From Caldisericia bacterium (GTDB taxonomy: Bacteria; Caldisericota; Caldisericia; JAAYUI01): DNA of 64,000 nucleotides. Below the pieces are notes generated by a model. The model did not search any database. It saw nothing but the letters and a program-made list of their open reading frames with translations, and was not told the origin of the DNA. A program made the translations under genes and the position numbers. Location of the stretch: positions 896,001 through 960,000 of the forward strand of contig OY771555.1 of NCBI GenBank assembly GCA_963674785.1, in the 5' to 3' direction. Below are positions 1-64,000 of this stretch, piece by piece. Every line of letters begins with the position of its first letter. The stretch's first letter is position 1.

Positions 1-806
1 AACTTCACAAAAACTCTGTTTCCAGCGTGTATCGTCTCAAGAACTTTTTTGACTGGGGTTTGGGCTGTGCCGATGACCTCGCCGGTCATCTTATTGATGG
101 TTGATACTTGATAGGTATTTCCTGTTACTCTCCATGCCCAGAAATAATCCTTGTTTTCAGCAAGTACAACTTTCCAGCCTGCAGGCGGTGCATCCCACGG
201 AATTCTCCAAAGGTGATTACCGTCAACTGCAGAGATCCCATCAATCCAATAGCTTCCGCCTGACTCGGTTGGGATTATCAAAGCCTCAGACTCGAATCTT
301 GGAGCTGGCATGCTGAGGATGCCGCTATAGTCGGAGTCAACAATCTTCCAAAGGGTCTTGGAATCAAGTGCAGAAAGAGCAAGAAGTGTGACTGGGTTTT
401 TGTCGTAATCACTGTATTGGTCATAAGCAAGAATCAGGTTTTCACCGACTTTTCCGGCAATCCAGACTGATGACCCTGAAGGTGCTCTCCAGCCCCAGAG
501 AAGCTCGCCGTCTTCGATGTTTACTCTTAAAATCAGGTGGTTATCGCCCTCGATAAAATATGAGTCCTCAATACATGTCCATCTCGGTCTTCTCGCACCC
601 TGAATCTCTCTTTCCCAGACAACATCTCCAAAACCATCAAGAAGCCCGTATGTATCCTGTGCTGAGTATAGTGTGTATCCCCATGCGATCGGGATGAGCT
701 GGGTTCTGTTTGTCTTTTTCCAAACCATCTGAGGAGTGGTATCATCACATGAGATAAAGCTGATGAGAACAATCAAAGCCATGAGCAGGGTCAAAGTTTT
801 TTTCAT
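1..806 (-). CDS. Lipoprotein with PQQ/BamB-like beta-propeller repeats (3' end runs off the window)
   Basis: Not in the ORF track. Manual translation from ATG at 806 (ATGA overlap with the upstream stop) gives MKKTLTLLMALIVLISFISC (lipobox), then propeller-like motifs GDVVWE, DGELLWG, DGNHLWR; open to position 1. Confidence 0.7.
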   Translation of the reverse strand, partial: MKKTLTLLMALIVLISFISCDDTTPQMVWKKTNRTQLIPIAWGYTLYSAQDTYGLLDGFGDVVWEREIQGARRPRWTCIEDSYFIEGDNHLILRVNIEDGELLWGWRAPSGSSVWIAGKVGENLILAYDQYSDYDKNPVTLLALSALDSKTLWKIVDSDYSGILSMPAPRFESEALIIPTESGGSYWIDGISAVDGNHLWRIPWDAPPAGWKVVLAENKDYFWAWRVTGNTYQVSTINKMTGEVIGTAQTPVKKVLETIHAGNRVFVK

Positions 807-1720
807 TTTGTCAGTTCTTTCAAATTATAGGTTTTTTCTGGTTCAGAGTCATACACATTTCCGAGCTGGATGATGTTTCCGATTCCAGAAACGATTGTCT
901 CGCCTTCTATGTCTGAAACCTTGTTATAGCCTGTCCAGGGTTCGATTTTTTTCTTCTCGGTAATTTTTCCGTCACTGTCAATCTCAAGTAGCATCCCGTC
1001 CTCATAGATTATCAAGAGTTTATCATCAATTGTGGAAAGGTGTTTGATTGGCTGGTTTTCTCTTGGGGTAATGAATCTGTCTTCTTTCCAGGGCATATCA
1101 ACCGGAAAAACACGATCATAATCTGCAAACCAGGTAACATCTTGTTCTGTGCAAACTGCTGATGAGAAAAACCTTACATAATCAAGTCCTGTGAAACTTC
1201 CTGACATATCGTCCCTATACTCAACATCAAGTTTTTCCCCTGTGAAGAAATATCTGTCCCCATGCGAGTTTTTAAAAACTGTGACACCCTCAAGATCCTC
1301 ATCAATCATTGAATCCATCGACTTGTAGTCTGAACCAAAAACAGTTTTTGTCTCCTCTTTCAGATCATAGATGGTCAACTCGCCATCAACAAAGTCTATT
1401 CCGTCTATTGATGTATTACCGATAGATAGAGTTTGTAATAGAATGTCTTTATTAGTATCAATAATAAATATATTTTTTTTATTAGTTGCAACGACTTTAC
1501 CTTGCTTCTGGAAATATTCGATATGTTCTATTGATGAGAAGGGTTTAGGTACGACGAAAAAAACAATGACCACGATGATAAATAAAACAATTACGGAAAC
1601 CCAAAGCCCTCTCGCTTTCCCTTCGAGACTCGCAACAAAGTTGGATTTATCAACCAGTTTTGCATCATGCCAGAGTTCCTGCTCTGTCCTTGTTTCATCT
1701 TTTTTTATCTCTTGCTCCAT
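803..1720 (-). CDS. Hypothetical single-pass membrane protein, beta-rich extracellular domain
   Basis: 305-aa ORF, TM segment LWVSVIVLFIIVVIVFFVV, GAGGT RBS. Confidence 0.65.
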   Translation of the reverse strand: MEQEIKKDETRTEQELWHDAKLVDKSNFVASLEGKARGLWVSVIVLFIIVVIVFFVVPKPFSSIEHIEYFQKQGKVVATNKKNIFIIDTNKDILLQTLSIGNTSIDGIDFVDGELTIYDLKEETKTVFGSDYKSMDSMIDEDLEGVTVFKNSHGDRYFFTGEKLDVEYRDDMSGSFTGLDYVRFFSSAVCTEQDVTWFADYDRVFPVDMPWKEDRFITPRENQPIKHLSTIDDKLLIIYEDGMLLEIDSDGKITEKKKIEPWTGYNKVSDIEGETIVSGIGNIIQLGNVYDSEPEKTYNLKELTK

Positions 1721-1824
1721 TTTTTACCTCAAAAGTCATTCTACAAAGAAATATATAAAAATCCATTGAATAATGTTTCTAAGCAAGCTTGAAATCAAAT
1801 GATAAAAATGTGATACTTCAACCC

Positions 1825-2532
1825 ATGAGAAAAGAAGCCCCAGACACAGTTGCAGTAAAACTAGAAAACGTCACATTTGCACCAAATGGCAAGACTGTTC
1901 TTGATAACATAAATCTTGAGATAAAATCGGAGAGGATCTTCACGCTCATTGGTCGAACTGGTTCTGGAAAATCCACAGTTTTAAGGATGATAAACAGGCT
2001 TTCAGACCCTGATTCCGGTGATGTTTTTGTGAATGGAAAAAATATCAAAAAGTGGGATGTCAGGATGCTTCGAAGGGTTGCCAGTTTGATTCCTCAGTCA
2101 TACTCTCTTCCAAACATTGAAATCTCTGAGATTTTAAAATACGCCTGCCAAATTCTGTGCATCAAATATGATGAGGAACAGATGATAAAGATGCTTTCAG
2201 ATGTCGAGCTTCCAGCTGAAGTCTTATTAAAAAAATCTGGAAATCTTTCCGGTGGTGAAAGGCAGCGTGTTGCGATTTGCAGGACTTTACTTGCAGACCC
2301 AAAGATTCTTCTTGCAGATGAACCAACCGCAAACCTCGACCCTGCATCTGCCCTCATGGTTGCTAAGCTTCTTCATGATTTTTCACATGATGGAAAAACC
2401 GTTGTGTGGGTGACACACGACCCAATCCTTGCCTCAAAATTTACTGACTCTGGAGTGTTGCTTGCTGCTGGGAAGATTGTGGCAGAAGGGGATTTGAAGG
2501 AGCTTGCTGAGAGGGAGGAGTATCGGAGATAA
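1825..2532 (+). CDS. ABC transporter ATP-binding protein (FetA/YbbL-like)
   Basis: Walker A GRTGSGKS, LSGGERQR signature, Walker B LLADEP, H-loop VTHD; FetB-like partner downstream. ATG 1825 preferred over the TTG at 1789. Confidence 0.85.
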   Translation: MRKEAPDTVAVKLENVTFAPNGKTVLDNINLEIKSERIFTLIGRTGSGKSTVLRMINRLSDPDSGDVFVNGKNIKKWDVRMLRRVASLIPQSYSLPNIEISEILKYACQILCIKYDEEQMIKMLSDVELPAEVLLKKSGNLSGGERQRVAICRTLLADPKILLADEPTANLDPASALMVAKLLHDFSHDGKTVVWVTHDPILASKFTDSGVLLAAGKIVAEGDLKELAEREEYRR

Positions 2533-2542
2533 GCCTTTCTTT

Positions 2543-2731
2543 TTATGTTCCAGGTGAATCCTTTTTCTTCAGAGAATCTCCTAAATTACTGCACTTAGTG
2601 TAAATTGATGGCAAAGACCTCCCGAGCTTCTCGGCGATTTGTCTTGTAGTTTTTTGCTGTTTGCGCATTTTTTCTAGTTTATTCAGCTCTTTTTCTGTCC
2701 ATCGCTTGTTGCTATTCTTTGGTTTACTTGT
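2543..2731 (-). pseudogene. Degenerate small Myb/SANT-like HTH protein gene
   Basis: Manual translation SKPKNSNKRWTEKELNKLEKCANSK[frameshift in A6 run]TTRQIAEKLGRSLPSIYTKCSNLGDSLKKKDSPGT*. GGAG upstream, but ACA where the start codon is expected. Confidence 0.5.
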
Positions 2732-2878
2732 TATTCAGCTCTCCAGTGAAGAAGTGTAAGTGAGCTGTTAACAAAGTCAAATTTAAGACTATCATAAAAC
2801 GACATTTTATCTGGAAAAGCAGCAAATTATTGTCGTTTTTTGAGGTATAATCATGTTAGTCAATCGAAGGAGGAGATC

Positions 2879-3043
2879 ATGCCAAAAACAACACCATGGT
2901 ACTCGAAAAAAACGAAGAATGTTCACCATAACAATTCAAAATGTGAGGTGGGCAACAATATTGAGCCGGAAAATAGGGCGACGGGAACAGGTGGATTACC
3001 TTTGTGTAGCAGATGCAAAGAGTTGAACGCCCAGGGGAAATAG
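2879..3043 (+). CDS. Small 54-aa His/Cys (putative Zn-binding) hypothetical protein
   Basis: Strong RBS AAGGAGGAG; motif H-x4-C...GNNIE...GTGG.PLCxxC; hairpin at about 3056-3087 downstream. Confidence 0.7.
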   Translation: MPKTTPWYSKKTKNVHHNNSKCEVGNNIEPENRATGTGGLPLCSRCKELNAQGK

Positions 3044-3133
3044 TCTTTCTGAAAATGACCCCTCTTTCCTTGCGAAAGGAGGAGTTATTCTCATGCTTTC
3101 AAATTAATCCCGACTTGATCATAAATCCAAGGC

Positions 3134-3162
3134 TTGACACCCAACCCCCACCAACACAAAAT
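3134..3162 (+). promoter_or_regulatory. Putative sigma70 promoter for the fetB-like gene
   Basis: TTGACA-N17-CAAAAT. Confidence 0.4.
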
Positions 3163-3198
3163 ATCACCCATGAATAGCACACAGAAAAGAGCCTGCAG

Positions 3199-3984
3199 AT
3201 GAACACCGATTACATTGACCTCTCATATCTGAACCTTGCGTTGACGTTGCTTTTTGTTTCTGTGGCGATCATTTTTTCTGTTGTTGAAAAACTCAAAGAA
3301 GAGCTGAACATCATCATTGCAACGGTAAGGACTGCTGCACAATTGCTTGCTGTTGGGTTTATCCTTGGGTATATTTTCTATTCAAAAATCTGGTGGGTTG
3401 TCATGGGAACACTTGTCATCATGAACATCTTTGCTGGATTTGATGCGGCAAGAAAAATTGGGAATTTCAAATCATTTTGGATTGTAACACTCACAATCAC
3501 GACAACCGCAACAATCACTTTGTCGGTTTTGATATTTCTTGTGATAAGACCCACCCCTTGGTTTGAACCAGCATACATGATAGCGCTTGGCGGAATGGTG
3601 CTTGGTAACACCATGAACGCTTGCTCGATATTCCTTGGACACATGAAAGAAGACCTTGTAAACAGAAAGAGTGAAGTTGAGGGGTTGCTTGCAATCGGAG
3701 CAACCGCAAGGCAGGCTGGGATAATGAGCATCAGAACAGCACTCAAACAAGCAATCACACCGGTCATGAATTCTATGATGGTTGTGGGAATTGTGTTTTT
3801 ACCAGGGATGATGGTTGGACAACTGAGTGTTCAGGGGATTCTCCCGCTTCAGGCTGCAAAATATCAAATAATGGTGATGTATATGCTTCTTGGTGCGACC
3901 TCAATTTCTGTCTGGGTTTTATCATATTTTGGTGTGAGACTTTTTTTCAATGACAGATTGCAGCTGGTTATCCCAGAGAAGTAA
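3199..3984 (+). CDS. fetB: ABC transporter permease, FetB/YbbM (UPF0014) family
   Basis: Motifs RTAAQLLAVG, GMVLGNTMNA, LAIGAT, VGIVFLPGMMVG, AAKYQI. Confidence 0.85.
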   Translation: MNTDYIDLSYLNLALTLLFVSVAIIFSVVEKLKEELNIIIATVRTAAQLLAVGFILGYIFYSKIWWVVMGTLVIMNIFAGFDAARKIGNFKSFWIVTLTITTTATITLSVLIFLVIRPTPWFEPAYMIALGGMVLGNTMNACSIFLGHMKEDLVNRKSEVEGLLAIGATARQAGIMSIRTALKQAITPVMNSMMVVGIVFLPGMMVGQLSVQGILPLQAAKYQIMVMYMLLGATSISVWVLSYFGVRLFFNDRLQLVIPEK

Positions 3985-4078
3985 AAAATACCCATTCTTT
4001 ACATTCCGCAAATTTGGGAATAATCTTAGATCAAATGAAGCTAAAAAAGGTAGTGTCCCATCGGGAGGAACATAGAAA

Positions 4079-7000
4079 ATGAGTGTGCCAGAAAAAATCC
4101 ACGAGCTTGTTGAAAGATTCCATAACCATATCGATGAATACAAAAACAAAGACTACAAAGAAGCTGTTCTCTGCACAGATTTTCTAAACCCGATGTTTGA
4201 ATCCCTTGGGTGGGATGTTGACAACAAAGCAGGATATGCCGAAAGATTCAGAGATGTTGTTCAGCAATACAGTCAACATTCAGATACAGGCGGGACAAAA
4301 CAACCAGACTATCTTTTCAGAATAGGCGGAGCTCCAGCTTTTTTCCTGGAAGCAAAGAAGCCAGCGGTTGATATTTTGAATGATAAAAAACCGGCCTATC
4401 AACTCAGACGTTACGGCTGGAACAGAAAAGACATTGATGTTTCGGTGCTTTCGGACTTTGAAAATCTCTGTCTTTATGATGTTAGGATTCAACCAAAGGA
4501 AATTGACCATCCATATGCCGCAAGACTCGTGATGTATGGCTATCAGGATTACATCAAAAAATGGGATGAGATTGAAGGCTATCTAGGGCGTGAAAATGTA
4601 TCAAAAGGTTCACTTGATAGAATGCTCAAAGACTTTGGTCACATGGTCAAAGGAACAAGAGAACCAGTTGATGAATCACTTCTCAAAATGATAGAGGTCT
4701 GGAGAGAAAAGCTGGCAAAAAACATTGCCCTTCGCAATGAACTTGATATTCATCTTCTAAACAGTGCCGTACAGAAAACTATCGACAGGATATTGTTTTT
4801 AAGGATTGCCGAAGACAGAGGCATCGAACCCATCAAAACTCTTCAGGCTGCAACAAATGGAGCAAATGTATATAACCGTTTGTTTGACTTGTTCAAAAAA
4901 GCAGACATCAGATACAACTCGGGATTATTCCATTTCAGCCCCGAAAAAGGAAGACCAGAGGAATACGACAGTTTTACAGCAGGGCTGAAAATTGATGATA
5001 AGATTCTCAAAGAAATTGTCGGTAATCTCTATCCCCCAAACTATCCTTTTGATTTTTCGGTATTGCCTGTTGATATTTTGGGTCATGTCTATGAAAAATT
5101 CCTTGGTAAGGTCATCAGTCTGACAGACTCACACAAAGCAAAGGTTGAAGAAAAACCAGAGGTCAGAAAAGCAGGTGGTGTCTATTATACTCCAAAATAT
5201 ATTGTTGATTATATTGTCAGCAACACTGTTGGAAAACTTGTTGAGGACAAAAAACCGGAACAGGTTGCGAAGCTGAAGATTCTTGACCCTGCCTGTGGTT
5301 CCGGGTCATTTTTGCTTGGAGCTTACCAGTTTCTGCTCGACTGGCATCTTGACTGGTATATGGGCAATGATCCTGAAAAACACGCAAAGAAAAAGAATCC
5401 GCCAATCTTTGAAGTAAAAAACGGCTGGAAATTGACAACAGAAAAAAGAAAAGAAATCCTTCTCAACAATATCTATGGTGTAGACATCGATACCCAGGCT
5501 GTAGAGGTTGCAAAGCTCAACCTGCTTTTAAAGGTGCTTGAGCAGGAGAATACTCCGGGTCTTTTTGAGCGCACAAGAAGGGCGCTTCCCGATCTTGGAA
5601 AAAACATCAAGTGCGGGAACAGCCTCATTGAGAATGACTTTTATGATGACCATCCCGACATGATTTGTGATATTGAAGCCAGCAGGAAGATAAATGCTTT
5701 TGACTGGGACAGGGAGTTTCCGGAGATTATCAAGTGGAAAGACTCTACCCTTCCTGAACCCCCCCTACCCCCCCTGAAAGGGGGGGCTGAATTGGATAGC
5801 CCCCCTCTTCGAGGGGGGAAGGGAAGCGAAGCTTCCCAGGGGGGTTTAAGATATTTAGACAAAAACTATCTAGACCAAAGGCTTAAGCAATTCAATTTTG
5901 TATACAATGGCAAACACCTCCCATACAGGGATGACCTTAAAGAGCTAGCAAGAGACCTTCGCAAAAATCAAACAAAAGCAGAGAAAAAACTCTGGTATGA
6001 ATACCTGTCAAAATCTGAATTCAAGTTCAAAAGGCAACACCCAATTGACAACTTCATTGTCGATTTTTATTCATCAAAACTTGGTCTTGTAATCGAGATT
6101 GATGGTGACTCTCATCATGAAGATGAGCAATATAAGCTGGATGCGAAGAGAACATATATCCTTGAAAACTATGGTTTGAAGGTTATCAGGTTTAGCAATG
6201 AGCAGGTGTTGAATGAGTTTGAAGGTGTTTGTGAAGTGATTGGAAATGAAACCCTCCCTGACTCACTCCGTGAGTCTTCCCTCCCTGAAAGGGAGGGCAA
6301 TAGCCCCTTCCCTCAAGAAGGGTCGGAGAAGCCCCCCTCTTCGAGGGGGGAAGATTTGACGAAGTCAAATCAGGGGGGTTCAAAAGTTCGCCAGCTTGAA
6401 AAGGGATATGGTTTTGATGCCGTGATTGGCAATCCGCCTTATATCAGAATTCAAACTATAAGGGAGTGGAATCCGCTTTCAGTTGATTATTACAAAGAAA
6501 ACTATAAAAGTGCAGGAAAAGGCAACTATGACATCTATGTTGTGTTTGTCGAAAGAGGGTTTGAATTCCTGAACAAAGAAGGTAGATTGGGATATATTCT
6601 TCCTCATAAATTCTTCAACTCTAAGTATGGTGAATCTTTAAGAGAGGTTGTATCATTAGGTAATCATCTCAGTAATGTTGTTCATTTTGGTGATGAACAA
6701 ATATTTGATGGTGCAACAACCTATACCTGTTTGATGTTTCTTGATAAAAAGCCGGTGAAAAATCTTGACTTCACAAAAGTAACTAATATTTCAGAGTGGA
6801 GAAACAGTGGAATTGCAGAAACTGGTCTGATCAACTCAGAAAAAATTACATCATCAGAGTGGAATTTTGTTGTCGGAAAAGGTGCAAAACTTTTCGAGAA
6901 ACTTGATACCATGTCTGTGAAGTTGGGAGATGTTTCAAAGATTTTTGTAGGATTACAGACAAGTGCAGATAAAGTGTTTGTTTTGAATAACATCAAGAAG

Positions 7001-7798
7001 GTTAATGACAAAGTCGTTGGGTTCTCAAAAGCCATAGATAGTGATGTTGAGATTGAAAAAGGAATCTTAAAAAAACTACATATGGGTCAAGATATTGGTA
7101 GGTTTTCAAGTACATCATCAAAGATGATTATCTATCCATATAAGATTGAGAATGGAAAGCCAGTCTTGTATTCATCTGATGAGATAAAAGATAGGTTTCC
7201 AAAATGCTGGAAATATCTCAATAAATGCAGTCAATTCCTTAAAGATAGAGAAGGAGGTAAATGGAATATTGAGGAGTGGTGGCAATACGGAAGAAATCAA
7301 AACATTGCTGAGATGGGAACAGAAAAGATAATTCTTCAGGTTTTATCAAAGTACGGATCGTATGATTATGATCCAGATGCAAGCTGTGCAATTGTTGGCG
7401 GCGGAAATGCTGGAGGGTATGGTATATCGCTTACAAAAGGTGGAATCGGATACTTGTACCTTCTAGGATTATTGAATTCAAAGGTTTTGAATTATTTTGT
7501 TAGACAAGTATCAACAACATTTAGAGGAGGGTTCTATTCTTATGCGAAAAGATTTATAGAAAAACTCCCTATCAATACCCCCAAAGACAAAGCAAAACAT
7601 GACAAAATGGTGCTGCTCGTAGAAACCATGCTGGAGCTGAACAAACAGCTCGCGCAGTCACAGTCAGCACACGACAAAAAGCTCATCAAAAGGCGGATTG
7701 AAGATACAGACAGCAAAATTGATATGCTTGTTTATGACCTCTACGACCTGACTCCAGAGGAAATCAAAATAGTCGAAGACTCCATGAGAGGTAGCTAA
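4079..7798 (+). CDS. Type IIG (Eco57I-like) restriction-modification enzyme with an in-frame DUF559 insertion
   Basis: N-terminal PD...EAK nuclease, GVYYTP, motif I DPACGSG, motif IV NPPY, TaqI-like C-terminal TRD (LLGLLNSK); extra DUF559 segment at about 5740-6405. Confidence 0.9.
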   Translation: MSVPEKIHELVERFHNHIDEYKNKDYKEAVLCTDFLNPMFESLGWDVDNKAGYAERFRDVVQQYSQHSDTGGTKQPDYLFRIGGAPAFFLEAKKPAVDILNDKKPAYQLRRYGWNRKDIDVSVLSDFENLCLYDVRIQPKEIDHPYAARLVMYGYQDYIKKWDEIEGYLGRENVSKGSLDRMLKDFGHMVKGTREPVDESLLKMIEVWREKLAKNIALRNELDIHLLNSAVQKTIDRILFLRIAEDRGIEPIKTLQAATNGANVYNRLFDLFKKADIRYNSGLFHFSPEKGRPEEYDSFTAGLKIDDKILKEIVGNLYPPNYPFDFSVLPVDILGHVYEKFLGKVISLTDSHKAKVEEKPEVRKAGGVYYTPKYIVDYIVSNTVGKLVEDKKPEQVAKLKILDPACGSGSFLLGAYQFLLDWHLDWYMGNDPEKHAKKKNPPIFEVKNGWKLTTEKRKEILLNNIYGVDIDTQAVEVAKLNLLLKVLEQENTPGLFERTRRALPDLGKNIKCGNSLIENDFYDDHPDMICDIEASRKINAFDWDREFPEIIKWKDSTLPEPPLPPLKGGAELDSPPLRGGKGSEASQGGLRYLDKNYLDQRLKQFNFVYNGKHLPYRDDLKELARDLRKNQTKAEKKLWYEYLSKSEFKFKRQHPIDNFIVDFYSSKLGLVIEIDGDSHHEDEQYKLDAKRTYILENYGLKVIRFSNEQVLNEFEGVCEVIGNETLPDSLRESSLPEREGNSPFPQEGSEKPPSSRGEDLTKSNQGGSKVRQLEKGYGFDAVIGNPPYIRIQTIREWNPLSVDYYKENYKSAGKGNYDIYVVFVERGFEFLNKEGRLGYILPHKFFNSKYGESLREVVSLGNHLSNVVHFGDEQIFDGATTYTCLMFLDKKPVKNLDFTKVTNISEWRNSGIAETGLINSEKITSSEWNFVVGKGAKLFEKLDTMSVKLGDVSKIFVGLQTSADKVFVLNNIKKVNDKVVGFSKAIDSDVEIEKGILKKLHMGQDIGRFSSTSSKMIIYPYKIENGKPVLYSSDEIKDRFPKCWKYLNKCSQFLKDREGGKWNIEEWWQYGRNQNIAEMGTEKIILQVLSKYGSYDYDPDASCAIVGGGNAGGYGISLTKGGIGYLYLLGLLNSKVLNYFVRQVSTTFRGGFYSYAKRFIEKLPINTPKDKAKHDKMVLLVETMLELNKQLAQSQSAHDKKLIKRRIEDTDSKIDMLVYDLYDLTPEEIKIVEDSMRGS
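5740..6405 (+). mobile_element. In-frame palindrome-flanked DUF559 (Vsr-like) endonuclease insertion
   Basis: ARDLRKNQTKAEKKLW, FKRQHPIDNFIVDF, IEIDGDSH, LKVIRFSNEQV; GC-rich multi-hairpin elements at 5757-5847 and 6251-6380. Confidence 0.7.
7730..7782 (+). repeat. 53-bp direct repeat, copy 1 (3' end of the R-M gene)
   Basis: GTTTATGACCTCTACGACCTGACTCCAGAGGAAATCAAAATAGTCGAAGACTC, identical at 8665-8717. Confidence 0.9.
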
Positions 7799-8499
7799 TG
7801 GTACCTCATAGCAAGCACTATATTTACACTGATGAGAGCTATATCAAAGATGGAAGATATATGCTGATTGGTGGCTTGTGGATTGCAAAAGAAAATATCA
7901 TAGAAACAAAGACTTTTGTTGATGTATTCAAAACTGAAAACAGTATGACAAATGAGTTGAAATGGACAAAGGTTTCAAATGGCAGAATAATTGAATACAA
8001 GAGATTTGTTGATATTTTTTTCCAGTCAAAGATGAAATTCAATTGTATTGTTGTTGATAAACACATTGTTGATCACACAACCTTTAATGATGGTGACAAA
8101 GAACTGGGATTCTATAAGTTTTACTATCAACTGATATCGAGAAACTGTGCTTTTAATTGTCATTATAACCTATACCTTGATCAAATGAACAATAAAAAGA
8201 AATCTAGATACTCTGAGTTGAAAGAAAGACTAAACAGATACTTGGTTTCTCAGAACTCAAAATGCATACATATCGAACCTGTTGACTCGAAAAAGGAATC
8301 GATGATTCAGCTTGTGGATGTTTTGTTGGGTGCTGTTGGCTATTCGTGGAACTTGAATAATTCTAGCCCTGCAAAACTTAGATTGATTGAGTATATTCAG
8401 TCAAAACTAGGGAGAAGACTTACTCACCCAACATCATTACACGAAAACAAGTTTAATATTTGGAATTTTAGGCTAAGAAAAACGCGTCCTGGTTCCTAG
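7798..8499 (+). CDS. DUF3800 family protein (RNase H-like fold)
   Basis: N-terminal IYTDES, ELKW, C-terminal DSK...IQLVDVLLGAV, typical of DUF3800. Confidence 0.8.
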   Translation: MVPHSKHYIYTDESYIKDGRYMLIGGLWIAKENIIETKTFVDVFKTENSMTNELKWTKVSNGRIIEYKRFVDIFFQSKMKFNCIVVDKHIVDHTTFNDGDKELGFYKFYYQLISRNCAFNCHYNLYLDQMNNKKKSRYSELKERLNRYLVSQNSKCIHIEPVDSKKESMIQLVDVLLGAVGYSWNLNNSSPAKLRLIEYIQSKLGRRLTHPTSLHENKFNIWNFRLRKTRPGS

Positions 8500-8563
8500 C
8501 TCCAACCCTTATGGGCGGCTAATCCTACGCTTGGTAGGGGTTTCGGTGACCAGTGACGCTTAC
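8478..8563 (-). ncRNA. Candidate DUF3800-associated structured RNA, convergent with and overlapping the gene 3' end
   Basis: Closing stems GCGTC/GACGC and CTGGT/ACCAG, internal hairpins CCTAC/GTAGG and CCC-ATAA-GGG, followed by a U5 tract; own promoter upstream. Confidence 0.6.
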
Positions 8564-8567
8564 CTAT

Positions 8568-8595
8568 ATTATCGTACAAAAACTGATTTTGTCAA
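8568..8595 (-). promoter_or_regulatory. Sigma70 promoter for the antisense ncRNA
   Basis: TTGACA-N16-GATAAT on the minus strand. Confidence 0.6.
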
Positions 8596-8602
8596 CCACT
8601 TC

Positions 8603-8727
8603 ATGAAAAAGAAGGGTCTTATCAAAAGACAGATAGAAAACACCGACAAAAAATTGATGAGCTGGTTTATGACCTCTACGACCTGACTCCAGAGGAAATC
8701 AAAATAGTCGAAGACTCAATGAAATAA
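8603..8727 (+). pseudogene. Orphan remnant of an R-M gene C-terminus (contains repeat copy 2, 8665-8717)
   Basis: Translates, with a frameshift, as LIKRQIENTD/IDELVYDLYDLTPEEIKIVEDSMK*, paralleling the end of 4079-7798. Confidence 0.75.
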
Positions 8728-8774
8728 CCCTCCCTGGCATCTCCGATGCCTTCCCTCCCTGAAAGGGAGGGCAA
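8727..8774 (+). repeat. GC-rich double-hairpin repeat (ACCCTCCCTG family)
   Basis: ACCCTCCCTGGCATCTCCGATGCCTTCCCTCCCTGAAAGGGAGGGCAA; related copies at 6251-6300 and 28746-28797. Confidence 0.75.
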
Positions 8775-8818
8775 AACTCCTTCGTTATGCCGGGCTCCGA
8801 TTGGGCATCCTACCTTTT

Positions 8819-8967
8819 CGTCATTCCGGGCTTGACCCGGAATCCAGGGTTAGGCTTGGTAAAGTGATAATAAAATGAGTAATTTCTAGTATCAGTAAAG
8901 GTGATTTCTCCAAATCAAATAAATGTGATTTTCTGTGTCCTGGATTCCCGCCTGCGCGGGAATGTCG
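8819..8967. repeat. 149-bp MITE/REPIN-like element, copy 1
   Basis: Arms CGTCATTCCGGGCTTGACCCGGAATCCAGG and CCTGGATTCCCGCCTGCGCGGGAATGTCG around a 90-nt AT-rich core. Confidence 0.7.
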
Positions 8968-9055
8968 TTTGGGGATGTTGGGAACGATATGGTTTGACAC
9001 TACTCCGGATAAGATATTCTTTTAATTTATCCATGTGTACGTATACTGAAATTTA

Positions 9056-9616
9056 GTGAAGCCAGAAAGAGTTGTCGAAATTGCAGTCCAAGTTTCCATG
9101 GGCAATAATGATTCCTTTGCAGAAATTGTGGAGGAGTATCAGGATTTTGTCTACAACTTCTCCCTGCGATTGACGGGAAATCGTGAGTGGGCTTGGGATT
9201 TGACATCTGATGTTTTCATGAGGGTGCTTGCAAAACTTGATAAATATAGCCCCGAGTATCCTTTCAAGTCTTGGATTGGAAGGGTGACATATACCCTTGG
9301 ATTAAACTTCATCAGGAAAAACAAAAGATCGGTTCAACTAGAGTCCCTTGGTGGAGAGATCAATTTTGAGGTGCCTGACAAGTCTGAAACTCCCGACATA
9401 GAGACAGATAGGCGAATGACTGTTGAACAGGTCAATCAGGCCATTCACGAACTAAAACCTGATTTCAAGGCAATTATTAATATTTGTGATATCGAAGAGA
9501 TGAGCTACAAGGAGGCAGCCGATATTCTGAAAATCCCTCTGGGGACAGTGAGATCTAGACTTTTCAGAGCAAGGGCTGAACTGAAAGAAATTCTTAACGG
9601 AACAAAAAAGGATTAG
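9056..9616 (+). CDS. ECF RNA polymerase sigma factor (SigW/RpoE-like)
   Basis: Region 2 (DLTSDVFMRV...FKSWI) and region 4 (MSYKEAADILKIPLGTVRSRLFRAR). Confidence 0.9.
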   Translation: MKPERVVEIAVQVSMGNNDSFAEIVEEYQDFVYNFSLRLTGNREWAWDLTSDVFMRVLAKLDKYSPEYPFKSWIGRVTYTLGLNFIRKNKRSVQLESLGGEINFEVPDKSETPDIETDRRMTVEQVNQAIHELKPDFKAIINICDIEEMSYKEAADILKIPLGTVRSRLFRARAELKEILNGTKKD

Positions 9617-9622
9617 GCTGGT

Positions 9623-10372
9623 ATGGAAGGTAACATGAGGCAGTTTAATGACGAAAATCTAAAAAACATGCTACGCGGCATGGGCGCAAAGGCACCAGAC
9701 GGACTGAAAAGTTCGATCATGCAGAGGGTCATGGTCTACAAGCCAAGAAGATCACCAATTTTTTGGTTGATGCCGGCTACTGGTGTTTTAGGACTCGCTC
9801 TTGTTTTGGTAATTTCAATGGGTGTTTTTAGTAGCAGTGGTAGTAATGGTGTTCCTGTTGCCTCAAATGATAACATACCAGCTGCAGAGATTCTGACGAT
9901 GGATACTAGTGGTGGGGAGGAATCCGGAATCTTTGCAGCTAGAGCCGCTTTACCAGACGAAGAGGACACATCTGCTGGTAATGGAATGGAGCTTGCTGAA
10001 TCAGAGCCTTCCACTCTTGGGGCAAAAGCTGTTTATGCAAGGGAAGAGGTTCCAATTGGTGGTGTCGTTGCTACCTCTCCAAGTGGCTACTCAACTGTAA
10101 ATCTATCAACAAAAATTCAAAATAGTCAGAGCCAGACTGTTATGCTTCTCAGTGGTCTTCATGATAATGATCATTGGAAGGGAATCTTAACAGAACTAGA
10201 TAAAATCAGTGACCCATTTATCAGAACAGATAACTATGGAAACTTCATGGTCGATGTTGGAATCTTTGAGGAATCAATAGAAATATTTGACGAAAAGGTT
10301 TCTTCTCAGCTTTGTTACCCAGAGGATGCTGATCAGGGTTCAGTTCTTTTCAGGGTTCAAGTATACAAATAA
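9623..10372 (+). CDS. Putative anti-sigma factor (single TM)
   Basis: Directly after the ECF gene; APDGLKSSIM motif, TM helix, acidic extracytoplasmic region. Start may be ATG 9635. Confidence 0.65.
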   Translation: MEGNMRQFNDENLKNMLRGMGAKAPDGLKSSIMQRVMVYKPRRSPIFWLMPATGVLGLALVLVISMGVFSSSGSNGVPVASNDNIPAAEILTMDTSGGEESGIFAARAALPDEEDTSAGNGMELAESEPSTLGAKAVYAREEVPIGGVVATSPSGYSTVNLSTKIQNSQSQTVMLLSGLHDNDHWKGILTELDKISDPFIRTDNYGNFMVDVGIFEESIEIFDEKVSSQLCYPEDADQGSVLFRVQVYK

Positions 10373-10437
10373 AAAAAACCGAAAGAATTTTCCTTTTTTT
10401 GATTTGTTCAATCGTATCTTTGTTTATGAGTGTTTAT

Positions 10438-10466
10438 TTGACTTGCTGACATACTAATACTAAAAT
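10438..10466 (+). promoter_or_regulatory. Sigma70 promoter of the rpsB-tsf operon
   Basis: TTGACT-N17-TAAAAT. Confidence 0.65.
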
Positions 10467-10475
10467 CCTTTGGTT

Positions 10476-10560
10476 GGGTGGATAATCACCCTAAATACGC
10501 ACACCGCATGTATTCCTTCGGTGAGGGTCTAAAAGATGCGGTGGAGGTGAAAACCGAGAG
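10476..10560 (+). promoter_or_regulatory. rpsB 5' leader (putative S2 autoregulatory RNA)
   Basis: Hairpins GGGTG/CACCC and CACCGCAT/ATGCGGTG followed by GAGG, in the position of known rpsB leaders. Confidence 0.55.
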
Positions 10561-10567
10561 GAGAAAT

Positions 10568-11404
10568 ATGGGCGTAGTAAGTATGAAGCAGTTGCTTGAG
10601 GCTGGAGTTCATTTCGGACATCAGACAAAGCGTTGGAACCCGAAGATGAGACAGTTCATCTTCACAGCAAGAAATGGTATCCACATAGTTGATCTTAGAA
10701 TTACCGCAGAAAAAGCAGAAAATGCCTATGCTGCAGTAAAGAAGATCGCTCAGGGTGGCGGAAACATTATCTTTGTTGGAACAAAAAAACAGGCTCAAGA
10801 TCTTGTTGCAGAAGAAGCAAAAAGATGCGGCGCACATTATGTTAACCAGAGATGGTTTGGTGGAACACTCACTAACTTTGTAACAATCCATCAGAGAATT
10901 CTCAAACTTCGTGAACTTGAAGAAAAAGAGATCACAGGAGAGCTTAGCAGACTTTCAGTAAGAGATCAGGCAAAACAGAAGAAGCTTAAAGAGAAACTCT
11001 CAAAATTTATCGGCGGACTTAAGCACATGGATGTTCTACCTGAGGCAATTTTTGTAACAGACACAATCAAAGACCACGCAGCTGTAACAGAGGCAAACAA
11101 ACTTGGAATTCCTGTAGTTGCAATCGTTGATACAAATTGCAATCCAGAGCCAGTTGACCTGCCAATCCCAGGAAACGACGATGCAATTAGATCAATCAGA
11201 TTCTTCACACATCTCATTTCAAGCGCAATGGTAGAAGGAAGAGAAGGTGTTGACCTCGAGGCTCCAAAAACTGAAGCCGAGAGTTCTGAAGAGACACCAG
11301 AGGTTGTTGAAGCAACTGAAGCCAGTATTGAAGAGATTGTTGATGAAGCTGTAACTTCAATCGCTGAGGAAAACTCAGAAGAAACAAATAAGGAGAATGA
11401 ATAA
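10568..11404 (+). CDS. rpsB: 30S ribosomal protein S2
   Basis: MKQLLEAGVHFGHQTKRWNPKM, PGNDDAIRS; RBS GAGGAG before ATG 10568. Confidence 0.98.
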   Translation: MGVVSMKQLLEAGVHFGHQTKRWNPKMRQFIFTARNGIHIVDLRITAEKAENAYAAVKKIAQGGGNIIFVGTKKQAQDLVAEEAKRCGAHYVNQRWFGGTLTNFVTIHQRILKLRELEEKEITGELSRLSVRDQAKQKKLKEKLSKFIGGLKHMDVLPEAIFVTDTIKDHAAVTEANKLGIPVVAIVDTNCNPEPVDLPIPGNDDAIRSIRFFTHLISSAMVEGREGVDLEAPKTEAESSEETPEVVEATEASIEEIVDEAVTSIAEENSEETNKENE

Positions 11405-11406
11405 TA

Positions 11407-12261
11407 ATGGGTCTTCTTGAAAACATAAAAACACTTAGGGAGCGTACACAGGCTCCAATGATGGATTGTAAAAAAGCTTTAGCAGAAGCCGGCAATGATG
11501 TCGAAAAAGCAATCGACATTTTGAGAGAAAAAGGAATTGCAAAAGCTTCAAAAAAAGCAGGTCGTGAAACAACCGAAGGAAGAATCGGTCTTGCAGTAGC
11601 TCCAGATCTCAAAAAAGCAGTTCTTGTAAAGCTTGCATGCGAAACAGACTTTGTTGCCAAAAATGAAGATTTTGTAAATCTTTCAGAAGAGCTTTCAAAG
11701 CTTGCCCTTGAAAAGGGAGTTGCTTCAACAGAAGAACTTATGAGTGCAGACATCAATGGTGAAACCGTTGAGCAGTATGTCAAAGCAGCCATTGGCAAAG
11801 TTGGCGAAAATATCAATGTTGCTGGTGTTGAAGTCTTCAATGCTGACAAAGGTGTCATTGATGCATATAGACATATGGGCAGCAAATTAGTTGTAATGGT
11901 TGAGGTAGCATCAGATTCAGACAGCAAAGACAAACTCACCTCTCTTGGTCACGAACTTGCGATGCAGATTGCAATCGACAACCCAGATTACATCCATTCA
12001 GATGAGATTCCTGCAGATGTTGTTGAGCGTGAGAGAAAAGTTATCTCAGAATCAGAGGAGCTTGCAGGAAAGCCAGAGAATGTTAAAGAAAGAATTGTCG
12101 ATGGAAAAATCAAGGCATTCTTTAAAACCTGCTGTCTTCTTGACCTCCCATACATGAGAGAGTCAAAGAAGCTCATCTCAGAGGTTGTTGCCGACCTCGA
12201 AAAAGAACTTGGAAACAAAGTTGATGTTGTCAAGTTCAAAAGAGTTTCAATAGGTAAGTAA
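11407..12261 (+). CDS. tsf: Elongation factor Ts
   Basis: LRERTQAPMMDCKKAL, CETDFVAKN. Confidence 0.97.
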   Translation: MGLLENIKTLRERTQAPMMDCKKALAEAGNDVEKAIDILREKGIAKASKKAGRETTEGRIGLAVAPDLKKAVLVKLACETDFVAKNEDFVNLSEELSKLALEKGVASTEELMSADINGETVEQYVKAAIGKVGENINVAGVEVFNADKGVIDAYRHMGSKLVVMVEVASDSDSKDKLTSLGHELAMQIAIDNPDYIHSDEIPADVVERERKVISESEELAGKPENVKERIVDGKIKAFFKTCCLLDLPYMRESKKLISEVVADLEKELGNKVDVVKFKRVSIGK

Positions 12262-12263
12262 TT

Positions 12264-13010
12264 ATGGATCAAACGGGTGAGGGTGGTAGGCGTAAGTTTA
12301 AGCGGATTCTACTGAAACTTTCTGGGGAGTCACTTCTCGGAAACAAAGACTTCGGTGTTGATGTAGAGTTCATAACTTCGATTGCGAAAGTCCTCACCCG
12401 ACTTAGCAGTGACGGTACCGAGATTGCTGTTGTTGTTGGTGGTGGTAATATATGGCGCGGTGCAAATGGTGTCGCCCTTGGAATGGATCAGGTCACCGCA
12501 GACTATATGGGTATGATTGCAACCATTATGAATGGTCTTGCTCTTCAAACAGCAATCGAAACTCAGGGTGTACCAACAAGGCTTCAAACAGCGATTGCAA
12601 TGCATGAGGTCGCAGAACCCTATATTCAGAGAAAAGCGATCAGACATCTTGAGAAAGGTCGAATCGTAATCTTCTCTGCAGGTACTGGTAACCCATTTTT
12701 CACAACAGACACAGCAGCAGCGTTGAGGGCTGCTGAAATTGGGGCAGACTGTCTTTTGAAAGCCACAAAAACAGATGGTGTCTATACCGGTGACCCGGAA
12801 AAAGACCCAAATTCAAAGCTCATTAAAAATCTCACTTACACAGAGGTGTTATCAAAGAATTTAAGAGTGATTGATGGAGCTGCAGTTTCAATTTGTAGGG
12901 ACAACGAAATCCCAATCATAGTTTTCTCAATTACTGACCCTGGAAATATTATCAAGGTTTGTAATGGCGAAGACATTGGATCACTCGTAGAAGGAGGAAA
13001 AAATGGATAA
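12264..13010 (+). CDS. pyrH: UMP kinase
   Basis: RILLKLSGE, VVGGGNIWRG, GNPFFTTDTAAALRA. Confidence 0.97.
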   Translation: MDQTGEGGRRKFKRILLKLSGESLLGNKDFGVDVEFITSIAKVLTRLSSDGTEIAVVVGGGNIWRGANGVALGMDQVTADYMGMIATIMNGLALQTAIETQGVPTRLQTAIAMHEVAEPYIQRKAIRHLEKGRIVIFSAGTGNPFFTTDTAAALRAAEIGADCLLKATKTDGVYTGDPEKDPNSKLIKNLTYTEVLSKNLRVIDGAAVSICRDNEIPIIVFSITDPGNIIKVCNGEDIGSLVEGGKNG

Positions 13011-13554
13011 GAATAAAATTAAGACAAGAATGGAAAAAACATTATCTTCACTTCAGGAACAGCTGATGGGTTTAAGAGCTGGAAATGTCACCCCTTCACT
13101 TGTGAACAAGGTTGTGGTTGATGCCTATGGCTCAAAAATGCCCCTTAATCAGCTTGCAAATATTGGAGCAACAGCTGATGGAAAAACCATCATGGTTGAC
13201 CCGTGGGACAAAACTGTACTAAAAGACATCATGAAAGCACTTCAGAGTGCAAACCTTGGTGCAAACCCAATTTCTGATGGTGCACTCATCAGACTTCCTT
13301 TCCCTCCACTTTCTGCAGAACGCAGAAATGAGCTTGTAAAGATGGTTGAAAAGTTTGGTGAAGAAGGAAAGATCTCAATCAGAAATATCCGTCGTGATGA
13401 AATCACAGCAGAAAAAAAACTTGAAAAAGACGGTGAGATTTCTGAGGATGACCTCAAGAAAAACCAGTCAGTAATTCAAGACATCACCGATGAGTACACA
13501 AAAAAAATTGACAGTGTGATTACTGCCAAGAAGAAGGATATCTTAGATTCTTGA
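13003..13554 (+). CDS. frr: Ribosome recycling factor
   Basis: YGSKMPLNQLA, PPLSAERR, SIRNIRRD; conserved synteny. Confidence 0.97.
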   Translation: MDKNKIKTRMEKTLSSLQEQLMGLRAGNVTPSLVNKVVVDAYGSKMPLNQLANIGATADGKTIMVDPWDKTVLKDIMKALQSANLGANPISDGALIRLPFPPLSAERRNELVKMVEKFGEEGKISIRNIRRDEITAEKKLEKDGEISEDDLKKNQSVIQDITDEYTKKIDSVITAKKKDILDS

Positions 13555-14255
13555 CAGAGACTGAGCGAACCATTCCAAAGCATATTGCCATCATCATGGA
13601 TGGTAATGGAAGGTGGGCAAAAAAAAGAGGTTTACCACGTGTTGAGGGTCACAGACGTGGTGTTACGAGTGTCAGAAAAACTGTTGAGGAGTGTGCGAGG
13701 CTTGGTGTTGAGGTCTTGACCCTCTATGCTTTTTCAACTGAGAATTGGAAACGGCCATCTTTTGAGGTGAGGTTTCTAATGGATACTTTTCTTTCAACCC
13801 TTTTTTCAGAACGACCATTGATAATGGATAATAATATCAGGTTTAAGCTCATTGGGGAACGTGAAGGACTTGAAAGAAAGCTTGTTATCACCTCAAAAAA
13901 ACTTGAAGAAGATTCAAGTGGAAATACTGGGATGTGGTTGGTTTTGGCAATCAACTACGGTGGTCGATCTGAGTTGACATATGCTTTTAAGAAAATGGTT
14001 GAAGATGGGATAAAACCCGAGGAGATCACACAGGAGAGAATCACAGAAAATCTTTACACAAAAGACCTACCAGATCCAGATATGATTGTGAGAACATCTG
14101 GCGAAAGTCGTCTTTCTAATTTTCTGATTTGGCAATCTGCGTATTCTGAATTAATATTTATTGATAAGTATTGGCCAGATTTCAGAGAGAGCGATTTGAT
14201 GGAAGTGATCGATATTTTTAACAACAGAACAAGAAGATTTGGAGGAATAAAATGA
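13551..14255 (+). CDS. uppS: Isoprenyl transferase (undecaprenyl diphosphate synthase)
   Basis: HIAIIMDGNGRWA, AFSTENWKR, RTSGESRLSNF. Confidence 0.97.
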   Translation: MTETERTIPKHIAIIMDGNGRWAKKRGLPRVEGHRRGVTSVRKTVEECARLGVEVLTLYAFSTENWKRPSFEVRFLMDTFLSTLFSERPLIMDNNIRFKLIGEREGLERKLVITSKKLEEDSSGNTGMWLVLAINYGGRSELTYAFKKMVEDGIKPEEITQERITENLYTKDLPDPDMIVRTSGESRLSNFLIWQSAYSELIFIDKYWPDFRESDLMEVIDIFNNRTRRFGGIK

Positions 14256-15133
14256 ATTTAAAGCGTGTGATAGCAGCGGTTATTTTGATTCCGATTGTGC
14301 TTCTTGTGACAATTTTTGGATCTGTTAATCACTATCCATGGTTATTTTTAGTGTTTCTGATTTTAATTTCAACAGTTGGTGTTCTTGAAGGAGTTAAGAT
14401 TGCAAAAAAGGCTGGATATAAAACAAACGTTTTGATACTAGTTTTATCAAACATAACACTCCAAGTATTCATGTATTTTCCACATTTGAGAGCAGAAATA
14501 CTTTTCCTTATATTTGCATTGTTCATGGTACTTTTTGTTCTCGAGATTTTCAGAGGAAAACCTTCTGGTGCCATTGGAAGAATTGGTGCGTCTCTACTGA
14601 TATTTGGAATCGGTGGATTGTTTTCGCTTTTTACGTTATTACAAAAAACCCAGATTGTTGATGATGGCACAATCAACATTGGATTCAGGTTATTGATAAC
14701 TCTTTTTGCTGGTGTGTGGTCGTTTGATATTTTCTCATATTATGGCGGAAAATTCGCCGGCAGACACAAACTCGCACCATCTGTTTCACCAGGTAAAACC
14801 TGGGAAGGACTTATTATTGGAACAATAATCGGGTGGGTTGTTTTTGTTATTGCCGGACAATATTTGATTTTGAACTTCCTTGATGATGTAACTCTGGCTC
14901 ACACAAAACTGAGCCTTGTTCATATGATAATTGCCGGTGGAGTTGTTGTGTTGTTCTCGCTGCTTGGTGATCTGTCCGAGTCGATCTTAAAAAGATCGGC
15001 TAGTGTAAAGGATTCATCAAAGCTTATTATGGGACATGGTGGAATTTTAGATAGAATGGACTCATTGCTTTTTGCAGTCCCCGCTTTTTTATTCTATCTT
15101 ATGTTCTTTATCGATAAGCTGTTCATCGTATGA
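14252..15133 (+). CDS. cdsA: Phosphatidate cytidylyltransferase
   Basis: SPGKTWEG, GDLSESILKR, KDS...GHGGILDRMDS. Confidence 0.95.
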   Translation: MNLKRVIAAVILIPIVLLVTIFGSVNHYPWLFLVFLILISTVGVLEGVKIAKKAGYKTNVLILVLSNITLQVFMYFPHLRAEILFLIFALFMVLFVLEIFRGKPSGAIGRIGASLLIFGIGGLFSLFTLLQKTQIVDDGTINIGFRLLITLFAGVWSFDIFSYYGGKFAGRHKLAPSVSPGKTWEGLIIGTIIGWVVFVIAGQYLILNFLDDVTLAHTKLSLVHMIIAGGVVVLFSLLGDLSESILKRSASVKDSSKLIMGHGGILDRMDSLLFAVPAFLFYLMFFIDKLFIV

Positions 15134-16275
15134 AGCGCATAGCAATAATCGGTTCAACGGGTTCAATTGGAACCCAGACGCTTGAGATTGTCAGGAAAAA
15201 TTTCTCTGACTTTAGGATTATTGCACTTGCAGCTGGATCAAATTTTGTGGCACTATCTAAACAGGCGGAAGAGTTTGGCGTAAAAACAGTATGCTTACAC
15301 GACCCTGAAGCAGCTGCAAAAATGAGAATAATCGCATCTGATGTCACAGTTCTTGCAGGTGATGATGGGCTTTCTGAGATTGCTGCTATGGATATCGATC
15401 TTTTGCTTGTTGCAGGCAACGGCATTGCGACTGTCCCTCCCGTTTACATAGCACTTTCACGTGGCATAAAAGTTGCGCTTGCAACAAAAGAAGCGGTGGT
15501 TTGTGCAGCACACATCATGCCCGAAAACTCAATGTCTGAGCTTGTTATCCCGGTTGACTCAGAGCCGTCTGCAATTTATCAGTGTTTAGTTGGTGAAGAT
15601 AAATTCAGAATCCGCGAGTTGATTCTAACTGCATCTGGTGGCCCATTTTTTTCAAAGGGTGCGACCTGGTCACAGCTTGTAAATGTCAGACCAAATGATG
15701 CCCTGAAGCATCCCAGATGGAATATGGGGAAAAAGGTCAGCATTGATTCAGCTACTCTTGTTAACAAAGGGCTTGAACTCATCGAGATTTCAAAAATGTT
15801 TGATATTGACCCAGACAAGATTCGAGTGATGTTGCATCCCCAGGCGTTGATTCACTCCGGTGTGGTATTTGTTGATGGGTCTACAAAATTTCAAGTAAGT
15901 CAGCCAAACATGAAGTATCCAATATCATATGCGCTTTACCATCCATCAAGGCATATGAATGATATGCCGGGCGTCAAATTTCCAGCCCAGTTCCAGATGG
16001 ATGACATACCTGAGAAGGTAAGCAGACCAATAATGCTTGCAAGAGCGGCTGTTAAAAAAGGTGCAGCTGCCCAGATTGCTTATGCTGCAGCTGATGAATG
16101 GGCAGTAAGGGCATTCCTGAATATGGAGATTCCATTTCATCTGATACCTGAGGTGATTGCAAAGACAATGAATATCATGTCTGAACATACTGATGTTTCA
16201 TCTGTAGGTAGAGTGATGGAATTTTACAATAACTGTTATAAAGAAGCGGGATTGATTGGAAGGAGAATATGGTAA
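15130..16275 (+). CDS. dxr: 1-deoxy-D-xylulose-5-phosphate reductoisomerase
   Basis: GSTGSIGTQ, PVDSE, LTASGGPF, HPRWNMGKKVSIDSA. Confidence 0.95.
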   Translation: MKRIAIIGSTGSIGTQTLEIVRKNFSDFRIIALAAGSNFVALSKQAEEFGVKTVCLHDPEAAAKMRIIASDVTVLAGDDGLSEIAAMDIDLLLVAGNGIATVPPVYIALSRGIKVALATKEAVVCAAHIMPENSMSELVIPVDSEPSAIYQCLVGEDKFRIRELILTASGGPFFSKGATWSQLVNVRPNDALKHPRWNMGKKVSIDSATLVNKGLELIEISKMFDIDPDKIRVMLHPQALIHSGVVFVDGSTKFQVSQPNMKYPISYALYHPSRHMNDMPGVKFPAQFQMDDIPEKVSRPIMLARAAVKKGAAAQIAYAAADEWAVRAFLNMEIPFHLIPEVIAKTMNIMSEHTDVSSVGRVMEFYNNCYKEAGLIGRRIW

Positions 16276-17612
16276 TTATTTCGACAATTTTGAACATTAT
16301 CTACGCGATTTTGATTTTGGGTGTTTTAGTTTTGGTTCATGAGCTTGGACATTTTATTGCAGCAAGATCAATAGGATTACCAGTAATAACTTTTTCTGTT
16401 GGTATGGGGCCAGCAGTCAAAAAATGGAAATGGGCAAGATTTGGAGACACAGAGTTTAGAATTTCAGCAGTTCCATTTGGTGGTTATTGTATGGTCTTGG
16501 GTGAAGAGGAAGATGTTGCCGAGGGAGACACATTCTGGGGTAAAACTCCTTGGCAGAGAATATGGTACACATCCGCTGGAGTCTTGTTCAACTTTATCCT
16601 TGCGATCATAGTTTTTATGGGAGTTTTTGCAACAGTTGGACCAAGTTATCCGGTAATGGAAACAAACCAGATAAAGTTCGCATATCCCCAGATGCCTGCA
16701 GATAAAGCTGGAATCAAAGATGCTGATAGGATTTTGATGGTAGATGATCAGTATATTTTCGAATATAGTCAAATGGCAACCATTGTAAACGATAGCGCAG
16801 GAGAAGAACTTGATTTTGTTGTTGGATCAAGAGTAAAAGAAAAAACTGAAGTAAGTGTTAACCAAAGTGATATCGTTACCATCAATCTTGATGATGAGAT
16901 GTTGGTTTCTGAACTTGAACTTGGCGTGGATACAACACGTGCATTTATAGTTGAAATTGATGGCAAGCTATATCCTCTTGAAAAATTGGATATAGTTAAC
17001 GGAGAAAAAGTCCCAAGATTAGATGACGACCTGAAAAGTATCAACTGGGTTGAAGTTGACTCAATTTTTGCTGATAGTAACGAGCTAAGCCTTGTGTTTT
17101 CGGAATCAATTGAGATAAGAGATGTAAAGATTACTCCGAAAGAATCTATCCAACAAAAGCCTGATGGAACAGAGCAAAAAGTTGGTCTTGTTGGTGTCAA
17201 TCCTTGGTCGGTAAGAGTAAGGGTTGGAATCCTCGATGCTATCAAGCTTGCTTTTGTTGGTTTCTGGAATCTTATGCTTGCCCTTTGGGGTTTTATTGTT
17301 GGACTCTTTAAAGGAAGAACCGATGGGGTTGGTGGACCTGTTGCAATCTTTAAGATGACAAGCACCATGGTAAGATACGGTCTTGCAGATGTTTTGGAGT
17401 TTGCAGCACTTCTTTCCGTAAATCTTGGATTTATCAATCTGCTACCATTCCCAGGGCTTGATGGAGCGCATATCCTGACAGGGCTGTTTGAAGGGATCAC
17501 AGGCATCAAAATTAATCGAAATGCGCTTAACGTTGTAAATTATGTTGGCTTCTTGCTTCTGATGGGCCTGATGGTTTTGATTGTCGTAAGAGATGTGCTC
17601 AACTTCTTCTGA
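16269..17612 (+). CDS. rseP: RIP metalloprotease RseP (M50) with PDZ domain
   Basis: HELGH, PFGGY, NLLPFPGLDG. Confidence 0.93.
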   Translation: MVIISTILNIIYAILILGVLVLVHELGHFIAARSIGLPVITFSVGMGPAVKKWKWARFGDTEFRISAVPFGGYCMVLGEEEDVAEGDTFWGKTPWQRIWYTSAGVLFNFILAIIVFMGVFATVGPSYPVMETNQIKFAYPQMPADKAGIKDADRILMVDDQYIFEYSQMATIVNDSAGEELDFVVGSRVKEKTEVSVNQSDIVTINLDDEMLVSELELGVDTTRAFIVEIDGKLYPLEKLDIVNGEKVPRLDDDLKSINWVEVDSIFADSNELSLVFSESIEIRDVKITPKESIQQKPDGTEQKVGLVGVNPWSVRVRVGILDAIKLAFVGFWNLMLALWGFIVGLFKGRTDGVGGPVAIFKMTSTMVRYGLADVLEFAALLSVNLGFINLLPFPGLDGAHILTGLFEGITGIKINRNALNVVNYVGFLLLMGLMVLIVVRDVLNFF

Positions 17613-18705
17613 TATTAAGATTAAAGTAAACATTGGTGGCGTGGTAATCGGGGGTGGAGCCCCGGTTGCCGTGCAGTCAATGACCAATACAGATACACAT
17701 GATGTAAAAGCAACGCTTTCGCAGATTCATAGGTTGGTTGATGTTGGCTGTGAGATTGTCAGGTGTGCGGTACCTGACATGGAGGCGATTCCATCCTTAA
17801 AGGAGATTGTTAAAGAGTCGCCCATACCTGTGGTTGCAGATGTTCATTTTGATGCTAGAATTGCTCTTGCATCGATCGAGGCTGGTTGTGCGAAACTTCG
17901 TATAAACCCCGGAAACATCAAAGATCGTGCAAAGATAAAAGAGATAGCCGAGGAGGCTCGAAGTGAGAATGTTACTGTAAGAGTTGGTGCAAATTCAGGG
18001 TCACTTGGTAGTGGCACGGAAAGCATGGCAGAACGGTTGGTGGATTCTGCACTCAAACAGGCGCAAATTCTCATGGATTGTGGGTTATCTCAAGTTGTCC
18101 TATCAGTCAAATCATCAGACATAAATGACACAATCTCGGCGAATAGAATTTTGGCGAAGAAAACAAAATTCCCGATACATTTGGGTCTTACAGAATCCGG
18201 TTCCCTGGTTTCAGGACTTGTCCGTTCTACCACAGCTCTTGCTCCACTCCTTTCGGATGGAATAGGAGATACGCTTCGAGTATCACTTACAGCTGACCCT
18301 GTGCTTGAGGTAAAGGCTGCCTGGTCTATCCTTGAGGTGGCAGGAAGAAGAAAAGAGTTCCCAACAATAATATCCTGCCCTACATGTGGTAGGACACATG
18401 GGGATCTACTTGCTGTCCTTGAGAAAGTTGAGAAAGCACTTGCAGGAATTACGGGAATTACTGTTGCCGTGATGGGGTGTGAAGTCAACGGACCAGGTGA
18501 GGCAAAGTCTGCTGATTGTGGTTTGGCGCTTGGAGCGAGTAAAGTTGTTGTCTTTGCAAAAGGCGAACTCATAGGTGCTTATAAAACTGAGGAAGAAGCA
18601 GTGGACATACTTGCAGATTATGCAAGGAGGAATTTTGAACAAAAAAGAGAAATTATACATAGTGGGCGCGAAACTGCAGGAGGACGACCAGAGAGAGGCT
18701 CTTGA
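17593..18705 (+). CDS. ispG: HMBPP synthase
   Basis: VQSMTNT, RINPGNI, HLGLTE, SCPTCGR, VMGCEVNGPGE. Confidence 0.96.
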   Translation: MCSTSSDIKIKVNIGGVVIGGGAPVAVQSMTNTDTHDVKATLSQIHRLVDVGCEIVRCAVPDMEAIPSLKEIVKESPIPVVADVHFDARIALASIEAGCAKLRINPGNIKDRAKIKEIAEEARSENVTVRVGANSGSLGSGTESMAERLVDSALKQAQILMDCGLSQVVLSVKSSDINDTISANRILAKKTKFPIHLGLTESGSLVSGLVRSTTALAPLLSDGIGDTLRVSLTADPVLEVKAAWSILEVAGRRKEFPTIISCPTCGRTHGDLLAVLEKVEKALAGITGITVAVMGCEVNGPGEAKSADCGLALGASKVVVFAKGELIGAYKTEEEAVDILADYARRNFEQKREIIHSGRETAGGRPERGS

Positions 18706-19726
18706 GTCGTTTAAGGAGTTATCGGGGTTAATTGCAACTCTAGGTGCAGATGTTGTTGGCAGGAATTTCCAAGTCATAAAAAAGGTCTCGAAATCACATC
18801 TTTTTGGTAAGGGAAAAGTTGAGGAGATAAAGGAAAAGGCGAGTGAGACAAAAGCTGATCGAATTGTTTTTGATTATTATCTGACTCCACTCCAAAGCCG
18901 AAATCTTGAAGAATCACTTAAAAGACCGGTTATTGATAGAGCCGGAATAATCATTGAAGTGTTTGCAAAACATGCAAGCACAAGCGAGGGCAAGCTTCAA
19001 GTAGAACTTGCCCAGTTGAAGTATAAACTACCAAGACTTACTGACAGAAATATGAGATATGACCAGCAAACTGGAGGTGGCGGTTCTGCTTACCTCAGAG
19101 GTGCTGGTGAAACCAAAAAAGAACTTCTATATAGGAGAATCAGACAGAATATCAGAAACCTCAGAAAAAGGCTTGATAAGATAAAAAAGCACAGACAGAC
19201 TCAGGCAAAGCTTAGGGACAGGTTAAAAATGCCTATTGTTTCTCTGGTTGGGTACACAAATGCTGGTAAATCAACACTTCTTTCTGCTCTTACTGGTGCT
19301 GACATCTTGATTCAGAATAAGCTCTTTTCAACTCTGGATACAACGGTTAGAAAAAGGTATTATGATGGACAGAACATCCTTTTTGCTGACACGGTAGGTT
19401 TTATCAGAAATCTCCCTGTTGAGCTTGTAGCAGCGTTCAGATCAACGCTTGAAGAGGTGCTTTCGGGCTGGCTTCTTCTGGTTGTTTTCGATGTGAGTAA
19501 TCCAGATTGGAAAAAACATCTTGAGGTTGTTGAAATAATCCTTGATGATCTTGGAGCAACACACATACCTAAATTGTATGTAGGTAATAAGGTTGATAAA
19601 GTAGATGATGAGGTAAAAAACGAGATACTTGAGGAAATTCCTGATGTGAGGTTCATCAGTGCTAGCGATAAGATCGGGACGGATGAACTTCTCGAGGGTA
19701 TTTCAGAGACTTTAAGAAATCTTTAG
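18635..19726 (+). CDS. hflX: GTPase HflX
   Basis: GKLQVELAQL, GYTNAGKST, DTVGFI, NKVD; TTG start after AGGAGG. Confidence 0.95.
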   Translation: MNKKEKLYIVGAKLQEDDQREALESFKELSGLIATLGADVVGRNFQVIKKVSKSHLFGKGKVEEIKEKASETKADRIVFDYYLTPLQSRNLEESLKRPVIDRAGIIIEVFAKHASTSEGKLQVELAQLKYKLPRLTDRNMRYDQQTGGGGSAYLRGAGETKKELLYRRIRQNIRNLRKRLDKIKKHRQTQAKLRDRLKMPIVSLVGYTNAGKSTLLSALTGADILIQNKLFSTLDTTVRKRYYDGQNILFADTVGFIRNLPVELVAAFRSTLEEVLSGWLLLVVFDVSNPDWKKHLEVVEIILDDLGATHIPKLYVGNKVDKVDDEVKNEILEEIPDVRFISASDKIGTDELLEGISETLRNL

Positions 19727-19799
19727 TCAAATGGTATCTTTGCTGTGATTGAAAACATCGGTTACAGCGTGTACATTTGTACTAAATGAGGTGGAAATT

Positions 19800-22700
19800 A
19801 TGAAAAAAATTTGTACGTGGACATTAATTTTTGTTTTGGTGTTTGGGCTGTTTGTCTTTGCCCCTGTGGAGGCCAAGGAGATATTCAAGACAAGGGAGAC
19901 CCAGGATTCATATGAGGCAAGGGTATCACTGAATCTTCAGGAAAAACTTGATGCTACACCTGTTGGTGAGACGGTTTCTGTAATGATATGGACAAATGCT
20001 CCAATCGATCTTGTTTTACAGAATCTGAAATCATCAAAACAGGTTGATGAGTTTACTTCCTTTGAGAGATTCGGATGTTATTCTGCACAGATCACACCAA
20101 ATGGAATTGAGAAACTTAGAAGTCTAAAATGGGTTGACAGAATTGAAGAAGACTATGTTTTGACTCTCCCAGATATTTCTGTTGAAGATGAAATCAACAT
20201 CGAAGAGGAAAACTGGGGTCTTAATGATCTTGGTGTTTCCAAACTCTGGGATAAGGGAATTGATGGCGAGGGAGCAATCATAGGTATTCTTGATTCGGGA
20301 ATTGATGGTGAACATCCTGAACTTGAAGGTAGAATTGAAAAATTCGCAGCATTCGATATGGGTGGTAACATTGACACTGAGGTTGAACCATTTGACCTTT
20401 ATGGGCATGGCACACATGTTGCCGGAATTGTTTGTGGCAAAACAGCAGGCGTTGCCCCAAAGGCGAAAGTTATTATGGGTTCTGTTATGCCAACAGGTTC
20501 TGGAACAATCACTCAGGTTATCGCTGGAATGGAATGGATGCTTGATCCTGACCAAGACCCAGAAACAGATGATTCACCAACGGTTGTTTCAATGTCACTT
20601 GGTGGTTCTGTTGCTGAGGATATGGTTGAGATTGCAGATGTTTTTGAAAGAGCCGGTATCCTGCTTGTTGCATCAATCGGTAACGATGGAGCAGGTGCAT
20701 CAGGTTCACCCGGAAATATACCATCAGTTCTCTCCGTTGGAGCATATGATATTGATCGAGACATTGCATTGTTTTCTTCTGGGCAGGAGCTTGATTGGGA
20801 ATATGATCCATACCATCTTACAGTTATGAAGCCAGATGTCGCAGCACCTGGAGTTGCTATCTATTCAAGTCTTCCTGGCGGTGAGTACTCACCAGCCAGC
20901 GGAACATCAATGGCAGCCCCACATGTTGCCGGTGTTGCTGCTCTTCTTCTTTCAGCTAATCCAGACCTCTCAAATATCTCAGTCCGAGAAACTCTCATAA
21001 ATACAGCTACCGATTATGGTGAAGAAGGTTGGGACAGAAGGTATGGGAATGGAATAGTCAATCCCGAAAAAGCTGTTGAGCTGGTTAAAAACTCATCTGA
21101 GATAAAAGTTGACCTTAGCGGAGATTTTGGTGATGAACCGGTCAATCTGAGTTTTGGTGAAAGAGTATACCGAATTGAGAGTGATACATCCTTCATCTCG
21201 GAAGCTGGAAAAACCATGCCAATCGAGTTGTCCTGTTTTGGTTATGAAAAACTGAACAGCGAAATTGCCACAAAAACAAATAGCTCAGAACTTGTAAGGT
21301 ATGTGGCAAATAAATTACCGGTGAAAAAATACTCTGGATTGATTATTTCAGAAAACGGTAACCCTGCACCAGGTGTTGTAAAATTCATCGATACACCTGT
21401 AGAAGTCAAAACCGACGATAGCGGTTTCTTTGAAGCAGAGGTACCAGTTGATGTCTATGATGTTGAGTTCTGGGGGATTGGATGTGAGCCTTCTACAAAA
21501 ACGATTGATATCAGCGATCCGATGACTCGAATTGTGCTTAATGAGACAGATGTTCTTGTTGCGATACCACAGTTTAAAACACCTTCACAGTATCACGCAC
21601 AGAAATACGATAAATTCTGCTACAGGGCTTTAGATGAGACAAATCTTTCATATTGCCCGGTAAACCCGTTCAATTATGATCTGAAGGTAGAAGACCTTTT
21701 GAAGTTTGATAGGGTGTATTGGTTTGGTGGTCCATCAGATATGTATGGAGAGCACTCAGACCTTCTTGCAGAATATCTTGATAGAGGCGGAAAGCTTTTG
21801 CTTTCTGCAAGCAACCTTATGCTTTACGATGCATATAGAGGATACTCTGACTCTGACCCACTTTTTGTTCAGGAATATTTTGGATTGAAGTCAATCAGAC
21901 AGGGTTATATGACAACAACTCTTGTTGGTATGGAGGATACTGACCTTGGCGAAGGGCTTGTACTCGCACTCAGTGGTGGAGATGGTGCGTCAACCCAGAT
22001 TGGTTTTGATGCTCTTGGAATAAACAGTAGGTCAGATAAACATCCAAAACCTTTCCTCCATTATTACGGTCCTCAGAGTGTTTCAGTTGAAGAGCTTGGT
22101 TATGCTGGAGTGTCCGTTGAGTCGGGCAGCTATGCAGGAATCTATCTTTCGTTTGGTTTTGAGGTTGTCAATAATGCAAAAGATAGAACCGAGCTTCTGA
22201 CCAGAATCGAGGATTGGTTTGACCAGTTCGGCGGAATTGATATGGCTTTCGTAAATGACGCTGGAACGCCAATCTACTCCAGGGTAACTGTTGCCGGAGT
22301 TGTCGATAGTGTTGAAAGTGATGAGGACAATCATGTCAGACTCAACAGTCTGAGAGCAGGTGTATACAATATCTCAGTAAGCTCGCTAGGTTTTAAAGGG
22401 CAAAACTTTGAAATTGAGATTGTCGAAGGAAAACAAACAAAAGCTGAACTCACACTATCTGACCCTGCAAACATAACATTTTCTGGGCAGGTCAAAGATG
22501 GTGATTCTGGCGAGGGGATTGAATGTAGTTTTAAAATCACAGGCAAAGAAACAAAGACATACAAAACCGACAAAGACGGAAATTTTGAGGTAAACCTCCC
22601 ATTGTTTGAGTATGATCTTAAGTTCTTCAAGAAAAGGTATCTTCATCATTACATGGAGCTAACCAGAGATTCAAGTTTTTCTGATGAAAAGCCTATAGAC

Positions 22701-23381
22701 ATTAGCCTTTACAGGTATAAAGATAAATTTGCTGTTGTTGAACAAGTTCATCCTACATGGGCAACTATCCCATCTGGTGGGTGGTTCTTCCAGGGGCTTG
22801 CTCAAAACTACGATGCGATGTTCGCCAAAGCTGGTTACAAACCAACAAAACTAATCATACCACCAGAAGGGAAAGCTTCACTCGAAGATATTGACCAGTT
22901 TGGAACCGTATTCTGGTTGACTGGTTATAATGATGAGCTAACCGACGAATGGTGGCAGGATTTGGTGGCGGACTACGTCAGTGGTGGTGGAAACCTTGTC
23001 ATGATAGGAAACGATGTTCCAATCTACCTTGCGAAAAACCCAGAGCTATCAAAGATGCTTGGTTTTGAACTTGAGTCTGGAAACTCGTTTATCTTTACAA
23101 TTCAAGGTGTAGCTGATGACCCAATAGGTGATGGAATATTGATTTCAAAGTATCACCCATATATCAGGAACAGACTACTCTCGTATCAGCCAGCAATGAA
23201 ACCTGTTGGTGATGGTGTTTCATGTTTTGATCTTGTTGGTGGCAATGGTACATCAGCAGGCGTCTGGGTGAAGAACAATAAGCAAAAAACAGTTGTCCTG
23301 GGATTCGATATGTTTGACATATTCGATGACACCGAAACACACATAGAGATTACACAAAGAATAATCAACTTTTTTGAGTAA
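19800..23381 (+). CDS. Secreted S8 (subtilisin-like) peptidase with I9 prodomain and carboxypeptidase-regulatory-like repeats
   Basis: Signal peptide; catalytic motifs ILDSG, HGTHVAG, GTSMAAPHVAG. Confidence 0.9.
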   Translation: MKKICTWTLIFVLVFGLFVFAPVEAKEIFKTRETQDSYEARVSLNLQEKLDATPVGETVSVMIWTNAPIDLVLQNLKSSKQVDEFTSFERFGCYSAQITPNGIEKLRSLKWVDRIEEDYVLTLPDISVEDEINIEEENWGLNDLGVSKLWDKGIDGEGAIIGILDSGIDGEHPELEGRIEKFAAFDMGGNIDTEVEPFDLYGHGTHVAGIVCGKTAGVAPKAKVIMGSVMPTGSGTITQVIAGMEWMLDPDQDPETDDSPTVVSMSLGGSVAEDMVEIADVFERAGILLVASIGNDGAGASGSPGNIPSVLSVGAYDIDRDIALFSSGQELDWEYDPYHLTVMKPDVAAPGVAIYSSLPGGEYSPASGTSMAAPHVAGVAALLLSANPDLSNISVRETLINTATDYGEEGWDRRYGNGIVNPEKAVELVKNSSEIKVDLSGDFGDEPVNLSFGERVYRIESDTSFISEAGKTMPIELSCFGYEKLNSEIATKTNSSELVRYVANKLPVKKYSGLIISENGNPAPGVVKFIDTPVEVKTDDSGFFEAEVPVDVYDVEFWGIGCEPSTKTIDISDPMTRIVLNETDVLVAIPQFKTPSQYHAQKYDKFCYRALDETNLSYCPVNPFNYDLKVEDLLKFDRVYWFGGPSDMYGEHSDLLAEYLDRGGKLLLSASNLMLYDAYRGYSDSDPLFVQEYFGLKSIRQGYMTTTLVGMEDTDLGEGLVLALSGGDGASTQIGFDALGINSRSDKHPKPFLHYYGPQSVSVEELGYAGVSVESGSYAGIYLSFGFEVVNNAKDRTELLTRIEDWFDQFGGIDMAFVNDAGTPIYSRVTVAGVVDSVESDEDNHVRLNSLRAGVYNISVSSLGFKGQNFEIEIVEGKQTKAELTLSDPANITFSGQVKDGDSGEGIECSFKITGKETKTYKTDKDGNFEVNLPLFEYDLKFFKKRYLHHYMELTRDSSFSDEKPIDISLYRYKDKFAVVEQVHPTWATIPSGGWFFQGLAQNYDAMFAKAGYKPTKLIIPPEGKASLEDIDQFGTVFWLTGYNDELTDEWWQDLVADYVSGGGNLVMIGNDVPIYLAKNPELSKMLGFELESGNSFIFTIQGVADDPIGDGILISKYHPYIRNRLLSYQPAMKPVGDGVSCFDLVGGNGTSAGVWVKNNKQKTVVLGFDMFDIFDDTETHIEITQRIINFFE

Positions 23382-23397
23382 TTTTTACTAATAAAGA

Positions 23398-23439
23398 ATA
23401 AAAGGCGGGGTCTTTTTTAAAGATTCCGCCTTTTTTATT
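23398..23439 (+). terminator. Intrinsic terminator
   Basis: AAAAGGCGGGGTCTT...AAGATTCCGCCTTTTTT. Confidence 0.8.
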
Positions 23440-23502
23440 TTTAGACATAAAATGTCGCAATTACCTTTTAAATATGGCAATTTGGTTGCTATAATATCGG
23501 GT

Positions 23503-23829
23503 ATGACGATTGGGATGACAATTGATATAATGTTACGCAAGATTGGTAAAACTCAATCCTGGCTCGCATCCGAGCTTGGAGTTTCAAGATCGACGGTTTG
23601 GAGGATTTGCAGTGGGAGAATAAGTCCTGGGGATGAGTTAACTTCAAATATCTCAAAAATCTTCTTGCGAGAGGGAGTCTGCCTGAAGGAAAATGATTTG
23701 ATAGAGGTTTGTGACTTTAATATCCATATTACCCTAGCAACTCTGAAGAAAATCATGGGGAACCCAAATACGAGTCCTGATGCAAGAAAAAAAATTGGGA
23801 TTGTGATAAATATGATTTCTGCAATGTAG
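23503..23829 (+). CDS. XRE/Cro-family HTH regulator
   Basis: TQSWLASELGVSRSTVWRI; extended -10 TGCTATAAT 7 nt before ATG 23503. Confidence 0.75.
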   Translation: MTIGMTIDIMLRKIGKTQSWLASELGVSRSTVWRICSGRISPGDELTSNISKIFLREGVCLKENDLIEVCDFNIHITLATLKKIMGNPNTSPDARKKIGIVINMISAM

Positions 23830-23895
23830 TAAAACAAGATAGACAACCTTTAAGTCCTTGCAGAATAGATATTTACTTGTAGTCTCTCAGATGTT

Positions 23896-25746
23896 ATGAA
23901 GACAAGAAGAGATGACTTAAGAAATATTGCTATAATTGCGCACGTTGACCACGGCAAGACCACTCTGGTGGATGGAATGCTTAGGCAGGCTCAGGTATTC
24001 CATGAAAATCAGAAAATTGTTGATCGTGTCATGGATTCAAATGACCTTGAGAGAGAACGTGGAATCACGATCCTTTCGAAAAATACGGCTATCAAAATCA
24101 TCAATCCTTCAACTGGTGAGAAGGTCAAAATAAACATTGTTGATACTCCCGGACATGCTGATTTTGGTGGGGAAGTTGAAAGAGTTTTGAATATGGTCGA
24201 TGGTGTTCTTCTGCTTATTGATGCAGCCGAAGGACCAAAACCTCAAACAAGATTTGTTCTTAAAAAGGCTCTTGGCATGGGGCACAAGGCGATTGTTGTT
24301 ATCAACAAGATTGACAGAAAAGATGCTGACCCAGACAGGGTTCTAAACGAAACATTCGATCTTTTTGTAGAGCTTGGTGCAACAGACGAACAGGCTGACT
24401 TTCCGTTGGTGTATGCTATTGCAAAGGAACAGAGGGCGGGTTTGACACCTGAGCTTTCAAAAGACCTTCAGCCACTCTTTAAAACAATTCTTGAAGAGAT
24501 TCCAGTCCCAGAGGTTGAACTAGAAACTCCATTGCAGATGCTTGTCACAAACCTTGATTATGACCAGTACAAAGGACTGACAGCCGTTGGGCGAATCTTT
24601 GCTGGACACATGAAGCAGGGCGAAAAAATCGCAAGGATCGGTCTTGATGGAAAAATAAATCCAGAGATAATCAAGTTTTTATATGTCTATGATGGACTAA
24701 AAAGAGTAGAGGTATCTGAAGCAAAAGCTGGAGATATTGTTGCGATCTCCGGGCTTGAAAGTGTGGCTATTGGCGAAACTCTTGCAAGCTTTGAGAGTCC
24801 TCTCGCACTTCCAGCAATCACAATAGAAGAGCCAACTGTAAGGATGACATTTGGAGTCAATACTTCTCCGTTCGCTGGAAAAGAAGGAAAATGGAGTACT
24901 TCGAGAAAGCTTCGCGAAAGATTGATTTCTGAACTCAAAAACAATGTTGCACTCAGAGTCACTGAAACCGAAAGCCCAGATAATTTCATAGTTTCAGGAA
25001 GAGGAGAGCTTCACCTTGCAATTCTTATTGAGACCATGAGACGTGAAGGTTATGAGTTCCAGGTTTCAAGACCTGAGGTAATTCTCAAGAAGAACAAAGA
25101 AGGAAAAACTGAGGAACCATACGAAGAAGTTCATATCGAAACAAGCCAAGAATCAGCAGGAACTGTCATTGGAATGATGGGTAAACGTCAGGGGAATATG
25201 CAGAGCATGGTTGAAAATGACTCAGGTTCTGTTGAATTGACATTCATAGTTCCTTCTCGTGGAATCCTTGGTTTCAGGTATAAATTCCTGACTGCAACAC
25301 GTGGTCTTGGAATCATGAACTCAATCCTTCAGGGATACGGACCAATGGCTGGAAAAGTCGAATCTCGTTCAAAGGGTTCACTTGTTGCGTGGGAACAGGG
25401 AAAAGCAACCCCATTTGGGCTCAAAAATGCTGAGGATCGCGGGATATTGTTTATACACCCCGGAATTGATGTTTATGCTGGAATGGTTGTTGGTGAGCAT
25501 CAGAGACCAGGTGATCTTGATGTAAACATCTGTAAAACCAAACATCTAACAAACATGCGTTCAGCCAGCAAAGATATTGAAGTCAAACTTGCAGTTCCAA
25601 GAGATATGAGTCTTGATGAGTGTATTGAGTATCTTGCAGATGATGAGCTTCTTGAGGTGACACCTGAGAGTCTTCGTATTAGGAAACGTGAGCTGGATAA
25701 AAACGTCAGACATCGTGCTCTCAAAAAAGAGAAGAAGGATTCCTAA
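23896..25746 (+). CDS. typA: Translational GTPase TypA/BipA
   Basis: [41 protein letters not shown]. Confidence 0.97.
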
Positions 25747-25772
25747 GCAAAAATCGATAAGGTAATTTTTCT

Positions 25773-25800
25773 AAGCCCTCCAAAATTGGAGGGCTTTTTT
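25773..25800 (+). terminator. Intrinsic terminator after typA
   Basis: AAGCCCTCCAA-AA-TTGGAGGGCTTTTTT. Confidence 0.85.
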
Positions 25801-25877
25801 GTTTATTACCAATTACTCTTTCGTCTTTCCGGACGGTCACTGAGCCTGCATGCGCATGACACGGCATCCCATTTCCC

Positions 25878-26026
25878 CGTCATTCCGTGCTTGACACGGA
25901 ATCCAGGATTGTTTTTGAATCACGAAATATTTCGAGGGGAATTCTTGATATTGGATGGGCAATTTCACCGAATAAAAAATGATACGCCTTTCCATGCCCT
26001 GGTTTCCAGCGTTCGCTGGAAAGACG
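25878..26026. repeat. 149-bp MITE/REPIN-like element, copy 2
   Basis: Arms CGTCATTCCGTGCTTGACACGGAATCCAGG and CCTGGTTTCCAGCGTTCGCTGGAAAGACG, 90-nt core; degenerate arms nearby at about 25822 and 26039. Confidence 0.7.
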
Positions 26027-26183
26027 TAAAGAAAACCTCGTCATACCACACTCGATGCGGCATCTATGTTTTCAGTGTCGCATGAGTCATGCCATATCAA
26101 AACTAAAAAATGTCGTTTTTTTATCCAGAATTTATTCTCACCACTTTTTCTCTCCAATCCTTTATTAAATATTTATCAAAGCC

Positions 26184-26210
26184 TTGACGGGGGGGGCATT
26201 TGATTATAAT
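26184..26210 (+). promoter_or_regulatory. Sigma70 promoter with a G8 tract in the spacer
   Basis: TTGACG-N15-TATAAT; G run at 26189-26196. Confidence 0.55.
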
Positions 26211-26344
26211 TCTTAACAACTTAACCAAAAAATTGAGCTGACATCTCCATATTTTGGATTAAACCTTGGTTATGTCGGAGTTTTTTGTGTGCAAACATCA
26301 CAAAAAAGATGAAAAATCAGAAGGTTAACTTTTGGTAATTACCG

Positions 26345-26379
26345 GTGACAAACAGGTGTCACAGGTGGTGTGATAGAAT
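26345..26379 (+). promoter_or_regulatory. Palindromic operator plus -10 element, copy 1
   Basis: GTGACA-AACAGG-TGTCAC-N11-TAGAAT. Confidence 0.55.
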
Positions 26380-26413
26380 GGGAATGTCGAAATGACAGAA
26401 AAGGAGAGTGTGT

Positions 26414-26791
26414 ATGAGCTTATTATCAGGTCTACTTGGAAATGCAGGAGTCGTTAAAACAGAAGAGTTGGTTGAAAAGTATGGAAAACTCTTGACTGAA
26501 GGTGAAGAGATTGAAATTGGATTCAAGGTAATTCGAGATACATTCATGTTTACCAACAAGAGACTTATTCTTGTTGACGTTCAGGGATTAACTGGCAAGA
26601 AACAGGAGTTTTTGTCGATTCCTTATAAGTCAATTACCGCATTCTCTGTTGAAACTGCAGGGAGCTTGGATTTGGATGCTGATTTGAAAATTTGGGCTAG
26701 AGGACTTCCTCTGATCCAGAAGAAGTTTAATAAGAAGGTAAACATCTATGACCTACAAAGCTTACTTTCCAAGCATGTGCTGGGTCTTTGA
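26414..26791 (+). CDS. Bacterial PH-domain protein (YvbH/bPH_1-like)
   Basis: RDTFMFTNKRLILVDVQGLTGKK, FSVETAGSLDLDADLKIW. Confidence 0.88.
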   Translation: MSLLSGLLGNAGVVKTEELVEKYGKLLTEGEEIEIGFKVIRDTFMFTNKRLILVDVQGLTGKKQEFLSIPYKSITAFSVETAGSLDLDADLKIWARGLPLIQKKFNKKVNIYDLQSLLSKHVLGL

Positions 26792-26806
26792 TAATCGGAG
26801 ATTCGA

Positions 26807-27490
26807 ATGAAAATTATAAAAAATCTGTTGGTTGTGGTTCTTGTTTTAGGCTTAAGTTTTGGTGGGTTTGTTGGTTGTAACAACAGTTCAAATAGTGAGG
26901 AGATAAAAGAGGCAACCGTATATTTATCCCAATTGTGGTCAATGATTGATGCAGCAATTGATCTCCCGAACTATAATCCTGAAGTTGCGACCCGATGGAT
27001 ACTTAATGTATGTAGTGAGTATAAAACCTCAAATCAACATATAAGAACATCCGTAGCAGATGTTGCTGAAGTATTTTCCAAATCTCGAGATCCAGAAAAA
27101 ACAAACAATAAGTTATCAGAAATTGGTGAAAGCTATTTAAAAAAGTGGACCGAATTCGACGAAAATGATCCGGCTATTAAGAGATATTGGGTTGAAAAGA
27201 CTTTTATGTTTGCATCGGAACACCTTGAACCGATTTTAAACATTCGAAGTGAACCTGAACTGAAGTTTTTTGCAATAGTCTATTTTGCATATCCGGCACT
27301 CTTTGTTGATTATGTACCATACAAATTAGTTGCAACCCCAATTGCAGAGTTTCTTGAAAAAAATGATACTTTTTTTGCTTATTCGGAAGATCCTGACATG
27401 AATACAATGCTTTATGCTCTAATCGGAAGTGATCTGAAAGATTTATTATCAGATATAAAACTTAACACACTTAAGGAAGCCGTGGAATAA
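26807..27490 (+). CDS. Hypothetical lipoprotein
   Basis: Signal peptide ending FVGC; GGAG RBS. Confidence 0.7.
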   Translation: MKIIKNLLVVVLVLGLSFGGFVGCNNSSNSEEIKEATVYLSQLWSMIDAAIDLPNYNPEVATRWILNVCSEYKTSNQHIRTSVADVAEVFSKSRDPEKTNNKLSEIGESYLKKWTEFDENDPAIKRYWVEKTFMFASEHLEPILNIRSEPELKFFAIVYFAYPALFVDYVPYKLVATPIAEFLEKNDTFFAYSEDPDMNTMLYALIGSDLKDLLSDIKLNTLKEAVE

Positions 27491-27521
27491 AATCCAGCAG
27501 TTTTTTGAAAGGAGAAAAAAT

Positions 27522-27701
27522 ATGTTTGGAGTAACTGACATAGATATCGCAACAATATGGCTTTCTGTGATAACTATTGTTGTTTCGATAGTGATAATTG
27601 TAGTTCTTGTAAATCTCTCTAGTAAAATCAACAGAGTAAGAGAGAAGATGCTTGAAATGAAAGCTATGATTGGTGTTTTGAAGAATAAGCTCGATGAGTA
27701 A
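27522..27701 (+). CDS. Small 59-aa membrane protein (TM plus coiled coil)
   Basis: Not in the ORF track; AAGGAG RBS; MFGVTDIDIATIWLSVITIVVSIVIIVVLVNLSSKINRVREKMLEMKAMIGVLKNKLDE*. Confidence 0.65.
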   Translation: MFGVTDIDIATIWLSVITIVVSIVIIVVLVNLSSKINRVREKMLEMKAMIGVLKNKLDE

Positions 27702-27716
27702 TAGGGAGATACATAC

Positions 27717-28664
27717 ATGAAAATCATAAAGAGTTTTTTGGTTGGAATGCTTGTGATTGGGCTGGTTTTTGGTGGACTTGTTGGGTGTGGGGGAGATGAA
27801 TCTGTTAACACAGAAAAAAATAATGCTCCTACCACAGAAAACACCAGCAAAAAGTATGAGGTTGGCAATGAGATATCGTTTACGATGTCTGCTGAATTAC
27901 TGAAAGATTTTTCAGGTAGTGAAAACTCAAAAATAAAGCTTGAGAAGTACACAATCGTCAAGATAACTGATGTTTTACCAGGAGAAAAATATTACAAAGT
28001 TGAAGTAGTAGAGCCAAAAAGTTTGTTTGGAATCAAAGGTTGGGTGGAAGAAAGAACTGTTGAAGTTAAATCTCATATTTGTACATCAGAAGATTATGAG
28101 AAAGCAAAAAAAGAATTTTCAATTGAAGTACAAATTGCTGATTCTAAACCTGCTCCTAAAACAACTCAAAACAAAACTTCTAAGACAACTTCAAAACCCG
28201 CTGAGACTACAAAACCAAAAGTGACTTCTAATTATTACAGTGATAAAATTATTAGCTGTAATCTCCCAGCGAATTGGGAAGGTGATTTTTTGGATTGTTA
28301 TGAATATGTTTGTGAATCGGAGCTGTCGACGCCACCAGGAACAGTTGATTTTGATGTGGCAATAGGAATATACAACAACAAAGACTTGTTAGATTATGGA
28401 TCAATTGAAGCTGCAATAATTGTTGATTATAATGAAGGACAAGGGTATGAAGCATATGATGCCGATGGGTGTTATATAAAAGACTTAAAATATGGGAATA
28501 ACAACTACAAAGGTCTTTTTAGTGATTACTCAGGCAATACAATCTACCACTACTACAAAGCATCCGGGAATGATTTCTATTACATCCAGATTTGGATAGA
28601 AGACCAATCAAAAGTTGATGAAGTTAAAGAAGTTCTAGCAAATCTCAAATTTAAAGATTTGTGA
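27717..28664 (+). CDS. Hypothetical two-domain lipoprotein with Thr/Lys/Pro linker
   Basis: Signal peptide ending LVGC; SH3-like GIKGWV; linker KPAPKTTQNKTSKTTSKPAETTKP. Confidence 0.7.
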   Translation: MKIIKSFLVGMLVIGLVFGGLVGCGGDESVNTEKNNAPTTENTSKKYEVGNEISFTMSAELLKDFSGSENSKIKLEKYTIVKITDVLPGEKYYKVEVVEPKSLFGIKGWVEERTVEVKSHICTSEDYEKAKKEFSIEVQIADSKPAPKTTQNKTSKTTSKPAETTKPKVTSNYYSDKIISCNLPANWEGDFLDCYEYVCESELSTPPGTVDFDVAIGIYNNKDLLDYGSIEAAIIVDYNEGQGYEAYDADGCYIKDLKYGNNNYKGLFSDYSGNTIYHYYKASGNDFYYIQIWIEDQSKVDEVKEVLANLKFKDL

Positions 28665-28745
28665 TTTAGGCTGAAACTCTTTGTCATAGACTCCGCATTA
28701 AGCGTGGGATGACGGGGATTGGTAGGAGGAGAGAATCGAACCAAG

Positions 28746-28797
28746 ACCCTCCCTGGCATCTTCGATGCCTTCCCTTTCCCTAAAAAAGGGAAGGCAA
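28746..28797 (+). repeat. ACCCTCCCTG-family double-hairpin repeat
   Basis: ACCCTCCCTGGCATCTTCGATGCCTTCCCTTTCCCTAAAAAAGGGAAGGCAA, close to 8727-8774. Confidence 0.75.
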
Positions 28798-28798
28798 T

Positions 28799-28829
28799 AA
28801 AAAAAGACCCTCTTACAAAGAGGGTCTTT
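28799..28829 (-). terminator. Intrinsic terminator of etfBA (possibly bidirectional)
   Basis: AAAGACCCTCTT-ACA-AAGAGGGTCTTT with an A-tract on the plus strand. Confidence 0.75.
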
Positions 28830-28853
28830 GTGGTTTCTAACGAGTCTGTTTTA

Positions 28854-29813
28854 TCAAAGATATTCAATAAGTGCTGGAAGTATTTCCATGCAATCTCCAA
28901 CAACACCAAAATCAGCTATTTTGAAGATTGGGGCATCAGGGTCGCGATTAATTGCGACGATGATGTCTGACTGTCTCATGCCTGCTAAATGTTGGTCAGC
29001 GCCACTTATGCCACATGCAATGTAAAGTCTGGGTGAGACGACCTTGCCAGTGAGACCAACCTGGTGGGATGAGTGAATCCATTCGGCATCAACGATGGCA
29101 CGTGATGCACCAAGTGCAGCACCAAGTTTTCTTGCGAGTTGTTTGCCAAGAACGAGGTTTTCTTTTTTTTGAAGTCCACGTCCACATGAGACGATGATTT
29201 TAGAATCCGCAATTGATGGACCATCTTCGTCGCTTGGCTCAATGTGGTCAAGTGCTTTTTTGATTTCTGATGCCATTGTTGCTGGCTCAAGCATCTCAAC
29301 GGTTGTTGTGATGTCAGCAGATCTTGGTGTGTCAAAAACCCCAGGGTGAACTGTTAAAACCGAGCTACTTGGAGTCCAGACTTTTGAGAGAATCTGTCCA
29401 CCAAAAACATATTTTTCAACAACGAACCCATCATCTTTGGCAGAAATTGATTGAACATCTGTGACCAGTGGATTTCTTGTTCGGGCAGAGATTTTTGCTG
29501 CAACTTCAAGACCCCATTGGTTGTGAGGAGTGATTATAAGTTCAGGCTTCCTTTTTGCTGCGAGGTCAGCGACTTCTCTTCCAACGATCTCAGTGTCTCT
29601 GTTTTTGAGGTTTTCAGATTCAATGAGGATGGTCATTGGTTGACCCATTCTGCCGAGGGTTGGTGCTCTCATGCGAAGGTCAGAGCCGACAAGAACGACT
29701 GCCACTTCGGCAAGCTGGTCAACAGCAAGTTCGTGAAGTGAGCCGAGGAGTTCAGAAGAAGCCTTAGTTACTTGACTACCAACGAGTTGTCCGACAATCC
29801 AGAAATGCTTCAT
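28854..29813 (-). CDS. etfA: Electron transfer flavoprotein subunit alpha
   Basis: GASRAIVD, QVGLTGKVVSPRLYIACGISGADQH, INRDPDAPIF. Confidence 0.95.
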   Translation of the reverse strand: MKHFWIVGQLVGSQVTKASSELLGSLHELAVDQLAEVAVVLVGSDLRMRAPTLGRMGQPMTILIESENLKNRDTEIVGREVADLAAKRKPELIITPHNQWGLEVAAKISARTRNPLVTDVQSISAKDDGFVVEKYVFGGQILSKVWTPSSSVLTVHPGVFDTPRSADITTTVEMLEPATMASEIKKALDHIEPSDEDGPSIADSKIIVSCGRGLQKKENLVLGKQLARKLGAALGASRAIVDAEWIHSSHQVGLTGKVVSPRLYIACGISGADQHLAGMRQSDIIVAINRDPDAPIFKIADFGVVGDCMEILPALIEYL

Positions 29814-30586
29814 GAAAGGACTCCTTTCATCTTAATCGCTGTGATTAATTTGTTTGCAATCTCGTCGGCAGACTCACCCTTGATAAATTCTATCTGGGAT
29901 TGTGTTGAAACTGGGGTGTGTTCAAGGAGTTTTGGTTTTGAGTCTGGAAGCTCAAGATCAAGATCATCCGCTGTATATTCGGTGATTGGAATCTTCATCG
30001 CCTTGTTCATTCCGCGAAGTGAAGGAAGCCTTGGTGTGTTGATGTTTTTTGTAACAGAAACTACACATGGCAGATTAACTTTCCAAACGTTTGTTCCGTT
30101 TTCAGATGGGACAGAAACATAAGCATTGTTGCCTTCAACTCTGACTTTTTCGGCACCGAGAACGGATGGGATGTTAAGGATGTCGGCAATCATTGCTGGA
30201 AGAATGCCCATCTCGGCATCTGTTGATTTTGCTCCGCAAACTATCATGTCAAATTCGCCATGTTTCTTCATTGCTGATGCAAGAGTTATTGCGGTCGAGA
30301 GAAGGTCTGAGCCTTCTAGTTCTGGGTCGTTTACAAGTACTGCATTTCCAATACCCATCGCGAGGGCTTCCCTGAGAGTTTCCTTAACACTCTCCGGTCC
30401 CATCGAAAATGCTGTAACATCTTCTGGGACATTTGAGAGATTCAATGCAAGCTCACAAGCGTTTTTATCAAGTGGGTTTGTGGCTTTTGGGAAACTGTCT
30501 CTTGCAAGTCTTCCAGCCGCGTTGAATTGTCCGACTGGAAACTTCTCGGGATCTGGAACCTGTTTTATACAAACATTTATCTTCAT
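29810..30586 (-). CDS. etfB: Electron transfer flavoprotein subunit beta
   Basis: MKINVCIKQVPD, NPLD, ALAMG, NTPRLPS; GGAGG RBS. Confidence 0.95.
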   Translation of the reverse strand: MKINVCIKQVPDPEKFPVGQFNAAGRLARDSFPKATNPLDKNACELALNLSNVPEDVTAFSMGPESVKETLREALAMGIGNAVLVNDPELEGSDLLSTAITLASAMKKHGEFDMIVCGAKSTDAEMGILPAMIADILNIPSVLGAEKVRVEGNNAYVSVPSENGTNVWKVNLPCVVSVTKNINTPRLPSLRGMNKAMKIPITEYTADDLDLELPDSKPKLLEHTPVSTQSQIEFIKGESADEIANKLITAIKMKGVLS

Positions 30587-30901
30587 CGTTCCTCCATTAC
30601 TGACAATCAATTATCATTTAGCCAGCAATGATAACAGGGATTCATAGAGATGATACCCCTGAACAATTATCATTGTTAGATATTTGTTAACATTTTATCC
30701 AGAAATATCATTTGGTCAACACAAACTTGGCTATTTTTTTCATCAAAAAAAGGAAACTTATCTTGGTATTTTGTGTGTTTTTTCGATGCTTCTGAAAAAA
30801 CGAAATGTAAAAGACCTTGACTTCTTTACCAAACAGAATAAATAGATGGTGAAAAACAATTCAGGAGAGATTCCTGATCAGAATAATAAGGAGGACGAGC
30901 A

Positions 30902-32191
30902 ATGTCCGAAAAAGGTTTTAATGCTTTTAAGATGGCGCAGGAGCAGTTTGATGGAGTGGCTTCTCAGTTGAATCTTGATGAGGGTACAAAAGAACTTCTC
31001 AGATGGCCAAGAAGAGAGTACAGATTCAGAATCCCAGTGAAGATGGATGACGGCTCAACAAAGGTTTTTGAGGGTTTCAGAGTACAACATAATGACTCAC
31101 GTGGACCATGCAAAGGTGGAATCAGGTTCCATCCACAGGAAACAGTTGACACAGTAAGAGCGCTTGCAACATGGATGACATGGAAGTGTGCAGTTGTTGA
31201 CATCCCACTTGGTGGCGGAAAAGGTGGAGTTATCTGTGACCCACACAATCTTTCAATGGGTGAGCAGGAAAGACTTTGCAGAGGTTGGGTAAGACAGGTC
31301 GGAAGAGACATCGGTCCACTCAAAGATGTACCAGCACCAGACGTAATGACATCTGGTCAGCACATGCTCTGGATGATGGATGAGTATGAAGCAATCCATG
31401 GTGGTAACAAATTCCCAGGTATGATCACAGGAAAGCCAGTTGGTTCCGGCGGTTCACTCGGCAGAACCGAAGCAACAGGTTATGGAGTTATTTACACAGT
31501 TCGCGAAGCTCTCAAGAATATGGGAATTGATCCAAAGAATACAAAAGCCTCAGTTCAGGGTTTTGGAAATGTTGCACAGTATGCCGTAGAGCTTTACAAT
31601 AAGCTCGGTGGAACAGTCACATGCGTTTCCTGCTGGTGTCAGAGTGAAGGAAAAGCATATACAGTCAAGAAGGCTTCAGGTATTGACCTTAAAGAACTTC
31701 TTGGAATCACAGATAGATTTGGCGGTATTGAACTCGATAAGGCAAGAAGCCTTGGGTATGAAGTTCTCGATGCAATGGCATGGCTTGAAGAGGAAGTTGA
31801 TATCCTCATGCCAAGTGCACTTGAGAATCAGATTACAGGTGAAAATGCTGGTAAGATCAAGAGTTCAGTAAAGATTATTGCTGAAGGTGCTAATGGCCCA
31901 ACAACCCCAGAAGCAGATAAAATTATTGAAGAGCGCGGAATATTCGTAATTCCAGACTTCCTTGCAAACGCAGGTGGAGTCACATGCAGCTACTTCGAGC
32001 AGGTTCAGTGTAATATGAACTATTTCTGGGAAAAGGATGAGGTCCTCGAAAAGCTTGACAAGCAGATGACAAGCGCTTTCCATGCTGTTGCTGATCTTTC
32101 AAAGAGAAAGAATATTTACATGAGAGATGCAGCATACATGATTGCAATCGACAGGGTTGCAAAAGCATGTAAAGCTAGAGGTTGGGTATAA
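30902..32191 (+). CDS. gdhA: Glu/Leu/Phe/Val dehydrogenase (glutamate dehydrogenase)
   Basis: KGGIRFHP, GGGKGG, VQGFGNV, EGANGP, NAGGVTCSYFE. Confidence 0.93.
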   Translation: MSEKGFNAFKMAQEQFDGVASQLNLDEGTKELLRWPRREYRFRIPVKMDDGSTKVFEGFRVQHNDSRGPCKGGIRFHPQETVDTVRALATWMTWKCAVVDIPLGGGKGGVICDPHNLSMGEQERLCRGWVRQVGRDIGPLKDVPAPDVMTSGQHMLWMMDEYEAIHGGNKFPGMITGKPVGSGGSLGRTEATGYGVIYTVREALKNMGIDPKNTKASVQGFGNVAQYAVELYNKLGGTVTCVSCWCQSEGKAYTVKKASGIDLKELLGITDRFGGIELDKARSLGYEVLDAMAWLEEEVDILMPSALENQITGENAGKIKSSVKIIAEGANGPTTPEADKIIEERGIFVIPDFLANAGGVTCSYFEQVQCNMNYFWEKDEVLEKLDKQMTSAFHAVADLSKRKNIYMRDAAYMIAIDRVAKACKARGWV

Positions 32192-32227
32192 CTAACTTAG
32201 CACATTTCTTCTAATTGTTTATTTGTG

Positions 32228-32263
32228 TAAAAGGTCAGAGCTGGAACCTCTGGCCTTTTATTT
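32228..32263 (+). terminator. Intrinsic terminator after gdhA
   Basis: TAAAAGGTCAGAG...CTCTGGCCTTTTATTT. Confidence 0.7.
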
Positions 32264-32286
32264 ATTTTTCTGGTAATCTTATTTTT

Positions 32287-33363
32287 ATGCCAGAAGCTTT
32301 CAAAAACTATCTGAATGAAAAAGTAATTGATCTGTTTGCATCGGTTTTTAAGAAAAATTATTCAGAGTTTGATTCCAAAAGTTTTAAAAAAAATGTATTT
32401 GACGAAGGCTGGAAAAATCTTGAATTGATGGAAAGAATCCATCATATCACAAAAACTCTCAGAGAGTTTTTGCCCGAAGATTACCTTAAAGCTCTGGAGA
32501 TTTTGAGAAATGCTTATGCCAATTTTTCCGGTATGGGCACAACAATATTTCCAGATTTTGTTTCGATGTATGGTCTTGATTATTTTGATGAATCAGTTGC
32601 TGCAATTGATTACTTTACAAGGAATTCCACATCTGAGTTTGCAGTAAGACCTTTCATCCAAAAATATGGTATGAGGATGATGAAGGTGATGGAGAAGTGG
32701 GCTGAATCAGATAATGAGGATGTCAGGAGACTCGCATCAGAAGGGTGTAGACCGAGGCTTCCATGGGGGATCAGACTGCATGGGTTTGTAAAAGACCCTC
32801 TACCAATATTGCCAATTCTTACGAAACTGATGAATGATGAATCTGAATATGTGAGAAATTCAGTCGCGAACAATCTTAATGATATTTCAAAAGATAATCC
32901 AAAACTTGTGCTTGAGTTTGCGAAGAAGTGGATTGGTAAGAATAACGAAACAGATTGGATAATCAAACACGCTTGTAGGACTCTTCTTAAAAATGGCGAC
33001 CCTGAGACATTACAATTATTTGGTTATGTAGACCCAGACCACATCAGGCTTGATAATTTTTCTGTTTCAGAGTCTGTAAAAATGGGAGATGATTTGAAAT
33101 TTTCATTTTCACTTTGCTCAGATGATTGCAGTCTTGGAAAAATTCGGGTTGAGTATGGCATTCACTTTCTTAGAAAAAATGGAAAATTGAACAGAAAAGT
33201 TTTCAAAATCTCTGAATTTCAATGTGAAAAATCTAGTGTTTCTTATGATAAAAAATATTCATTCAAAAAAATCACAACCAGGAAGTATTATCCTGGGGAG
33301 CTAATGATTGAGATCATTGTAAATGGAAGATCGTTTGGGGAAAAGAGATTCGAGCTTCAATAA
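32287..33363 (+). CDS. DNA alkylation repair protein (AlkC/YhaZ-like HEAT repeat)
   Basis: SEFAVRPF, VRRLASEGCRPRLPW, YVRNSVANNLNDISKD, TTRKYYPG. Confidence 0.88.
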   Translation: MPEAFKNYLNEKVIDLFASVFKKNYSEFDSKSFKKNVFDEGWKNLELMERIHHITKTLREFLPEDYLKALEILRNAYANFSGMGTTIFPDFVSMYGLDYFDESVAAIDYFTRNSTSEFAVRPFIQKYGMRMMKVMEKWAESDNEDVRRLASEGCRPRLPWGIRLHGFVKDPLPILPILTKLMNDESEYVRNSVANNLNDISKDNPKLVLEFAKKWIGKNNETDWIIKHACRTLLKNGDPETLQLFGYVDPDHIRLDNFSVSESVKMGDDLKFSFSLCSDDCSLGKIRVEYGIHFLRKNGKLNRKVFKISEFQCEKSSVSYDKKYSFKKITTRKYYPGELMIEIIVNGRSFGEKRFELQ

Positions 33364-33402
33364 ACTGTTGATGTAAAAGAATAAACAGTTAGAATAGCCT
33401 CC

Positions 33403-36400
33403 ATGGGTGAGAATATCTCTTTTGTAAATGAATATGTTAACCAGGTTTCAAACAAATTTGGGACGGAGTATGCACAGGAACATGCTTACAGGATTCCGCT
33501 TGAAAAGCTTTTGAAATCTCTTGTACAAGATATAAAAGTAATCAATGACCCAAAACAGGTTGCAAAATCAATCAGACCAGATTTTATTATTTTCACCGGG
33601 AAGAACCATGATGTACTGGGTGGATATATTGAAGCAAAAGATCTTGATAAAAATCTAGATGAAATCGAAAAAACAGATCAGTTAGCCAAGAAGTATCTAC
33701 CAGCACTGTCCGATCTGGTTCTTACAAACTATCTAGAATTTAGACGATATGTGAATGGTGAAAAAGTTGAAACCATTGAGATTGGTCGTCTCGATAAGAA
33801 ATCGAAAAAAATTGAGTTTTTTGAAGATAGATTTTCAGCACTTACGAATCTTTTGATCGACTTTATAAACCAACCTGCAGACAAAGTTGTTGAATCCGCG
33901 GATATGTTATCTTCAAGATTGGCATCAAAGTGCTTACTTCTAAAAGAACAGATAGTCATTGCCAAAAATCACGAACGTGAAGTTTTTGAAAATGAAAATC
34001 CCAACATAAATTCGATGAAGACGGCAGCAAAAGTTGGTCCACTTTTTGATTTTTATAAATCATACAGAAAGATGCTATCGGGAGACATCAAGGATGAGGA
34101 GTATGGTGATAACCTTGCACAAACCTTTATATACAGCTTGTTTTCAGCGAGACTTCTTGTACCTGATTCCGAGCTTTCTGACTTTAGCTTCAAAACAGCT
34201 CTAGAGTACCTTCCTACAACAGTTCCTTTCCTCCATAGTTTGTATGCCAAAATGCAGGAATTTCGGAGGATGGGTAACATTGAAAATATTGAGTGGGTTT
34301 TATCTGATCTCACTTCAATTCTGAGACAAGCAGACATGGAGTCGGTGCTTTCTGACTTTGGAAGATTGAATAAAAATGAAGACCCAATTGTTCATTTCTA
34401 CGAGGGATTCCTAAAAGCCTATGATGAGGGGCTGAGAAAGGACAGAGGTGTTTGGTATACACCAAAACCGGTAGTCAAATACATTGTTGATTCAATCGAT
34501 GATATCTTGAAAACAAGATTTGGCAAAAAAATGGGTTTTGCTGACAAAGATGTCATCATCCTTGACCCTGCCTGTGGAACAGGAACTTTCCTCTCACAGG
34601 TTGTAGAGAAATGCAAGGAGAAAATCGATGAGGGTGTCTGGTACAAATTTGTGAATGAGAATCTGGTTGAAAGACTGTTTGGATTTGAAATCATGGTTGC
34701 CCCATATGCAATCTCTCACCTGAAATTGGCTCTTTCACTTTCGCATTATAATGAGGGTGCTTACCAGCTTGACACTTTAAAAAAATATCTTCCAAAGGAA
34801 AGAATAAATATCGTTCTCACAAACACTCTCGAAGAGCCAAGTCACAAGCTAGATCTTACAACCGACAATCCGCTTGAAAAAGAGGCATTGCTTGCAGACT
34901 CTGTCAAACGAGATAAAAAGGTTATGGTTATTCTTGGGAATCCTCCATATTCTGTCAGCACACAGAACAAAAATGAGTGGATAGACAATGTTTTGATGGA
35001 GGAGTACAAAAAAGAAGTCAAGAGTGAAAGAAATATTCAACCACTTTCTGATGACTACATCAAGTTTATCAGGTTTGCTCATTGGAGAATAGAAAACACT
35101 GGTCATGGCGTGGTTGGAATGATTACAAATAATAGTTACTTATCTGGGCTTATTCACCGGGGGATGAGAAAGAGCCTACTCAAGGACTATGATCAGATTC
35201 ATATTCTTGACCTTCATGGAAATTCACTTCTTAAAGAAACTACGCCAGAGGGGAATCCTGATCAAAATGTTTTTGATATCAGACAGGGTGTAAGCATTTC
35301 GATATGTGAGAGATTCAAGAATCATGATGATAACATTGAAGCGGGTGTTTATCATGGCGACCTTTGGGGTAAGAGGAAAGAAAAATATGAATACCTCAGG
35401 ACGATGAATTTGAAGAAATCCACTGAAAAAGGTGAGTTTGAAAGATTGCCTCTTTCCTCTGCAAATAAGTTTTTTGTGAAGAAGGATTTTTCAAAACTTG
35501 AGGAGTATGAGAGGTATGTTTCGATAAGAGATATTGTTCCAGAGAGTGCTGCTGGGATTGCAACCCACAGAGATAATCTTTTAGTGTCATTTGAAAGAGA
35601 TGAGCTTTCAAAAAGAATCAATGAGATAAGAAGAAATGATGATATTCGATACCTAAAATCAAAATTCAAAATCAAAGAAACAAAATACTGGAATCTAACT
35701 GACGCTCAAAAAGCTATGCGTGAAACTGAACCTGATGTTTTGATTACTGGGGTAGCATATAGGCCATTTGACAAGAGATGTGTCTACTATGAGAACAGAG
35801 TTGTTGAGAGAGCAAGATTTTCCCTTATGAAGCATTTGTTTATACCAAATATTTCTTTGAATACGGTTAGACAACTTTCAACGTATACCTTTGCTCATTC
35901 CGTTGTTTCTGATATTATTACAGAGAGATGTTATGTATCACTAGCATCAAGAGAAGTTGGTATCTCGTTTCCCCTCTACCTCTACCTCGACAAACATTCA
36001 AACTCTTCCTGGGAAAAAACAGAGCTAGAGGTTGAGGTTTCATATGGATTACCAAAACCTAAAAAACAAACAGTTTACCGTGTACCAAATCTAAACCCAG
36101 AGATTGTGGAGAGGTTTGAAGGTGCGCTGGGTCTAGAGTTTGTATCAGATGGAAAGGGCAATCTTAAGAAAACATTTGGACCTGAGGATTTGTATGCCTA
36201 TATCTATGCGGTTTTACACTCACCGACATATCGAACAAGATACGAAGAATTCTTGAAAATTGACTTCCCAAAAATCCCTTTGCTAGACAATGTTGACGCG
36301 TTTTCTGAGCTTGTAAAAACTGGTGAAGAGCTTATCGAACTTCATTTGATGAAAGCAGACCTTCCGCTTGAAACACAAAGGAATGTTACTTTCAAAGGGC

Positions 36401-36711
36401 AAGTTGAAGAAAAAGAAAAAGACTGTCTTGTTGAAAAAATTAGTTTCGAAAAGAATCGTGTTTGCATAAATAAAGTTCAGTATTTTGAGCCAGTATCAGA
36501 ACCTACTTGGAGCTTTATGATTGGTGGATATCAGGTTCTTCACAAGTGGTTAAAGGATAGAAAAGGAAGAAAGCACGATGATGGCAGAGACTGGCCGTTA
36601 TCCTTTGAAGAGATTAACCATTACAAGTACATAATCTATGCCCTTGAGCAAACACAATTTCTGATGTCGATGATTGATGGGCTGATTTCAAAACATAAAG
36701 TTTTTAAATAG
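33403..36711 (+). CDS. Single-chain restriction/N6-adenine methyltransferase (Type IIG, Type ISP-like C-terminal specificity domain)
   Basis: PD...IEAK nuclease, GVWYTP, DPACGTG, GNPPY, YIYAVLHSPTYR, IGGYQVLHKWLKDR; no helicase motifs seen. Confidence 0.85.
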   Translation: MGENISFVNEYVNQVSNKFGTEYAQEHAYRIPLEKLLKSLVQDIKVINDPKQVAKSIRPDFIIFTGKNHDVLGGYIEAKDLDKNLDEIEKTDQLAKKYLPALSDLVLTNYLEFRRYVNGEKVETIEIGRLDKKSKKIEFFEDRFSALTNLLIDFINQPADKVVESADMLSSRLASKCLLLKEQIVIAKNHEREVFENENPNINSMKTAAKVGPLFDFYKSYRKMLSGDIKDEEYGDNLAQTFIYSLFSARLLVPDSELSDFSFKTALEYLPTTVPFLHSLYAKMQEFRRMGNIENIEWVLSDLTSILRQADMESVLSDFGRLNKNEDPIVHFYEGFLKAYDEGLRKDRGVWYTPKPVVKYIVDSIDDILKTRFGKKMGFADKDVIILDPACGTGTFLSQVVEKCKEKIDEGVWYKFVNENLVERLFGFEIMVAPYAISHLKLALSLSHYNEGAYQLDTLKKYLPKERINIVLTNTLEEPSHKLDLTTDNPLEKEALLADSVKRDKKVMVILGNPPYSVSTQNKNEWIDNVLMEEYKKEVKSERNIQPLSDDYIKFIRFAHWRIENTGHGVVGMITNNSYLSGLIHRGMRKSLLKDYDQIHILDLHGNSLLKETTPEGNPDQNVFDIRQGVSISICERFKNHDDNIEAGVYHGDLWGKRKEKYEYLRTMNLKKSTEKGEFERLPLSSANKFFVKKDFSKLEEYERYVSIRDIVPESAAGIATHRDNLLVSFERDELSKRINEIRRNDDIRYLKSKFKIKETKYWNLTDAQKAMRETEPDVLITGVAYRPFDKRCVYYENRVVERARFSLMKHLFIPNISLNTVRQLSTYTFAHSVVSDIITERCYVSLASREVGISFPLYLYLDKHSNSSWEKTELEVEVSYGLPKPKKQTVYRVPNLNPEIVERFEGALGLEFVSDGKGNLKKTFGPEDLYAYIYAVLHSPTYRTRYEEFLKIDFPKIPLLDNVDAFSELVKTGEELIELHLMKADLPLETQRNVTFKGQVEEKEKDCLVEKISFEKNRVCINKVQYFEPVSEPTWSFMIGGYQVLHKWLKDRKGRKHDDGRDWPLSFEEINHYKYIIYALEQTQFLMSMIDGLISKHKVFK

Positions 36712-36756
36712 GAAACTTCATTTCAAAAACTATCTATTTCCATTAGAATTATCAAT

Positions 36757-39081
36757 ATGGCAAACGGTAACAAAAAAAGGATCAGACCTGAATGGCGAGT
36801 TATAATCGACACTCTTCGAATCACAAACAATGCCCAATACAAGAGAGTTTGTAGAAGGTTGCTTTATGTTTTGTACCGCAAGGGTGCAAAGGGAGCTGAG
36901 AAACTTATTCAGGAGTTTAATCAAACAAAAGTTAGAATTGGTTTTGAAACCGAGGTTGGTGAAAACGTTCCGTTACCGATGACAAAAGCGGCTCATCTTG
37001 ACCAGATTAGAAATGAGACAATTGGTCTTGCGGATAAGTATTTGGATAATGCAGAGATACTGAGTCTTGTCCTTGGTTGGATCAAAGAAGATAATGTGAG
37101 TTTTTTGACAACGACAATCAACGATCCGACAACACCGTTCAATGAGATTGAGTCAACTCTTGATAGGTATTTCGGTTTGCCGAAATATGAACAACACCTG
37201 ACACATGAGCAATATAAAGGACTGAGAGTCTCTCTGATTCAGAGATTTTTGAGCGATTCACTTGATTTTGCTCGTGTCGCTTGTGGGTTTGTAACAGTAA
37301 GGGATTTTCATGAAATCCTCTCCAGGATGATAGGCACAAGAACAGGTGTTGGTAAAACCGGTGGTAAGGGAGCTGGAATTTTCATTGCTCACAGGGTCAT
37401 CGAAAAGGCAAAAAAAACAAATCCACTGCTTGAAAATATTAGAGTTCCAAATACATGGTATCTTCTCTCAGATGTCATCACAGATTTCATTCACTACAAC
37501 TCTTTGGAAGAGGTGATGAACTTTAAATATAAAGAGATCAATGAGATCAGACAGGAGTTTCATTATTTTGAACAGCTTTTCAAAAACTCCCAGTTTAACA
37601 GAAGCATTGTTAAAGGACTCTCTTTTGCCTTAAAGGATATTGGCAATAGACCAATTATTATCCGGAGTTCCTCTCTTCTAGAGGATAGTTTTGAAGCGTC
37701 ATTTGCCGGAAAATACAAAAGCCTCTTCCTCGCAAATACTGGCACAGTAAAGGATAGACTCATCAGATTGACCGACGCTATCGCTGAGGTTTTCGCATCA
37801 GTCCTGAATCCGGATGCGATTGAATACCGAAAAGAGCGTGGTCTCATTTACTTCCAAGAGGAAATGGGTTGTCTTCTTCAAAGTGTTATTGGAAAAAAGA
37901 TTGGAAAATATTTCTTCCCGGCGTTTGCGGGTGTGGCTTTCAGCAACAATGAAATTAGGTGGTCATCAAGGATCAAGCGCGAAGACGGTGTTGTGAGACT
38001 TGTTGCGGGACTTGGCACAAGAGCGGTCGACAGGGTTGCGGGGGACTATCCAACTCTTGCCTCTCCTGGTCAACCTAAAATAAGGGTTAATACAATTCCA
38101 TCTGAGATTGAAAAGTACTCACAGAAATATATTGACGTAATAAATATTGAAACTGGGGAGTTTGAAACCCTTGAGATAAAGCAGCTTTTAAAAGAGGTTG
38201 GAGATAAATATCCACAAATATACAATATCTTCTCATCATACAGCGATGGATTTTTAAAGCAGATAAATCCTTTGACTGATATAGAAAATGAAGACTTGGT
38301 TGTAACTTTTGATGGATTATTCAACAACACTCCTTTTTTAAAACAGATAAAACTGGTACTTGATATCCTCGAAGAGAGTCTACAAACACCGGTTGATGTT
38401 GAGTTTGCATCTGATGGAACAAATCTTTATATACTTCAGTGTCGTCCGCAGTATGTCAAACAGAGTCTTGGGAAAATTGAGATACCAAAGAACATTCCTC
38501 GTGAAGACATCATTTTTGATGCAGTCAAAAGCATTAGCGAGGGGATATGCAATAACATAGAGTATGTTGTTTATATTGACCCCATGGATTACGAGGCGAT
38601 CGAAAGTAGAGAAAAAATGCTAAAGGTTGGTCAGATTGTAAGTGATTTGAATTCAAGCCTTCCTGAAAATAGGTTTATTCTCATGGGACCGGGAAGATGG
38701 GGTAGCAGAGGGGACATCAAACTTGGTGTGAGTATCACCTATTCTGGAATCTCAAAAACCGCAGCATTGATCGAGATAGCAAGAAAAAAACAATCGTATG
38801 TTCCCGAGGTATCATTTGGCACTCATTTCTTCCAGGATCTTGTCGAGTCTGATATATCATATTTGCCACTTTACCCGGATGATGTTGGCAGAGTCTTCAA
38901 TCAAGATTTCCTCCGAAATTCAGAAAATCAGCTTCTCAAATATGTGCCATTAGCGAAAGATTTTGTCGATATTGTAAGGGTTATCGATGTAAAAAAAGTA
39001 ACCGGTGGTAGAAAAATGAAGTTGATAATGGATGCTGATGAGAACTACGCTGTTGCTTTTTTGACGGATGATGAGCAATAG
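36757..39081 (+). CDS. PEP/pyruvate-binding domain protein (PEP synthase/PPDK N-terminal-like)
   Basis: GGKGAG, RSSSLLED...FAGKY, GLGTRAVD, LQCRP, GPGRWGS, SFGTHFFQDLVE. Confidence 0.85.
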   Translation: MANGNKKRIRPEWRVIIDTLRITNNAQYKRVCRRLLYVLYRKGAKGAEKLIQEFNQTKVRIGFETEVGENVPLPMTKAAHLDQIRNETIGLADKYLDNAEILSLVLGWIKEDNVSFLTTTINDPTTPFNEIESTLDRYFGLPKYEQHLTHEQYKGLRVSLIQRFLSDSLDFARVACGFVTVRDFHEILSRMIGTRTGVGKTGGKGAGIFIAHRVIEKAKKTNPLLENIRVPNTWYLLSDVITDFIHYNSLEEVMNFKYKEINEIRQEFHYFEQLFKNSQFNRSIVKGLSFALKDIGNRPIIIRSSSLLEDSFEASFAGKYKSLFLANTGTVKDRLIRLTDAIAEVFASVLNPDAIEYRKERGLIYFQEEMGCLLQSVIGKKIGKYFFPAFAGVAFSNNEIRWSSRIKREDGVVRLVAGLGTRAVDRVAGDYPTLASPGQPKIRVNTIPSEIEKYSQKYIDVINIETGEFETLEIKQLLKEVGDKYPQIYNIFSSYSDGFLKQINPLTDIENEDLVVTFDGLFNNTPFLKQIKLVLDILEESLQTPVDVEFASDGTNLYILQCRPQYVKQSLGKIEIPKNIPREDIIFDAVKSISEGICNNIEYVVYIDPMDYEAIESREKMLKVGQIVSDLNSSLPENRFILMGPGRWGSRGDIKLGVSITYSGISKTAALIEIARKKQSYVPEVSFGTHFFQDLVESDISYLPLYPDDVGRVFNQDFLRNSENQLLKYVPLAKDFVDIVRVIDVKKVTGGRKMKLIMDADENYAVAFLTDDEQ

Positions 39082-39952
39082 AAAAAATCCAGTTACTGAT
39101 TACCTGATATTGGTTGCCGGTGTTCTTGGTATTTGTTTTGCCCCATCCCTGATTAAGATTGCACGGTCTCACGGGGTATCAGTTTTTGCAACGGCCTTCT
39201 GGCGAATTGCAGTTGGTGCTGTTTTTGTGACATTTATCGGCAAACCATGGCAAATCAAAGCAAGCAGAAAAGCGGTTCTTTTTGCAGTTGCCAGTGGAAT
39301 TTTTATGGCACTTCATTTTGTGGTTTGGGTGTGGTCTTTTGATTATGTTAGTGTTGCTGTTTCGGTTGTGCTTGTTACAACGGTTCCAATCTTTGCCGTA
39401 GCATTTGAATATCTTTTTCTGAAAAACAAACCAACTTCTAAAACTGTCTTTGGAGTTGCTTTGGCTATGGTTGGAGCAATCATTGTTTCTGCAACAGGGC
39501 TTTCATCTGGTTTTGGGCAAATCTTAGGGTCACTTCTTGCTCTTGCTGGTGCTCTTAATGCTGCCTGTTTCTTTTTTCTATCGAAACTCGCTCAGCAGGA
39601 GATGACATCATGGCAGACCATATCAGTTATGTTTGTAGCTGCTGCACTTGTTATGTTGATTTTTCTTCCATTTATCGGGGTCAGTTTGGTTGGATTTGAT
39701 AAAACTGGATGGTTTGCGGTGATAATGATGGGTCTTCTTTCTCAGCTTATCGGACAGTCGGCGCTAAATATTTCAGTTACTAGGCTTTCAACAACAATCA
39801 CAACAACTGCAGTCTTGTTTGAGCCTGTTGGTTCGTCGATTCTGGCTTGGTTCATGTTTGGTGAAATTATAACTCCACTGGTTTTTGTGGGTGGTGTTGT
39901 GATTATTTTTGGTGTGTGGTTGACAAATAAAAAAGATAAATTGTCAAAATGA
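39071..39952 (+). CDS. DMT/EamA family transporter
   Basis: About 10 TM helices with duplicated EamA pattern, EPVGS. Confidence 0.85.
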   Translation: MSNRKNPVTDYLILVAGVLGICFAPSLIKIARSHGVSVFATAFWRIAVGAVFVTFIGKPWQIKASRKAVLFAVASGIFMALHFVVWVWSFDYVSVAVSVVLVTTVPIFAVAFEYLFLKNKPTSKTVFGVALAMVGAIIVSATGLSSGFGQILGSLLALAGALNAACFFFLSKLAQQEMTSWQTISVMFVAAALVMLIFLPFIGVSLVGFDKTGWFAVIMMGLLSQLIGQSALNISVTRLSTTITTTAVLFEPVGSSILAWFMFGEIITPLVFVGGVVIIFGVWLTNKKDKLSK

Positions 39953-39978
39953 CAAAAAGTTAAATCCTTAACCATAGT

Positions 39979-40013
39979 GTGACAAAGGGGTGTCACACAT
40001 GATTTTATACCAT
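39979..40013 (+). promoter_or_regulatory. Palindromic operator plus -10 element, copy 2
   Basis: GTGACA-AAGGGG-TGTCAC-N11-TACCAT. Confidence 0.55.
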
Positions 40014-40019
40014 TGTGCC

Positions 40020-40904
40020 ATGAAAAAACTAAGCGATATTACTTCATGGGCAACTGAGCTTGATAAACGTTTACCAGAATCTGCGTTAAGACTTTTTTCA
40101 GATGGATTACTTATTGACCCTCTTGATAAAGTGAAGCTTTCGGCATCTGAATGGATTATCAACCATATATCTCCTGCTCCATACAACTATTCGACTAGAC
40201 AGAACAATATTATTGACACTGATAAGTCAAGATGGGGTAAGGTTTTCTGCAGGAAATACATGAATTGGGATGTAAGGGCAAGAATAAGCCAGACAAAAGG
40301 CATTGAGCTTACAAGAGCACAGTTTCGCAACAGACTGGTCATTAGAAATCATCAGATGGTTCCATACACATATCTTCTTCGGAGAGCCAGGTGCAGATTT
40401 GGTCCATTTGCATGTACCTTTGGTGATGGTTTTGTTGTTGGAGCACTCTACTGTCTTGCTGGCGGAGAGAGCGTTTTGCAACTCTTTTGGTTTAAAGAAG
40501 ATGGTAGGGCAACATCTCAACTCCTTCAAACAAGAGAAATATTTGGAAGCTTTGCTTTCACATTCAAAATCCTCGCTGAGAAGCTAATATACAAAGACAA
40601 AAATAATATCTTAAAAGAAGCACTCAATTTTCCAAAATGCGTTGATTCGATAGATATCGGCTCAAAAGATAAAATCATCTGTGTCAACTCATCTGAGAGA
40701 AACAACTGTTGGTTCAGCTTCAATGATCCTCAGAAGTACAGATGTACATTCGTAGAATCAATCTGCAGAAAAACAAAATTGTTTGAATTCGGGATTTGTT
40801 TTGAAGTGCAGGGTGATTATTATGCCAAGGTCATTGACGGACCAACACTCGAGGTTTCTCAGTTAAGATCATTCAATGGTGATGGACTCAAAAGGAAAAC
40901 ATAA
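40020..40904 (+). CDS. Hypothetical protein
   Basis: Long ORF with no recognised motif; start inferred from the -10 position. Confidence 0.55.
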   Translation: MKKLSDITSWATELDKRLPESALRLFSDGLLIDPLDKVKLSASEWIINHISPAPYNYSTRQNNIIDTDKSRWGKVFCRKYMNWDVRARISQTKGIELTRAQFRNRLVIRNHQMVPYTYLLRRARCRFGPFACTFGDGFVVGALYCLAGGESVLQLFWFKEDGRATSQLLQTREIFGSFAFTFKILAEKLIYKDKNNILKEALNFPKCVDSIDIGSKDKIICVNSSERNNCWFSFNDPQKYRCTFVESICRKTKLFEFGICFEVQGDYYAKVIDGPTLEVSQLRSFNGDGLKRKT

Positions 40905-42286
40905 CCTGACAAATAATCAGTATAGGTCTTTGAATCCTCTGGCATGTTCTCAATCAATAACTTTTCATTGTCGATTGTGTATGAGGTAAACTCACCGGTA
41001 TCCAGATCGAGAAGCTGATTCGAGAAAATCCTGTATTTTTTGATTTTTCCAGTTGCAAAGAAAATATATGGGACAACCTCATGATTTTTTCCAGTTTCAA
41101 TCAGAAGTTCCCCACTTATTTTTTTAAATGCCGGGAGCCCTTTTGGGTCAACCTCAATTTTGGCAAGAAAGCCATCATTTTCTTCACTAATTGATTTTAT
41201 ACTTATGCCTTTACCTTTAATGGCTACCCTCGGAAAGTTGTCAGTTTTAATGAATACAGAGTGAATTGATGATTCTGATATGTTGCCAAGATTCAGGATT
41301 CTTGGCCATACTTCAACTTCAGGTTTTCTTGAAGTGAGCGTCAGGGAGAGACATTCTTCGTTTGTAAGAACAAAAAGCTGTTCACCTGCAACAGCCATAT
41401 CAAGTGGTAGCTTTTTTGTTATCTCAAACTGGAATTTCTCCTGCCCCCAAAGGGTGTGACCTGAAAGAAGTCCATTATCCCAAATAATAAGAATTGTTTC
41501 GTTTTCCCAAAGTGTGAAATCAATTGGGTAGGATTGTTTGTTTTTGACAATTTTTCCAGTTAGCTCCAAATCCTTTGAAAAAGTGTAAACCCAATTCTTA
41601 GGGGAATGATTAGAAGTGCTTTGCATCAATGCAAAAACTGAGTCTTCAGTTTGAATTATCTTTGTTGGAACAAGGAATGGGTCGAAATTATCTCTTGATG
41701 ATAACCCGTCTGTCTCTGTGTTTTTGATTCTTCCGTCATCGGTGATTTGATAGATTTCTGTGTTCTTCTTGATTTTGGTTTTCTCGACCATTGTTTCGAT
41801 ACGTTTTTCAAAATCAGAGAACTTAAAGCAGATGTTTCCATCAATTTCAATTATTTCTCCCGAGGATGTCCTTTCTAACTGCTTTACAGGAGTAAATTCA
41901 ATCTTTGTGTTTTTTACCTCGTAACCCCAAGAGTTTTTGAAAGTGGCAACTTTCTCTCCAGAAAATTTCAAAAAGAGTGTACCGTCTAATTCTCCAGCAA
42001 AAAGTATTTCAGGTTTTGGCCATGAAAGCCCTTCTGGAAGTCTGTCTGAGAAATTACCATTTGGATACCCTATGTTTTCCCAGCCTTCGTCTTTTCTCTG
42101 AAAAATTGAATTCTGCGAGATTTTATAGTTTTCTGATTCAAAGATAATATCAGAGATTGGATTATCAATTTGCCATGTTTTCTCAACCTTCACTCTTACT
42201 GGCATGTTACTATCTGGAATTACAAAAGCATATATTGCAGCAAACACTACAAGACCACACAAAACCCATAATAAACTTTTTTTCAT
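40859..42286 (-). CDS. Hypothetical membrane-anchored exported protein (beta-rich, Ig-like C-terminal part)
   Basis: MKKSLLWVLCGLVVFAAIYAFV anchor; last gene of the ECF operon. Confidence 0.65.
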   Translation of the reverse strand: MKKSLLWVLCGLVVFAAIYAFVIPDSNMPVRVKVEKTWQIDNPISDIIFESENYKISQNSIFQRKDEGWENIGYPNGNFSDRLPEGLSWPKPEILFAGELDGTLFLKFSGEKVATFKNSWGYEVKNTKIEFTPVKQLERTSSGEIIEIDGNICFKFSDFEKRIETMVEKTKIKKNTEIYQITDDGRIKNTETDGLSSRDNFDPFLVPTKIIQTEDSVFALMQSTSNHSPKNWVYTFSKDLELTGKIVKNKQSYPIDFTLWENETILIIWDNGLLSGHTLWGQEKFQFEITKKLPLDMAVAGEQLFVLTNEECLSLTLTSRKPEVEVWPRILNLGNISESSIHSVFIKTDNFPRVAIKGKGISIKSISEENDGFLAKIEVDPKGLPAFKKISGELLIETGKNHEVVPYIFFATGKIKKYRIFSNQLLDLDTGEFTSYTIDNEKLLIENMPEDSKTYTDYLSGYVFLLSPSPLNDLN

Positions 42287-42867
42287 AAAAGACCCCCAAG
42301 ATAACAAATTCCACCAGATAAAATTAGATGAATGATTATCAGAGAGATTAGCTTCAGAGTAGATGAATCATTTTCGGTGGCGATCATCCAAAGGAGAATG
42401 TATCTAAATAAAACAAGTATCAACGCTGGGTAAAGTAGAAGAATAGCCTCAAAAATAGCGTTAGCGGTCAACCCCGAAAAAGGAAGTATTTTATAAAGGT
42501 TCCAGAAAATCTCGTGATACAGGAAACCAATCAAAGCCAGACCAAAACAGCAGAGCTGGATGAGCGTAAAATTATTTATGTATCCGTTTATCCCTTTTTT
42601 CCCATACACAATAAACATTGGAAGAAATATTGAGAATATCTGTGTTCCAAGAGAAAAAAGGAAGAGTGGAAAGAGTTTTAGTTCCGGGGTTGGAAAGAGA
42701 GTTATCCCAAAGATGCTTGGGGAAAGTGAATTTGAAAGAAGAAGTAAAAATGAAGCAAGGATGATAAATGCTCCAGCAAGGATCGATTGCCAAATTGGTA
42801 TCTGCATCCCAATTGCTTCCCTTGGGGAGATAAAAAGCATTTTGATTTGAAGGAAAACTTTTTTCAT
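42283..42867 (-). CDS. Polytopic membrane protein (Yip1-like)
   Basis: MLFISPREAI start motif and about 5 TM helices. Confidence 0.6.
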   Translation of the reverse strand: MKKVFLQIKMLFISPREAIGMQIPIWQSILAGAFIILASFLLLLSNSLSPSIFGITLFPTPELKLFPLFLFSLGTQIFSIFLPMFIVYGKKGINGYINNFTLIQLCCFGLALIGFLYHEIFWNLYKILPFSGLTANAIFEAILLLYPALILVLFRYILLWMIATENDSSTLKLISLIIIHLILSGGICYLGGLL

Positions 42868-43109
42868 CCACCTACCACCGAGAGAAGAAAGTTAACAAAG
42901 TCTGGTAAAAGGTCTGTTCTTTGGGTGATAATAAGAACTGAAAAAACGGCTGTAACAAGAGCAAAAGACCATCCAACCGCTGATTGAATTGGATGTGCTC
43001 TGTTGTACGATCCAATATTTTCAAGGGCAACCCGCAGCTTTGGGATGAAACTTTCACTTAGAATTGTTCCTGGTTTTGCTTGATTTATTTTATTATCTAT
43101 TTCTTTCAT
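42864..43109 (-). CDS. Putative small anti-sigma factor
   Basis: Overlaps the ECF stop; one C-terminal TM. Confidence 0.55.
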   Translation of the reverse strand: MKEIDNKINQAKPGTILSESFIPKLRVALENIGSYNRAHPIQSAVGWSFALVTAVFSVLIITQRTDLLPDFVNFLLSVVGG

Positions 43110-43629
43110 TTGAGTTCCCTGACAAAATGCTTTTCATTTTTTCCTTTGCGTGAAAAATTCTTGACTTCACAGTCCCAATTGGAATCTTTAGAAGCTTAGA
43201 AATCTCTCCCATTGTAAGTCCTTCATAAAAATCCAGAAGAAGCGGGAGCCTGAATTTTTCTGGTAGATTCATAATCTCTCTTCTAACATCAAGCACAACG
43301 GCATCATCATTTGGGTCTCCCCAGTCAATCTCAATATCAAGCGGAAGTTTTCGCTTGTTTTTTCTGTAGAAATCAATTGCAAGATTTTTTGCGATTCTGA
43401 TAACCCAGTTTTCAAAAGGAATACCGGGTTTAAGTGAGTGAATCTTTGTGAAAGCTTTAAGGAAAGCCTCCTGTGTGATTTCCTCGGCGATTGCCTTGTT
43501 CCCTGTAACATACAAACAAACCCTCGCAACTTTTTCCATGCAAGTTTTTGTGAGAGAAATAAACGCTTCCTTATCGCCATTTCTCGCATCCTCTGTGAGT
43601 TTACTCGTTGTTTCCAGTTCATCTGACAT
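43093..43629 (-). CDS. ECF RNA polymerase sigma factor
   Basis: EEITQEAFLKAF, WVIRIAKN, EISKLLKIPIGTVKSRIFHAK. Confidence 0.9.
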   Translation of the reverse strand: MSDELETTSKLTEDARNGDKEAFISLTKTCMEKVARVCLYVTGNKAIAEEITQEAFLKAFTKIHSLKPGIPFENWVIRIAKNLAIDFYRKNKRKLPLDIEIDWGDPNDDAVVLDVRREIMNLPEKFRLPLLLDFYEGLTMGEISKLLKIPIGTVKSRIFHAKEKMKSILSGNSNERNR

Positions 43630-43648
43630 GTCATTTTGTACTACTTAT

Positions 43649-43676
43649 CAAACGAACAGAACCATGTGATGGTTCA
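43649..43676 (-). promoter_or_regulatory. Putative autoregulatory ECF promoter
   Basis: TGAACC-N16-CGTT upstream of the sigma gene, resembling the SigW-type consensus TGAAAC-N16-CGTA. Confidence 0.5.
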
Positions 43677-43679
43677 AAA

Positions 43680-45017
43680 TTATTCATCACCCCAGTTTCC
43701 AGCTCCACCCTCTCTGGCAAGCACTTCAAATCTGGTGTACTGGTTAAGGAATTTGAGACCGATCATTCCAACTGGACCGTTTCTCTGCTTGGCAAGAATC
43801 AGGTTGATGATTCCTTGACCTCGTTCCTGTTCTGAGGCAGGACGGGATAGGAACATGACCACATCTGCGTCTTGCTCAATTGAGCCACTCTCTCTCAAGT
43901 CTGAAAGCACCGGTCTGTGGTCTTGCCTCTGCTCAACTGACCTTGAAAGCTGCGACTGGACAATAATTGGAACTGAAAGCTCTCTGGCAAGTCCTTTAAG
44001 TGACCTTGTGATATGGGAGACTTCTTGAGTCCTGTTTTCTGTTTTTGTTTTTGTGTGAAGAAGCTGGAGGTAGTCAATGATTATCATCTTGATGTCTTTG
44101 TCCATGGCAAGCTTTCGGGCTTTTGCACGAAGCTCAAGCACGGTCATGTCAGCTGAGTCGTCAATATAGATTGGTAGTTGATTTATATCACCCAGCTTTT
44201 TTGCCATTCTCTCCCAGGCATCTTCGGAGAGTTTTCCTCGCCTCATGTCTTGAGAATTGATCCTCGCCTCAGAACTTATGATTCTTTGGGCAAGTGACTC
44301 TTTTGACATTTCGAGAGAAAATATTGCAACACCATCGCCTTTTCTTGCAATATTGCAAGCAACATTGATTCCAAGAGCAGATTTTCCAACAGATGGCCTT
44401 GCTGCGAGAATGATGAGGTCTGATGATTGGAAACCTGCTGTCATCTTATCAAGATCAGCAAATCCTGATGCAACACCGGTAATTCCTGTTCCAGCCTGAT
44501 GGATTTCCTCAAGTCTATCAATTACGGGATTCAGTAGTTTGTTGAGAGCTGTGAAACCTGCAGATTTTTTCCTGAGTGAGATTTCAAATATTTTTTTTTC
44601 GGCAGTATCGAGTGCTGCGTTGGAATCAATATCATCAAGATAACCCATTCCAGCAATCTCTTCACCAACTCTGATGATGTTTCGAAGGATTGATTTTTGG
44701 GAAACGATTGTTGCATAATAGTTGAGGTTTGCGGATGTTGGAGTGGCGTTTGTTAAATCCATCAGATAACCCATCCCACCAGACTGATCGAGTATCTTTT
44801 GTTGTTTCAGTTCCTCTGAGACTGTGAGCATGTCCACAGGACGTGATGTTTCATAGAGCCTTTCGATTGACTCGAAAATCATTTTGTGGCGAGGCTCATA
44901 GAAATCATCCGCTGTGATTTTAACTTCGAGTTTAGCAAATCCATCGGGGTCGATGAGGATTCCACCAAGAGTCGCCTGCTCTGCCTCAATTGAAAATGGG
45001 GGGATTCTTGTTTCCAT
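43680..45017 (-). CDS. dnaB: Replicative DNA helicase
   Basis: PPFSIEAEQ, AARPSVGKS, IDYLQL, SDLRESGSIEQDAD, AKQRNGP. Confidence 0.97.
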   Translation of the reverse strand: METRIPPFSIEAEQATLGGILIDPDGFAKLEVKITADDFYEPRHKMIFESIERLYETSRPVDMLTVSEELKQQKILDQSGGMGYLMDLTNATPTSANLNYYATIVSQKSILRNIIRVGEEIAGMGYLDDIDSNAALDTAEKKIFEISLRKKSAGFTALNKLLNPVIDRLEEIHQAGTGITGVASGFADLDKMTAGFQSSDLIILAARPSVGKSALGINVACNIARKGDGVAIFSLEMSKESLAQRIISSEARINSQDMRRGKLSEDAWERMAKKLGDINQLPIYIDDSADMTVLELRAKARKLAMDKDIKMIIIDYLQLLHTKTKTENRTQEVSHITRSLKGLARELSVPIIVQSQLSRSVEQRQDHRPVLSDLRESGSIEQDADVVMFLSRPASEQERGQGIINLILAKQRNGPVGMIGLKFLNQYTRFEVLAREGGAGNWGDE

Positions 45018-45110
45018 ATTGTGCCATATATTAGCCTGTAATTTTACAAAGGGCAAGCAATAAACCAAAATAGAAATTGAAACTTTTACAAATTATGTTA
45101 TAGTCTTCCT

Positions 45111-45851
45111 GTGGACTGGACTGAAAGCTATTTTGATTCATTTTATGCGGATGCCTTTTTGTCAGAAATTGACGAAAAAAGAACAAGGGCTCAGGTAGAT
45201 ATAATTCTTGCCAATCTTGGTCTCGATACTCCGGCAATGATTGCAGATATTGGCTGCGGACTGGGAAGGCATACAATTGAGCTTGCGAAACGTGGCTATG
45301 TTGTACAGGGATTCGATTCCAATGCTGAGTATCTGAAACGTGCGACTGAATCTGCTGCAAGACAAAACGCAAAAAACGCTTTTTTTGTTCACATGGACAT
45401 GAGGGATTTTTTATTCAAGGAAGAGTTTGATGCACTGATTTCTGTGTGGGTTTCATTTGGATATTTTGATGATGAAACAAATGCAGATGTGTTTGCAAGG
45501 ATGATCAAAAGTGTAAAACCGGGTGGCAACGTTTTTATTGATGTTGAAAACCGTGAATATATCCTTCAGCATTTTCAGCCACAGTCTTGGAAAATGAAGG
45601 GCGACACTCTGATTCTTGAACGAAGCAGCTTTGACCACAATAGATCAATGAATGTCTGCAAAAGAATGATTTTGAGAAAAGGTCAAAAAACCACAACAAA
45701 AAGAGAAATCAGATTATATTCAGCTCATGAGCTGATGGCTCTTGCCCATGCAAACGATCTTTATGATATTAAACTGCTTGGTGATTGGGAAGGAACACCA
45801 TACAGTGTTAGAAGTCCAAGACTTATCCTTACCGCTCGAGTTGGTTTGTAG
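45111..45851 (+). CDS. Class I SAM-dependent methyltransferase
   Basis: DIGCGLGRH, DMRD, SFGYF. Confidence 0.88.
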   Translation: MDWTESYFDSFYADAFLSEIDEKRTRAQVDIILANLGLDTPAMIADIGCGLGRHTIELAKRGYVVQGFDSNAEYLKRATESAARQNAKNAFFVHMDMRDFLFKEEFDALISVWVSFGYFDDETNADVFARMIKSVKPGGNVFIDVENREYILQHFQPQSWKMKGDTLILERSSFDHNRSMNVCKRMILRKGQKTTTKREIRLYSAHELMALAHANDLYDIKLLGDWEGTPYSVRSPRLILTARVGL

Positions 45852-45860
45852 GAGTTATTT

Positions 45861-48458
45861 ATGCGAAAACTGACAATCTTTCTTACTGTTCTCACAATAA
45901 TTTTTTCTTTGGGTGTTACTTATGCGGAGTATGAAAACCCGGATCATCATGGTGTATGGATTGAGGCAGAGACTGCAACATTAATTGGTTGTAAAGAAGC
46001 CTACACCGAAAATTTCCTAGAGTATAATTATTCAGCAAGCAAAGAGGGCTTTTTGAGATTAAATCTCTCACCGACTGATGAGCTTGCATCAAAAAATAGC
46101 ATTTCACTTGAATGGGTTATCAGAGAAAAATATGGAATAGATTTTAGAAGCCTTTGGGTTTCTGCTACTAACTTTGGAAATTCCATGCCAGAAATCTCTT
46201 TTACTGCTGAGAATATTGAAGGTTTTAATATTATTAGCCTTTCAGGTGATGCTGTTATGATAGAGAAGGGCTCATCATATGGGGATTTCACCTGGTTGAA
46301 GTATGAAATTCCTTTCAATCTAAAATATGGTCAGCCTACAACCTATAAACTCACAATGAGTATTCAAACAGACTCTCCTTTTGATATTGGCTTAGATGCG
46401 ATTTATATATCTGACGACAAATATACTCCATATTCAAAGTCCTCTCCACTGGCTGATGCAACATTCCAATATGCGTCAAAAAAACTTCAGATAATTAATC
46501 CCCCACTGACAACTGATTTCACTGACAAACTGATTGTAAAACCTGATGACTTAGTAGATGAAATCTCATCAAAAACACCAGCTGGTGTGAAGCATTCTTT
46601 TGTGATCGGAATAAATGGTGGAGTCGACCTTGGTGATGTCCAGCTTATTAATAATTTTCCTTTGGAAAACGATAACGGAGACAAACTTCCTGAGATCGAT
46701 TTTTCAATTGTTTCTTATATGAGAAAAAGATTTGCATGGACAGGGAGTGTAAAGGATGTTGTGACATCTCCCGAGTATCTTACGCCTGGAAATTCAGCCC
46801 CTATCAGGGAAGGAAAAACAGAGTTCTTTTGGTTGAGTGTTGATATTCCGGTAGATACAAAACCTGGAATCTACAAAACTCGATTACTGATTGATACAGA
46901 GCCTGTGGAAGATTTGATGTTCCCCATAAATATTGAGGTTTTGCCATACAAGGTTGACATTAATGACTTCCCAGAAAAGCTTGAAGTTTCAAAGCTTGGT
47001 TCAGTAAAAGTAACCGACAGAATAATCTTCCAGTCGATTCCTCATACTGATGAGGCGGTTGATAAGAAGATAACGATGGATGAAGCCTGGAAAAGGTGGG
47101 AAGCTGATCTTGAGGAAATCTCATCCCATGGTTTCAATTGCCTTGTTTTCAAACTTCCAACAATCAAAAGTCCAGTCTATTTTCCGGATACTGAAAAATT
47201 GGAAAAGATTTCAACCCTTGCCAAACAAAACAAATTTAAAAGATTGTTTGTAGATATTACAGGGGCAACAGAAGATTGTTTCGAGGTTGAGGGAAGATAC
47301 TTCCTGGAGGAATACCCAAGGGAACTTGAAAAAATTGCAAAAACTGTCTCAGATGCTGGAGTTGAGACTGTTTTGTATTATGATTTCGAAAAATTTGAAA
47401 CTGAGCAAACATCTCTTCTTCACGAAGCCTTTGATTTGATGGAGAGTAAACCTCTCATATCAGCAAGCTATTCTGAAGTAAATACAGGTTTTTCAAAGGT
47501 TGATATTCCACTTTATCCTCATGACGAAATTGACTGGATTAGGGAATCTAAAAAACTTTCAAATGGAAATTGGATTTTCGAACCGAAAGTCCATCATGGT
47601 AGACACAAAGAGATGAGACTCCTTTCTGGGCTTTATTCTCTTTCGTCAAAATCTCCAATCTGTGGAATCAGTATTTTCAATGTTCCATATGGAAATTCGG
47701 AAAATGATTTTGATATCATGCTTGATGCTGTTCGTTATACTCCAGGTGATTACATGATGGTCTACACAAAAGAAGGCTACGAGATGTATCCTTCCTTGAA
47801 ATGGGAATGTTTTTATGAGGGGCTTGTCGACCGGGCTCTGATGGATATTCTCCTTGAAAAAATTGCCAATAACACGAAGAGTGAATCATCAGTTGCTGCG
47901 ATGGAATTTCTGAAATTTATTGCTCCAATGAATGCCACTTTTAAGGATGTTTCAAATTCATTTTCACCTGAGGAATTAAGGCTTATAAGAGATAGATTGA
48001 TCGATTACATAATCTGGCGAGATGGTGGAGAAAAGGTTGAAAACCCATGCGTAAGAAGGGACGTAATTTTCAAAATCGGTTCAAAGATATTTAGATCAAA
48101 CGGCGTTGAATCCGAGATGACAGTTGAACCTGTGATCATTGATGGGTCAACATTTATTCCTGCAAGATATTTGGTTGAACCACTTGGTGGAACTGCATCC
48201 TGGGAAGGTTCAACTCGAACTGTAATCCTTGAAGCACTTGGACACAAAGTTGAATTAGTGATAGATAAGGCTGATGCAAAAAGTGATGGCGAAAATGTCA
48301 CCTTGTCAAAGCCACCAACAATAGTAAATGGAAGAACGCTTATCCCTTTCAGAGCAGCAAGCACATTACTTGGCGCAGAGGTTTCATGGAATGCACAAAC
48401 AAGAGAGGCAATCTGTGATTTTGACCTCGGAAAAAGACTTTTGATGGAGATTGAATGA
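45861..48458 (+). CDS. Secreted protein with glycoside-hydrolase-like central region and C-terminal copper-amine-oxidase-N (stalk) domain
   Basis: Signal peptide; FWLSVDIPVDTKPGIY, PSLKWECFYEGLVD; PVIIDGSTFIPAR, GRTLIPFRA. Confidence 0.7.
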   Translation: MRKLTIFLTVLTIIFSLGVTYAEYENPDHHGVWIEAETATLIGCKEAYTENFLEYNYSASKEGFLRLNLSPTDELASKNSISLEWVIREKYGIDFRSLWVSATNFGNSMPEISFTAENIEGFNIISLSGDAVMIEKGSSYGDFTWLKYEIPFNLKYGQPTTYKLTMSIQTDSPFDIGLDAIYISDDKYTPYSKSSPLADATFQYASKKLQIINPPLTTDFTDKLIVKPDDLVDEISSKTPAGVKHSFVIGINGGVDLGDVQLINNFPLENDNGDKLPEIDFSIVSYMRKRFAWTGSVKDVVTSPEYLTPGNSAPIREGKTEFFWLSVDIPVDTKPGIYKTRLLIDTEPVEDLMFPINIEVLPYKVDINDFPEKLEVSKLGSVKVTDRIIFQSIPHTDEAVDKKITMDEAWKRWEADLEEISSHGFNCLVFKLPTIKSPVYFPDTEKLEKISTLAKQNKFKRLFVDITGATEDCFEVEGRYFLEEYPRELEKIAKTVSDAGVETVLYYDFEKFETEQTSLLHEAFDLMESKPLISASYSEVNTGFSKVDIPLYPHDEIDWIRESKKLSNGNWIFEPKVHHGRHKEMRLLSGLYSLSSKSPICGISIFNVPYGNSENDFDIMLDAVRYTPGDYMMVYTKEGYEMYPSLKWECFYEGLVDRALMDILLEKIANNTKSESSVAAMEFLKFIAPMNATFKDVSNSFSPEELRLIRDRLIDYIIWRDGGEKVENPCVRRDVIFKIGSKIFRSNGVESEMTVEPVIIDGSTFIPARYLVEPLGGTASWEGSTRTVILEALGHKVELVIDKADAKSDGENVTLSKPPTIVNGRTLIPFRAASTLLGAEVSWNAQTREAICDFDLGKRLLMEIE

Positions 48459-51400
48459 AGCAGTTGATAGATGCTGTTTCAGATATAGACACCAATTTAT
48501 CCAGGTATAAATATTCCAAGAAATTAATCGAAAAACTTTCTGATTATTTGCATTTTCCTTCGGCAATGCTTATCGATTCAGAGGGTGATTCAAATATTGT
48601 TGCGGCACACAATATGACTGAGACTCAAAGCAAGGGAATCCTTGACTTGATTTCAAGATCAGGAATATCCTCTATGGTTGCGCACATCAATGAGACTCTT
48701 CCTCCACCATGGGGTGATATTTCTAAGTTTCATTTCAGATCTCTCATATCTATACCACTTAAATATAATAAGAATAGAGTTGGATATATTGTACTTCTCT
48801 CCCCAAAAAAACATGAGATATCAGAAGAAGATTTTGGTTATCTGAATACAATCTCCAGGATTGTATCCAATGGATATTCTGTTAATAAACTAAACTCGTC
48901 AGGTTTTCGAGGGGAGTGTTTTGCAACTATTGATAAAACTTTCCTGGATCAACTGAAGAGTGGTTTTTTGTCATATGATGCTGGTGGGAATATTGAATAT
49001 ATCAATCCGACACTTGTGGCGATGCTCGGGTCTCCTAACCCCGAAGAATCCAAAAAAATAAATTTGTTTACATTCCAGGGTTTGGTGGATGCTGGTTTAT
49101 CTGAATCTTTTAAACGAGCTGTGAAAACTGGAAATAAAGTTTTTTCAACGCATACATACGTTTCAAAGTGGGGCGTTGAGAGCTATTTTCATCTGAATAT
49201 CAACCCTGTAAAGGATGAAAACGGTCAGATTGTAGGTGCTCATGCCTATGTACATGATATTACCGATAAGGTAAAAACAAATTCTCTATTGACGGCGATA
49301 AATCGGACAAAAAAAGACCTTTTTGGGAAAAGAAATCTGAGTCTTGCGGTAAAACAAGTTTCAAAAGAGATTTTTGAGTTCATGGATGTTGATGATATGT
49401 TGATCTGTGAATTTGTTTTAGGGATGGATTATGGTGTTTGCAAGATAAAGTCTGAAATATCTAAAAAAGACCTGCCCAAACTAACAACAAAACAAACTAT
49501 CGATACCCATGAGATTGGTATTGATGAGCAGAGACTTGAACAGCTTATTGCAGGTGAATCGATAACAATTGATTTTTCAAAAGAATATGAAACAACATCA
49601 ATCAGGTCAGATTTTACACAGCTTCATGTGACACCAATCGGTTCACAAAATGAGCTTTTTGGGCTTATTGTGCTTTTCCAAAGAACTGGCAGAAGGATTT
49701 GGTCACAAGAGATTTCAATGCTAATGAGTGTTTATTCTAACTATCTACTCGCTGCGATAACTCAGCAAAAAGATTTGCAGAAACTTGAAACAAAGGTGAT
49801 TCAAAAAGCTGAGGCCACAGCTTTGGATAATTACCAGTTGCTTATTGAGACCTCACCCTTTTCGATTATTTTCTTTTCAGAGTCGGGAAAGATTAATGAG
49901 ATAAATCACGTCGGACATGAGCTTATTTCTGATTTTATTGAATCTGATAAAACGGGTATCGATTATCTTCCAAAAAAATTTCTGAAGATTTTTTCAAAAT
50001 ACTTTGATTCATGTGATGACATCTCAAAAATTGTCTCCAGAACTGAAACCATCACTTTAAGTGATGGTGAAATTAAATACATACGGTTCTACTTGAGGTT
50101 GTTGCCTGGACCAGGGCATAAAAAATATCTTTTGATCATCGAAGATACGACGATGGTTGAAGAGTCATCAAGCCTTTTATCAGATGAGATGAAAAGGGTT
50201 GAGATTGCAAATAGGTCAAAAAGTGAATTTCTGGCAAACATGTCTCATGAGATAAGAACACCATTGAATGCTCTACTTGGGTTCTCAGAGTTAATGCGAA
50301 ATGAGAAGCTGAGCGGAAAAGCATCTGAGTATCTGGAGGCAATATATACTGCAGGTGAAACACTTGACTATCTGACGTCTGATTTGTTAGACATTACAAG
50401 AATCGAAGCAGGTAAGTTGTCAGTTTATCCGGATGCAAATGATCTGAAATTGACAATAGATCAAGTTATTCAAATGCTTCGCTCGAAGATTGAGGAAAAG
50501 AACCTTGAGATTGTAAAGGTTTATCCTGACACTCCAAAAACCTTACACCTCTTTGATAAATCTAGAATCAAACAGGTTTTGATAAATCTGTTGGGTAATG
50601 CGATAAAGTTTACTGATAACGGTAGTATTGTCATAGGGTATAGTATTAGGTTCTCAGATGATTTTGATGATGAGATAATAGTTTTTGTTGATGACTCTGG
50701 AATCGGAATCCCATCTGAGATGAGGGAATCTATTTTCTCTGTATTTACTCAAATCAACAGTTCTGATACAAAAAGACATGCTGGGGCTGGACTTGGTCTT
50801 TCGATTGTCAAAGGAATTGTCGCCTCAATTGACGGGAAAATTCGTATTGTTGAAAAGAACTCTCCAGGAACCAGGTTTGAAATTGACCTCACTCTTGAAA
50901 GAGTAAATGAAAATGATAATGGTGAGCTTATTGCAACAACCGAGGATATATACGATAGAATCAGAAAACCTCTGGAAAATGCTTCATATAGGGTGAGGGT
51001 TGGAGGACTACAATCAGCAACAATTATTGTTATTGAGAGTGGAATCGATGAGATAACAAGGATGCTTACAATCAATCCATCTCTAAAAGTGGTTTCAATT
51101 GGAACAGAGGGCAAAGGTAATGGGTGGATTGGAATCAAAGAAAATTTCTCTTCCACAGAGCTGATTGATGCAATCAAAGAAGTTGCAAGCCAAGAGAAGA
51201 ACGAACAAGGTGATGTTGGTATTCTCAATGGATTAAAAATCCTGGTTGTTGAGGATAATCCCTTGAATATCAAATTGATAACAGAAATTCTCAATAATTA
51301 TGGTAGTGAGGTAACAGTCTCCAAAACAGGTGTTAGTGGTGTAAGCACAGCATCAGAAGGAGCTTTCGATGTTTGTCTGATGGATATACAGATGCCTGAC

Positions 51401-51922
51401 ATCTCTGGACTCGATGCAACCATGCAGATTCGATACAACGAAGAAAAGTTCGGTAAAAGAAGATTGCCAATAATTGCCCTTACTGCATATGCGTCAGTCA
51501 CAGATAGAGACAGATGCCTTACAGCAGGGATGGATGGGTATGTTTCAAAACCCATAAAAATCCCAGAGCTCATAAAAGCCGTTGAGGTTGCAATGGGTAA
51601 GAAAAAAACTTCAATCATTGAGAGACTATCTGAACAACTTCTGATTGCACCATTGAAACTGAAAGATATTCTTGAGGAATATGTCACAAAGAGTCTAGAG
51701 GGGATTATCGAGATAAAAGACTTTGTAGAGGCTGGCGAGTATAAGAAAGCCAGTGATGTTTGCCATAGACTCAAGGGAATGGCTTATTTTGAGCCACTTC
51801 TCTCAAAGATCATCAAACTCAGTGGGTCAATCAAGGCAAACAGCGATGAAGATATTTCTGAGCAGTTGACTGACCTTGAATGTGAATTCAATCGAATCCA
51901 AGAAGAGCTTGAAAAAGTATAG
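48455..51922 (+). CDS. Hybrid sensor histidine kinase (GAF/PAS-HisKA-HATPase-REC-Hpt)
   Basis: FLANMSHEIRTPLN, NLLGNAIKFT, GAGLGLSI, VVEDN...MDIQMP, CHRLKG. Confidence 0.92.
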   Translation: MKQLIDAVSDIDTNLSRYKYSKKLIEKLSDYLHFPSAMLIDSEGDSNIVAAHNMTETQSKGILDLISRSGISSMVAHINETLPPPWGDISKFHFRSLISIPLKYNKNRVGYIVLLSPKKHEISEEDFGYLNTISRIVSNGYSVNKLNSSGFRGECFATIDKTFLDQLKSGFLSYDAGGNIEYINPTLVAMLGSPNPEESKKINLFTFQGLVDAGLSESFKRAVKTGNKVFSTHTYVSKWGVESYFHLNINPVKDENGQIVGAHAYVHDITDKVKTNSLLTAINRTKKDLFGKRNLSLAVKQVSKEIFEFMDVDDMLICEFVLGMDYGVCKIKSEISKKDLPKLTTKQTIDTHEIGIDEQRLEQLIAGESITIDFSKEYETTSIRSDFTQLHVTPIGSQNELFGLIVLFQRTGRRIWSQEISMLMSVYSNYLLAAITQQKDLQKLETKVIQKAEATALDNYQLLIETSPFSIIFFSESGKINEINHVGHELISDFIESDKTGIDYLPKKFLKIFSKYFDSCDDISKIVSRTETITLSDGEIKYIRFYLRLLPGPGHKKYLLIIEDTTMVEESSSLLSDEMKRVEIANRSKSEFLANMSHEIRTPLNALLGFSELMRNEKLSGKASEYLEAIYTAGETLDYLTSDLLDITRIEAGKLSVYPDANDLKLTIDQVIQMLRSKIEEKNLEIVKVYPDTPKTLHLFDKSRIKQVLINLLGNAIKFTDNGSIVIGYSIRFSDDFDDEIIVFVDDSGIGIPSEMRESIFSVFTQINSSDTKRHAGAGLGLSIVKGIVASIDGKIRIVEKNSPGTRFEIDLTLERVNENDNGELIATTEDIYDRIRKPLENASYRVRVGGLQSATIIVIESGIDEITRMLTINPSLKVVSIGTEGKGNGWIGIKENFSSTELIDAIKEVASQEKNEQGDVGILNGLKILVVEDNPLNIKLITEILNNYGSEVTVSKTGVSGVSTASEGAFDVCLMDIQMPDISGLDATMQIRYNEEKFGKRRLPIIALTAYASVTDRDRCLTAGMDGYVSKPIKIPELIKAVEVAMGKKKTSIIERLSEQLLIAPLKLKDILEEYVTKSLEGIIEIKDFVEAGEYKKASDVCHRLKGMAYFEPLLSKIIKLSGSIKANSDEDISEQLTDLECEFNRIQEELEKV

Positions 51923-51929
51923 TTTGCAG

Positions 51930-53294
51930 TTATCCTTCAATTACTGCATAATTCCTGTTTTCTATGAGCCCAACACGCTTTGAAATCTCAACATATTTTT
52001 TGAGTAGTTGTGCAATCTCAGATTTTGTTTTTATACAAAAAGGTTCTGAGATTGCACCTTTTTTCTCAAATGCTGTTGCTGCACATCCTCCTCCACATAT
52101 AGGTACAATTGGACAATTTGAATCTATACATTTCTTCACTCGAATAAAACCACTTTCCAACCAATGTGTTTCACCATTATCTTTGTAAAAACCGTTTGAG
52201 TTCACATTTCCAACCGAATGACTTTCATTGCCAACAAAACTCCAGCATCTACCTATGTTTCCATCAGGATCAATAACGTAGTTATGGAATGAATGAGAGC
52301 TACACGGGGAAGTTATAAAGGTTTGTAAATACCTTTTTTTGAGTTCAAAAATATCTTTTATGAAACCATATTTATCCAATTCTTCTAGCCATTTTGTCAT
52401 AAAGCCATAGCGTTTTGGTTGTGGAATACAATTACATTCATATGAGGTGCTATCACCAGTCAATGACTGTATGAATGATGGGTGAATAGAAATTTTTTCA
52501 TTTTCCAGAAGCCCGTGTTGCCTTAAATCTGAAATCACTTCAGGAAGTGAGTCAGCATTTTTTGTGTCGAGATTAATCCTCAGTGCAATATGAGTTTTAG
52601 GTATCGTTTCCAATGCAGCTTTGATCCCCTCTATTATCAAGTCATATGAAGGTTTTCCACTTATGTATGTTCTTTGTTTGTCGTGGAATCTTCTCGAACC
52701 ATGTAAAGTCACTTGAATGTTTTTTAGAGGAAGATGTTTAAAATAATGTATATTACTTGTTAACAGTGATCCATTTGTAACCATCATCATATTTGTATTG
52801 GTGTTTGGATGATTTTTTGAGATGTATTCGAAAGTTTCTGTAAAAAAATGTGGTTGTAGTAAAGGTTCTCCACCATAACACCCAAGCAAAACCTCATAAA
52901 TATCATATTTTGCTATTCGTGATGAAATAAACCGCTTTAGATTTTCAAATGTACCCGTTGTCATCACTTTAGAATTTCTATGTTCATAGCAATATGGACA
53001 TGCAAAGTTGCAATTTAGTGTTGGAGCAAGAAGTATTCCCATTCTTTTTCCATCTTTTCCCCAGATATTTCTGAAGAAACCTAAAATCTTATCATCATTA
53101 GTGCTTTTATCATCAACCATAAAGCACGTTTTCAAAAGGTCTTTTGCAAGTGATGAGCTTTCTTCAATCAACTCAGGTTTTTCTATTATCCATGAGGGGA
53201 AGACTGCAATTGACCTTGTTATTGATGAAAGTGCGACATATTCATTCTCATTTATTTTTTCATAAAAAACATACTTAGAGAGGCGGAGACTCAT
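51930..53294 (-). CDS. Radical SAM/SPASM domain peptide maturase
   Basis: CNFACPYC, YGGEPLL, SPASM cysteines C..VIDPDGNIGRC..C-x4-C-x5-C-GGG-C..C; N-terminal extension that may be an RRE. Confidence 0.9.
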   Translation of the reverse strand: MSLRLSKYVFYEKINENEYVALSSITRSIAVFPSWIIEKPELIEESSSLAKDLLKTCFMVDDKSTNDDKILGFFRNIWGKDGKRMGILLAPTLNCNFACPYCYEHRNSKVMTTGTFENLKRFISSRIAKYDIYEVLLGCYGGEPLLQPHFFTETFEYISKNHPNTNTNMMMVTNGSLLTSNIHYFKHLPLKNIQVTLHGSRRFHDKQRTYISGKPSYDLIIEGIKAALETIPKTHIALRINLDTKNADSLPEVISDLRQHGLLENEKISIHPSFIQSLTGDSTSYECNCIPQPKRYGFMTKWLEELDKYGFIKDIFELKKRYLQTFITSPCSSHSFHNYVIDPDGNIGRCWSFVGNESHSVGNVNSNGFYKDNGETHWLESGFIRVKKCIDSNCPIVPICGGGCAATAFEKKGAISEPFCIKTKSEIAQLLKKYVEISKRVGLIENRNYAVIEG

Positions 53295-53308
53295 TGATTC
53301 TTCCTTTT

Positions 53309-53512
53309 TTATTCAGGTTCAGAAATTGGACAGCAATATGTTGCCTGACAGTATATATCACATAGAGAAACGATGTTCATAATATTCGGATCAAATGTAA
53401 CTTTATCTATCCAGCAGACTGATTTTGTTGGCACGATCTCCATTTTTGATAAATCAACTCTATTGCTGTCAATAACTATTTTTATTGAATTTTCATTATG
53501 TTGATAAGTCAT
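53309..53512 (-). CDS. Putative RiPP precursor peptide 4 (67 aa)
   Basis: AGGAGA RBS; paralog of the three upstream peptides; core CDIYCQATYCC. Confidence 0.8.
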   Translation of the reverse strand: MTYQHNENSIKIVIDSNRVDLSKMEIVPTKSVCWIDKVTFDPNIMNIVSLCDIYCQATYCCPISEPE

Positions 53513-53523
53513 TAAACTTTCTC

Positions 53524-53727
53524 CTATGTTGCTTCATTGTAGCCTTCACAAAACGTTTGAGCACAAAGTGGCTGACAACATGTAACAATATTCATATATC
53601 TTGGATCGTAGTTATTTGTATCTATCCAACAGACTGTTTTTGTAGGTACTTCTTGCATAGTTTGTGGATTGACTAGATTTGAGTTAATTGTAATTGCCAA
53701 AGAATTCTCATCTTTTATATATCCCAT
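53524..53727 (-). CDS. Putative RiPP precursor peptide 3 (67 aa)
   Basis: AAGGAGGA RBS; core CCQPLCAQTFC. Confidence 0.8.
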   Translation of the reverse strand: MGYIKDENSLAITINSNLVNPQTMQEVPTKTVCWIDTNNYDPRYMNIVTCCQPLCAQTFCEGYNEAT

Positions 53728-53736
53728 ATATCCTCC

Positions 53737-53946
53737 TTAACACATGTCATTGTAATTGCCAGAACAGTATGTTGAATGACAATATGTGGCAACGCAGGAA
53801 ACAACCGGAAGATGCATATTCGCATCATAATTTGAGAAATCGAGCCAACATACTTTTAAAATCGGAATTTCTTCCATTGTGTTTGGGTTAAATTGGTTCG
53901 GATTGATTGTAACACGGATAGAATTTTCATTATGCTGATATGACAC
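53737..53946 (-). CDS. Putative RiPP precursor peptide 2 (69 aa)
   Basis: GGAGGTGA RBS; core CVATYCHSTYC. Confidence 0.8.
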   Translation of the reverse strand: MSYQHNENSIRVTINPNQFNPNTMEEIPILKVCWLDFSNYDANMHLPVVSCVATYCHSTYCSGNYNDMC

Positions 53947-53957
53947 TCATTCACCTC

Positions 53958-54164
53958 CTAACTGATGTTTCCCTTTGAGTCACAAAAACCAATGTTGCAG
54001 AAATTACTTTGACAGTATCCAACAACTTCCATAGTATTTTGATCAAAATTACTCTTATCTATCCAAACGACGATTTTATTGTTATCAATCTCCATGATTC
54101 CAGTATCAACTAATGTTGAGTTGATACCAATTCTTAAAGAGTCTTGATCATGTATATACGGCAT
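53958..54164 (-). CDS. Putative RiPP precursor peptide 1 (68 aa)
   Basis: GGAAGGAG RBS before ATG 54164, aligning with the paralog starts; core CQSNFCNIGFC. Confidence 0.8.
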   Translation of the reverse strand: MPYIHDQDSLRIGINSTLVDTGIMEIDNNKIVVWIDKSNFDQNTMEVVGYCQSNFCNIGFCDSKGNIS

Positions 54165-54421
54165 AAAGCACTCCTTCCATAAGTTTCCACCCCTCACTAA
54201 TTCACAATATAGAGGGGCTGTGACAGTGTACAATTAAACTTCCTTAACTGAAATAGCGACATTCTTAGCATTAATATTGCTAATATATCATTTCTTAATG
54301 TAAGTTTATATTATTTCCAGAATTATGAATGACTTCTGTTAGATAGGTATAAATTGATAAAATCCATGATTATGACAAAAACAAAGTTGACCAACCCCCA
54401 TTTTTTTGATAAAAAATAAGC

Positions 54422-55492
54422 ATGAGAAAATTCTTAGTTCCAGTTTTACTTCTTGTTGTTTTTGTTGCTTGTTCATGTGGGAAACCAATGCCAAACCAAA
54501 AACATCTCGACTCGTTTTCGATGCTTCCTGATTTTGTTGTCACAAAGTCAAGTGAATCGGGAAACAGTGTGACACTGTATTCCTTTGATATGGAGGCAAT
54601 CAGGGCAAACATCCAGATTGATAAAGAAAAACCACATACAGGTCAGGTCAATAATCTTGGAATAGCTGTAAGCAGAAACTATGAGAAAAATGCGGAACTT
54701 GGAATACTCGATCTTGAAAAAATGAAATATATAGCGACTTGCCCATATTGGAATGTCCAAGCATTTACACCTGCTGGTGGGCTTTTGGAAAAAATATCTG
54801 ATGCCGGATTTATTGAAGAGATCATTGGTGATGGGTATCTTCTGACGAAGGATTTTGAAGACAACATCACAGCCGAACTTGCGCCAGTTAACTGTTTTGT
54901 TGATGATACAATTGTTCAGGTCACAACAACAGCAAAACTTCAAAAAGAGGCAGTAACTTTGATGCTAATGGAGGAAGGCAACAGAGTTGATAAATTCCCC
55001 GCAATTTCTGAGATATTAAAATTGATGCCAGAATACCAAGCAGTTTGCCTTGTTTTCAGTTTTGATAGATACAGTGTGCTTGCTGAAGATGGTAGCATTC
55101 CTGGCTTCTTTGATGCTGCTGAGCAGTATGACATGATTCCGAGATTTGAAACATGGGGAAGACCTGATTCATACAGGATGGGTGCGGTCGGATCGTCCGT
55201 TGTTGATGGGGTAGAGCATTCAACAATTGTGCTTCTCTATGATTCTGAAAAGTCGGCGAAAGATGACAAACTGAATGTTGATAAAGCATTGCTTTCTGTT
55301 CCAAGCATGGTTGATGGAAATCCTTGGATGAAACACATGAACTTTGGGAAACCAATCGTCAAGGTTCAAAAAAATGCGATACTAATCGATTTTGATATTG
55401 AGAATCGAAAAAAAGAAGATGGACTCTTTTCAATGCAGATGTTGAAGTTTATGGATAAAACTGGAGATTGGGGGGTATTTTGGAGAAAATAA
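54422..55492 (+). CDS. Hypothetical lipoprotein
   Basis: Signal peptide with VACSC lipobox. Confidence 0.7.
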   Translation: MRKFLVPVLLLVVFVACSCGKPMPNQKHLDSFSMLPDFVVTKSSESGNSVTLYSFDMEAIRANIQIDKEKPHTGQVNNLGIAVSRNYEKNAELGILDLEKMKYIATCPYWNVQAFTPAGGLLEKISDAGFIEEIIGDGYLLTKDFEDNITAELAPVNCFVDDTIVQVTTTAKLQKEAVTLMLMEEGNRVDKFPAISEILKLMPEYQAVCLVFSFDRYSVLAEDGSIPGFFDAAEQYDMIPRFETWGRPDSYRMGAVGSSVVDGVEHSTIVLLYDSEKSAKDDKLNVDKALLSVPSMVDGNPWMKHMNFGKPIVKVQKNAILIDFDIENRKKEDGLFSMQMLKFMDKTGDWGVFWRK

Positions 55493-56712
55493 CAAAGTCA
55501 ATTCTTGCTCTTGTACTTGTTTGTTTGCTTAGTGTTTCCTGTGGCGGGGACGGAGTAGACGAAGTTGTCAAGATTTCTGAGCCAAATCCGACAAACCCAA
55601 TACAGCAGGCTTTATCAAAAATGCCTGTTTCAATCATGAATCTTCCTGGAAGAGATCTCAAAATGAAAGCCTTTATCTTCAACAATATCGAATTAACCGT
55701 AAGGAGTAGAAACCTTGCAAATTATATGTTGGTGAATGAAAACGAGCAGATTTCATGGCTTTTTAAGATGGGTCATAATGTCACGTCGTCAATGAATTCA
55801 GTTATCGATTTTGGCAAATGGCATCATACAGATTTTATGAATCAAACAACCTGGAAGATGAATATCTTTGACTACACAAGAGACCATGAGGTTGTTTTCT
55901 CAAAATCTGATAAAGAAGAATTCCTCACCTGGATGCTCAGACACAATTTTGAAGTATACAAATCTGAGCCAGCATTGACCCTGAAACCAGGTAGTGTTTA
56001 TCATAGGGATGCTTATGTTTTTGGTGCCGGTATTGTTCAGGGTGAAGATGGGGCAACATTCATTTGTCGTGAGCTTCCAACAGATGGTACAGTTGATGAT
56101 GCGTTGGCAATTTATGAAGGTACGATGGGTTCCCTTCTTTCTGATCCAGAGATTTATGAAATTTCATCAAGGATTCCAGAGGGTGCTTTCTCTTCAATGA
56201 TCTGTAAACTTGATACATCATATGCAAAACACAATCAGGTCACAACTGCCGATACAACAGGTTTTTCTGGTGTTCCTTTAACTGATGAACAGACCGTTTG
56301 GGTTTCAGTTTATGGAAGACCAAAGGAATTGACTTGGTTTTCAGCTTCACACATCACAAAAGATGGTCATCACGGACTTCTTTGGGAGTTCCAGTATGAA
56401 ACACCTGAGGCAGCAGAGGCTGACTTGACTCCACTTACTGATGCAATTACTGAGGCAAAGGGCAGATTCACAGAAAAGAATTGGTGGGATGAAGACCTTC
56501 ATCTTGAATCCCCTGAGATTTCTGTTGAGGACAATATCATATCAATCTGGTCAGAGTGGATAATCCCCAGGGATGAAAAAAAGAAGATTGAATCTGGTAT
56601 CATGACCGACGAAGAGAAGGAAACTCTCTGGTTTGAATATGTCCGAAGCATCTTTGATCTGTTTGACAAATTCGAACGCCAGGATTACGGTCCACTTTGG
56701 CAGGGGTATTGA
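55468..56712 (+). CDS. Hypothetical lipoprotein, distant paralog of the preceding gene
   Basis: LSVSC lipobox; shared C-terminal pattern (GRP, Y-x5-A-x2-D, W, D[WY]G..W). Start may be TTG 55480. Confidence 0.7.
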   Translation: MGGILEKITKSILALVLVCLLSVSCGGDGVDEVVKISEPNPTNPIQQALSKMPVSIMNLPGRDLKMKAFIFNNIELTVRSRNLANYMLVNENEQISWLFKMGHNVTSSMNSVIDFGKWHHTDFMNQTTWKMNIFDYTRDHEVVFSKSDKEEFLTWMLRHNFEVYKSEPALTLKPGSVYHRDAYVFGAGIVQGEDGATFICRELPTDGTVDDALAIYEGTMGSLLSDPEIYEISSRIPEGAFSSMICKLDTSYAKHNQVTTADTTGFSGVPLTDEQTVWVSVYGRPKELTWFSASHITKDGHHGLLWEFQYETPEAAEADLTPLTDAITEAKGRFTEKNWWDEDLHLESPEISVEDNIISIWSEWIIPRDEKKKIESGIMTDEEKETLWFEYVRSIFDLFDKFERQDYGPLWQGY

Positions 56713-56713
56713 G

Positions 56714-57772
56714 TTAGATATTTTCAGGTTTCAATTCAAATTGAATTTGATACGTCATTAACTTTATGTTTTGTGATGCCTTAAGAGCGTACTTGAGCTT
56801 TTCTGAATAGTCGCCTGCAATGATTAATCCCTCAACTTGGTTGTCTGATGATGCAAGATTCTCAGATACCCAGCCAATGTATCTTTGAATCTGACCAAGT
56901 GTTTCATCAGATGTTTTGTCTTTTTTAAGTTCGATGACCAACCACCTATCTTCGGTTTTATGGGATGCAAGAATGTCTATTCTACCTATATTTCCAGCAA
57001 TATATTCAACTCCAACGGTTGCACCATCTTCCTTGTGAATCTCCCATTGCCCAAATTCTTTCAGGTTATCCCAATTGCCGGCTAAGAAATCTTGTAGATG
57101 TTTTTCTAATTCAAAGTTGCCGTTGTTTGTGAGAGAACTGCTGGAATAGCCAGAATTTGTAAAATCAACTTCATTTGATTTTTGTATTTCTTCTCGGTAG
57201 ATAAATTCAAACAAGGCGTTGAGAGTCCATTTGTCAATTACCAGTTCTTCTGAAAGAGATCCAAGCATCAGGTTTACCAAAATATGTTTCAATAACACTG
57301 TATCTCCACCATCTGGCCATAAATCAAACTCTTTTATAACGTATTCAGCTGAAGCACTCCATATGCCATACTTATCTGGTTCCGTTATTTGTAGGATGGT
57401 GGTCAATACGTTTTTGTCTAGTCCCTTTATTTTTTGTTTTTCATTTGGGAATGCATATTCAAACCTATCGAACCGATTTTTTGATCTATCAAGAAACCCT
57501 TTGAATACTTGCCGAAGCTCATATATATCTTTTGTTATTTCCTTGGCTAGTTTGTCATAACTCTTCAATTGCTTGTTGTTTTCAAACTTCAAGAATTCAC
57601 AAAAAACTTTTCTGTCAAGTTTTCTTATATTTTCATATTGGAATATTGGTTGGTACTTTGCGATTACTTCATCTTTTGAGGAAACAACCATTTGAAACTC
57701 AGCATCTTTTTTTGCTCTATCTAGTGCTTCTTTGAGTGCAATAATTGCATCATCAAAAGCTTCTTTTGCCAT
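56714..57772 (-). CDS. Protein with C-terminal NucS/EndoMS-like PD-(D/E)XK endonuclease domain
   Basis: LEKHLQDFL, GRIDILA, VIELKK, GQIQRYIGWV, VEGLIIA. Confidence 0.8.
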   Translation of the reverse strand: MAKEAFDDAIIALKEALDRAKKDAEFQMVVSSKDEVIAKYQPIFQYENIRKLDRKVFCEFLKFENNKQLKSYDKLAKEITKDIYELRQVFKGFLDRSKNRFDRFEYAFPNEKQKIKGLDKNVLTTILQITEPDKYGIWSASAEYVIKEFDLWPDGGDTVLLKHILVNLMLGSLSEELVIDKWTLNALFEFIYREEIQKSNEVDFTNSGYSSSSLTNNGNFELEKHLQDFLAGNWDNLKEFGQWEIHKEDGATVGVEYIAGNIGRIDILASHKTEDRWLVIELKKDKTSDETLGQIQRYIGWVSENLASSDNQVEGLIIAGDYSEKLKYALKASQNIKLMTYQIQFELKPENI

Positions 57773-58992
57773 TACTTCCCCCTAAGCTGTTTTACCGCTT
57801 CCCACAAAACTCTCATCAAAGTTTTTATCCTGACATCATCCCTTGTCCCGGTGAAGACTTCCCTGATTACAGATACACCATTCGGTGTGGAAATTCCCAT
57901 ATAGACAAGTCCAACTGGTTTTTCTGCTGTCCCACCTGTCGGACCTGCGATTCCAGTTGTCGATATCGTTACATCAGTTTTAAAGACCCTTTTTGCTCCC
58001 TGTGCCATCTCCTTTGCAACCTGTGATGAAACAGCTCCAAAACTAGAAAGTGATTCTTCAGATACACCGAGAATGTCCATTTTTGCTTGGTTTGAATACG
58101 TTACGGCCGAACCCATAAACACATCAGAAGCCCCGGAAATATCTGTCAGCGTTTTTGCAATCAGTCCACCTGTGCATGACTCTGCTGTTGCAATTGACCA
58201 CCCTTTTTCTCTCAGGATTTTAAGTAAGGTTTCTGGTGCAGGATGGTCGAAAATATGATCCTTCAAAAGTCTTTTGATTTGACCGATAGAGTTACTCGAT
58301 TTCTCATCAAACTCTTTTTCATCACTTGCTAATGTTGAAACTCTCAATCTTATCTGCCCAAGCCCAGCGTATGGGGCAACTGAGATTGGATTTTCTGTAT
58401 TGAGGATGTTCCCCAGAATGTCTGCCATTTTTGATTCAGGTAATCCAAGAACATAAAAATCTCTATGGAATTCTTTTGTATTGGTTTCAAGTGTTGGTAG
58501 AACGTGGTTATTCCACATCGGCTCAAGCTCTCTTGGTGGGCCAGGAAGAAGGATTATTATCTTTCTGTCTTTTTCGATCTTTATTCCTGGTGCTGTGCCA
58601 AAAGAGTTTTGAAGGATAATCGAGTTCTTTGGGATGTGTGCCTGATTGAGATTTGATTTTGGCATCTCAATTCCTCTATTTTTAAAAAAATCTTTAATGG
58701 TGTGTTCAACCTTGTCCGAAAAAACCATCGGTAAGGAGAGGAATTCAGCGACCGCAGATTTGGTCAAATCATCAGGTGTTGGGCCAAGTCCACCCGTCAA
58801 AATAATCAGTTCAGATTCATCAAATAGAACCCTCAGGACTTTTTGAATTTCTGCCTTTAGATCTGGAACAACAGCAGTCATTTTTGGAGAAAAGCCGATT
58901 GAGACCAGAGAATTTACTAACCACTTGGTAGTAGTATTGTTGATGCTACCAGACAAAACCTCGTTACCTACTGCGATAATCGAAAATCTCAT
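57772..58992 (-). CDS. cinA: Competence/damage-inducible protein CinA (MocF plus PncC)
   Basis: GNEVLSG, TGGLGPTPDDLT, AESCTGG, TGIAGPTGG. Confidence 0.95.
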   Translation of the reverse strand: MRFSIIAVGNEVLSGSINNTTTKWLVNSLVSIGFSPKMTAVVPDLKAEIQKVLRVLFDESELIILTGGLGPTPDDLTKSAVAEFLSLPMVFSDKVEHTIKDFFKNRGIEMPKSNLNQAHIPKNSIILQNSFGTAPGIKIEKDRKIIILLPGPPRELEPMWNNHVLPTLETNTKEFHRDFYVLGLPESKMADILGNILNTENPISVAPYAGLGQIRLRVSTLASDEKEFDEKSSNSIGQIKRLLKDHIFDHPAPETLLKILREKGWSIATAESCTGGLIAKTLTDISGASDVFMGSAVTYSNQAKMDILGVSEESLSSFGAVSSQVAKEMAQGAKRVFKTDVTISTTGIAGPTGGTAEKPVGLVYMGISTPNGVSVIREVFTGTRDDVRIKTLMRVLWEAVKQLRGK

Positions 58993-59026
58993 AGGTTTAT
59001 TGTGGATTTGAAATCTAGTATGTCAA

Positions 59027-59851
59027 TTATTCTGATAACTGTTTTCTATGTTTCTCAATGTCAAAAGGTTCGAGATATGCAAAATCAGCTCTCCATTCGT
59101 TTTCTTCAAAAACGAAATCCGCTTTAACAATTGCTTTTTGTTCTGATGTTTCTGGGTCACCGATTGCGATCGTAGCAAATACAAATCCCTTCATCGTTTT
59201 ATCATCATCGATGTATTCTGGTTCTGTAGAAAATGCTGGTCCAATCATGATTACATACTCTTCCTCACGGGGAGTTTTCCCGGAAACGGTTTTTATTGCA
59301 AGCTGTTTGTATTCAGCAATTGTATACTCTTCATGAATCCTTTTACTCGATTTGTCCCAAAGTTTTTCGGTATTTGCATCAAGCATCCAGTCAAAGAAAT
59401 CGAGCGACTCACCTCTGAGTTTGTCTGTTATATAGAAGCCCTTATAGTCCTCAGATTGTTGCTCAGCAACAACATTTGCAACCCACCACTGTTCATCATC
59501 AAGGATCATCGGCAATCTGAAGTCTTGTTCCTGGTCGTCAATTGTCAAAAGTCCGTAAACTGAGGCAGTCTCTCCATCTCGAAAAACTCTGCTATTGTAA
59601 ACATCAAAATGGATTCCAGTATCTGAAATAGAAACATTTGTTTCAGGGTTGATCATATAATCATTGAAAACATCCATGTTCATGTTTTCTCGCATTGCAG
59701 GGGTAAGATAGCTATAGGCCGCTTCGAACTCTCCTTGTTCAATAAGACTCAGATATTCCTTTGCCCTTTGTGACACAATATCTGTGCCACAAGAAACGAA
59801 TAAAACCAATCCCAACAATAACGATACTATCCCTAAAACTCTTTTACTCAT
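59027..59851 (-). CDS. Hypothetical lipoprotein with two NTF2-like repeats
   Basis: FVSC lipobox; EAAYSYL...QWWV and EKLWDK...EWRA halves. Confidence 0.65.
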   Translation of the reverse strand: MSKRVLGIVSLLLGLVLFVSCGTDIVSQRAKEYLSLIEQGEFEAAYSYLTPAMRENMNMDVFNDYMINPETNVSISDTGIHFDVYNSRVFRDGETASVYGLLTIDDQEQDFRLPMILDDEQWWVANVVAEQQSEDYKGFYITDKLRGESLDFFDWMLDANTEKLWDKSSKRIHEEYTIAEYKQLAIKTVSGKTPREEEYVIMIGPAFSTEPEYIDDDKTMKGFVFATIAIGDPETSEQKAIVKADFVFEENEWRADFAYLEPFDIEKHRKQLSE

Positions 59852-59928
59852 GACATTAAGAATATTTTGAATTCCAAATGATTCAACTGCTATAATAGGT
59901 GTCAGAAATAAATGAAAAGAGGAAAATC

Positions 59929-60930
59929 ATGAAACTTGAAGAGCTATATAAGTTAGCAGTTGAAGTTGGAATAAAAAATGACCCCAGAGGAACAGAGGAA
60001 CCAAACAAGCTTCTTTCAAAGATGAAGAAGAAATTTGAAAAAATGGATGAAAAGGACAAGCCATTCTTTGACCAAGACAAGCTTTGGAATCCATACGCGG
60101 ACACTAGAATCCAAAATGGTCCAAACGATGCCGAGGTAAAGAAGATACTTGTTGGTGTAGACATAGACACCTCAGAGGTACTTCTTGCTGATCAGCTCAA
60201 CGAAAGAGGAGCAAAAATTGATGCTGTTGTGTCCCATCATCCAGGTGGTCAGGGATCAATTGGTTTGTCACAGTTGATGCTTATCCAGACAGGGCTTTTA
60301 CAAGCATCAGGAGTTTCAGTAAATGTCGCAGAAGACCTTGTTATCCCACGTGCTGCCGAGGTCGGAGACAGGATTTATTCTGGAAACCACTACAAAACAG
60401 CAAATGCTGCAAGACTTCTTAAAATGCCTTTGATGTCCGTCCATTCTCCTGCGGATAACTGTGTCCAGTCATATTTACAGAAAGAACTAGACAAGGAAAA
60501 ACCAGAAACCCTGGGTGACCTTGTGGATTTTATCCATACAATCCCAGAATATCATCTTGCAAGGCTCAAACAGCTTCCTGCAAAGATTGAAAATGGAAAC
60601 AGAGACAGACTCTGTGGAAAAATCAGAGTTTCAATGACCGGTGGAACAACGGGAAACATCGGAATCTACAAGGAACTCAAAGAGCAGGGTGTGGGGACAT
60701 GGGTTGTAATGCACATTCCACCAGATCATGTTACTGAGGCCAAAAAACACCATATTAATGTTGTAAACGTAGGACATATGGCGTCAGATTCTGTTGGTAT
60801 GAACTTTATCCTCGATGCGTTTGAAGCAGCAGGCGTCGAGATTGTTCCAGCATCCGGAATTATCAGGGTATCGGCAGAATACAGAAAAAACTTCAAAGCA
60901 GGAGAGACCCCTCCACCTGAGATGTACTAA
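59929..60930 (+). CDS. NGG1p-interacting factor NIF3-like protein
   Basis: NPYADTRI, VGVDID, SHHP, HSPADN, GHMASDSVGMN. Confidence 0.85.
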   Translation: MKLEELYKLAVEVGIKNDPRGTEEPNKLLSKMKKKFEKMDEKDKPFFDQDKLWNPYADTRIQNGPNDAEVKKILVGVDIDTSEVLLADQLNERGAKIDAVVSHHPGGQGSIGLSQLMLIQTGLLQASGVSVNVAEDLVIPRAAEVGDRIYSGNHYKTANAARLLKMPLMSVHSPADNCVQSYLQKELDKEKPETLGDLVDFIHTIPEYHLARLKQLPAKIENGNRDRLCGKIRVSMTGGTTGNIGIYKELKEQGVGTWVVMHIPPDHVTEAKKHHINVVNVGHMASDSVGMNFILDAFEAAGVEIVPASGIIRVSAEYRKNFKAGETPPPEMY

Positions 60931-60949
60931 AGGTATTTGTTAGAATACA

Positions 60950-60977
60950 TAAATCCCCACAATTTTGTGGGGATTTA
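60950..60977. terminator. Hairpin terminator (bidirectional candidate)
   Basis: TAAATCCCCACA-ATTT-TGTGGGGATTTA. Confidence 0.75.
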
Positions 60978-61250
60978 CTATTTTTCCGGATTATCAAGTC
61001 TTTGTCCGATCTTTTTGATTTGAAAGCTAAGTATTGTTATCACCACACACAAAATCCCTAAACTCATCGTTAAAACACCCATCGGCACATTGGAAATAGT
61101 CTATTTTCCTATAATCTCTGTTTCGTGAATCAATCTTTCTCGAAACACTCTATGTTCATCATCTGCTCTATGTTTTCTTTCAAAACCCGCCTGCAAAAAA
61201 GCTAACAACACAACAATTATACAACCAGTAAGTATAACTGAATACCACAT
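60978..61250 (-). pseudogene. Possible disrupted small two-TM membrane protein gene
   Basis: GGAGG RBS; MWYSVILTGCIIVVLLAF..., then a frameshift and one TAG before MGVLTMSLGILCVVITILSFQIKK...*. Confidence 0.35.
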
Positions 61251-61327
61251 ACTTTCCTCCGTTATCAAACTATACTAACTATCAGAACGCTTCAGATAGT
61301 TGATAATGGATGCATCCATCAAATCTA

Positions 61328-64000
61328 TTATGGCTGGCTGATTGTGATTGTTGCAGATCGGGTCAATGAATCCCAACCAACCTCTGCTCCCAGCGCCTCT
61401 GTTACGAATCGGAGTGGAACATATGTTCTTCCCTCTCGAATCATCGGACCTGCGTCAAGTTCAACCATCTTGCCATCGACGTCTGCAATCTTAGACCCAA
61501 TTGTGAGAATTATGATTTTTCCACCCATGATGTATGAAACGGTTTCAACTCCACCATCCTCTCCAGTCGTGTATCCAACCTCGGCACCAATTGATTCACC
61601 CAGAAATCTGAAAGGAACCATTGAGCGACCAGCAGAGCTTACAAATGGAGTTCCCTTGCAATCCATCTCGATTCCATTGACTTTTGCTGTTGCTTTACCG
61701 ATTGTAAAGACTACAACTGTTTTTTCTGGTCTGAGGTCAGCTTTTACTGTTAAACTCTTGCCTTTCTCACCATCACGTTCGGGATAGACCTCATATTTAT
61801 TCAACCCATTTCGAACAAACTCGGAGTCGATATAATAGGTATCTTTTACTTTTGCAATCTCAACACCATTTCTCAAAATGATGTAATGTGTTCCTTCTTG
61901 TTTTCCTTGCCAATAGAGCATGATTGAGTTTTCGGCGACATCTGTTTTTAGTTCAGTTATTTCAACTATCGGTGGTGCAAGATTAACAACAATTTGGGTT
62001 GCTTCGCTTTCCACTCCTCCTATTTTTGCTGTGATACTGTATGCCAATTTTTGTTTTGGGGCTGAGTTATCTTTGTAGTATTTTTCAGTCGTTTCCTCTA
62101 AAAATTCATCATTTCTGCTAATTTCATATGTAGCATTATCATCATGATCCCAGATGAGCATCACAGAATCCCCAATCATCTCATATCTGAGATTGGTTAC
62201 AGGGTTTACCTTGTCTGGTTTGTTTTCAAAGATCACAAACGCCTCAGGACCGATTTCATCACCATTAAGTGGAAATACCTTATAAATGAGTTGTGTCCTT
62301 GGTGGATTTTCGTGGGTATATGTTTTTTCAGATGTCTTGCCAGTTTCTTCCCCATTGCACTCAATCTTGAATTCAACATCCTGCTCAGATTCCCAAGTAA
62401 GAATTATGTCACCGTCTTTTTTCTCTGCCTTCAAGTTTGTAACAGCCTTGAGTTTGAGTGGGATTGTGATGCTTACAGGATCGCTCATATCCGAATAAAG
62501 TTGATCTTTTGCAATTGCGACAACTGCGTAGTTATATGTTTTCCCCGGTTCAACATCAGAGTCCTTCAGATTTGTTTCCTTTACCATTGATTTATTCATC
62601 TCGGTATTTGGGAGAGGGGTATCCTGACCAATGCTTTTAAAGACATTGTAGCCAACAGTTTCAGCACCTTCTTCGGATTTTTTCCAGTTGAGTTCAACAT
62701 GGTCATAAACCCAAACGGCAGTCAAATCTGTTGGTGGATTTGGTGGTTCAGGCTGAGGTTCTTCTGGTTCCTCCTCTGTCACGGTTATGTTTGCAGTTAC
62801 AAACCCAAGTGTTCTGTGTCCGTATTCTCCGTCCATGATAAAGATTTCCAGTTGACCTGAGTAATTTCCTGGTCTGTTGTTTCCTGCTTTTATTTTCACT
62901 CTGATTGTTGTTTCTTCCCCTGCAGGGAGAGGCAACACTTCAACTGTTGGTTCCATAAGGGATCCGCCGTCAAAGAGAAGCTCAAGGTCAACCTTACCTT
63001 CATTGCTTAGTCTGACCTGTCTTGTGGTTTCACCTCTCCATGGGATGCTCACGTTGAAACTTTTGTCTTTGATGAGAAGCTTTGGTTCCTGATCTTTCGG
63101 CCTTGGTTGTTTTCCATAACAAAAAACCGTTCTGGTTCGATATTTTTCGTTGCTTCCAAACTCGACAAACATTCGTTTCCAAGCAACTACCGGTTGATAT
63201 ACATACTCAGCCTCTTCACCAAAAAGAACCTTGTCGATTATCTCACCAGTATCGGGTGAAACGATGTATACACCAGCAATTTCAGCATCTGAACTGGCAA
63301 CTGGAACAAGCAATTTATCATCCATCACAGTTAAGGCATCAGTGACCTTTCCAGGCATATCTACATCCCAGATGATGTCACCATTTATCTTGAATCTGAC
63401 AAGGCGCCCTCTGTCATTTCCAATCACAAGGCTGTCCCCATAAACAGATGGCCCGTGGAAACACCATGAACCTACATCAATTATCTCTTCAGAGCTTGCA
63501 CCAGCTGGTTTTGGTAATGCGATAATCTCACCACCTGCAGCTGTATAGATCATGTATTTATCAAAAGCAACGGTCGGTGCCCAGAATTGAGTTGAGATTT
63601 CATATGATTCTTTGATTCCACCATATCCTTCTGCAAGAAGTTTCAGATCATAGTGACCAGCCATCCCGACCGTGCTTGCAACATCATTTACACCGGGGGC
63701 TGCAACTACTGCTCTTTCATGTCCGATTCTCCAGCCTGATTTTGGGGTGTCGAGTCTTACTCTATGTACCGCACCTGTTTGTGAGTAGGAGGAAAAATAT
63801 CCGTAGATTTCTTCGTTTTTTAGGAGTGCTGCAACAGAAGACATGTGGCTGTCCCCGCTTGATGCGTACCATACAATCTCACCTGTTGCCATGGATAGAG
63901 CAAGATATCTTGATTGAAGGGGTACTATGACAGTATCGCCAAGGATCGTGCAAGATTCTGTGCAAGCCTCAGAAAGTTCAAGACTCCACATCTGACTTCC
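61328..64000 (-). CDS. Large surface protein: PQQ-like propeller, Ig/FN3 repeats, C-terminal copper-amine-oxidase-N (stalk) domain; 5' end outside the window
   Basis: TGEIVW and GDIIW propeller motifs, PPNPPTDL...YNYAVVA FN3, GRSMVPFRFL and GRTYVPLRFV. Confidence 0.8.
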   Translation of the reverse strand, partial: GSQMWSLELSEACTESCTILGDTVIVPLQSRYLALSMATGEIVWYASSGDSHMSSVAALLKNEEIYGYFSSYSQTGAVHRVRLDTPKSGWRIGHERAVVAAPGVNDVASTVGMAGHYDLKLLAEGYGGIKESYEISTQFWAPTVAFDKYMIYTAAGGEIIALPKPAGASSEEIIDVGSWCFHGPSVYGDSLVIGNDRGRLVRFKINGDIIWDVDMPGKVTDALTVMDDKLLVPVASSDAEIAGVYIVSPDTGEIIDKVLFGEEAEYVYQPVVAWKRMFVEFGSNEKYRTRTVFCYGKQPRPKDQEPKLLIKDKSFNVSIPWRGETTRQVRLSNEGKVDLELLFDGGSLMEPTVEVLPLPAGEETTIRVKIKAGNNRPGNYSGQLEIFIMDGEYGHRTLGFVTANITVTEEEPEEPQPEPPNPPTDLTAVWVYDHVELNWKKSEEGAETVGYNVFKSIGQDTPLPNTEMNKSMVKETNLKDSDVEPGKTYNYAVVAIAKDQLYSDMSDPVSITIPLKLKAVTNLKAEKKDGDIILTWESEQDVEFKIECNGEETGKTSEKTYTHENPPRTQLIYKVFPLNGDEIGPEAFVIFENKPDKVNPVTNLRYEMIGDSVMLIWDHDDNATYEISRNDEFLEETTEKYYKDNSAPKQKLAYSITAKIGGVESEATQIVVNLAPPIVEITELKTDVAENSIMLYWQGKQEGTHYIILRNGVEIAKVKDTYYIDSEFVRNGLNKYEVYPERDGEKGKSLTVKADLRPEKTVVVFTIGKATAKVNGIEMDCKGTPFVSSAGRSMVPFRFLGESIGAEVGYTTGEDGGVETVSYIMGGKIIILTIGSKIADVDGKMVELDAGPMIREGRTYVPLRFVTEALGAEVGWDSLTRSATITISQP

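Follow-up and report, generated by a model that had tools for sequence, protein, structure and literature searches.

A compact operon of four Cys-rich precursor paralogs and one radical SAM/SPASM maturase in a Caldisericia bacterium

Described maturases of Cys-rich peptides

In the archaeal CrpABC system, CrpC, a member of TIGR04463, is reported to install ranthionine links on the Cys-rich CrpA, with Cys located 3-4 residues before the acceptor, and the paralogs CrpA and CrpB have a common 47-residue N-terminus (PMC13692751). We analysed a window of 64,000 nucleotides from a Caldisericia bacterium (contig OY771555.1, positions 896,001 to 960,000), in which four small genes for Cys-rich peptides lie upstream of a radical SAM (rSAM)/SPASM gene. 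The locus resembles CrpABC in its enzyme with predicted RRE, rSAM and SPASM domains, in its paralogous substrates with a common N-terminus of ~47-50 residues and differing Cys-rich C-termini, in Cys that precede candidate acceptors by a few residues, and in the lack of a protease in the immediate cluster. TIGR04463 is also the second-best family match of the window rSAM, over the full length. However, the window rSAM scored 165.9 bits, far under the cut-off of 525, and is not a TIGR04463 member. CrpA has a mass of 28.8 kDa and contains ten repeats of 17 residues and C-x-x-Q/D motifs, and CrpABC is archaeal, whereas the peptides here, of 62-69 aa, have C-x4-C pentads in which Thr and Tyr/Phe are frequent, and the host belongs to Caldisericota.

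The best family match of both the window rSAM (residues 36-436) and the rSAM of a second locus in the same genome was CefB ("Cys-every-fifth radical SAM/SPASM peptide maturase", NF038107). As in the name of that family, the cores have Cys at every fifth position; unlike CefB members, both enzymes scored far below 600 bits. A CefA precursor model exists; no NCBIfam precursor model matched the peptides. Clo7bot (TIGR04334) was the third-best match of the window rSAM. In Clo7bot systems, a single rSAM/SPASM enzyme is accompanied by several Cys-containing precursor paralogs in tandem. The architecture found here is the same, but the score was again below 600 and the leader is unrelated (no NCBIfam match). 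In the literature, we found no paper on the Cef system, "Cys-every-fifth" or OhkG/FlmE, and none using the term Clo7bot.

In the SCIFF/CteB and PapB systems, Cys-rich cores are cross-linked by thioethers, as stated in two reports (PMC10114670, PMC10288494). SCIFF precursors form a single conserved family of ~45 aa and PapB cores use C-x3-D/E, whereas neither motif is present here; the SCIFF precursor model matched none of the peptides. This system has one feature in common with the NHLP and Nif11 peptides: the leader is long (~50+ aa), shows homology to a domain found in ordinary proteins and is reused before variable cores, often in several paralogous copies. In contrast to those families, the peptides here showed no TIGR03793 or Nif11 match, and the donor-like domain sits in bactofilin-like proteins.

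The precursor genes and the maturase

On the minus strand of the window, four precursor ORFs of 67-69 aa are followed by one rSAM/SPASM gene, and all five ORFs were found at the coordinates reported in the preliminary description. The features of the locus are as follows.

54165..54421, no strand assigned: intergenic region of 257 nt from precursor 1 to the divergent gene at 54422, presumed by position only to be the operon promoter region
53958..54164, minus strand: precursor 1, 68 aa from ATG, with SD AAGGAG upstream; own-profile E 1e-34
53737..53946, minus strand: precursor 2, 69 aa, GTG start, core CVATYCHSTYCSGNYNDMC; SD and profile match
53524..53727, minus strand: precursor 3, 67 aa, core CCQPLCAQTFCEGYNEAT; SD and profile match; ortholog P0006
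53309..53512, minus strand: precursor 4, 67 aa, core LCDIYCQATYCCPISEPE; SD and profile match; ortholog P0004
51930..53294, minus strand: radical SAM/SPASM peptide maturase, 454 aa, with PF04055 and TIGR04085 above cut-off
53055..53294, minus strand: putative N-terminal RRE-like domain (~aa 1-80), from the model fold and the CteB alignment
52989..53012, minus strand: codons of the rSAM [4Fe-4S] motif C95-x3-C99-x2-C102, invariant in 55/55 aligned homologs
52035..52304, minus strand: SPASM region, aa 331-420, from the TIGR04085 match at these residues
51896..54403, no strand assigned: indel, 2508 nt here versus only 110 nt in G003, a genome of the same genus

The gaps between consecutive ORFs, calculated from the coordinates, are 11, 9, 11 and 14 nt, and SD sites of the AGGAG/GGAGG/GGAGA/AAGGAAG type are located 5-9 nt ahead of each start (read in the reverse complement). 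These data agree with the initial picture of four tandem ORFs with strong ribosome-binding sites and 9-14 nt gaps, co-oriented upstream of the rSAM gene. For precursor 1, an alternative upstream TTG start would give 91 aa but is without SD.

Behind a common N-terminal region of ~50 aa, the precursors have tails of the C-x4-C-x4-C type. In precursor 1, the leader extends over residues ~1-49, and the core, YCQSNFCNIGFCDSKGNIS, has Cys at 51, 56 and 61. The cores quoted in the preliminary description (CQSNFCNIGFC, CVATYCHSTYC, CCQPLCAQTFC and CDIYCQATYCC) are exact in the translations, and its ungapped alignment, with Y3, S9, I14, M24, V32, W34, D36, D41, V48 and C51 invariant in the four precursors, was reproduced. 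MAFFT gave identical leader positions but inserted one gap, which brings C56 and C61 in register instead. Between paralogs, 2-5 of 18 core positions are identical, compared to 18-26 of 49 in the leader. A profile built from the four precursors recovered each of them at E 1e-34 to 5e-38 in a search of their own genome. Judged from these E-values, a fifth paralog with its own rSAM and the low dN/dS of second-locus orthologs, the four small ORFs are more than chance. In a structure model of the precursor alone (mean pLDDT 64), the leader was moderately ordered (pLDDT ~70, four strands) and the tail disordered (<50).

In NCBIfam and Pfam, the four window precursors had no RiPP-family match at E<=1, and the peptide of the second locus (locus B), P0007 and P0008 had none at E<=0.01; in the same scan, a control NHLP peptide (of locus L033) scored 66.5 bits. 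The statement that the leader is not of the SCIFF, Nif11, NHLP or mycofactocin type therefore stands, and it extends to the other families of these two collections. In the ESM Atlas, precursor 2 fell with unnamed clusters only, at 0.86, and a profile search of the PDB with the precursors returned chance matches only (E 0.2). The best reading is a new leader family, set apart by NCBIfam and Pfam, together with a new maturase subfamily. The precursor family may already figure in the data sets of PMC10288494 (3,421 predicted sacti/ranthipeptide clusters) or PMC13692751 (rSAM-associated Cys-rich proteins).

The maturase matched PF04055 at 57.9 bits (cut-off 29.5) and the SPASM model TIGR04085 at 52.8 bits (cut-off 27), and has CxxxCxxC at C95/C99/C102; it is a radical SAM/SPASM protein, as originally called. 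In the SPASM region, C331, C350, C389, C394, C400, C404 and C420 are invariant or nearly so among the 55 homologs. An AF2 model of the enzyme (pLDDT 90.3) has strands at residues 3-5, 9-15, 18-23 and 28-33 of the N-terminal domain, followed by helices. CteB is the closest solved structure both by sequence (E 1.6e-17) and by fold; it aligns with model residues 6-436 starting at CteB chain residue 1 (Z 26), whereas anSME, which is without this N-terminal domain, aligns only from residue 83. TigE, ChlB and SuiB were also among the fold matches, and PqqD of Pfam did not match the maturase. In the model, the maturase has the CteB architecture, namely RRE, rSAM and SPASM, and from this we infer that residues ~1-80 are the leader-binding element. 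A predicted complex of the maturase and precursor 1, both supplied as alignments, had a score of 0.02 and a mark of 0.32, values that speak neither for nor against binding.

In NCBIfam, the maturase scored (curated cut-offs in parentheses) 176.7 bits with CefB (600), 165.9 with TIGR04463 (525), 151.8 with Clo7bot (600), 149.5 with geopeptide TIGR04280 (400), 114.3 with PapB NF047865 (340) and 88.5 with SCIFF TIGR03974 (425). It lies under every one of these equivalog cut-offs and is a member of none of the families, so that function is not transferable by family membership. The best matches, to CefB, TIGR04463, Clo7bot, geopeptide, FlmE/OhkG and PapB, are full-length; weaker ones are to the cyclophane formers YhhB and FxsB and to DynA. 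As read from these sequence comparisons, the maturase is best placed in the CefB/TIGR04463/Clo7bot/PapB group of Cys-peptide maturases, as a new subfamily. A tree of 55 homologs groups the rSAMs that accompany this leader in a single clade (support 100/99). The proposal of a new RiPP class is unsupported as stated, because classes are defined by chemistry; the maturase falls within a known group of Cys-peptide maturases, and C-x4-C spacing is the pattern for which CefB is named.

Relatives of the locus and of its leader

Compared with a sister species, the entire locus is a cleanly bounded indel of ~2.4 kb. Both flanks align with G003 at 70-73% identity, and the distance there from the stop of the histidine-kinase gene to the start of the next gene is 110 nt. 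No terminal repeats were found around the indel. GC is 0.33-0.35 inside the locus versus 0.36-0.41 in the flanks; since this drop is slight, a horizontal origin is not established. A sigma-70 scan predicted no minus-strand site in 54165..54421, and Rfam gave no match.

At locus B of the same genome, a fifth precursor paralog is followed by a paralogous rSAM, which is 31% identical to the window rSAM and has CefB as its top family match (205.6 bits, below 600). The pair of precursor and rSAM is also present in four relatives (G003, G004, G008 and G010) in differing gene neighbourhoods, adjoining mraY in one genus and genes for a 4Fe-4S membrane protein and a dCMP deaminase-like protein in another. 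A short precursor homolog adjoins an rSAM gene in 6/6 loci with readable context, a count that does not include P0007 and P0008, the peptide clusters that diverge most; the contig carrying P0004-P0006, at 1012 nt, is too short to show an rSAM gene. For second-locus precursor orthologs in three genomes of the sister genus, dN/dS was 0.02-0.04, which indicates purifying selection on this precursor.

The precursor family is very rare, with 10 matches among 1.84 billion representatives, and within the phylum it is confined to one family (8/93 genomes). Metagenome scans for P0007 and P0008 found no relative, and a scan of the genome collection with one peptide alignment found nothing beyond its own genome. 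A few near-identical fragments of 169-392 nt occurred in mat and sediment runs (contigs of four runs); they have no bearing on expression.

Across all 13 family members, Cys is the only core residue kept. A Cys spacing of 5 occurs at least once in 13/13 peptides and twice in 5/13. Between orthologs, core Cys positions are kept while the other core residues vary, and all four core Cys of precursor 2 are retained in its ortholog P0005. In most cores, [Y/F] immediately precedes the second and third Cys. Trp directly follows Cys in CPNYRCW, the core of locus B; this core is identical in two species of the same genus, with differing leaders. More distant clade neighbours of the rSAM are accompanied by other leaders and still by Cys cores. 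At L033, a peptide with an NHLP leader and the core ACFVDACAGNAC (C-x4-C-x4-C) lies beside a more distant rSAM homolog, and sister loci in Spirochaetales encode 29-aa peptides with CCLW.

A tandem pair of leader-like domains also forms the N-terminus of proteins of 228-400 aa with GDxYG repeats in the sister genus, and these have no rSAM neighbour. Their Bactofilin match is sub-threshold (E 6.9e-4, 20.3 bits versus a cut-off of 27.9). The adjacency to rSAM genes on which the preliminary description had staked its proposal thus holds for the short homologs with readable context but not for the domain in these longer proteins. P0010 and P0011, long repeat proteins in which only a 17-residue stretch matches the profile, were rejected as family members and regarded as motif coincidences.

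Probable modification and possible fate of the tails

We consider the locus to be probably a minimal RiPP-type operon, in which one rSAM/SPASM enzyme, guided by the leader, installs thioether cross-links in a library of four cores. The four paralogous precursors would be co-expressed with the maturase, and their conserved ~50-residue N-terminal region would serve as a recognition handle bound by the RRE-like N-terminal domain of the enzyme. The disordered tail, with Cys at every fifth residue and often x-T-[Y/F]-C pentads, would then go into the active site, where 5'-deoxyadenosyl radical chemistry would most likely connect the sulfur of each Cys with a carbon atom a few residues away. Each peptide would thereby acquire two to four small rings, closed by thioethers of the ranthionine or sactionine type, and a single enzyme would thus mature a small core library. 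The earlier suggestion of leader-plus-core peptides with an rSAM/SPASM maturase, one enzyme for four diverged cores, is supported. That the rSAM modifies these tails is quite likely; that the modification is Cys thioether cross-linking has slightly better than even chances. Aromatic residues beside Cys are as conserved as Thr, and this counts against the thioether reading.

Compatible with thioether chemistry, the products may instead be intracellular cross-linked small proteins that keep a folded N-terminal domain, like CrpA or the QhpC subunit, with a possible role in metal or redox binding or in partnership with a cytoskeletal scaffold; we hold this possibility to be rather doubtful. None of the loci contains a protease or exporter gene, and the genome, which is 92% complete, yielded no C39 peptidase domain; leader removal and export are therefore unsupported. 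The composition of all loci as two-gene modules without protease or transporter fits a product that stays in the cell; however, these functions could be supplied by general proteases and exporters whose genes lie elsewhere. For the N-terminal region, a beta structure is predicted rather than a short helix or strand, but the peptide model is only moderately confident. CrpA is likewise reported to be a protein substrate, with an N-terminal domain that takes part in binding (PMC13692751). The tandem occurrence of the same domain in the GDxYG-repeat proteins points the same way, as does the identity of the locus-B core behind differing leaders, which would be expected with a fixed cellular partner. 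On the other hand, hypervariable cores behind a conserved leader are the pattern usually seen in diversified secreted RiPPs.

Other chemistries occur among related SPASM enzymes, which can form C-C or C-O links or cyclopropylglycine, or epimerise residues. It is unlikely, but conceivable, that the peptide-rSAM pairing serves a chemistry other than thioether formation, such as C-C cyclophane formation at the conserved Tyr/Phe/Trp, C-O linkage, epimerisation or rearrangement of a side chain, with Cys used for disulfides, metal binding or ligation of an auxiliary cluster during catalysis. The [Y/F] before Cys in most cores, the Trp after Cys in CPNYRCW and the CCLW of the Spirochaetales peptides are in line with it, as are the weaker matches to YhhB, FxsB and DynA and the fold matches to TigE, SuiB and ChlB. 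A review calls the determinants of thioether formation by such enzymes unknown (PMC10114670). Against it, each of the top six full-length family matches is a maturase whose name refers to Cys-rich or thioether peptides, Cys alone is kept in the cores of all 13 members, and the closest solved structure is that of a thioether former.

Less likely still, the pentads, (x-x-T-[Y/F]-C)n, would be substrates of an undescribed cross-link, e.g. from Cys sulfur to a neighbouring Tyr/Phe or Thr, with a new ring topology. The "leader" would in that case be a beta-domain in its own right that had passed from bactofilin-like proteins to the peptides or the other way, and its recognition would be by domain-domain contact, not by a short RRE motif. 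If both were true, the system would be the first example of a new RiPP class and of a new way in which leaders originate.

That the small ORFs are non-functional, or lie beside the rSAM gene by coincidence, is already contradicted by conservation and extremely improbable: no RNA data were found for the locus and no minus-strand promoter-like site was predicted upstream, but the genome has five paralogs, orthologs in four other genomes are always beside an rSAM gene, dN/dS is 0.02-0.04, SD sites are present at all starts, and the rSAM phylogeny tracks the leader family.

We found no RiPP or radical SAM work on Caldisericota in the literature. On the best reading of the sequences, the locus adds a new precursor family and a new maturase subfamily in this phylum to a familiar kind of system; if the probable thioether cross-linking proves to be ordinary ranthionine or sactionine formation, the addition would be useful but incremental. 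Homology of the leader to a tandem protein domain would provide a third case, beside NHLP and Nif11, for studying the evolution of leaders from protein domains. The system is also unusually compact, with two gene types, no accessory genes and four natural core variants for one enzyme, and is thereby a convenient test bed for how Cys spacing and neighbour residues determine ring pattern in rSAM thioether chemistry.

Precursor genes, their paralogs and their distribution

ORF reading in the window gave five closely packed minus-strand genes, four small ORFs and one of 454 aa:

53958-54164, minus strand: peptide 1, 68 aa
53737-53946, minus strand: peptide 2, 69 aa, GTG start
53524-53727, minus strand: peptide 3, 67 aa
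53309-53512, minus strand: peptide 4, 67 aa
51930-53294, minus strand: radical SAM (rSAM)/SPASM enzyme, 454 aa

The intergenic gaps are, in order, 11, 9, 11 and 14 nt, and a purine-rich Shine-Dalgarno site was read ahead of all five starts. Leaders of the paralogs share 18-26 of 49 positions and cores 2-5 of 18, a conserved-leader, variable-core pattern. The preliminary description, four peptides followed by an rSAM gene, is right: translation reproduced its four core sequences exactly, and gap-free reading gave the same invariant leader residues (MAFFT agreed except for the Cys register).

Employing a profile of the four peptides, we found a fifth paralog (E 1.2e-16) 1.19 Mb distant in the same 2.23-Mb genome. 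This locus B (G000:C1 about 2138088-2141252) lies just downstream of mraY:

L005 1474-1665, minus strand: locus-B precursor, 63 aa, C-terminus CGCPNYRCWQNGSTME
L005 64-1446, minus strand: locus-B rSAM/SPASM gene, 460 aa, directly after the precursor

Over the full length, the locus-B and window enzymes share 31% identity. Of the 10 other species-level genomes in this taxonomic family, 4 (G003, G004, G008 and G010) also carry a single precursor paired with an rSAM; the flanking genes vary from genus to genus. Among three genomes of a sister genus, the precursor gene showed 6-11 synonymous versus 1-2 non-synonymous differences (dN/dS 0.02-0.04). Between the window's species and G003, of the same genus, synonymous sites of the locus-B precursor are saturated and the leaders differ; FDPNQMELCGCPNYRCWQNGS, which covers the end of the leader and the core, is identical. 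Given the fifth paralog, the pair in other genomes, the low dN/dS and the identical locus-B core, we regard the four small ORFs as real genes.

Among 5.8 billion proteins, a word-indexed search matched only three window peptides and three orthologs (P0004-P0006), the latter all from one 1012-nt contig. An exhaustive HMM search of 1.84 billion representatives yielded 10 proteins at E<=0.001: six short precursors, two long proteins with a leader-like domain, and two repeat proteins, discounted because they matched only a 17-residue stretch of the profile. Two further precursor types were among the short matches, P0007 (...CGCAKTFCPGTYC...) and P0008 (...GCSKTYCVATYC...). Where the source gave a name, it was 'hypothetical protein', from Caldisericia or Caldisericales. 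Phylum-wide, 8 of the 93 genomes searched (the window's own included) had a match, all within one taxonomic family, where 7 of 10 other genomes matched and G002 showed no member; in six other families, none of the 82 genomes searched, many of them incomplete, matched.

The leader as a domain

Modelled alone, the peptide has four beta-strands between residues 9 and 51 (pLDDT about 70), and its tail is disordered. Two tandem copies of the ~50-residue leader-like domain also lie at the N-terminus of proteins of 228-400 aa, found in a third genus of the family (G005, G007 and G009) and as metagenomic P0012 and P0013. The following, from a sister genus, are of 228-239 aa:

L011 946-1650, minus strand: long tandem-domain protein
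L012 928-1647, minus strand: long tandem-domain protein
L013 1501-2187, plus strand: long tandem-domain protein

Each of the three was flanked by genes for a glutamine synthetase and a secreted ~300-aa protein and by a small RHH-like ORF. The C-terminal part of the long proteins consists of GDxYG repeats, of which a profile search found no counterpart in the window's genome; a Bactofilin match was sub-threshold (E 6.9e-4). Conversely, a profile built on the long proteins recovered 4 of the 5 short peptides that the window's genome encodes (best E 1e-7).

No rSAM was adjacent to the long proteins at the loci examined. Two of the three genomes with long proteins yielded no close maturase homolog, and in the third the only rSAMs are more distant ones that belong to another cluster, whose precursors are unrelated. 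The expectation that leader homologs sit beside rSAM genes held for the short peptides at the six loci of known context and failed for the long-protein copies. Since the domain occurs in long proteins without an rSAM, the 'leader' is a domain that also exists apart from RiPP loci, like those of NHLP and Nif11. This leaves room for a less likely reading, compatible with thioether chemistry, in which the products remain whole as small cross-linked proteins.

The maturase and its likely chemistry

By Pfam and NCBIfam, the window enzyme belongs to the radical SAM proteins and carries a SPASM domain. Its best NCBIfam matches are near full length, yet all lie far under the curated cut-offs.

NCBIfam matches of the window enzyme
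CefB 'Cys-every-fifth' maturase: 176.7 bits, cut-off 600
TIGR04463: 165.9 bits, cut-off 525
Clo7bot maturase: 151.8 bits, cut-off 600
Geopeptide maturase: 149.5 bits, cut-off 400
FlmE/OhkG: 125.5 bits, cut-off 500
PapB: 114.3 bits, cut-off 340

Across 55 aligned homologs, the CxxxCxxC cysteines, C350, C389, C394, C400 and C404 were invariant, and C289, C331 and C420 nearly so. The AlphaFold model was confident (pLDDT 90.3). Its best structural match was the thioether-forming SCIFF maturase CteB (Z 26, 387-399 residues aligned, model residues 6-436 on chain residues 1-448), also the sole strong sequence match in the PDB. CteB aligned from model residue 6, whereas anSME, without the N-terminal peptide-binding domain, aligned only from residue 83; the predicted architecture is therefore an RRE-like domain (RiPP recognition element), an rSAM barrel and SPASM, the fold of CteB, N-terminal domain included.

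Maximum-likelihood analysis of the 55 homologs placed the six rSAMs that accompany this leader (two pairs being identical, four distinct sequences) in one clade with support 100/99, and the window enzyme was its earliest branch. One Acidobacteriota and two Spirochaetales enzymes made up the sister group. Just upstream of the rSAM, the Spirochaetales loci encode peptides ending ...CCLW.EGDY. (pattern MI..(I/V)LDRG.ENP(I/V)DIL.(F/W)CCLW.EGDY.):

L080 788-877: candidate precursor, 29 aa, about 90 nt upstream of the rSAM
L081 2671-2760: candidate precursor, 29 aa, about 90 nt upstream of the rSAM

At both loci the rSAM is followed by a large gene of ~850 aa. Other relatives (25-30% identity) pair with different leaders: an NHLP leader (TIGR03793, 66.5 bits) with core ACFVDACAGNAC in a Lachnospiraceae MAG and a GG-type leader with CGVHCTGSSC in Dysgonomonas. 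Because relatives combine different leaders with Cys cores, the enzyme group would work on Cys-containing cores behind interchangeable leaders, and the leader of the window peptides is one further, lineage-restricted solution.

The best guide to the chemistry is the recent CrpC report (PMC13692751). There CrpC, assigned by the authors to TIGR04463, binds three [4Fe-4S] clusters and cross-links the Cys-rich protein CrpA through thioethers, judged to be ranthionines, the Cys lying ahead of the acceptor in motifs like CAVD or CPLVL; the first 47 residues are common to CrpA and CrpB, and the CrpA N-terminal domain, beyond the short RRE motif alone, contributes to processing (PMC13692751). The window system is closely parallel: its peptides have an N-terminal region of ~50 residues in common and C-termini rich in Cys, and its cluster contains no protease. 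Because of these parallels we lean towards thioether rings that join Cys to carbon; the acceptors may lie at +3 or +4, where the x-T-[Y/F]-C pentads have their conserved Thr or Tyr/Phe. Other SPASM chemistries are less likely but keep some probability, since the conserved aromatics could serve as cyclophane donors and the enzyme lies under the family cut-offs.

Genomic setting and origin of the array

The end of the operon and the convergent kinase gene are 7 nt apart. The surroundings are:

45861-48458, plus strand: 865-aa protein, copper amine oxidase N-terminal-like domain
48455-51922, plus strand: hybrid histidine kinase, 1155 aa; GAF, PAS, HisKA, HATPase and receiver domains
54422-55492, plus strand: uncharacterised ORF, 356 aa, lipoprotein-like N-terminus
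55468-56712, plus strand: uncharacterised ORF, 414 aa, lipoprotein-like N-terminus
56714-57772, minus strand: 352-aa ORF, C-terminal PD-(D/E)XK nuclease domain (YhcG_C, E 1.1e-8)

None of the operon's neighbors (kinase, lipoprotein-like pair, nuclease-like gene) points to processing or export, and no C39 peptidase domain was found in the 92%-complete genome. The 865-aa protein gene and the kinase start overlap by 4 nt. The lipoprotein-like ORFs matched no Pfam family and are kept in G003 at about 70% nucleotide identity.

A different RiPP-like cluster was seen in a family member: in G009:C15 about 40777-48920 (L114; L116 772-1331, 1423-4215), two tandem 90-92 aa Cys-containing ORFs (ends ...NGCVIYCMTGD... 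and ...NGCCMVCPAGN...) precede three rSAM/SPASM genes in a row. In G001, a same-genus genome without this leader family, two further rSAM/SPASM genes are preceded by ORFs of 113-132 aa that are rich in Cys and Asp (C52; L117 417-1179, L115 1007-1363).

G003 has both the histidine-kinase gene and the gene at 54422 (70-73% nucleotide identity), 110 nt apart versus 2508 nt in the window, and in G001 the locus is absent between the same flanks. With the flanks kept but adjacent in G003 and the locus also absent in G001 and G002, the window locus is a clean lineage-specific indel. Its GC is slightly lower than that of the flanks; no repeats flanking it were found. The window enzyme branches ahead of the locus-B enzyme split in the tree, and orthologs of peptides 2-4 on a foreign contig retain 71-78% leader identity (35-38 of 49-50 positions). 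These two results point to an old four-gene array, probably acquired and not a recent duplicate of locus B; gain here and loss elsewhere are both possible.

The proposal that the enzyme acts on these peptides is well supported by comparative evidence. That of a new RiPP class is not: the system falls in a known kind, Cys-rich peptides matured by RRE-rSAM-SPASM enzymes. Judged from sequence, its leader family is new, rare and lineage-restricted, and its maturase belongs to a new subfamily; large rSAM-RiPP surveys may already list the family. The system is compact and experimentally tractable, and its interest, which is moderate, lies in the unusual origin of the leader and in the unexplored phylum Caldisericota.
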